From NCBI GenBank assembly GCA_944392815.1, contig CALXXY010000004.1:1-23063 (forward strand): a DNA stretch of 23,063 bases, in the 5' to 3' direction. Source of the stretch: an uncultured Alphaproteobacteria bacterium. Lineage in GTDB: Bacteria; Pseudomonadota; Alphaproteobacteria; Rs-D84. A program made the position numbers and the translations under genes. Positions 1 to 23,063 of the stretch are shown in pieces. A model generated the notes under the pieces. The model saw only the letters and a list, made by a program, of their open reading frames with translations, was not told where the DNA came from and made no database searches. Positions within the stretch are counted from its first letter, which is position 1. Every line of letters begins with the position of its first letter.

Positions 1-263
1 TCGGCTGTGGACGATATGTCTAGTTCTGTCGCTGTCTCGCCATATGACTCGCCTGTTGTACTGCTACATATCCCTATGCCGCTTATTGGGGTGCTGACCC
101 CATTTGTTGTACATGTTGATGTCCAATCGGCAACGTTATCCCCTGGATTTTTATATGTACACGTCGTGTTGCTGTTTAATGCCACGCATTTGGTGACGGC
201 CGATGCCGGGGGCGTCATGATTACAGATACCAACCCCGCGATTATTATGATTTGCTTTTTCAT
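1..263 (-). CDS. Secreted Cys/Thr-rich hypothetical protein, 5' part (runs off the left edge; not in the ORF track)
   Basis: Manual translation from ATG at 263: MKKQIIIIAGLVSVIMTPPASA-VTKCVALNSNTTCTYKNPGDNVADWTSTCTTNGVSTPISGIGICSSTTGESYGETATELDISSTA. The frame is open to base 1, has a Sec signal peptide ending A-S-A, and has an AAGGA RBS upstream. Confidence 0.85.
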   Translation of the reverse strand, partial: MKKQIIIIAGLVSVIMTPPASAVTKCVALNSNTTCTYKNPGDNVADWTSTCTTNGVSTPISGIGICSSTTGESYGETATELDISSTA

Positions 264-290
264 ATTCTTATATCCTTTTTTTCCGTTAAG

Positions 291-460
291 AAAAAACCAC
301 CGGAAAAATTCAGGTGGTTGGAGTTTAAGAACAATCCGTTGAATTGCGTGGTTTATTCGATATATTCACCACACTCCAACCATGCGGGTTGGATTGTTTA
401 ACGTCTGTATCACGGACGCAACGGAAGGGTTCTTAAGCCCAACACAGGAACACCCTGTGT
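291..460 (-). ncRNA. Candidate structured 5' leader/attenuator RNA
   Basis: Nested inverted repeats: 442-448/454-460, 325-332/429-436, 335-341/419-425, 402-408/412-418, 375-381/387-393 and 346-352/368-374. A terminator 295-301/313-319 with a U-run follows, and there is an alternative 10-bp pairing 315-324/373-382. Confidence 0.55.
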
Positions 461-552
461 CATTTTCTATTATTATCAAAGGTTGGGTGTAAATCAATAA
501 TAAAAATCATTTGTTGGCGTATTGAAACTTTGTTTATATAATACGCCATGAT

Positions 553-1206
553 ATGAAATTGGAATCGAATGGGATTTTGATTGATCTGCGGCCGTTTGGA
601 GAACGCGATATGGTGGCGCGGATTTTTACCGCTGATTTTGGTGTGCTGTGCGGCATGATGCGCGGGGCGCAAATCGCGCGGAAAAATAAACCTTTGATCG
701 GGCAAATTGGGGCGGTGGCGTGGAATGCGCGGTTGGATTCACAACTGGGTGCGTTTCATTGGGAGTCCGATAAAAACCTGGCCGCGGGATTGATGATGGC
801 GCGTGATACGTTGGAATATATGAATGCGGTGTTCGCTTTGTTGGTGACGCTGTTGCCGGAACGGGAACAATACAGCGCGCTGTACAATGATACTGTGACG
901 TTGTTGAAAAATATGAATTGCGAAAATGCAGGGGCGCTGTATTTGCAATGGGAAATTTCATTGCTGCGCGAATTGGGGTACGCGTTGAATTTTGCGTCGT
1001 GTTCGGGGTGCGGGGCGCGTGACGATTTAATATATTTATCGCCGCGTACTGGGCGTGCGGTGTGTGCGGCGTGTGGCGCACCGTATGCGGATAAATTGTA
1101 TAAAATGCCGGTGAATTTATCGGTGACGCGACGGTTCCTGGAACGTGCGTGTGCGGCCCAGGGCGTGGATTTGCCGGTGGCGCGGGGTATGTTAAAATTT
1201 GGGTAA
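553..1206 (+). CDS. recO: DNA repair protein RecO
   Basis: N-terminal OB fold (GILIDLRPFGERDMVARIFTADFG), WEISLLRELGYAL, and zinc finger CSGC...YLSPRTGRAVCAAC. Confidence 0.93.
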   Translation: MKLESNGILIDLRPFGERDMVARIFTADFGVLCGMMRGAQIARKNKPLIGQIGAVAWNARLDSQLGAFHWESDKNLAAGLMMARDTLEYMNAVFALLVTLLPEREQYSALYNDTVTLLKNMNCENAGALYLQWEISLLRELGYALNFASCSGCGARDDLIYLSPRTGRAVCAACGAPYADKLYKMPVNLSVTRRFLERACAAQGVDLPVARGMLKFG

Positions 1207-1278
1207 ATTATTCCTTGCATACTTGGCATTTTTTGATTACTGTGTATTCCGTTCAACAGATATAAAGGAGAAAAAATC

Positions 1279-2112
1279 ATGACTTGGACAATCTTGATTC
1301 TGGTCGTTGGTGTTCTGTTGTTCCTGTTTGGTGGTATGTTGCTGCCAAAGGGTGACGAAAAGAAACCATCTGCTGGTAAAATCGTTGCGAAAAAATGCAT
1401 CAGCGTTATCGCTATTATCCTGATTGCGGGCAGTATGTGCCGTTTGTATATGCCGTATTACCTGACCGCTGTTAACCCGGCAATCGTTCAGGAAATGGTG
1501 ACCGGTATGCAGGAACAGCAACAGGCCGAAAAGAACAAACAAATTCGTAAATTTGTCCGTTCCGAGGGCGATAAAATGATGCGTGATGCCCCTGTGTTGG
1601 GTAATCGTGAAGGTGCGAAAAAAACAATCTATGTTTGGACAGATTTCTCTTGCCCGTACTGCCGCCGTGTGCACGGTGAATTGGCACGTGTGTTGGCCGA
1701 TCGCGATGATGTCCGCGTAGTTGTGAAAAACTTTTCTATCCATGGGCCATTGTCTGATGCCCCGGCCAAGGCAGTGATTGCTGCGAAATTGCAGGATCCG
1801 GCCAAAGCGGCAGAATTGACAGATATGTTGATGACCCGTGAATTTTACAGCCAGGACGATTTGAAAGATCAGTCCAAAATTGGCGAAAAAGTTGAAGCCA
1901 ATGTCATGAAAATGGCCAAAGAAGTTGGTTTGGATACTGAAAAATTAAAAGAAGACATGAAGGGCGATGTGGTTGCGCGTGAATTAAGAAACGTTCGCGA
2001 TTTGGCACAGCGTTTCGAAATCAGCGGTACTCCGTTCCTGATTGTTGGTGAACAGGCGTTCCCGGGCGCAGTTCCGGCCGCGCAAATCGAAACAGCCCTG
2101 GACGAACAATAA
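1279..2112 (+). CDS. Membrane-anchored DsbA-family thiol-disulfide oxidoreductase (Com1/ScsC-like)
   Basis: Two N-terminal hydrophobic segments, DAPVLGN, DFSCPYC active site, cis-Pro loop ISGTPFLIVG, FPGAV. Confidence 0.88.
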   Translation: MTWTILILVVGVLLFLFGGMLLPKGDEKKPSAGKIVAKKCISVIAIILIAGSMCRLYMPYYLTAVNPAIVQEMVTGMQEQQQAEKNKQIRKFVRSEGDKMMRDAPVLGNREGAKKTIYVWTDFSCPYCRRVHGELARVLADRDDVRVVVKNFSIHGPLSDAPAKAVIAAKLQDPAKAAELTDMLMTREFYSQDDLKDQSKIGEKVEANVMKMAKEVGLDTEKLKEDMKGDVVARELRNVRDLAQRFEISGTPFLIVGEQAFPGAVPAAQIETALDEQ

Positions 2113-2131
2113 ATCGTTGGGTTGTGCAGAT

Positions 2132-2158
2132 AAAAACGGGGCAGATGCCCCGTTTTTT
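2132..2158. terminator. Bidirectional intrinsic terminator between the DsbA gene and ccrM
   Basis: aaaaacggggca-ga-tgccccgtttttt. Confidence 0.85.
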
Positions 2159-2179
2159 GTTTTGTGAGTAATTTTTTTA

Positions 2180-3280
2180 TTAGGCGACCTTTTTCATGTC
2201 GTGTTTTATGCTGCGGATATATTTACGTAATTCATCAATTGGAACCAATGAACCGTCGCGTTTTTCGGCGGACCAGTAATCCCAACCATTAAAACTGACG
2301 CAATGTTGCAGGCGCGCAGCCATGACGTGGATTGATGCTTTGCCGTACAATGTGTGTGTTAATTGGCCGTCGCGGGTAATCATAACACGTTCGCCACGTG
2401 GACTGACCAATGTTTGACCAACGTACAACAGGCCTGCGTCGATTAATTCACGGAATGCAACGCGAACCTCGGCACGTTTGGGGGTTGTGACCTCTATATC
2501 CGATAAATCGATTGGCTGGACCGCGTCAACGCGTGCACGTGCAGCGGCAACGTATGCGTCATCGCGTTCAATGCCGATGAAATTGCGACCCAATTCACGG
2601 GCGGCGGCGGCTGTGGTGCCACTGCCCAAAAATGGGTCCAGAATTATATCGCCGGCGTTTGTTGATGCCAAAATTACACGGCGTAATAAATCCAATGGCT
2701 TTTGCGTGTTATGTAAACTTTTGCCATCGGGGCCTTTGACCCGTTCTTCGCCCAGGCAGATGTTTATGTTCCAATCGGAACGCATTTGTTTGCCGCCGTT
2801 TAATTTTTTCATTGTTTCATAATTAAACGTATATTTGCCCGTTTTGCGCGGTGTGGCCCAAATTAATGTTTCGTGCGCGTTTGTAAAACGTGTGCCGCGG
2901 AAATTTGGCATAGGGTTGGTTTTGACCCATGCAATGTCGTTCAAAATCCAAAAACCCAAATCCTGTAAAATTGCGCCAACGCGGAAAATATTATGATAAC
3001 TGCCGATGACCCACATGGCGCCGTCTGGTTTTAATACGCGTTTGCATTCGGTCAGCCATTGGCGCGTAAATTCGTCGTATGCAGCGGGACTGTCAAATGC
3101 GTCCCATGCGTCACGCACGGCGCGGGCGGCGGTTTGATCCTCGGGCCGATAGAGGGTTTTTGCGCCCAGTTGCAAATTATATGGGGCGTCCGCGAACACT
3201 GCGTCAACCGATGCGTCGGGTATGCCGCGCATAACTTCGATACAATCACCGGTTAAAATCTGGTTCAGGTATTTTTCCAT
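2180..3280 (-). CDS. ccrM: Cell-cycle-regulated beta-class adenine DNA methyltransferase (GANTC), CcrM
   Basis: FADAPYNLQL, WVIGSYHNIFRVG, NPMPNFRGTRFTNAHETLIW, QMRSDW, HNTQKP, ILDPFLGSGTT, and the C-terminal domain SIH...NGWDYW. Start placed at MEKYLN (3280) after a GAGAG RBS. Confidence 0.92.
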   Translation of the reverse strand: MEKYLNQILTGDCIEVMRGIPDASVDAVFADAPYNLQLGAKTLYRPEDQTAARAVRDAWDAFDSPAAYDEFTRQWLTECKRVLKPDGAMWVIGSYHNIFRVGAILQDLGFWILNDIAWVKTNPMPNFRGTRFTNAHETLIWATPRKTGKYTFNYETMKKLNGGKQMRSDWNINICLGEERVKGPDGKSLHNTQKPLDLLRRVILASTNAGDIILDPFLGSGTTAAAARELGRNFIGIERDDAYVAAARARVDAVQPIDLSDIEVTTPKRAEVRVAFRELIDAGLLYVGQTLVSPRGERVMITRDGQLTHTLYGKASIHVMAARLQHCVSFNGWDYWSAEKRDGSLVPIDELRKYIRSIKHDMKKVA

Positions 3281-3457
3281 CTCTCTCGGACTCTCGTGTA
3301 TATATTTTATCATAAAATGGGGGTGAAAAAATGGCCTGGGCAACGGGCAAAAAGAAATAAAGTGCTTGATTTTTATAAAAAACGTATTTTTTGGGGAATT
3401 CGGGGTAAATATAATTTTGCTTTACAGTTGGGGATTTGATTGCTACTGTATACGGGT

Positions 3458-3958
3458 ATGAGATGTCCATATTGTAATTCAACCGACAGCCGGGTGACTG
3501 ATTCCCGCCCAGATACCGAAGATGCCATTATTCGGCGTCGTCGCGTGTGCAATCAATGCGGGGCAAAATTCACCACAGTGGAACGCGTGCAAATGCGCGA
3601 TTTGATGGTGCGCAAAAACAGCGGCAAGCTGGAGGCATTTGATCGCGAAAAACTGCGCCGCAGTATCAAATTGGCGTGCCGCAATCGCGATGTTGGTGAT
3701 GAACAAATTGAAAAATTGGTGACGTCTATTCACAGACGGTTGGAAACTGAAACCGCCGATGATACGGTGACCAGCGCAATGGTGGGGCAAATGGTGTCGG
3801 ATTCGTTGCTGAATCTGGATCCAATTGCGTTTGTGCGATTTGTATCTGTGTATCGCAAATTTTCCCGTATTTCGGATTTTAAAAAGGTCCTGGATCAAAT
3901 ACCCGAGGCCGATGATGGCGCAGTTGTTTGCCCGCTGCCGAAAACATCACTGTTTTGA
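3458..3958 (+). CDS. nrdR: Transcriptional repressor NrdR
   Basis: MRCPYC...VTDSR...IRRRRVCNQCGAKFTTVE zinc ribbon plus ATP cone (FDREKL, AFVRFVSVYRKF). Confidence 0.96.
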   Translation: MRCPYCNSTDSRVTDSRPDTEDAIIRRRRVCNQCGAKFTTVERVQMRDLMVRKNSGKLEAFDREKLRRSIKLACRNRDVGDEQIEKLVTSIHRRLETETADDTVTSAMVGQMVSDSLLNLDPIAFVRFVSVYRKFSRISDFKKVLDQIPEADDGAVVCPLPKTSLF

Positions 3959-3963
3959 AACGT

Positions 3964-5694
3964 ATGAAAAAAATATTCACATTTTTAATAGCAATCTTTT
4001 TGCCCGTTGCCGCCGTTGCAGCGGATTTGCCGGATATAGATGTTTTGTCTGATGCCGATGCCAGTTTATATACACAAATATTTTTGCTGCAGGACGAAGA
4101 AGAAATTTCCGCAGCAGAAAAACTGCAAAAACAATTGTCTGACCCGTTATTGATGAACGAGGTTTTATATCAGCGATACATTTCCGATACATATCGTACA
4201 CGTGGGCGTGAATTGGTTGCCTGGATGGAAAAATATTATGATATGCCTGGGGCCGAACGTATGGCGAAATTGGCCAAAATCAAACAGGCGACTGTGCGTA
4301 AACCATATATCCCGCGTACAATCAGCGGTGGCGCGTCCATAGAAACGGCACAATCTGAAACGTGGACTGCAAAAAAATATACCGGCGATACAAATACAAA
4401 AATTAATAAATTTAAACGCGCAATTCGCAGTGGCGCAACAAAAACTGCGCGTTTAATACTGGAAGATTCATCGTTTAAACGTAAATTAACCGAATCGGAT
4501 TATGGGCGTTTGGCGGGGCGTTTATCTTTTATATATTATACAAACGGTGAATTCGAATTGGCGAAAAAATGGGGATTTGTTGCGTCGGACGCTGAATCTG
4601 AATACGGTATGTGGGCCATGGGATTGCTGTATTTCAAAGAAGAAAAATACGACGAAAGTCAAAAATATTTCAGTGCTATTTTGGATTTGGAACAAATCAA
4701 TAACGCCAGAAAGACCGAGGCCGCATTCTGGGCCGGTCGTGCGGCGGACGCAGCGGGAAACAGGTCGGACGCAAAAAAATATTGGAAAATTGCGGCCGCG
4801 CACCCAATGGCGTTTTATGGGGCGTTGTCGTCGGTAATGTTGGGGCGTACGCCACGGTACGAGTTTTTTGAACAGGATTGCACTGACGAGGATATCGATA
4901 CCCTGCGTGAAAGTAAATATGGAAAAATTGCGCTGGGGCTGTTGCAGGTTGGGCAAAAGGACAGGGCTGAATTGTATTTGAAATATATGATTACGGCGCG
5001 GGTGACCGACCGCACGTTGCACGCGATTAATTCTGTGGCGACGGCGTACGGGTTGCCGCGTGTGTCTATCCAGGCGTCCAGTTTGGTCAAAGACCGTGGA
5101 ATTTTGGAAATTGATGACAATATTATTTATTCTGCGCAATATCCGTTGCCTGATTGGGAACCCATGGGTGGGTGGTCGATTGATCGCGCGTTGTTGTTGG
5201 CGATTACCAAACAGGAATCTGGATTTCGGGCGAATGCCAAATCTGGGGCGGGGGCAAATGGGTTGATGCAGATTATGCCCAGTACCGCCAAACGCGTCGC
5301 GCGCGAAAACAAGGTTGATATGTCTGATATTGATATGTTAAAGCCCGAACATAATATGTTCCTGGGGCAGCAATATATAGTGGACCTGTTGGCGCACCCG
5401 AATATCAACAATAATATTATTAAAATGTTGGCGGCGTATAATGCTGGTATGGGGACGTTGGTTGATTTTGAAAAAACGTTTCAAACGTATGACCCGTTGT
5501 TGTACATAGAAAGTTTCCCGACATACGAAACCCGCAGTTATATAAAACGTGTGATGTCAAATATGTGGCTGTATCGGGCGCGTTTGGATCAGCCGTTGAC
5601 GACTATGCGCGATTTAGCCGATGGCGAATGGCCGCTGTACAACAGCGAAGATGAATACGTCCAAAAACAAATCGCCGACCGTATGTCGATTTAA
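3964..5694 (+). CDS. Soluble lytic murein transglycosylase (Slt70-like, TPR-like N-terminus)
   Basis: Signal peptide MKKIFTFLIAIFLPVAAVA and SLT motifs AITKQESGF, GANGLMQIMPSTA, AAYNAG, ETRSYIKRV. Confidence 0.92.
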   Translation: MKKIFTFLIAIFLPVAAVAADLPDIDVLSDADASLYTQIFLLQDEEEISAAEKLQKQLSDPLLMNEVLYQRYISDTYRTRGRELVAWMEKYYDMPGAERMAKLAKIKQATVRKPYIPRTISGGASIETAQSETWTAKKYTGDTNTKINKFKRAIRSGATKTARLILEDSSFKRKLTESDYGRLAGRLSFIYYTNGEFELAKKWGFVASDAESEYGMWAMGLLYFKEEKYDESQKYFSAILDLEQINNARKTEAAFWAGRAADAAGNRSDAKKYWKIAAAHPMAFYGALSSVMLGRTPRYEFFEQDCTDEDIDTLRESKYGKIALGLLQVGQKDRAELYLKYMITARVTDRTLHAINSVATAYGLPRVSIQASSLVKDRGILEIDDNIIYSAQYPLPDWEPMGGWSIDRALLLAITKQESGFRANAKSGAGANGLMQIMPSTAKRVARENKVDMSDIDMLKPEHNMFLGQQYIVDLLAHPNINNNIIKMLAAYNAGMGTLVDFEKTFQTYDPLLYIESFPTYETRSYIKRVMSNMWLYRARLDQPLTTMRDLADGEWPLYNSEDEYVQKQIADRMSI

Positions 5695-5699
5695 TCGCT

Positions 5700-6326
5700 A
5701 TGAAAACAAATCCGACGTTTGATATTGAAAATGAAACAGGGTGCGACATTGTTGCCGGCGTGGACGAGGCCGGTCGTGGCCCCCTGTGTGGGCCGGTGGT
5801 GGCGGCGGCGGTTGTGTTTCCGCGGCGGGATATTGAAATTCCTGTGGTTATTCGGGATTCTAAACAAATGACAGCCCATATGCGGGCGGCGGCATACGAT
5901 TGGATTGTGAATAATACCATGTGGGCAATTGGTATGTGCAGTGCGGCTGAAATAGATGAATTAAATATTTTACATGCGTCAATGTTGGCAATGCGGCGGG
6001 CTGTGCAAAATTTGGGGTGCGTGCCGCAGTTTTGCTTGGTTGACGGGAACAGGTTGCCGATGGATTTACATGGCGCGCCCGTTGTGCGGGGCGACGCAAA
6101 ATCGTTATCGATTGCGGCTGCGTCCATTATTGCCAAAGAAACGCGGGATAAAATTATGCATGATTTGGCGGCACAGTTCCCAATGTATGCGTGGGACAAA
6201 AATGCGGGGTATCCGACCCCAGAACATTTGCGCGCGATTGAAAAATATGGTATAAACGAACATTATCGAAAAACATATAAACCAGTAAAGGAAAGGATAA
6301 ACAAAAATGAAACTACGCACGATTGA
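5700..6326 (+). CDS. rnhB: Ribonuclease HII
   Basis: AGVDEAGRGPLCGPVVAAAV, RDSK, EIDELNIL, GDAKSLSIAAASIIAKETRD, NAGYPT. Confidence 0.97.
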   Translation: MKTNPTFDIENETGCDIVAGVDEAGRGPLCGPVVAAAVVFPRRDIEIPVVIRDSKQMTAHMRAAAYDWIVNNTMWAIGMCSAAEIDELNILHASMLAMRRAVQNLGCVPQFCLVDGNRLPMDLHGAPVVRGDAKSLSIAAASIIAKETRDKIMHDLAAQFPMYAWDKNAGYPTPEHLRAIEKYGINEHYRKTYKPVKERINKNETTHD

Positions 6327-7473
6327 AAATTTGGACGTACGTGGCAAATATATTTTGCTGCGCGATGATTTTAATGTTCAGATTGTGGACGGCCGCATTA
6401 CTGACGCGTTCAGAATTGAACAGAGTATGCCGACCATACGCGCGTTGCAGGCGGGCGGGGCGCGTATCGCGATTTGTGCGCACCTGGGGCGGCCAAAGGG
6501 TACGCGCAATATGGAATACAGTTTGGCACCGATTGCTGAATATATGAAAATCCCATTGATTGGCGATTGTTTGGACAAAGATTTTATGCAAAACATGAAT
6601 GACGGCGATGTTGTTCTGTTGGAAAATGTGCGTTTTTATCCAGGCGAAGAAAAAAACGACCCTGAATTTGCGCGCAGTTTGGCCGATGGGTTTGATATTT
6701 TTGTGAACGATGCGTTTGCTGTGTCGCACCGTGCGCATGCCAGTACTGTGGGGGTGGCTGAAATTTTGCCGTCGTATGCCGGGAAATTATTGGCGTCGGA
6801 AATAGAACATTTAAATGCTGTTATGGAAAATCCTAAACGGCCGTTGTTATCCATTGTCGCGGGCAGTAAAGTTTCGACCAAAATCGGCGTGTTAAAAGCG
6901 TTGGCGAAATTGTCCGATAAATTGATTATTGGCGGTGCATTGGGAACCACGTTTAATTATGCGTTGGGGGGCAAAGTCGGAAATTCCCTGTACGAGGCCG
7001 ACCAGAAAGATACCGCGCTGGAAATTTTGGAATATGCCCGCGAAAATAATTGCGAAGTTTTGTTGCCACTGGACAAAGGTGTGGCCAAAGAATTTCGTGC
7101 CGACGCCCAGCGCAGCAACAAAGATTTTACCGAAATCGAGGACGACGATATAATCATCGATGCGGGTGAAAAAACGACTGAACGTGATGTGGCGGCCATT
7201 CGTGCGGCGGCAACAGTGATTTGGAACGGAACGGTTGGTATGGCCGAATGGCAACCGACGTGGTCGTATGGGTCGTTTGCAATCGCGCACGCAATTGCCG
7301 AACAAACACGTGCGGGCAAATTGGAAAGCATTGTTGGTGGTGGGGATACCGTTGCCGCGCTGGAGGCCTGTGGGGTCAAAGGCGATATTACATATGTATC
7401 AACCGGGGGTGGGGCATTCCTGGAATTTATCGAGGGTCGCACATTACCCGGCATTGCGGTGTTGGAACAGTAA
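6307..7473 (+). CDS. pgk: Phosphoglycerate kinase
   Basis: RDDFNV, HLGRPKG, LLENVRF, FVNDAFAVSHRAHAS, GSKVSTK, GGGDT, STGGGAFLEF. Confidence 0.97.
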   Translation: MKLRTIENLDVRGKYILLRDDFNVQIVDGRITDAFRIEQSMPTIRALQAGGARIAICAHLGRPKGTRNMEYSLAPIAEYMKIPLIGDCLDKDFMQNMNDGDVVLLENVRFYPGEEKNDPEFARSLADGFDIFVNDAFAVSHRAHASTVGVAEILPSYAGKLLASEIEHLNAVMENPKRPLLSIVAGSKVSTKIGVLKALAKLSDKLIIGGALGTTFNYALGGKVGNSLYEADQKDTALEILEYARENNCEVLLPLDKGVAKEFRADAQRSNKDFTEIEDDDIIIDAGEKTTERDVAAIRAAATVIWNGTVGMAEWQPTWSYGSFAIAHAIAEQTRAGKLESIVGGGDTVAALEACGVKGDITYVSTGGGAFLEFIEGRTLPGIAVLEQ

Positions 7474-7499
7474 AAATGGGACCCGTGGGTCCCATTTTT
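7472..7499. terminator. Bidirectional terminator shared by pgk and Cys-rich paralog 1
   Basis: aaaatgggaccc-gt-gggtcccatttt, abutting both stop codons. Confidence 0.85.
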
Positions 7500-8157
7500 A
7501 TCTGAAGTAGCATGCGCTCTCCTGGGTGTATTCAAATGTGCCGGTGTTGTCAAGACCACCCGTACCTTGGATATAACACCCTTTTAGCGAGGCCGCGTAT
7601 GGGTTTGAATATACCAACATGTATGGGCCGGCGCTATTTTGTGAACCCATGCAATCTTCGCCCATGCCGGCTGTGCCGGTGCAGGGGCAGCATTCACAAA
7701 CATCATAGCACGATTCTGAATTACAGGTCTCGGTTAGGTATCCAGCGTATCCGGGCTTGTTGTCGCTGTTGCAGATTGTGCCACTAGCTCTTACGCCGGT
7801 TTCGTTGGTGCAGGTATCACATGGTCGGTATGTTGCGGCACATTCTACGCGTTGGCCACAGGCGCCACCAGCGACAGTTTGCCAGGTGCCGGTGGTGGTG
7901 GCTTCGTACATGACGAAACATGTACAAGTGCGGATGGTTGGAGTATAACTGGCGTGCCAACTTTCAGCCCCAGCCCAATATAGGCTGCATATGCTGGTGC
8001 ACTCTGACGGGTTGTTGGCCAAATAGCGCTCCGTGGCGTAAAAATTATGTCTAAATGTGCATGTGTCGGCATATGCAGATATTCCGTTTATTGCATACAC
8101 CAAATTCGACACGATTGCCGCCGCAATCATGTATATGAAATTATTTAATTTTTGCAT
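7498..8157 (-). CDS. Secreted Cys-rich variable protein, paralog 1 (219 aa)
   Basis: Start MQKLNNFIYMIAAAIVSNLVYAINGISAYA after a GGGGG RBS. It has 19 Cys by my count and is colinear with 17179-17898. Confidence 0.85.
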   Translation of the reverse strand: MQKLNNFIYMIAAAIVSNLVYAINGISAYADTCTFRHNFYATERYLANNPSECTSICSLYWAGAESWHASYTPTIRTCTCFVMYEATTTGTWQTVAGGACGQRVECAATYRPCDTCTNETGVRASGTICNSDNKPGYAGYLTETCNSESCYDVCECCPCTGTAGMGEDCMGSQNSAGPYMLVYSNPYAASLKGCYIQGTGGLDNTGTFEYTQESACYFR

Positions 8158-8172
8158 TTTATCCCCCAAATT

Positions 8173-8290
8173 GTGCCGAATGCAAACGGTGGATAAAAAA
8201 CGGCAAAAATGCCGTTGACAAAGTGCCGGATTCTGGGGTAAAATACACGCAAGTAAATGCCGAAAATAAAACACCGTTTATATTCGGTAC
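8173..8290 (+). promoter_or_regulatory. Candidate invertible promoter/terminator element, copy 1
   Basis: IR gtgccgaatgcaaacggtgg (8173-8192) and acaccgtttatattcggtac (8271-8290, 16/20 match). TTGACA 8215-8220, N18, TAAAAT 8239-8244 on the + strand. Minus-strand terminator hairpin 8199-8216 with a U-run. Confidence 0.7.
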
Positions 8291-8300
8291 ACTGGGGAAT

Positions 8301-8328
8301 AAAAAAATCCCAGATTTCTGGGGATTTT
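8301..8328. terminator. Terminator-like hairpin between repeat sites B and C
   Basis: aaaaaaatcccag-attt-ctggggatttt: 7 U on the minus strand, only 4 U on the plus strand. Homologous to 18043-18071. Confidence 0.65.
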
Positions 8329-8341
8329 GCAAAAAAAGAAA

Positions 8342-8362
8342 TGCCGAATGCAAACGGTGGAT
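8342..8362 (+). repeat. Third copy of the repeat site (site C)
   Basis: tgccgaatgcaaacggtggat, a perfect 21-bp direct repeat of 8174-8194. Confidence 0.9.
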
Positions 8363-8383
8363 TGGTATCGGCGGGGGGGAACC

Positions 8384-9181
8384 ATGAATAAAATTAATAA
8401 TTTTATGTATATGATTGCGGCAGTGTTTGTGTCGAATCTGGTGTATTTTTTTGGCAATACTGTTGCGCATGCATGGTTCGTAGCAAGTTCGTGCACATAC
8501 GCGTTTTTCCAAACTCGTTCTGTTGGGTCGACTTATTATATTTATGATCGATCCGCTTGCGATTCGTATTGTGATAAGATGTATGGAATTGGTGCCACTG
8601 GCAGATTGAATGTACCCAGTTGTTATTGCTCGACAACTACGGTTGCCACCGGACGTGGGATTTGGGAGTTCGTTGGTATTCCATACGGCACTCGTCTGGA
8701 ATGCGAGGTTGAATATAAACGTAATGCAGATGCCGCAACATTTGCAACGGAAACAATGTATGGTACTGTAAGTTGTGCTGTCGACGCGTACACAGGCAGT
8801 TCCACCGCCATGGCATTTGACGTGAACAAGGGTACATATGATAAAATTATCAGTTCGTGTATAGGGTGCCCCTGTGCCGGTGGCCAGCCCATGTATGAAA
8901 GTTGTTTGGGGTCGCAAAACAGTGCGCCAGGTTCATACATGATGCGTGTCAGCGCAAATCGTGGGGCAACATCTGCGGCCGGTTGTTATGTTGTGGGCAA
9001 TGCATATGACCCCACCGGCCTGTACGAATACACCGACACAGACAAATGTTATTATAAAACTGACACGGGTTTGGTGCCTGGACCTGGAATTACGGTGGGA
9101 CCTGGAATTCCGGTGGGACCAGGAACTGGAACTCCGGGGGGACCGGGTGGTGTCGAGATTGCAAGCTCAATCGTTCCATAA
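8384..9181 (+). CDS. Secreted Cys-rich variable protein, paralog 2 (265 aa, Gly/Pro-rich tail)
   Basis: MNKINNFMYMIAAVFVSNLVY matches the leader of paralogs 1 and 3, and it shares CPC...ESCLGSQNSA...GCY...DPTGLYEYT...CYY. A poly-G RBS lies upstream. Confidence 0.87.
   Translation: MNKINNFMYMIAAVFVSNLVYFFGNTVAHAWFVASSCTYAFFQTRSVGSTYYIYDRSACDSYCDKMYGIGATGRLNVPSCYCSTTTVATGRGIWEFVGIPYGTRLECEVEYKRNADAATFATETMYGTVSCAVDAYTGSSTAMAFDVNKGTYDKIISSCIGCPCAGGQPMYESCLGSQNSAPGSYMMRVSANRGATSAAGCYVVGNAYDPTGLYEYTDTDKCYYKTDTGLVPGPGITVGPGIPVGPGTGTPGGPGGVEIASSIVP
9080..9133 (+). repeat. In-frame 18-bp tandem repeat (GPGITV/GPGIPV/GPGTGT)
   Basis: ggacctggaattacggtg ggacctggaattccggtg ggaccaggaactggaact. Confidence 0.85.
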
Positions 9182-9207
9182 AAAACGGGGCATTGCCCCG
9201 TTTTTTT
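9180..9207. terminator. Intrinsic terminator after paralog 2
   Basis: aaaaacggggca-t-tgccccgttttttt. Confidence 0.85.
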
Positions 9208-9796
9208 AATGACCACCCCGCCGGCATAGCCGGCACCCCTCCGCAGAGGGGAACTTGGCCTTCGTCCCGTCGCGGAACCAGTTCCCCTCCATTGGAGGGG
9301 TGGGCGCAGCCCGGGGTGGTTAGAGATTACAAGAAAGCGCACTTACTCCCCATAACCTGTCATTCCCGCGCCCGGGGCCCAGCACAACAAACACTCTGTC
9401 ATTCCCGCGCAGGCGGGAATAGGGCTGTGGTTGTTAATTAGTTATTTAATTTTGGGAATAATTCTGTGTTGCATTTTTATTTGTCTGAAACCCGCGATAC
9501 GAATTTAATGGACCCTATTCCCGCCTTGTCCACCCCACAAATACATTAGTATTTGCGGGGGCCCCGGGCGCGGGAATGACAGGGGAGAGAGTGCACGAGC
9601 AATAACCAAGCGGAATGCCCACCGCCACACCGGGCCCCGCGCAAACATAGTTTGCGTGGGTGGTTCTGGGGCGGGGGGTGCGGTCGTCAGACCGTCGGGG
9701 GGTGGGGTGCAATGACCACCCCGCCGGCTTATCACCCACGAAAATTGCATTTTCGCGGGGCCCGAAGCGCCGGCACCCCTCCGCAGAGGGGAACTT
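9208..9796. repeat. Mosaic of REP-like palindromic elements (BIME/REPIN-like)
   Basis: ACCACCCCG..CACCCCTCC..GAGGGGAA units at 9208-9256, 9280-9321 (reverse) and 9711-9796. GTCATTCCCGCG..GCGGGAAT units at 9358-9380, 9397-9424 and 9513-9581 (reverse). GGGCCC..CACCC hairpins at 9530-9567, 9632-9663 and 9733-9763. Confidence 0.85.
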
Positions 9797-9811
9797 TGCC
9801 CCGTGTGTGGT

Positions 9812-11116
9812 TTATGCGACCTTTTTCGCGTCGCGCAGTATTTCAACCGGTGGTTTTTTTCCGTCAACCACATCGTGGTCAATTACTATTTCGGCCAAAT
9901 CCGGTTTGTCGGGGGCCGCGAACATTGGTTCCAACAATATGTTTTCCAATATGCTGCGCAGACCACGCGCACCCGTTTTGCGTTCGACCGCACGCCGTGC
10001 AATCGCACGCAGGCCGTCGTCTGTGATTGTTAATTTTACGCCGTCCATTTCCAGCATGGCCGCGTATTGTTTAACTATTGCATTTTTCGGTTCGGTCAGG
10101 ATTTTTACCAATGCGTCTTCGTCCAAATCCTGCAGCGTTGTGACGATTGGTAATCGCCCAACCAATTCAGGAATTATGCCGAATTTCACCAAATCCTGGG
10201 GCTGGACATCGGCCAGGTAATTTTTGGATTCGCGTTCCTGTTTGGATTGGACTGTGGCACCAAAACCTATGCCGGCGCGTTCGTTCGTGCGGGCGCCGAT
10301 GATTTTGTTCAGGCCGTCAAATGCACCGCCACAAATGAACAAGATTTTTGATGTGTCCAATTGAACGGTGGCCTCGCCCGGGTGTTTGCGACCCGCGCCG
10401 CCGGCGGGCACGTTGGCAACGGTGCCCTCGACCAATTTTAATAATGCCTGTTGGACGCCTTCGCCGGAAACGTCGCGTGTTAATGACGGATTTTCGGATT
10501 TGCGGGCGATTTTATCGATTTCGTCGATATAGATAATGCCGCGGCCTGCGCGTTCCACGTCAAAATTCGCGTTTTGCAACAGACGGGTTAAAACACTTTC
10601 CACGTCGTCGCCGACATAGCCGGCCTCGGTCAAAGTGGTGGCGTCTGCGATGGCAAACGGTACGTCCAAAATTCGCGCCAGTGTTTGGGCGAATAATGTT
10701 TTACCCGTGCCGGTCGGGCCAATTAACAACACGTTTGATTTTTGAATTTCAACATTTGTGTTCAGTGCAACGCTGTGGCGTTTGTAATGATTGTATACCG
10801 CCACCGACAATGTGCGTTTGGCGTTGTCCTGGCCCACGATGTATTCGTTCAGGAAATCATAAATCTGGCGCGGTGTGGGCAGTTTTGCTGTGTCGCGGCC
10901 AACCTCGGCCCGCAGGTCGTCGGCCATTATGTCGTTGCACAGGTTAATACATTCGTCGCAAATGCAAACATTGCGACCACTGACCAGTTTTTTTACTTCG
11001 TATACAGCTTTGCCACAGAAACTGCAGAATTGGGGCGGATTATTATTGTCCGCCGCTGTATTCGTTGTGTCGCCATTGGATTTAATTTTATCGTCACTCA
11101 TGTCCATGTCCCCCAC
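9812..11116 (-). CDS. clpX: ATP-dependent Clp protease ATPase subunit ClpX (start may be 11107 or 11101)
   Basis: FCSFCGK...ICDECINLC zinc domain, [19 protein letters not shown] loop, GIGFGA loop. Confidence 0.98.
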
Positions 11117-11127
11117 ATCAGCGATTT

Positions 11128-11709
11128 TTATTTGCGTTTTAATACACCATCAATCAGACCGAAATCTTTGGCCTCGTCCGGGGTCATCCAATTGTCGCGT
11201 TCCATGGCGTCGAACAATTCTTTTTCTTTGCGTCCGGTGAATTCGGCCATTTGTTTGATTAATGTTTTTTTATTTTTTTGGTACTGGGTCATGCGAATTT
11301 CCATGTCGGTGATTTGACCCTCGGCCCCGGCCAGTGGTTGGTGTATCATGATTTGCGTGTTGGGCAATACAAAGCGTTTGCCGTGTTCGCCCGCCGCCAA
11401 TAACACAGAACCCATTGACGCAACCAGTCCCATACCAATTGTGGAAACCGGTGATTTAATATATTGCATGGTGTCCATAATCGCCCAGCCGGCGGAAACG
11501 TCGCCACCCGGGGAATTTATGTACAACGAAATTTCTGCGTTTGGATTTTCTGATTCCAAAAACAACAGTTGCGCAACAACTGTGTTGGCCATGCCGGGTT
11601 CAATTTGTCCGTTAATCATTACGATACGATCGCGCAGCAGGCGCGAATATATGTCAAAGGAACGTTCCCCGCGGGGTGATTCCTCGATAACCATTGGTAT
11701 TAATGCCAT
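11128..11709 (-). CDS. clpP: Clp protease proteolytic subunit ClpP
   Basis: [47 protein letters not shown]. Confidence 0.98.
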
Positions 11710-11778
11710 ATTACTAAATCCCTTGTTTTTCAAATGAAACTATATCATACAAAAACCCGATTCGCGAATTTATCATAT

Positions 11779-11806
11779 ATATAGTGCGCGGCATGCAAAA
11801 TGCAAG
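11779..11806 (-). promoter_or_regulatory. Putative clpPX promoter (alphaproteobacterial CTTG..CTATAT type, possibly RpoH)
   Basis: Minus strand CTTGCA-N16-CTATAT, the same layout as upstream of clpB. Confidence 0.5.
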
Positions 11807-11840
11807 GCGAAGTTAAATAGGGGGCAGGAACAAAGAGTAA

Positions 11841-11869
11841 ATAAAAAACGTCTCAAAAAGAGACGTTTT
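11841..11869 (-). terminator. Terminator after rpmB-tRNA-Leu
   Basis: aaaaaacgtctc-aaaaa-gagacgttttt. Confidence 0.85.
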
Positions 11870-11878
11870 TATCTAATC

Positions 11879-11963
11879 TGGTGGCCCTGGTCGGACTCGA
11901 ACCGACACTCCTTGCAGAACTTGATTTTGAGTCAAGCGCGTCTACCAATTCCGCCACGGGGCC
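11879..11963 (-). tRNA. tRNA-Leu(CAA)
   Basis: GGCCCCGTGGCGGAATTGGTAGACGCG-CTTGA-CTCAAAA-TCAAG, long variable arm, GTTCGAGTC, encoded CCA. Confidence 0.97.
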
Positions 11964-11981
11964 AAAAGGCAGCACAACAAA

Positions 11982-12356
11982 TTATTTTGTTGCGGCTGTA
12001 CGGGCAGCAACCTTTTTCACCAGGCGCGCACTGCGATTTGCCTTGTGCACTGGTTTTTTGGCTGGTTTTTCAACTTTGCCCAATTTTTTATTAATCGCTT
12101 TTTTAATTGCGGCCATTTCCGGCGTTAAACGGGACGGTGATTTTGACATCACATATGCGTCCAGACCACCATGTTTGGTCAATGTGCGCAGCCCGGCCGT
12201 CGAAATACGCAACGAAAAATCGCGATTCAAAACATCGCTGTGAAACTTTAATTTTTGCAAATTCGGCAGAAAAGTACGCTTTGTATGACGTTCCGAATGG
12301 GATACGTTCATTCCAACCATTGTCTTTTTGCCGGTCACTTTACATACACGTGGCAT
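11982..12356 (-). CDS. rpmB: 50S ribosomal protein L28 with a Lys/Ala-rich C-terminal extension
   Basis: MPRVCKVTGKKTMVGMNVSHSERHTKRTFLPNLQ...HGGLDAY, with an AAGGA RBS before 12356. Confidence 0.95.
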   Translation of the reverse strand: MPRVCKVTGKKTMVGMNVSHSERHTKRTFLPNLQKLKFHSDVLNRDFSLRISTAGLRTLTKHGGLDAYVMSKSPSRLTPEMAAIKKAINKKLGKVEKPAKKPVHKANRSARLVKKVAARTAATK

Positions 12357-12513
12357 TTCTAATCCTTTGATAACTGGGGCATAATCTATAATAAAAATCC
12401 GCAAAAGTCAAGGATTGTTTTATTATTTTTTATGCCGCGCAACCCGCGAATTATATCATAAATATTTTTAAAAGTCCAGTTAGATATAAAAATCAATGTT
12501 TTGATTCCTGTAC

Positions 12514-12541
12514 CTTGAAAAACGTCAAAGTGCTACTATAT
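12514..12541 (+). promoter_or_regulatory. Putative clpB promoter (possibly RpoH)
   Basis: CTTGAA-N16-CTATAT. Confidence 0.55.
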
Positions 12542-12571
12542 ATAGGAAAAATACAAAGGAGATTTTAACAC

Positions 12572-14629
12572 ATGAATCCAGAAGAAATGCAAGAAACGCC
12601 CGACCAGGCGATTGCTAAATACACGACGGATTTTACAAAATTGGCGGCAGATGGGAAATTGGATCCTGTGATTGGGCGTGACGAAGAAATTCGGCGCACT
12701 ATCCAGGTTCTGTCCCGGCGCACTAAAAATAATCCGGTGTTGATTGGTAATCCAGGTGTCGGAAAAACCGCAATAGTCGAGGGGTTGGCTGAACGCATTG
12801 TATCCCGCGACGTGCCAGAAAATTTGTTGAATAAAAAATTGCTGTCGTTGGATATGGGCGCGCTGATGGCGGGTGCCATGTTCCGTGGTCAATTCGAAGG
12901 CCGGTTCAAAGCCATATTAAAAGCGGTCAAGGATTCTGATGGACAAATTATTTTGTTCATTGATGAATTACATACCCTGGTGGGGGCCGGCAAAGGCGAA
13001 GGTTCCATGGACGCGGGCAATTTGATAAAGCCAATGTTGGCGCGTGGCGAATTGCACTGTTTGGGGGCGACAACGCTGGACGAATATCGGCAATACATTG
13101 AAAAAGACCCTGCGTTGGCGCGACGTTTCCAGCCCGTCTATGTTGACGAACCGACGGTTGACGATACTATTTCGATTTTGCGCGGGTTAAAGGAAAAATA
13201 CGAAGGTCACCATGGGGTGCGTATTTCTGATGCGGCGTTGGTGGCCGCGGTGCGTTTGTCCAATCGGTATATCACAGACAGGTTTTTGCCGGACAAGGCG
13301 ATTGACCTGATTGACGAAGCCGCCGCGCGCGTGCGTATCGAAATTGCGTCCAAGCCCGACAAATTGGACGAGGTTGATCGTCATTTAATGCAATTGAAAA
13401 TAGAACAACAGGCGCTGAGAAAGGAAAAAGACGAGGATTCCAAAAAACGTCTGGCTGAATTAGACGGCATAATTCGTGAAACAGAAGAAGAATCCAAAAA
13501 ACTGACCGCACAATGGCGGGCCGAGCAGGATAAAATGCGCGCGCTGTCCGATGCGATGGCCGCGCTGGACGCTGCCAAGGCCGAAGTGGCGACCGCTATG
13601 CGCAATGGTGATTATGAAAAAGCGTCCGCGTTGCAATATGGAAAAATTCCAGAACTGGAACAGCAAATCAGCAAAATGAATGCAGATGCACGGGAATATA
13701 AAACTGTGTTGCCTGAACATATTGCGGCGGTTGTCAGCAAATGGACCGGGGTGCCGGCTGATAAATTAAGCATGGAAGAACAATCCAAGTTGCTGAATAT
13801 AGAAGACGAGTTGCGTAAACGTGTCGTGGGCCAGGATCATGCGTTGTCTGTGGTGGCGCGTGCAATTCGACGCAGCCGGGCGGGGCTGTCTGATCCGCAC
13901 AGACCGTCGGGCAGTTTTATGTTCCTGGGGCCGACCGGCGTCGGAAAAACCGAGGTCGCCAAAGCGTTGGCAGAATATCTGTTTAACGATGAAACGGCGA
14001 TGACCCGGATTGATATGAGTGAATATATGGAACCGCATTCGGTGTCGCGCCTGATTGGCAGTCCCCCGGGATATGTCGGATATGAACAGGGTGGGGTGCT
14101 GACCGAAAGTGTGCGGCGCCGCCCGTATCAGGTGTTGTTGTTCGACGAAATTGAAAAGGCCAATCCTGATGTGTTTAATGTGTTCCTGCAGATACTGGAC
14201 GATGGACGTTTGACCGATGGCCAGGGGCATGTGGTGAACTTTACAAACACTATCATCATAATGACCAGCAATTTGCCGGATATGGACGCGGTGAAAAAAC
14301 AATTCCGTCCTGAATTTATTAACCGTATTGACGAAATTGTGTTCTTTAACCCGTTGGGCAAAGATGTCATGGCCGGTATTGTGAAAATCCAGTTGCGCAA
14401 CCTGGAAAATCGATTGGCAGAACGTCGGATTTCGCTGAATGTGTCCGATAAAGCCATTAAATGGTTGGGCGACAATGGGTATGACCCTGTGTTTGGGGCG
14501 CGACCGTTGAAACGTTTAATTACGTCCGCGGTCGAGGATAAAATAGCCGACCTGATTTTGTCCGGTACCGTGGGCGAGGGCAGCACAGTAGTTGTCGACG
14601 TTCATGGCAAAGAATTGACGGTGCAGTAA
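12572..14629 (+). CDS. clpB: ClpB disaggregase lacking the N-terminal domain
   Basis: [30 protein letters not shown], coiled-coil M domain ([10 protein letters not shown]), [21 protein letters not shown]. Confidence 0.93.
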
Positions 14630-14653
14630 AAACGGGGCGTTGCCCCGTTTTTT
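14628..14653 (+). terminator. clpB terminator
   Basis: aaaacggggc-gtt-gccccgtttttt. Confidence 0.85.
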
Positions 14654-14819
14654 ATTATTCCCGCGTGTGCGCGGGAATAATAGAGTGAAGAGTGTAGAGT
14701 TTAGAGTGTAGATGTTGTCCGCGGGCGAACGCCCGCACTTCCTTGTCATTCCCGCGTAGGCGGGAATGACAGAGTGTTTGTTGTGCGGGGGGCGAAGCCC
14801 GGGGTGATAGCCCCGCACA
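14653..14819. repeat. REP-like cluster with a heptamer tandem repeat
   Basis: Palindrome tattattcccgcg..cgcgggaataata at 14653-14682, (tagagtg)-like x4 at 14681-14712, and gtcattcccgcgtaggcgggaatgacagagtgtttgttgtgc at 14745-14786, whose reverse complement matches 9382-9420. Confidence 0.8.
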
Positions 14820-14880
14820 TTCCGTGGCGGTTGAATTCAATGCCACGCATTTGGTGACGGCGGTGGCGGATTGTATGATG
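14810..14880 (-). pseudogene. Remnant of an AVTKCVALNS-family Cys-rich gene
   Basis: Reads IIQSATAVTKCVALNSTATECAG. The 23-mer aatgccacgcatttggtgacggc is identical to 178-200. No start codon or signal N-terminus is present, and the frame runs into a REP. Confidence 0.7.
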
Positions 14881-14882
14881 GA

Positions 14883-16697
14883 TTATTTTTTGTGCGCGCG
14901 TTTGTCCGTTTTAAATTGAATATCACGCAATTTTTTATATTCGCCGTCCAACGCAACCAATTCGGCATCAGTTCCCTGTTCGACGATGTGGCCGTCTTTG
15001 ATAACGCAAATGATATCTGCGTCCAGAATGGTTGACAATCGGTGCGCAATTACGAATGTGGTACGACCAACCATCAAATCATTTAACGCCGATTGAATTA
15101 ATTTTTCACTTTGCGTGTCCAGGGCGGATGTGGCCTCGTCCAGCAGCAAAATGGGGGCGTCTTTTAATATAGCGCGCGCGATTGCAATGCGCTGTTTTTG
15201 ACCGCCCGACAGCAGGGCGCCACCTTCGCCAACTTTGGATTTATATTTGCGTGGGAACGACATAATAAAATCGTGTGCGTTTGCCGCGCGCGCCGCCGCC
15301 TGGATTTGTTCGGGGGTGGCGTTCGGATTGCCGTATTTAATATTATCCTCGATAGTGCCGTTGAACAAGAACACGTCCTGGGATACTTCGGCTATGTTTT
15401 GACGCAGGGAATGCAATGTGAATTTTTTTATGTCGGTATTATTTATTTCTATTTTCCCATGTTGGGGTTCATAAAAACGTTCAATCAAATTGAACATCGT
15501 TGTTTTACCACCACCGGACGGTCCAACCAATGCGCATACTTTGCCGGCCGGCACGTTCAGGTTTATGTCGTGCAATACCGGTTCGCCCGGAATATATTCA
15601 AATGATACGTGATTGAATTTAACCGACATATTGCCAGGTTTTAATTCACGCGCGTCTGGGGCGTCCTGGATATCTGGTTTGCTGTCCAGGAAATTAAACA
15701 GAACCTCGGCGGCGAGTAAACCGTGCTGTACCGTGTTGCCGGTGTTGGTGATGGCCTTGGCCGGTTTATATGCCGCGGTCAGTGCCAGCAGAAATGCCGT
15801 GAAATCACCGGTGGAAATCGCGCCAGTCACAATAAAGTGCCCGCCGATAATCAGTGCCATGCACAGCCCAATCGATATCATTAATTCCAACAATGGCGAT
15901 TGCAGGGCGAATGCCTGGGTGCCTTTGTATGAATTTATCATGGACGAATTCAAAACGCGGGCGAATTTTTCTGTTTCGGAATCCTCGTTCGCGAATGCCT
16001 GGATAGTTTTAATTCCATGCAGGGTTTGGTTTAAATGTTGGGACACGTCGTTTGCAATGCCAAAAGATTCGCGTGATAATTTGCGGCGTTTGCGCATAAT
16101 CAACACCATTGGAATCATGATTGCCGGCACCAGGAACAGCAACACCGCGCACATTTGTGGTGCATAGTACACCATTAATCCCAATGTCATAATCAGTGTT
16201 GCGATTTGCTGGACTGTGTTGATTAACGTGCCCGTCACCAGGTTTAATACCGCGCCCGCCTGGACCGAAAAATAGTTCAAATGTTTGCCAATTCCATCGC
16301 CGTAAAATTTGGAAATGTTCATTTTTACCATGTGGCGATAGATTTTTTTCTGTAAATCGGCACTGGCGTTCAGGCCGGCTTTGGACATAATCAGGGATTT
16401 TGCATAGTTAAATGCGCCCTTGAATCCAAAGGCCGCGATGATTTGCAACCCAAACAGGTAAATGTGCGTCATACTTTTTTGTATAAACGCGTTATCAACA
16501 ACCTGTTGCACCAGGGTGATGGTGTATGCCTCGGCCCCGGCGGCCAGAACCGTCGTGATTACGCCGGTCACCAACCATTTCCATTGCGGTTTGCCGATTT
16601 CGCGCCATACGCGCCCGTACAGTGACCATTTTATGCGGCCGTTGTTTTCGTCGCCGTGGATAAGTTTTTTAATGCTTTTCTTTAATTTTTTAAACAT
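14883..16697 (-). CDS. msbA: ABC exporter with fused TMD-NBD, MsbA-like lipid A flippase
   Basis: About six TM segments, GPSGGGKT, VSQDVFLF, LSGGQKQR, LLLDEATSALD, IAHRLST. Confidence 0.8.
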   Translation of the reverse strand: MFKKLKKSIKKLIHGDENNGRIKWSLYGRVWREIGKPQWKWLVTGVITTVLAAGAEAYTITLVQQVVDNAFIQKSMTHIYLFGLQIIAAFGFKGAFNYAKSLIMSKAGLNASADLQKKIYRHMVKMNISKFYGDGIGKHLNYFSVQAGAVLNLVTGTLINTVQQIATLIMTLGLMVYYAPQMCAVLLFLVPAIMIPMVLIMRKRRKLSRESFGIANDVSQHLNQTLHGIKTIQAFANEDSETEKFARVLNSSMINSYKGTQAFALQSPLLELMISIGLCMALIIGGHFIVTGAISTGDFTAFLLALTAAYKPAKAITNTGNTVQHGLLAAEVLFNFLDSKPDIQDAPDARELKPGNMSVKFNHVSFEYIPGEPVLHDINLNVPAGKVCALVGPSGGGKTTMFNLIERFYEPQHGKIEINNTDIKKFTLHSLRQNIAEVSQDVFLFNGTIEDNIKYGNPNATPEQIQAAARAANAHDFIMSFPRKYKSKVGEGGALLSGGQKQRIAIARAILKDAPILLLDEATSALDTQSEKLIQSALNDLMVGRTTFVIAHRLSTILDADIICVIKDGHIVEQGTDAELVALDGEYKKLRDIQFKTDKRAHKK

Positions 16698-16769
16698 AAC
16701 GCCCTATTATAGGATTTGCGGGGAAATCTGTCCAGTGAAAGATTTTGATCACAATTTTTCATTTTTAAT

Positions 16770-16798
16770 TTGACAATATTGACAAAACTGTATAAAAT
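16770..16798 (+). promoter_or_regulatory. sigma70 promoter for tRNA-Ala/rpsU
   Basis: TTGACA-N17-TAAAAT. Confidence 0.75.
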
Positions 16799-16815
16799 CA
16801 GGGGGCTTTGTTTAT

Positions 16816-16891
16816 GGGGTTGTAGCTCAGTTGGTAGAGCACCTGCTTTGCAAGCAGGGGGTCGTCGGTTCGAGTCCGATCAGCTCCACCA
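16816..16891 (+). tRNA. tRNA-Ala(TGC)
   Basis: GGGGTTGTAGCTCAGTTGGTAGAGCA-CCTGC-TTTGCAA-GCAGG...GTTCGAGTC...CTCCACCA, with the G3:U70 identity pair. Confidence 0.98.
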
Positions 16892-16936
16892 GGAAATTAT
16901 TAACAAAATAAATGCGCCAAAGGGGGTGAAGTACAT

Positions 16937-17143
16937 ATGGTAAAAGTTCTGGTTCGCGATAATAACGTCGAACAGGCACTGCGCGTTGCAAAACGTAAAT
17001 CACAGAAAGAGGGCCTGTACCGCGAAATGAAAGAACGCCAGCGTTATGAAAAACCAACCACTAAGCGCAAGCGTTTAAAAGAAGAAGCCGTGCGTAATGA
17101 AAAAAAACGTCAATCAAAACAACGTATGGTTTTCGGATTCTGA
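16937..17143 (+). CDS. rpsU: 30S ribosomal protein S21
   Basis: [38 protein letters not shown]. Confidence 0.96.
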
Positions 17144-17145
17144 AT

Positions 17146-17175
17146 AAAAAAACACCGCCATCTGGCGGTGTTTTT
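17146..17175. terminator. Bidirectional terminator between rpsU and paralog 3
   Basis: aaaaacaccgcca-tc-tggcggtgttttt. Confidence 0.9.
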
Positions 17176-17178
17176 GTT

Positions 17179-17898
17179 TCAGGGTTTAACAGGAATGCTG
17201 GGGGCAGATGGTAATAATGTATCACTCCAATGGCATTCATTTCCCTGGGTGTATTCAAATACGCCGGTTTTGTCAAAACCACCCGTACCTTGGATATAAC
17301 ACCCTTTTATCGAGTGCGCGTATGGGTCTGAATATACCAACATGTATGGGCCGGCGCCATTTTGTGAACCCATGCAACTTTCGCCCATGCCCTGGCTTCC
17401 GGTGCAGGGGCAGCATGTACAAAAATATGAGCACGATACATTTCCACTGTATGTAATACAGGAACTGGTTTGGTATCCAGCGTATCCGGGGATGTCGTCG
17501 CTGTTGCAGAGTGCGGCACCGGTAGATACGGTGCTGCGTTTGGCGCAGGTATCACATGTTTGGTATGTTATGGCGCACTCATTGCGTCGGCCACAGCCGC
17601 CATATGCGACATATTGCCAGGTGGCGGTGGCGGTGTTTCTGTTTGTGACCATGCATGTGCAACTGCGGTTGGTTGAATTATAAACGGCGCGCCAACTTTG
17701 ACCCATACCGTTCCACATTCTGCTGCATACGCTGCTGCACCCTGACAGGTTGTTGGCCTGGCCACGGCGATCCGTGACGTACGAGTTATATGTATATGTG
17801 CATGTGGCGGCATATGCAGATATTCCGTTTATTGCATACACCAAATTCGACACGATTGCCGCCGCAATCATGTATATGAAATTATTTAATTTTTGCAT
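17179..17898 (-). CDS. Secreted Cys-rich variable protein, paralog 3 (239 aa, short Pro-rich tail)
   Basis: First 30 aa identical to paralog 1, same 19-Cys skeleton, conserved C-terminal block. Confidence 0.87.
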   Translation of the reverse strand: MQKLNNFIYMIAAAIVSNLVYAINGISAYAATCTYTYNSYVTDRRGQANNLSGCSSVCSRMWNGMGQSWRAVYNSTNRSCTCMVTNRNTATATWQYVAYGGCGRRNECAITYQTCDTCAKRSTVSTGAALCNSDDIPGYAGYQTSSCITYSGNVSCSYFCTCCPCTGSQGMGESCMGSQNGAGPYMLVYSDPYAHSIKGCYIQGTGGFDKTGVFEYTQGNECHWSDTLLPSAPSIPVKP

Positions 17899-17913
17899 TT
17901 TATCCCCCAAATT

Positions 17914-18031
17914 GTGCCGAATGCAAATGGTGGATAAAAAACGGCAGAAATGCCGTTGACAAAGTGCCGGATTCTGGTGTAAACTACGCACAAACAAATG
18001 CCGAAAATAAACCACCGTTTGCATTCGGCAC
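17914..18031 (+). promoter_or_regulatory. Candidate invertible promoter/terminator element, copy 2
   Basis: IR gtgccgaatgcaaatggtgg (17914-17933) and ccaccgtttgcattcggcac (18012-18031), 19/20 match. TTGACA 17956-17961, N18, TAAACT 17980-17985. Minus-strand terminator at 17935-17957. Confidence 0.75.
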
Positions 18032-18042
18032 GCGGGGAAATT

Positions 18043-18071
18043 AAAAAATCCCAAAAATCTGGGATTTTTTT
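18043..18071. terminator. Bidirectional terminator (polA on minus, element transcript on plus)
   Basis: aaaaaatccca-aaaatc-tgggattttttt overlapping the polA stop. Confidence 0.85.
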
Positions 18072-20841
18072 ATTTGCCCCAACATTTGCCGATTACATAG
18101 TCCGCGGCCAGGGGAACTGATAATTTTGCGACAGATTCCATGGCGTATTCTATTTTTTTGGCAAATTCATCGGCCACGTTTTCATCGCATTCAAATATGA
18201 TTTCGTCGTGAACCTGCATAATCATGCTGATTTTATTCGCGTTTGGTTCAATAATGTCGCGATTTATATTCACCATTGCGCGCCGCATTAAATCTGCCTC
18301 GAATCCCTGGATTGGGGCGTTGACAGCGGCACGCAGTGCATATGCACGGGTGCGGGGATTTTTAACCTCGGGCAATTCGATTCTGCGACCCCAGGGCGTG
18401 TACACGCATGCGTGTGTGGTGGCGAAATTTTTGATGTATTCGATGTAATCGCGAATTTCGGGCAATCCCGCCATGTACGAATTTATTATTTCCTGGGCCG
18501 CGGGGCGTGAAATTCCCAATTGCCCGGCCAGTCCAAACGATGAAATTCCGTATATGATTGAAAAGTTCACTGTTTTGGCCGCACGGCGCAGGTCGCGCGG
18601 CATAGGCGCGTCCGCCGCGATTCCGAATATCTGGCGGGCGGTTTGTTCGTGAATGTCGTGACCTGCGTTAAAAGTTTCTTTGAACGTGTGGACGTTCGCG
18701 ACGTCCGCCAGCAATCGCAATTGAATTTGTGAATAGTCGGCCGAAATTAATACGCGGCCGGTTGGTGCGATGAAACATTTTCTGATTTCTTCGCCCAGTT
18801 CGGTTTTTATCGGAATGTTTTGCAGGTTTGGGTCGCGGCTGGACAGGCGGCCTGTGTTCGTGCTGGTTTGCAAATAGGTTGTGTGAATGCGGCCGTCGTC
18901 GGCGATTTGCCGCGGCAATGCGTCGGCGTATGTCCCCGCCAGTTTTGCAATTGAACGCCAATTTAGTATTTTTTCAATTACTGGGTGGGCGTCGATTAAA
19001 TCGTTCAGGGTGTCTGCGTCTGTGGAACGTTTTTTGTTCGCGGGCAAATTTAATTCGTCGAATAAAACAGTGCCCAATTGTTTGGGACTGGCGATATTAA
19101 ATTCATGACCGGCCAGGTTCCAAATTTCTGATTCCAGTTTGGTTAATTGTTCGTGGAATACCGTGGATAATTGTGTCAATCCGTTTTTGTTGACCAGCAC
19201 GCCCGTGCGTTCCATTTGCATCAGTATTGGCATTAACGGCAAATCGCAAGTGTCATATAATTCGCGCAATTTTTCGTTTTTGTCCAATTGCGGGCGCATC
19301 AATTTATATAACTGCAGACATATGGTGGCATCTTCGGCCGCATATGGGGTGGCGGCCGCAATGTCCAATGTTTCAAAGTGCATATCTGCGTCGCGTGTTT
19401 TTGGTGGAAACAGTGACGCAAACGATATATTCACATGTGCCAAATATTTTTGTGCCAATTCGTCCAACCCGTGCCCGTGCAAAGTGCCGTGCAGCGCATA
19501 TGAAATCAGCATTGTGTCATCAATTGGTGCGATGTCGCACGTCGGCCAGCCCTCGTTTTCAAAAATGTGCAGGTCGTATTTCAGGTTATGGCCGACCTTG
19601 GTAATATTTTTATTTGTGAAAATCGGCCACAGTTTTTCGCGAACTGTGTTTATGTCCAACTGATTCGGGGCGATTTTGTTTTCTGAAAACAAATCGTCGG
19701 ACGCAGTTATGTGGCGAATGGGAATATATACGCCGTGCGAATCGGTTGTCGCCAGCGAAATGCCGACAACGCGCGCGTCCAATGAATTCAGCCCCGTTGT
19801 TTCTGTGTCCAATGCAATCACGTCTGTGACAGATGATAAAAATTTATCCAGTGCGTCCACTGTTGTGATTGTGTCCGACGTTAATTTTTTGTCGTGCGAC
19901 GGGGTGGCCGGGGCGGGTGTGTCCACATTGCACACGGAACCCGCGAATTCAAATGGCTGTGGTGCGGGGCCGGCGTTAAATTTTTCCATTGGAAATAATT
20001 TTTCAATTTTGGCGGCCAAAGAATTGCTTTCCAATTTTTCACGCACGAAATTCAATGCAGCCGGCGTGTTAAACACAAACGGTGTGATTTTCAGCCCCGA
20101 TAAATCAACGTCTGATTTTAATGTCACCAATTGACGCGAAATGTATGCAGCGTCACGATTGTCGCGCAGCAATCCGCGTATGCGTTCGTTTTTTACATCG
20201 TCCAAATGTTCGTATAATTCGTCCAGCGAACCGAATTGATTGATTAATTCAGCGGCCTTTTTCGGGCCAATACCCGGGACGCCCGGGACATTGTCGGACG
20301 AATCGCCCATTAAACTTTGCACGTCAATGACGCGATTGGGGCCGACGCCGAATTTTTCGATAACCTGGGGCGTGCGGATTTCGCGCTGTTTCATGCCGTC
20401 GTATAAAAACACGCAATCAGACACCAGTTGCATTAAATCTTTGTCACTGGTGATAATGCGCGTCGCGTCGGGGGCGGTGCAGTTTTCGCGTGCCAAAGTC
20501 GCGATGACATCGTCGGCCTCTATACCCGGGATGCACAACACAGGCATGCCCATTGCGGCCACGCCGTCGCGCACCATGTATGATTGCGTGATTAAATCAG
20601 GTGGTGTTTCGGTACGATTGGCCTTGTACGCGGGGTATATATCCTGGCGAAAAGAAATACGCGAAGCGTCAAACACGCAAACAAACGAATCGTTTGGTTT
20701 TGCGTCGGCCAACAGTGGCAACACCATATTAAAAAATCCGTATACTGCGCCGGTTGGTGTGCCGTCGCTGCGGGTCAGTCGACTGTGCACACCGTAATAT
20801 GCGCGGAATAATATGGAATTGCCATCAATCAGCGTCAGCAT
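18070..20841 (-). CDS. polA: DNA polymerase I (start 20841 ATG or 20856 TTG)
   Basis: LIDGNSILFRAYY 5' nuclease, ALDTETTGL exonuclease motif I, TGRLSSRDPNLQNIP, SADYSQIQLR, AKTVNFSIIYG, QVHDE. Confidence 0.98.
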   Translation of the reverse strand: MLTLIDGNSILFRAYYGVHSRLTRSDGTPTGAVYGFFNMVLPLLADAKPNDSFVCVFDASRISFRQDIYPAYKANRTETPPDLITQSYMVRDGVAAMGMPVLCIPGIEADDVIATLARENCTAPDATRIITSDKDLMQLVSDCVFLYDGMKQREIRTPQVIEKFGVGPNRVIDVQSLMGDSSDNVPGVPGIGPKKAAELINQFGSLDELYEHLDDVKNERIRGLLRDNRDAAYISRQLVTLKSDVDLSGLKITPFVFNTPAALNFVREKLESNSLAAKIEKLFPMEKFNAGPAPQPFEFAGSVCNVDTPAPATPSHDKKLTSDTITTVDALDKFLSSVTDVIALDTETTGLNSLDARVVGISLATTDSHGVYIPIRHITASDDLFSENKIAPNQLDINTVREKLWPIFTNKNITKVGHNLKYDLHIFENEGWPTCDIAPIDDTMLISYALHGTLHGHGLDELAQKYLAHVNISFASLFPPKTRDADMHFETLDIAAATPYAAEDATICLQLYKLMRPQLDKNEKLRELYDTCDLPLMPILMQMERTGVLVNKNGLTQLSTVFHEQLTKLESEIWNLAGHEFNIASPKQLGTVLFDELNLPANKKRSTDADTLNDLIDAHPVIEKILNWRSIAKLAGTYADALPRQIADDGRIHTTYLQTSTNTGRLSSRDPNLQNIPIKTELGEEIRKCFIAPTGRVLISADYSQIQLRLLADVANVHTFKETFNAGHDIHEQTARQIFGIAADAPMPRDLRRAAKTVNFSIIYGISSFGLAGQLGISRPAAQEIINSYMAGLPEIRDYIEYIKNFATTHACVYTPWGRRIELPEVKNPRTRAYALRAAVNAPIQGFEADLMRRAMVNINRDIIEPNANKISMIMQVHDEIIFECDENVADEFAKKIEYAMESVAKLSVPLAADYVIGKCWGK

Positions 20842-20859
20842 TTTTTTATCACCCAATTA

Positions 20860-21396
20860 TTAAAATACATAGCGTAATTTCAGGCGCGCTTCGTATTGCA
20901 GAAAATCTGGTTTTAATCCATGATAATCGTAAATGTCCGCTGCGTACAGGACGCGACCTTCGACATCGACATCAATTGGCAACACAGGTATATCAAATGT
21001 GACACCCAACATCGCCTGGTACGCGGCGACGGAATCGATATCCATAAAATCTTCGTCGGTGCCGCTGAAAACATTACCGATGCCGACGCCCAGATACGGT
21101 TTTACCGCGGGCAGGGGCATTTTTGCATATGCGTTTATCATGCCGACGTGCATTTCAATAGGGGCCGCGTGCATATAGTCATATTCCAATTCAAAACGAA
21201 ATACAGGTATATCAAATCCGATAACGGCGCCATATGATTGTGCAGATTTGCTGACATCCATATCGTTGGCGAATACGGTTGCGCCACCAACACCAACCAT
21301 GGCGCCCGCGTAAAAATCAAATAACGACGCAGCGTTTGCCGAACCAGAAACTGTTAATGCCGCGGCTGTTAAAATCCCCAGATAATTTAATTTCAT
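20860..21396 (-). CDS. Small outer-membrane beta-barrel protein (OmpA/Opa-like, probably 8-stranded)
   Basis: Signal peptide ending ANA, alternating amphipathic strands, PYLGVGIG, C-terminal LKLRYVF beta-signal. Confidence 0.82.
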   Translation of the reverse strand: MKLNYLGILTAAALTVSGSANAASLFDFYAGAMVGVGGATVFANDMDVSKSAQSYGAVIGFDIPVFRFELEYDYMHAAPIEMHVGMINAYAKMPLPAVKPYLGVGIGNVFSGTDEDFMDIDSVAAYQAMLGVTFDIPVLPIDVDVEGRVLYAADIYDYHGLKPDFLQYEARLKLRYVF

Positions 21397-21441
21397 ATTT
21401 TTCTCCTTTGTATGATATTATAATAGAAAAAAGAGATACAT

Positions 21442-21975
21442 ATGCAAGAAAATAAACCAATATTGATTGTTGGACTGGGCAATCCTGGTGCGCAGTACGA
21501 ACGCACACGTCACAATGTGGGATTTATGGCTGTGCGTCATTTGGCGCCGGTTGATGCCACATGGCGTGCGGAACATAATGCACTGATATCTGTGGATAAA
21601 ACCAACGGGCGGCGTGTGATATTTGCATTGCCACAAACATATATGAATAACAGCGGCGTGGCCGTTGGGGCAATTATGCGGTTTTATAAAATCCCGCTGG
21701 AAAATTTGATTGTGATTCACGACGATATGGATTTAAAAACAGGTACCGTTCGGGAAAAGGTTGGCGGCAGCAGTGCGGGCCACAATGGCATAAAATCCAT
21801 AGATGCCGCGGTTGGACCCGATTATCACCGGATAAGGATAGGCATTGGCCACCCGCGTGATTTTGATTTGCCGATGGATCCGGCCGATTGGGTGCTGGGG
21901 AAATTTACCAACGCGGAAATGTCGCGTATAAATGACGCAATTGATGGAATTGAAATTACCACCGATAATGCGTGA
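21442..21975 (+). CDS. pth: Peptidyl-tRNA hydrolase
   Basis: LIVGLGNPG..Y..TRHNVGF, PQTYMNNSG, HDDMDL, GHNGIKS, RIRIGIGHP. Confidence 0.98.
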   Translation: MQENKPILIVGLGNPGAQYERTRHNVGFMAVRHLAPVDATWRAEHNALISVDKTNGRRVIFALPQTYMNNSGVAVGAIMRFYKIPLENLIVIHDDMDLKTGTVREKVGGSSAGHNGIKSIDAAVGPDYHRIRIGIGHPRDFDLPMDPADWVLGKFTNAEMSRINDAIDGIEITTDNA

Positions 21976-21983
21976 TTTGTGAT

Positions 21984-23063
21984 TTAGTTGCCGGCCACCT
22001 TGGCGTGCGGAACATGTCCCGACCCAGGCAGGTAAAAACAATCACCGGTGTTGTCACAAAATTTGGTGCCACCGTCGCCCCGCACCATATAACAATTGGT
22101 GGTGGAACCGGCGCCAGGGTCACTGGTGGTGCCGGCGGGACAATTGTACGTTTTGCCATTTGTGCAATAATGTCCCGCAGGGCAGGCGTCATATTGTGCA
22201 ACAAAATAACGTGTTTTTTCAGCGTCGGTTTCTGGTGGTGCGATTTGGTCGCCGGGTGTGTAAAACGGTTTAGTGCATGAATTGGAAAATTCTTCGTTGG
22301 TATAGCATTTATATCTAGTGAAAAGTTTACCCATTGGGGGGGCATCCCATTGATATTCCTGAGTTTTACAAGTGCTACCGGAATAATCTTTATCCTCACC
22401 ACAGGTTTGTGTTATCTGACTACCGCCAGCATCATCGTAATAATAGTAGATGTGGTATGGTGAAAATGACCAGCCAGCCCAGAGTGTTATCTCGTTGTCC
22501 TTATTGGCTAGCTTAGCCAAATCTGCCTGCGGTTTAGTTAAGGCACCATTGCTACTGAAATATTGGTCGCGTTCCTCCCATACAAGATCGCCCTTGTTGT
22601 CAAAATACCCTACGAATGTTTGTACTGGTTTGTTATCTTGTAATGCGGATGCCGGAAGGGTTGTTTTGTTCCATGGTCCTGTGCTATTTGCTGAAAAACC
22701 GGTGTCGTATTTAAAGTATGCCGTTTTGTCGTCTGTTATTATCGAATTACGTTTAAGAGTTAACTTATACACTTTTCCATCACAGCGGTCGGATTTTTCG
22801 TAGCCATCGATGCTGGTGGTGGCGGCGGCGGGGCCATAGCCGGTTATCGTAAATTCGCCACCCTTGGCGGTATAGTAATCCCCACATGGCTGGCATGTTA
22901 AATTTTTGGTGCTTGCTACGTACTCGCCAGATTTGCAGTATGCCGTCCAGCCGCAGTTATCTGAGGTTAAGCCCGTTTGGTCGAGATTGGGTGTTGCTCC
23001 TTCGGGGATTGTGCATGCGGTGCATTCATCTGCGCCAAGCGTATCATTATAATAACCGGGTTG
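21984..23063 (-). CDS. Large Cys-rich repeat surface protein, 3' part (starts beyond the right edge)
   Basis: The frame is open from 23063 (QPGYYNDTLGADECTACTIPEG...CKSGEY...CQPC) into ORF 21984..22772. It has CPAGHYC/CPAGTTS (GCC2_GCC3-like) units and InlB-B-repeat-like FVGYF...ITLWAGW segments. Confidence 0.85.
   Translation of the reverse strand, partial: QPGYYNDTLGADECTACTIPEGATPNLDQTGLTSDNCGWTAYCKSGEYVASTKNLTCQPCGDYYTAKGGEFTITGYGPAAATTSIDGYEKSDRCDGKVYKLTLKRNSIITDDKTAYFKYDTGFSANSTGPWNKTTLPASALQDNKPVQTFVGYFDNKGDLVWEERDQYFSSNGALTKPQADLAKLANKDNEITLWAGWSFSPYHIYYYYDDAGGSQITQTCGEDKDYSGSTCKTQEYQWDAPPMGKLFTRYKCYTNEEFSNSCTKPFYTPGDQIAPPETDAEKTRYFVAQYDACPAGHYCTNGKTYNCPAGTTSDPGAGSTTNCYMVRGDGGTKFCDNTGDCFYLPGSGHVPHAKVAGN

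Follow-up and report, generated by a model that had tools for sequence, protein, structure and literature searches.

The window analysed here, the whole 23,063-nucleotide stretch at the start of contig CALXXY010000004.1 (assembly GCA_944392815.1), comes from an uncultured chicken-gut alphaproteobacterium of Candidatus Enterousia with a tiny genome of 0.9 Mb. It contains three paralogous genes, the first two of which are divergently oriented around a set of three repeated sites, as the initial annotation had described (Table 1). Paralog 1 shares 41% protein identity with paralog 2 and 64% with paralog 3, and a fourth paralog lies on contig C3 with a promoter unit of its own, off as assembled. 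The Shine-Dalgarno (SD) sequence of paralog 1 is GGGGGA (minus strand, 8162-8167), and its SD and ATG together lie 17-30 nt beyond site A. No Pfam family matched paralog 1, and no match to it was found in the 40 relatives searched. In the nearest species, the regions examined yielded no ortholog of the paralog 1/paralog 2 locus for comparison; G052 has a rearranged pgk-clpX interval, and the G058 stretch matches only around tRNA-Leu.

Table 1. Genes, sites and regulatory features of the switch locus and of the second module, in window coordinates
Feature	Position	Strand	Details
Paralog 1	7498-8157	-	219-aa cysteine-rich protein, signal-peptide-like N-terminus; from ORF list
Site A	8175-8204	+	Arm GCCGAATGCAAA, core CGGTGG (8187-8192), diverged inner arm ATAAAAAACGGC; half-sites 9/9 and 5/9
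Small hairpin with T run, in A-B upstream of the -35	8199-8216	-	7 pairs, tail TTTTATCCAC
Sigma-70-type promoter	8215-8244	+	TTGACA-18-TAAAAT, 11/12; faces site B, the hairpin, site C and paralog 2
Site B	8259-8288	-	Inverted relative to A and C; core ACACCG on the + strand (8271-8276); half-sites 9/9 and 8/9
Terminator-like hairpin	8304-8328 (stem-loop 8309-8322)		Centred on the B-C midpoint; from terminator scan and folding
Site C	8343-8372	+	Arm GCCGAATGCAAA, core CGGTGG (8355-8360), arm ATTGGTATCGGC; half-sites 9/9 and 7/9
Paralog 2	8384-9181	+	265-aa cysteine-rich secreted-type protein; own ATG, own SD GGGGGGGA (8373-8380)
Paralog 3	17179-17898	-	239 aa; promoter of its module in OFF orientation
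Second module, upstream of paralog 3	17916-18029		Cores TGGTGG and CCACCG, 84 bp apart

The three repeats were originally taken to be sites of about 20 bp. Positions 8174-8194 and 8342-8362 are indeed direct copies, identical over all 21 bp, and B lies inverted and has diverged from them (4/19 mismatches on the minus strand at 8271-8289, in agreement with the 16/20 first given), but the sites themselves are longer than was claimed: each is a quasi-palindrome of about 30-34 bp composed of a 12-bp arm GCCGAAnnnAAA, a 6-bp core and an inverted arm, with the inner arm of A being weak. Searching the window with the 19-mer TGCCGAATGCAAACGGTGG at up to three mismatches returned four matches against a chance expectation of 0.02, a count that 0 of 100 shuffles reached; two of these bracket the promoter upstream of paralog 3 (17915-17933 on the plus strand and 18012-18030 on the minus strand), and B, too diverged for this search, surfaces at four mismatches. 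The cores of A, B and C stand exactly 84 bp apart, A-B and B-C alike, and both the exact spacing and the site scores hold for five further pairs in this genome, with a sixth (C5:268/352) showing the 84-bp spacing by eye. A site scan of this genome gave 26 hits versus 3 in the reversed-genome control. The earlier suggestion that B might be a locked crossover did not survive, since the ata versus tgc difference falls in the variable nnn positions of the arm, not in the core, and these positions differ between all sites. Read on the other strand the B core is CGGTGT, and because it keeps the central GT, where alone partner sites always agree, there is no sign of locking.

Sites of this kind form a family with a narrow distribution. 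The strict pattern was found in 15 of the 61 genomes of the genus, the control giving 0 hits, and across 185,579 species genomes it occurs at 85 loci, 75 of the 80 listed being in Enterousia or gut alpha-/proteobacterial MAGs, so that the family is scarcely represented outside Candidatus Enterousia and allied MAGs of gut alphaproteobacteria. Distances between neighbouring sites (n = 50) fall mostly at 83-86 bp (39 cases), with 4 at 96-97 bp and 3 at 106-109 bp, classes that are separated by steps of about one helical turn. Among the 56 site pairs examined, 23 of 26 head-to-head interiors contain a promoter scoring at least 10/12 in one orientation or the other, a score reached by 49 of 5000 random 54-mers, and 0 of 21 tail-to-tail interiors do, their contents being terminator-like or an SD with an ATG. 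Partner cores covary (CCTCCG/CGGAGG, CGTTGG/CCAACA, CGGCCG/CGGCCG), with matches at core positions 3 and 4 in 53/56 and 56/56 pairs and mismatches at positions 1, 2, 5 and 6 in 11, 9, 6 and 5 of the 56. Matching confined to the central 2 bp is compatible with the 2-bp crossover centre of a serine-type recombinase. The general site pattern also appeared at 8 loci in metagenome contigs, five with a CGGTGG or CCACCG core and one with a partner at 86 bp, a set too small to build on. A site-hairpin-site arrangement, sought in 101 genomes, was seen only in the window and at one decayed G042 locus whose second site has a core of 3 bp, and a triple-site pattern had 0 matches in 201 genus genomes, being strict enough to miss even the window with its ACACCG core in B, so that this zero is uninformative.

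The promoter claimed to lie between A and B is indeed there, faces paralog 2 in the present assembly and sits at a fixed offset equal to that in other head-to-head modules. Around it are features expected of an inverton, with inverted 30-bp flanking sites and the start of paralog 1 past site A. The small hairpin upstream of the -35, which recurs ahead of both paralog 3 and the contig C3 paralog, may stop transcription from running into paralog 1 when that gene is OFF. The proposed inversion between A and B is borne out at the level of the family, where paralogous loci carry inverted interiors between conserved flanks and where head-to-head promoters are found in both orientations. Two sister loci of this genome (C1:69249 and C1:138386 in G000) have flanks that match at 117/120 and 104/120 positions around interiors that match at 54/84 directly versus 80/84 as the reverse complement, with breakpoints inside the cores; the same flanks about a reverse-complemented interior amount to an inversion between these loci. 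Another MAG presents a similar case by eye, its L074 locus having flanks like those of L047 and an inverted interior. A-B is very probably an invertible promoter, to judge from these features. In the module upstream of paralog 3, the promoter (TTGACA-18-TAAACT) points away from the gene and toward the polA terminator, and the state originally predicted, in which the promoter reads toward paralog 2 and paralogs 1 and 3 are off, is consistent with the orientations in this assembly.

The B-C interval lies between this promoter and the SD/ATG of paralog 2 (8373-8386) and contains no SD with ATG. A promoter scan between B and the ATG found no promoter specific to paralog 2, the best score within B-C being 7/12. 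A sigma-54 reading of the B-C motif was set aside by eye, as its GG-GC spacing does not fit. What the interval does contain is the hairpin, which the terminator scan lists only on the minus strand, where its tail is ATTTTTTTAT; the tail on the plus strand is GAUUUUGC. The difference of 4 U on the plus strand versus 7 U on the minus strand that had been pointed out is real, and the terminator is predicted to be stronger on the 7-U side, a strength judged from U counts only, with folding energies that differ little between the two directions (-9.7 and -9.2 kcal/mol).

Two other loci bear on whether this segment inverts, and homologs of the hairpin segment are present at both. At L048, in a second species, the A> P <B T C> array recurs between divergent signal-peptide paralogs, its A-B carrying a promoter and its B-C a hairpin. 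Compared with the window, its A-B interior aligns better directly (53 vs 42 of 78) and its B-C interior better as the reverse complement (61 vs 51 of 78), and its U tracts of 6 vs 4 have the opposite orientation, the long/short asymmetry being common to both species. At L072, the third locus, a promoter-like site (9/12, by eye) lies outside a perfect hairpin flanked by sites, and the gene has its own start. With B and C making up a complete pair at the canonical spacing of 84 bp, inversion of a terminator between B and C, as first suggested, finds support at the family level, and B-C is probably an invertible terminator.

The difference in B-C orientation rests mainly on one species, and hairpins with A/T runs are partly self-complementary. 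The 4-nt hairpin loop reads the same way in the window and in L048, despite the opposite B-C alignment.

Assemblies also break at these sites. At 13 of the 80 listed loci, a site lies within 62 nt of a contig end, and public contigs stop at window positions 8191, 8271/8272 and 18012, all of which fall within a core or on its border. Four chicken-gut runs with this strain, X1-X4, contain 92-94% of the sampled words, and no RNA run on record includes the locus. One contig from run X1 (record 2, 8250-9237) spans site B unbroken, which speaks against B being very heterogeneous in that sample. Among the public contig pieces listed, none shows a flipped A-B or B-C at the window locus. An IUPAC pattern that allowed site A to carry its inner arm in native or in flipped form had 0 matches in metagenome contigs, and since the native form is missing as well, the strain is absent from that collection and the zero says nothing on flipping.

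Profile searches of the genome gave four Phage_integrase and six Resolvase matches (5 over the cut-off). The enzyme most likely to flip all of the units, judging by its sequence and distribution, is a 206-aa Gin-like small serine recombinase encoded on contig C4 (38702-39322), 15 kb past the end of the window, which matches PF00239 (Resolvase) at 4e-32, has a helix-turn-helix at 163-193 and the motif YIRVSTDHQ, and has the Gin invertase 4m6f as its best solved relative (E 9e-15). An ortholog with at least 74% identity is present in 13 of 14 site-bearing genus genomes, with none at E 1e-10 in G056, a site-bearing genome that is 92% complete. Nine genomes have the ortholog but no strict sites, and in four of these variant sites clearly exceed the control; in five genomes with no ortholog, such sites stay at or near control level. 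This link between enzyme and sites follows phylogeny and so does not count as independent evidence. Two other candidates were rejected: five site-rich genomes have no match (E 1e-10) to the partial serine recombinase with which contig C6 ends, considered as the master enzyme, and a 332-aa integrase-like protein has no catalytic-domain match.

We put a probability of roughly two in three (0.68) on the reading that A, B and C are crossover sites of an Enterousia inversion system, with tandem promoter and terminator units served by a Gin-like enzyme in trans. Flipping at the window locus, its effect on transcription and the identity of the enzyme are what we infer. The non-palindromic central GT of each site would set its direction, and opposite-direction neighbours 84 bp apart, or eight helical turns, would constitute one invertible unit. 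If A-B is such a unit, its head-to-head sites would direct the promoter toward paralog 2 as assembled and toward paralog 1 when flipped. If B-C is its tail-to-tail neighbour, the transcript as assembled would meet the weak side of the hairpin, with paralog 2 probably expressed, and after flipping it would meet the strong side, leaving both paralogs off. Recombination between the direct copies A and C, the third outcome first suggested, might delete 168 bp with the promoter. Together the two units would act as a toggle between two surface-protein paralogs with an additional off or dim setting, and paralog 3 and the contig C3 paralog would be governed by separate promoter units, both off as assembled, with the same recombinase acting on every unit.

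One rival is that nothing moves and that A, B and C are regulator operators or REP-like palindromic repeats, which would suit quasi-palindromic sites beside promoters in a genome rich in other palindromic intergenic repeats. We disfavour this and regard it as very improbable, given that interiors are inverted while their flanks stay identical, that the breakpoints fall within cores, that partner cores covary, that assemblies break at sites and that promoters point either way from a fixed offset. A narrower rival accepts the promoter unit but takes C and B-C to be a relic leader cassette, the hairpin to be a fixed two-way insulating terminator, and paralog 2 to be silent or transcribed from an unrecognised promoter. 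The modules of paralog 3 and the contig C3 paralog, with two sites, the same hairpin by the distal site and no third site, are what this would lead one to expect; the window has ATC where six sister tail-to-tail segments have an SD with ATG, which looks like decay; decayed sites are common in the family (the G058 and G042 loci); and the hairpin is equally stable in both directions. Set against these points, site C retains both arms, an exact core and the exact 84-bp phase, L048 keeps the three-site array with B-C reversed, L072 pairs its site-flanked hairpin with an outside promoter-like site and a gene that has its own start, and no alternative promoter for paralog 2 was found, which together leave the relic an unlikely explanation.

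A further alternative, also unlikely, is that the inversions are real but carried out by a tyrosine recombinase, Xer-like or an integrase, on a dif-/lox-like 12-6-12 site. An arm-6-bp-arm layout is typical of tyrosine-recombinase core sites, which these sites resemble, and two of the four Phage_integrase-domain genes encode Xer-like proteins of about 300 aa. Matching between partners is needed only at the two central positions, however, which fits a 2-bp overlap better than one of 6 bp, and the Xer-like genes and the 332-aa integrase-like protein are present in all genus genomes, with or without sites, whereas the Gin-like enzyme tracks them. Going beyond the inversion system with its Gin-like enzyme, one can imagine a modular DNA-logic kit in which a single master serine invertase acts only on pairs exactly eight, or rarely nine or ten, helical turns apart and the central dyad cccagaWWtctggg serves as a bending or accessory site; we offer this tentatively, as a possibility short of even odds.

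The hix and gix sites are likewise dyads with A/T-rich arms and a 2-bp centre that gives direction. The Hin, Gin and Cin invertases invert segments of about 1-3 kb, need a Fis-bound enhancer and are encoded beside or inside the segment. The Enterousia system is like these in that the best solved relatives of the candidate are Gin structures and the dyad site resembles hix/gix, but here the segment is 84 bp and the candidate recombinase gene lies 30 kb away; an accessory site, if there is one, would be the central motif of the segment. The initial comparison with a shufflon is a loose analogy only. Shufflon sites lie in coding DNA, where the tyrosine recombinase Rci exchanges alternative 3' exons of one gene, whereas A, B and C are intergenic, no coding exon is shuffled or exchanged and no recombinase gene lies alongside.

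Closer parallels come from invertible promoters. In Bacteroides fragilis, Mpi acts on 7 to 13 invertible loci, and deletion of mpi locks their state (PMC10403206). If the enzyme proposed here is the right one, Enterousia would share with that system, as described there, one remotely encoded small serine recombinase, many promoter segments and surface diversity in a gut bacterium (PMC10403206). It would be unlike Mpi, which governs polysaccharide operons, in that its units control small cysteine-rich secreted proteins, span 84 bp from one crossover point to the next, use a 30-bp dyad site and keep strict helical phase, are chained with terminator or start-codon units, and occur in a 0.9-Mb alphaproteobacterium. 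In the mpl (P35) family of Mycoplasma penetrans, each surface-family gene has an adjacent invertible promoter, and MYPE2900 and MYPE8180 were proposed as recombinases (PMC2268961, citing Horino et al. 2003). The likeness is of a host-associated bacterium with a tiny genome and one invertible promoter per surface-family gene; the site type is another, and the passages on mpl in that paper describe no tandem terminator or leader unit. MYPE2900 and MYPE8180 are tyrosine recombinases. For the terminator unit, the nearest counterpart is cwpV of Clostridioides difficile, where RecV inverts a 195-bp segment that has neither promoter nor coding sequence, the promoter lying outside, and in one orientation the switch and flanking sequence form an intrinsic terminator in the transcript (PMC2784873). 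B-C is like that segment in standing between promoter and gene and holding neither. It is unlike it in that the hairpin that would flip is already complete within the unit, with U tracts of unequal length, and in that the unit stands in tandem with the probable promoter unit.

Invertible promoters have precedents, as does one invertible terminator, and we found no published description of this Enterousia switch system in the literature. This system departs from them in the 84-bp unit in a fixed helical phase, the chaining of promoter and terminator units between two genes, and the spread of such units across a clade of uncultured, genome-reduced gut alphaproteobacteria of almost unstudied biology. 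With 54 bp between them edge to edge, the sites offer a natural test case for recombinase synapsis over a very short loop, and the assembly breaks that switching causes matter for the reconstruction of MAGs of this group. If the modular kit is real, its geometry rule would keep a 0.9-Mb genome from being scrambled although it carries dozens of identical sites, its three 84-bp cartridges (promoter, terminator and SD+ATG leader) would be chainable into multi-state switches, and its units would be the smallest natural invertible segments known. Set beside the known systems, the locus suggests that Enterousia, like mycoplasmas and Bacteroides, varies the members of a family of cysteine-rich proteins, secreted or on the surface, individually, and such one-at-a-time variation would point to strong pressure from the host, from phages or from partner cells.

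The three-site arrangement that the initial annotation described between the divergent paralogs 1 and 2 is real and non-random. Site A (8174-8194) is identical to site C (8342-8362) over all 21 bp, site B is an inverted copy with 4/19 mismatches, and the site 19-mer with up to 3 mismatches has 4 matches in the window where 0.02 would be expected. Compared with other genome copies, each site proves to be about 30 bp long and quasi-palindromic, with the arm GCCGAAnnnAAA and its inverted counterpart enclosing a 6-bp core (CGGTGG or the complementary sequence), and exactly 84 bp separates core A from core B and core B from core C. A genome-wide scan gave 26 matches vs 3 in the reversed genome, and several further pairs have the same spacing (see table). 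The suggestion that differing central bases might lock B is rejected, since those bases (ata vs tgc) are arm positions that vary among all copies and lie outside the crossover region.

Coordinates of the features discussed (positions without prefix are those of the window, contig C4; other prefixes are further contigs of the same genome)
Feature	Location	Strand	Remark
Paralog 1	7498-8157	-	divergent from paralog 2
Paralog 2	8384-9181	+	divergent from paralog 1
Paralog 3	17179-17898	-	third paralog in window
Core A	8187-8192		
Core B	8271-8276		
Core C	8355-8360		
Small hairpin and T run inside A-B	8199-8216	-	terminator scan
Promoter inside A-B	8215-8244		
Hairpin inside B-C	8309-8322		
Pair at 84 bp upstream of paralog 3	17916 and 18000		genome site scan
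Pairs at 84 bp elsewhere	C1:39288, C1:69249, C1:138386, C3:106604		genome site scan
Pair at 84 bp elsewhere	C5:268/352		by eye
DsbA-like thiol-disulfide oxidoreductase	1279-2112	+	N-terminal membrane anchor
OmpA-like beta-barrel gene	20860-21396		adjoins the next gene
Large cysteine-rich protein	21984-23063	-	runs past window end
Candidate serine recombinase, 206 aa	C4:38702-39322		resolvase domain, YIRVSTDHQ motif, C-terminal HTH

The host genome amounts to 927 kb on 18 contigs, and related records are titled Candidatus Enterousia, described as uncultured, genome-reduced alphaproteobacteria that belong to the order Rs-D84 and come from animal guts (PMC12306168); most public runs with the stretch are labeled chicken-gut metagenome. 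Paralogs 1-3 share 41-64% identity, are cysteine-rich, begin with a signal-peptide-like stretch and match none of the Pfam families searched, and a fourth paralog lies on contig C3. Housekeeping genes surround them in the window (pgk, clpX, clpP, clpB and polA), together with a DsbA-like gene that fits a cell exporting many cysteine-rich proteins. The large cysteine-rich protein at the window end has CxxC-rich repeats and likewise no Pfam match. On the 3' side of paralog 2, 9200-9800 is a G+C-rich block of nested palindromic repeats, with a perfect 25-nt inverted repeat (9356-9380 / 9559-9583), direct repeats about 500-540 bp apart and very high summed contig depth in 4/4 runs. One public contig of run X8 fuses coding pieces of paralog 1 (7909-8020) and paralog 3 (17473-17642), which suggests gene conversion or recombination between these paralogs in other strains.

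Site polarity predicts what a unit contains. In a comparison of 56 non-redundant pairs, head-to-head pairs (CGGTGG ... CCACCG) carry a promoter of at least 10/12 in 23/26 cases, at a fixed offset and on either strand, and tail-to-tail pairs (CCACCG ... CGGTGG) in 0/21, the rate in random 54-mers being 49/5000. Tail-to-tail interiors are laid out as an A run, then a central motif resembling cccagaWWtctggg, then a T run; in 6/21 a Shine-Dalgarno sequence (SD) and an ATG occupy a fixed place, the others having no start there. At loci L082 and L099 this frame crosses the site into a signal-peptide ORF, and in the four other such units it faces a short frame. In the tail-to-tail units of the window and of loci L048 and L072, the center is instead a perfect hairpin and the gene past the site brings an SD and ATG of its own. 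In the window, A-B is a head-to-head promoter unit and B-C a tail-to-tail hairpin unit.

As the initial annotation had it, the A-B promoter (TTGACA-18-TAAAAT, 11/12) faces paralog 2 in the assembled orientation, through the weak side of the B-C hairpin, and promoter scans of the window and the units turned up no second one that could serve paralog 2. For paralog 1, paralog 3 and the C3 paralog alike, the promoter unit is directed away from the gene in the assembly. In the off state, the small hairpin inside A-B would block transcription into paralog 1.

That such units invert is seen in two paralogous loci of the same genome, C1:69249 and C1:138386, whose flanks match at 117/120 and 104/120 positions and whose interiors match at 54/84 read directly vs 80/84 as reverse complement, with the change-over within the cores. 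Loci L047 and L074 of another MAG show, by eye, a like inverted interior between matching flanks. In 13/80 loci a site is no more than 62 nt from a contig end, and in 21/80 no more than 400 nt, which is the expected effect on assembly of flipping in the sampled population. For the window's own locus direct evidence is slight. Among the contig alignments listed, one from run X1 terminates at 8191 (base 5 of core A), one from run X5 loses its fit at 8272 with an additional mismatch at 8271 (base 1 of core B), and a second X5 contig begins at 18012 (base 1 of paralog 3's distal core); an assembly graph would branch at these places if the sample held both orientations. One X1 contig is continuous over 8250-9237 across B, which counts against both orientations there. 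For A-B as an invertible promoter within a clade-wide family, we put the probability at about 0.85.

The center of the B-C hairpin coincides with the unit midpoint (8315.5). Its reported asymmetry stands, with 4 U on the plus strand vs 7 U on the minus strand; folding is about equal both ways (-9.7 and -9.2 kcal/mol), and the terminator scan was passed on the minus strand only. The array is repeated in L048, a locus of another species, between divergent genes whose signal peptides are similar; its order is site, rightward promoter (TTGACG-18-TAAAAT, 10/12), inverted site, hairpin and third site, followed by an SD and ATG. Its A-B interior matches the window better directly (53/78) than as reverse complement (42/78), whereas its B-C interior matches better as reverse complement (61/78 vs 51/78; inner part 42 vs 32), and the promoter-facing hairpin side has six U vs four in the window. 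This is good but not conclusive evidence that B-C would be flipped in L048 relative to the window, because the 4-nt loop has one reading direction shared by the two species and such hairpins are partly self-complementary. In G058, the nearest species examined, an outside promoter is directed through a tail-to-tail unit at a cysteine-rich gene; the third site is decayed there. An invertible segment with neither promoter nor coding sequence that works via a terminator is known from C. difficile cwpV (PMC2784873). B-C is probably an invertible terminator unit. Of the toggle and invertible terminator first proposed, the promoter part is supported at the level of the family by the sister-locus inversion and the terminator part is probable; the combination, a toggle with a dimmer, appears quite likely.

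The strict pattern (at most 1 mismatch) occurs in 15/61 genus genomes, this one counted, the reversed control having 0 matches, and at 85 loci among 185,579 species with one genome each; among the 80 listed, Enterousia or gut alpha-/proteobacterial MAGs account for 75 and Clostridia-type or Moorellales MAGs for 5. Neighboring sites in these 80 loci are 83-86 bp apart in 39/50 cases, 96-97 in 4 and 106-109 in 3, spacing steps of about one helical turn. Partner cores are always opposed in direction and covary (CCTCCG/CGGAGG, CGTTGG/CCAACA, CGGCCG/CGGCCG), with matches at core positions 1-6 in 45, 47, 53, 56, 50 and 51 of the 56 pairs; strict likeness is limited to the two central bases. At C1:39288-39401, a promoter unit in the ON orientation precedes a 329-aa gene that is not cysteine-rich and that has its ATG overlapping the site's outer arm; the unit's partner cores, GGAACC and GGTCAG, mismatch at the center, and the unit is therefore perhaps locked. 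A solo full site at C9:6665-6694, near the start of a 624-aa secreted-type gene, has, by eye, a promoter-like TTGATT-18-TACAAT directed at that gene and no partner at 84 bp. Its appearance is that of a unit which became fixed ON once one of its sites had been lost.

The genome encodes two Xer-like and two integrase-like tyrosine recombinases and has six Resolvase matches, one under the Pfam cut-off. Since only the two central core positions need to match, a serine recombinase fits better than a tyrosine recombinase. Another small serine recombinase, which lies where contig C6 ends, was set aside, as it was not found in five site-rich genomes. The best solved relatives of the 206-aa protein are Gin invertase structures, and orthologs with 74% identity or more are present in 13/14 other site-bearing genus genomes and 9/46 without a strict site, counts confounded by kinship. 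In four of these nine, variant sites whose arms are of GCCTAA or GCCGCA type clearly exceed the control (23 vs 2, 13 vs 1, 7 vs 0 and 6 vs 1), and five ortholog-lacking genomes are at or near control (G002 has 2 vs 0, neither site-like). From these sequence comparisons we lean slightly toward the 206-aa protein as the inverting enzyme. The strict spacing suggests an enzyme limited to oppositely oriented sites one unit apart, and if so, the A x C deletion of the promoter would be disfavored.

Genome-wide promoter inversion by one serine recombinase is known in Bacteroides (PMC10403206), and Mycoplasma penetrans has per-gene invertible promoters in a tiny genome (PMC2268961). A literature search covering paper listings and selected text passages found no published DNA inversion or phase variation in Enterousia or Rs-D84; the papers listed on invertible start-codon and terminator switches did not concern them, nor did those listed on invertons in Alphaproteobacteria. 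Across the family, arm type varies by genome (GCCGAA, GCCTAA and GCCGCA, among loci L023-L125 and in the variant-site scans), and several core classes stand side by side in some genomes, such as CGGTCC, CGTCGG and CGGAGG in G065. This diversity hints at co-evolution of sites and recombinase, and at sets of switches that are separate and do not cross-react.

Follow-up and report, generated by a model that had tools for sequence, protein, structure and literature searches.

How the gene p1, which encodes a cysteine-rich secreted-type protein, might come to be expressed when the promoter upstream of it points the other way is the question raised by this locus of an uncultured alphaproteobacterium. 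A first-pass annotation of the stretch analysed (the window, 23,063 nucleotides, C4:1-23063) had proposed that this promoter sits in an invertible segment, caught here in its OFF orientation. Our analysis leads us to favour, with a probability of roughly 0.75, the reading of 17916-18029 as an Mpi-type (master serine invertase) promoter inverton. The parts of the locus, in order, are:

17179-17898, minus strand: p1, a secreted-type protein of 239 aa whose N-terminus forms a hydrophobic leader and which contains 19 Cys (7.9%); the gene that the switch would control
17899-17915, minus strand: short leader with the ribosome-binding site GGGGGA, read from the sequence
17916-17945, no strand: site L1, GCCGAATGCAAAT-GGTG-GATAAAAAACGGC, with core 17929-17932 and central GT 17930-17931
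17940-17957, minus strand: hairpin followed by U6, fold -9.1 kcal/mol, z = -5.5
17956-17985, plus strand: sigma-70-like promoter TTGACA-N18-TAAACT, 10/12 consensus positions, now directed away from p1
18000-18029, no strand: site R1, GCCGAAAATAAAC-CACC-GTTTGCATTCGGC, with core 18013-18016 and central AC 18014-18015; 0 mismatches to the pattern
18043-18072 (approximate), both strands: bidirectional intrinsic terminator, folds -17.7 and -16.1 kcal/mol, z = -4.2 and -3.6

The transcription signals described in the first-pass annotation were all recovered, with the promoter and terminators identified as consensus matches only: the near-consensus promoter directed away from p1, the opposite-strand hairpin, which runs from 17957 to 17940 and is followed by UUUUUU, and the terminator at 18043, which is predicted to be bidirectional. 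In its present orientation the hairpin-U6 would halt minus-strand read-through into p1, and the terminator is predicted to end both polA (minus strand, stop at 18070) and a short plus-strand transcript from the switch promoter. The p1 ATG lies at 17898-17896 on the minus strand, which fits the earlier claim that a gap of 15 bp (17899-17913), containing the ribosome-binding site and no second promoter, separates the repeat from the start codon; the promoter scan listed no promoter-like site on the minus strand between 17898 and 18071. Across the region, promoter-like sites were not enriched (17 versus 18.3 +/- 3.8 in shuffles).

A near-consensus promoter with a strong terminator 60-80 nt further on, and with the R1 hairpin in the transcript, is also what would be expected of a small-RNA gene whose functional product is about 80 nt long (about 17993-18072). 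No Rfam family was matched there at gathering score, the hits in the window being two tRNAs only, and the NNN positions of the site stems are not kept paired. Furthermore, a homologous promoter module precedes a gene on contig C9 and a gene in the related genome G058, and at both loci it reads into the protein gene. We consider a dedicated small-RNA gene very improbable. An RNA of about 80 nt could arise as a by-product of the OFF state.

The recombination sites themselves required a revision of the first-pass description, which spoke of 20-bp inverted repeats. Complementarity at 19/20 positions between 17914-17933 and 18012-18031 was confirmed by reading the sequence, and a repeat search extended the arms to 33 nt at 79% (17914-17946 / 17999-18031), but the functional unit appears to be a dimer-type site, 30 bp long and with a 2-bp crossover, rather than a plain inverted repeat. 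The 20-bp repeats correspond to the outer half plus core of each of two such near-palindromic sites, GCCGAAnnnAAAC-GGTG-GTTTnnnTTCGGC, which stand in inverted polarity 84 bp apart centre to centre, or about 8 helical turns, and enclose the TTGACA-N18-TAAACT promoter. Their central dinucleotides are asymmetric and of opposite polarity (GT at 17930-17931, AC at 18014-18015), and around the centre L1 and R1 have only GGTGG in common. The inner half of L1 is degenerate, with mismatches at 5/20 specified positions. An 18-mer motif, allowed up to 3 mismatches, occurs five times in the window versus 0.08 expected, a count reached in 0/100 shuffles.

An element of the same length had been noted in front of a paralog at 8173-8290. 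It is indeed present, as part of a roughly 830-bp duplication that takes in the paralogous gene as well (8026-8325 versus 17767-18066, 90% identity), and the description can be refined, as the element belongs to a three-site composite switch of two divergent paralogs:

7498-8157, minus strand: p2, a p1 paralog with 61-63% amino-acid identity and 19 Cys
8175-8204, no strand: site L2, core GGTG
8215-8244, plus strand: promoter TTGACA-N18-TAAAAT, 11/12 consensus positions, directed away from p2 and towards p3
8259-8288, no strand: site R2, core CACC, where the inversion joint of run X5 has its breakpoint
8289-8342, no strand: T segment, a hairpin with a U-run that is short on the plus strand (AUUUUGC) and long on the minus strand (U7)
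8343-8372, no strand: site S3, core GGTG, at distances of 84 bp (R2) and 168 bp (L2)
8384-9181, plus strand: p3, a divergent paralog that shares 36-38% identity with p1 and follows downstream of the shared promoter

The fold of the T segment is weak (z about -1.2 to -1.3), and the segment aligns with the polA terminator both ways (32/40 on the same strand, 29/31 as the reverse complement), their relative orientation being ambiguous. Searches of Pfam and NCBIfam gave no match that would assign p1, p2 or p3 to a family, and the Atlas protein search gave no usable match for p1, which has three paralogs in its own genome and matches in 0/60 congeneric genomes.

Scanning the genome and its relatives for the motif bore out the proposal of a dispersed, multi-copy family. 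About seven paired elements with one site consensus, together with single sites, occur in this genome; they are located at C4:8175-8372, C4:17916-18029, C3:106604-106717, C1:39288, C1:69249, C1:138386 and C5:268. Promoter-like hexamers were found within elements, at 8215, 17956, C1:69k, 138k and 39k. At up to 4 mismatches the genome holds 15 sites, versus 2 in three shuffled genomes. Within the genus, sites at up to 3 mismatches were found in 31/61 genomes (2/61 for a reversed-pattern control), and 0/16 genomes from the order's other genera had one at a limit of 2 mismatches.

Pairs were counted by hand from the site lists of 15 congeneric genomes, which gave 44 pairs spaced 83-86 bp, 40 of them with an asymmetric centre. 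The central dinucleotides are reverse-complementary in 39 of these 40 (GT 27, GA 9, AA 2, CT 1), the exception being G017:C17:3523/3608, whose centres do not match. Since 18 of these 39 matching pairs have different outer core bases, identity appears to be needed at 2 bp only, and pairing by identity at the asymmetric central 2-bp overlap alone is what a serine recombinase site would show. The count leaves out G068:C84, where the sites stand 106 bp apart with complementary centres; G006:C4:62062 and G044:C3:20035, where the spacing is 119 bp and the centres, against the polarity rule, are not complementary; and G000:C1:39288/39372, where one site is at chance level with 6 mismatches and the centres again fail to complement each other. 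Also in G017, loci L021 and L025 have a common left flank and opposite site polarity, an arrangement that is not a simple inversion.

Inversion is directly visible at sister elements. The paired elements C1:69249-69362 and C1:138386-138499 stand upstream of paralogous genes, and their left flanks (159/162 identical) and right flanks (111/131 identical) are in the same orientation, with an inner segment (67/69 identical) in the opposite one. Left and right outer half-sites differ, and both are unmoved; only the stretch inside the site centres is inverted. The cores read GGTG..GACC at one locus and GGTC..CACC at the other, a swap predicted by a 2-bp exchange at the central GT. In a contig from another chicken-gut sample (run X5), the segment between the sites at 8259 and 8343, including 8289-8342, is inverted; the joint connects 8280 to 8352 on opposite strands, at a depth of 16.8 and with 81 nt on the shorter side, and its 8 shared letters, CACCGTTT, are the site core. 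Paralogous elements in genome G015 also differ in promoter direction. A single orientation of all copies, together with minus-strand transcription of the gene in the present configuration, had been named in the first-pass annotation as what would speak against a switch; in the C1 pair, the X5 segment and the G015 paralogs the orientation varies.

These breakpoints bear on two other explanations. In the first, the elements are small mobile repeats, MITE or REP-like units with terminal inverted repeats that were inserted either way round. Many near-identical dispersed copies in some genomes (one site sequence stands at at least 17 places in G065) and the frequent proximity of sites to contig ends are consistent with such units, but the C1 pair flips inside its site centres only rather than moving as a block, the element is flanked by no direct repeat in a general repeat search or on reading of the sequence, and the elements occupy fixed positions immediately upstream of start codons. 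We find this origin scarcely credible. In the second, the palindromes are operators for a dimeric transcription factor that loops the 84 bp to repress the promoter, and no programmed inversion takes place. The dyad symmetry of the sites and their spacing by about 8 helical turns suit an operator pair, as does a single site located after a promoter upstream of the C9 gene. Such a pair would leave unexplained the two orientations of the inner segment with breakpoints at the site centres, the reverse complementarity of partner centres (39/40) whose sequence varies among pairs, and the transcription of p1, and we give it very little credence.

For the element upstream of p1, the earlier flip-switch reading was upheld in that sister elements stand in both orientations with breakpoints in the cores, whereas the 17916-18029 copy itself was seen one way only, in the assembly and in one other informative contig. 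The latter, of 3181 nt and from run X6, extends from the promoter, via the R site, into polA in the orientation of the assembly. Among the 15 joints listed, of 23 from four runs, an opposite-strand joint at 17916/18000 was absent; the sole raw-read run, X21, had almost no depth on the organism, and 92% of its mapped reads continue into unlike sequence. A 24-mer taken from the p1 leader and L1 had an exact match in 0 metagenome contigs and so yielded no additional alleles of the p1 locus. Only one of 29 other species (G058) has an element downstream of polA, and as its layout is different, a comparison of orientation at the same locus is impossible. The three p1-type elements (8175, 17916 and C3:106604) all have the same orientation, and in each the gene-proximal site has a degenerate inner half, mismatched at 4-5/20 positions. 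These p1-type elements could be sluggish or locked.

Taken further, the element could be a locked relic, a formerly working inverton in which the inner half of L1 has decayed, so that it now yields only a dead-end transcript and p1 is silent or being lost. The 5/20 mismatches in L1, the common orientation of the three p1-type copies and of the X6 contig, and the poor conservation of the locus (a polA-downstream element in 1/29 other species) would all fit a relic. However, the open reading frames of p1, p2 and the C3 paralog are intact (219-239 aa); their bodies have diverged while their 5' ends and the regions upstream are nearly identical (90% over 300 nt), which would be unexpected for genes that are never expressed. 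The degenerate half is also kept in all three copies, as would follow from its doubling as a hairpin stem, and a neighbouring site pair in the composite locus is inverted between strains. We regard a relic as unlikely, and present flipping of the 17916-18029 copy, as expected of an Mpi-type inverton, as probable.

Consistent with the first-pass annotation, no recombinase is encoded in the window, as C4:1-23063 contains no PF00239 or PF00589 match. The annotation had looked instead to an enzyme that acts in trans and co-occurs with the motif, and a candidate lies on the same contig, 20.6 kb from the element. The gene at C4:38702-39319 encodes a 206-aa serine recombinase. Its match to NF009949, "master DNA invertase Mpi family" (cut-off 272), reaches 308.2 bits (E = 2.4e-92), and in a whole-genome scan 305.1 bits. 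The protein has Resolvase and HTH domains and an N-terminal YGYIRVST motif that includes the serine, and its best solved-structure match is 4m6f, labelled 'DNA-invertase' (E = 9e-15).

Orthologues of this gene (at least 74% identity) are present in 22/60 congeners, and their distribution tracks that of the sites. All 22 orthologue-bearing genomes have at least one site and 17 have at least three, versus 8 and 2, respectively, of the 38 orthologue-free genomes. On a PolA tree of 30 genomes the distribution requires 6-8 gains or losses, and in five sister contrasts more sites are found where the orthologue is present (6 v 0, 17 v 1, 4 v 2, 14 v 0, and 10 or more v 0). The exceptions are G056, with 6 sites and no orthologue found in a genome that is 92% complete, and G013 and G076, which have the orthologue and 1 site each. 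This correlative link points to the Mpi-like protein as the probable switch enzyme.

Other enzymes were considered as well. A second small serine recombinase, split over the ends of contigs C6 and C2, was rejected because it was found in only 5/60 congeners, with identity of at most 60%. A switch of the tyrosine-recombinase kind (fimS/FimBE, Tsr, RecV) was also rejected, the identical 6-8-bp overlap and dedicated enzyme that it calls for not having been found; the four PF00589 genes in the genome are two Xer-sized and two integrase-sized open reading frames, none of them near an element.

From these parts we propose the following mechanism. Each 30-bp site would be built for a recombinase dimer, and the Mpi-family enzyme, acting in trans, would bring two sites into synapsis, cut at the central dinucleotide, rotate and religate, leaving 84 bp inverted. 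In the OFF state, as sequenced, the plus-strand promoter would fire through R1 into the polA terminator, and this terminator together with the internal hairpin-U6 would block minus-strand read-through to p1. Inversion would give the ON state: with the promoter now directed at p1, transcription would begin near 17953 and produce a leader of about 55 nt, and the hairpin would lie upstream of the promoter in a non-terminating orientation. At the composite locus, a flip between L2 and R2 would pass the single promoter from p3 to p2, and a flip between R2 and S3 would turn the terminator-like segment. Across about seven elements the outcome would be that orphan secreted proteins, mostly cysteine-rich and probably exposed at the surface, are expressed in varying ON/OFF combinations. 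At 84 bp, the loop needed for synapsis would be very tight, which counts against such a mechanism.

The first-pass annotation had compared the geometry with that of known invertible promoters, and the sites, the in-trans gene and the dispersed family all agree with the comparison. According to two reports, 13 regions are inverted by Mpi, 7 polysaccharide promoters among them (PMC4747536, PMC10403206). As in Bacteroides fragilis, one small serine recombinase is encoded away from its targets, these are many dispersed promoters flanked by inverted repeats, the genes concerned are likely surface-related genes of a gut bacterium, and the enzyme here lies above the cut-off of the curated Mpi-family model. 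Unlike in B. fragilis, the host is a 0.93-Mb alphaproteobacterium, the cargo consists mostly of orphan cysteine-rich secreted proteins plus one LicD gene rather than capsule operons, and the invertible segment is 84 bp (centre to centre) between full 30-bp palindromes, with one three-site locus. A full-text literature search for a Bacteroides Mpi site consensus gave no match. Given an encoded Mpi-family recombinase and several dispersed promoter segments with one inverted-site consensus, we infer that the switch extends the Mpi kind of Bacteroides to a new lineage and a new cargo.

The gut bacteria of Candidatus Enterousia and the order Rs-D84 are common in farm animals, are uncultured, and have genomes under 1 Mb. 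A literature search that did not extend to the supplements of inverton surveys, including the DeepInverton tables, found no description of the switch in print, and in passages of one Rs-D84 / Candidatus Enterousia genomics paper the words invert, phase variation and recombinase are absent. A broader picture, which we offer tentatively and at somewhat less than even odds, is that this 0.93-Mb genome retains, as a conserved chromosomal gene, a master invertase of the Bacteroides type that probably came from gut neighbours and that runs unusually small, 84-bp switches genome-wide. These would include three-site composites in which a promoter is passed between divergent paralogs and a terminator is flipped, with the central dinucleotides GT, GA, AA and CT serving as addresses that bar cross-recombination, and would produce combinatorial variation of a fast-evolving, species-specific cysteine-rich coat. 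A master invertase and several switches in so small a genome suggest that variation of exposed proteins, for evading host immunity or phages, is central to the lifestyle of the organism, and the orphan cysteine-rich proteins are thereby marked out as likely interface molecules. The switch is compact (84 bp, 30-bp sites), easily testable, and could potentially serve as a small recombinase-addressable genetic switch.

Individual features also recall other systems. Hin, Gin, Cin and Pin are likewise small serine recombinases with a C-terminal HTH, and act on dimer-type sites in which an asymmetric central 2-bp crossover sets polarity; they are encoded beside a single segment of 1-3 kb and require a Fis-bound enhancer, whereas the gene here is 20.6 kb off and the targets are many and tiny. 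The cwpV switch of Clostridioides difficile employs the tyrosine recombinase RecV and a longer segment. R2-T-S3 (8259-8372) and the G058 locus resemble it in having the promoter outside the invertible segment and an orientation-dependent hairpin with a U-run, although the terminator effect here is predicted from a weak fold (z about -1.2 to -1.3). At the sap locus of Campylobacter fetus, inversion switches which surface-protein gene is expressed, and it spans kilobases and proceeds via homologous recombination. The arrangement of one promoter between two oppositely oriented paralogs would match p2 and p3, where the inverting unit would instead be an 84-bp site-specific cassette.

Positions 17898–18071 had been read by the first-pass annotation as a 118-bp promoter/terminator switch, flanked by inverted repeats and lying in the OFF orientation, and its parts were recovered on re-examination. 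The claimed 20-bp repeat arms, 17914–17933 and 18012–18031, are complementary at 19 of 20 positions, and a repeat tool lengthened them to 33 nt at 79% (element 17914–18031). The near-consensus promoter TTGACA-N18-TAAACT is present on the plus strand at 17956–17985, the hairpin described on the opposite strand folds at minus-strand 17957–17940 with a U6 run (-9.1 kcal/mol, z = -5.5), and the terminator placed at 18043 is a strong bidirectional one at ~18043–18072 (predicted fold) that adjoins the polA stop codon. The Cys-rich secreted-type gene p1 (17179–17898, minus strand) starts 15 bp from the arm at 17898, as reported, and a promoter scan listed no minus-strand promoter-like sites upstream of p1, in keeping with the claim that no other promoter serves it. 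Promoter-like matches over the whole region are not enriched (17 versus 18.3 in shuffles), and consensus match is what assigns the predicted promoter and terminator functions. The second element of the same length, at 8173–8290, is also real, and lies inside a ~830-bp duplication that takes in the paralog p2 (7498–8157, minus strand). An 18-mer motif occurs five times in the window with up to 3 mismatches, where 0.08 occurrences are expected and none of 100 shuffles had five.

Comparison of copies across the 927-kb genome modified one part of this description. The repeats stand, but each 20-bp arm consists of the core and outer half of a 30-bp near-palindromic site with the pattern GCCGAAnnnAAAC-NNNN-GTTTnnnTTCGGC. 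Complementarity is not kept at the nnn positions of the half-sites (site alignment and genus site lists), a pattern more easily explained by protein contacts on DNA than by an RNA stem. The genome scan for the motif that the annotation had proposed found a dispersed family of 15 sites with up to 4 mismatches, where three shuffled genomes gave 2, and most are paired at exactly 84 bp.

Sites of the 30-bp family in the source genome (C, contig; C4 carries the window)
C4:17916–17945, site L1, core GGTG
C4:18000–18029, site R1, core CACC
C4:17916/18000, pair (L1/R1), 84 bp apart
C4:8175/8259, pair (L2/R2), 84 bp apart
C3:106604/106688, pair, 84 bp apart
C1:69249/69333, pair, 84 bp apart
C1:138386/138470, pair, 84 bp apart
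C1:39288/39372, pair, degenerate
C5:268/355, pair, 87 bp apart
C4:8343, single site (S3)
C9:6665, single site

Spacing is equal between the sites at 8175, 8259 and 8343, and their polarity alternates (GGTG, CACC, GGTG); the gene-proximal site of all three p1-type elements has a poor inner half. Upstream of the window gene at 3–263, a GGTTTATTCG stretch and CCACC/GGTGG hairpin remnants (264–460) resemble a decayed site. Many sites are also close to a contig end, at a distance of a few hundred bases or less (for example G017:C3:114, G015:C12:58, G042:C37:10 and G069:C5:167 in compared genomes, and G000:C5:268 in the source genome), which would agree with assemblies breaking at switches that are repeated or heterogeneous.

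Evidence for inversion came from sister elements. At each of two paralogous loci on C1, an element follows a small gene for a Cys-rich secreted protein; their left (159/162 identical) and right (111/131) flanks are collinear, and the inner segment matches as reverse complement only (67/69). The promoter, TTGACG-N17-TATAAT, points away from the gene in one locus and towards it in the other. The outer half-sites, left unlike right, are unchanged in position, and the core sequences are GGTG..GACC at one locus and GGTC..CACC at the other, as expected if strand exchange took place at the central GT and carried the fourth core base along with the inner segment. Contigs of three other chicken-gut sequencing runs and reads of a fourth were mapped on window 7000–19000. 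Run X5 yielded a contig, of depth 16.8 and with 81 nt on its shorter side, in which 8280 is joined to 8352 on opposite strands, and the 8 letters fitting both sides are CACCGTTT, the core of R2 and S3. Since only these 8 core letters are shared, a fold-back in k-mer assembly was ruled out and the R2–S3 segment is inverted in the X5 strain. Paralogous loci in a compared genome, G015, have near-identical right flanks and promoters in opposite directions. Both orientations were thus seen for these sister elements, and one orientation only for the 17916–18029 copy; the material compared was Logan contigs, which drop minor variants, and a raw-read run of low depth. An X6 contig that runs over the promoter, R site and polA has the orientation of the window, as do X2 and X5 contigs for the promoter of the 8.2-kb locus.

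Across the genus, the site pattern was found with up to 3 mismatches in 31 of 61 genomes (reversed-pattern control, 2/61); with up to 2 mismatches it was absent from the 16 genomes that represented other genera of the order. Counted by hand from the site lists, 44 pairs lie 83–86 bp apart, start to start, in 15 genomes, a count that includes paralogous, non-independent copies. It leaves out one pair at 106 bp with complementary centres, two at 119 bp with non-complementary centres, and C1:39288/39372, one site of which is at chance level. Centres are self-complementary in four pairs (GC three times, TA once); 39 of the remaining 40 have reverse-complementary central dinucleotides (27 GT-type, 9 GA-type, 2 AA-type and 1 CT-type, with the GA type alone in six genomes), the sole exception being G017:C17:3523/3608. 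As the outer core bases are non-complementary in 18 of the 39, a match is needed at the central 2 bp only. Serine recombinases leave a 2-nt overhang and so follow a 2-bp match rule; tyrosine recombinases need a 6–8-bp overlap. Judged from the site sequences, the pairing rule is that of serine recombinases, unlike that of tyrosine recombinases.

Profile searches (PF00589, PF00239) bore out the statement that the window encodes no recombinase, and gave four PF00589 and six PF00239 matches genome-wide. One is a 206-aa ORF with Resolvase and HTH domains at C4:38702–39319, on the same contig and 20.6 kb from polA. Against NCBIfam NF009949, "master DNA invertase Mpi family serine-type recombinase" (curated cut-off 272), its score is 308.2 bits, and its best solved relatives are labelled DNA-invertase. 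Of 201 Alphaproteobacteria sampled only 4 pass the cut-off of this model, and of 14 control genomes only 1. Orthologues (≥74% identity) occur in 22 of 60 congeners, mostly on the polA contig, and in the closest relatives ~20 kb from polA. The suggested co-occurrence of a recombinase with the motif was evident: all 22 orthologue-bearing congeners have at least one site and 17 at least three, versus 8 and 2 of the 38 others. On a PolA tree of 30 of the compared genomes, 8 orthologue changes are needed, at least 6 of them forced by well-supported branches, and in five sister contrasts the orthologue side is richer in sites (6 v 0, 17 v 1, 4 v 2, 14 v 0 and at least 10 v 0). Exceptions are G056, with 6 sites and no orthologue found, and G013 and G076, in each of which the orthologue is accompanied by a single site. 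The genome's second small serine recombinase, a Hin-sized gene cut by two contig ends (C6:2–412, C2:216031–216255), is sporadic (5/60 genus genomes).

Another Mpi-like ORF, C1:214620–215144, possibly a dead or truncated copy, scores below the cut-off (200.8 bits). About 35 residues are missing from its start, among them the catalytic serine region, and its neighbour is a 393-aa tyrosine integrase (C1:212884–214065). Of the congeners that lack the orthologue, most have one or several small serine recombinases that are 44–54% identical to the C4:38702–39319 product and might serve switch families based on different site sequences.

As sequenced, p1 would be OFF: its promoter would read rightwards via R1 into the polA terminator, and minus-strand read-through from polA would be stopped first at that terminator and then at the internal hairpin-U6. 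Exchange at GT (17930–17931) and AC (18014–18015) would invert 84 bp, leaving the promoter facing p1, with a start near 17953 and a ~55-nt leader (hand-computed, predicted coordinates), and the hairpin on the promoter's upstream side, oriented so as not to terminate. At 8175–8372, the same promoter would now read through the hairpin towards the paralog p3 (8384–9181, plus strand); the U-run there is short on the plus strand (AUUUUGC) and U7 on the minus strand, with weak z-scores. Inversion between L2 and R2 would redirect the promoter to p2, and inversion between R2 and S3, the orientation in X5, would present the stronger predicted terminator. Downstream of polA in compared genome G058 the layout is promoter, site, 53 nt, site, gene.

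The products of p1, p2, p3 and a paralog on C3 have hydrophobic N-termini and 11–19 Cys, and match no family in Pfam or NCBIfam. No match to p1 was found in 60 congeners, including a species with a 94% identical PolA fragment. Other-strain contigs cover the p1 and p2 bodies (window 17426–17826 and 7401–7801) far below their neighbours (X5 depth 4.5 against 15–30, for example), and several join pieces of different paralogs, which suggests fast divergence or gene conversion. A second Cys-rich family, of 145-aa proteins with 10 Cys, is the one at the C1 loci and has six members; one of the six, 58% identical to the C1 genes, lies at window 3–263 (minus strand), where the window begins inside the gene. 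Further elements stand in front of a lipoprotein-like gene on C5, a gene for a secreted protein on C9 and a LicD-family gene. The last of these elements, C1:39288–39401, is degenerate and has two sites; its TTGACG-N17-TATTAT promoter reads into the LicD-family gene (39398–40387), whose product would take part in surface-glycan decoration.

In its working the switch system resembles the Bacteroides Mpi system (PMC4747536, PMC10403206), and the enzyme model groups it there. It differs in host lineage, in cargo, in a segment of only 84 bp, in sites that are full palindromes and in one locus being a three-site composite. We put at about three in four the probability that 17898–18071 is a real, well-built predicted promoter inverton of the Mpi kind, which would place such an inverton in a new lineage. 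Full-text searches found no paper on Enterousia inversion or Rs-D84 phase variation, and the main text of the Enterousia genomics paper is free of 'invert', 'phase varia' and 'recombinase'; inverton surveys (PMC11602134) make wide predictions that include Alphaproteobacteria.

The window holds further repeats, namely AAAAACGGGGC..GCCCCGTTTTT terminator-like palindromes and TGTCATTCCCGCG..CGGGAATGACA units, in families at 9172–9206, 14619–14653 and 2123–2157, and at 9356–9420, 9559–9583 and 14743–14803. Contig depth rises at least 10-fold over 9005–9806 and 14619–15019 in all runs, and there are many small indels and joints between strains. In another alphaproteobacterial family, locus L073 (G129:C5:2500–7500) encodes a 198-aa Mpi-like invertase, 67% identical to the C4:38702–39319 product. 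Next to it lie two hsdS genes of a Type I restriction system, in opposite orientations and with a perfect 342-bp inverted repeat in common; within the repeat is a stretch that agrees with the 30-bp site pattern at 3 mismatches. The locus resembles a shufflon of specificity genes operated by the same enzyme family.
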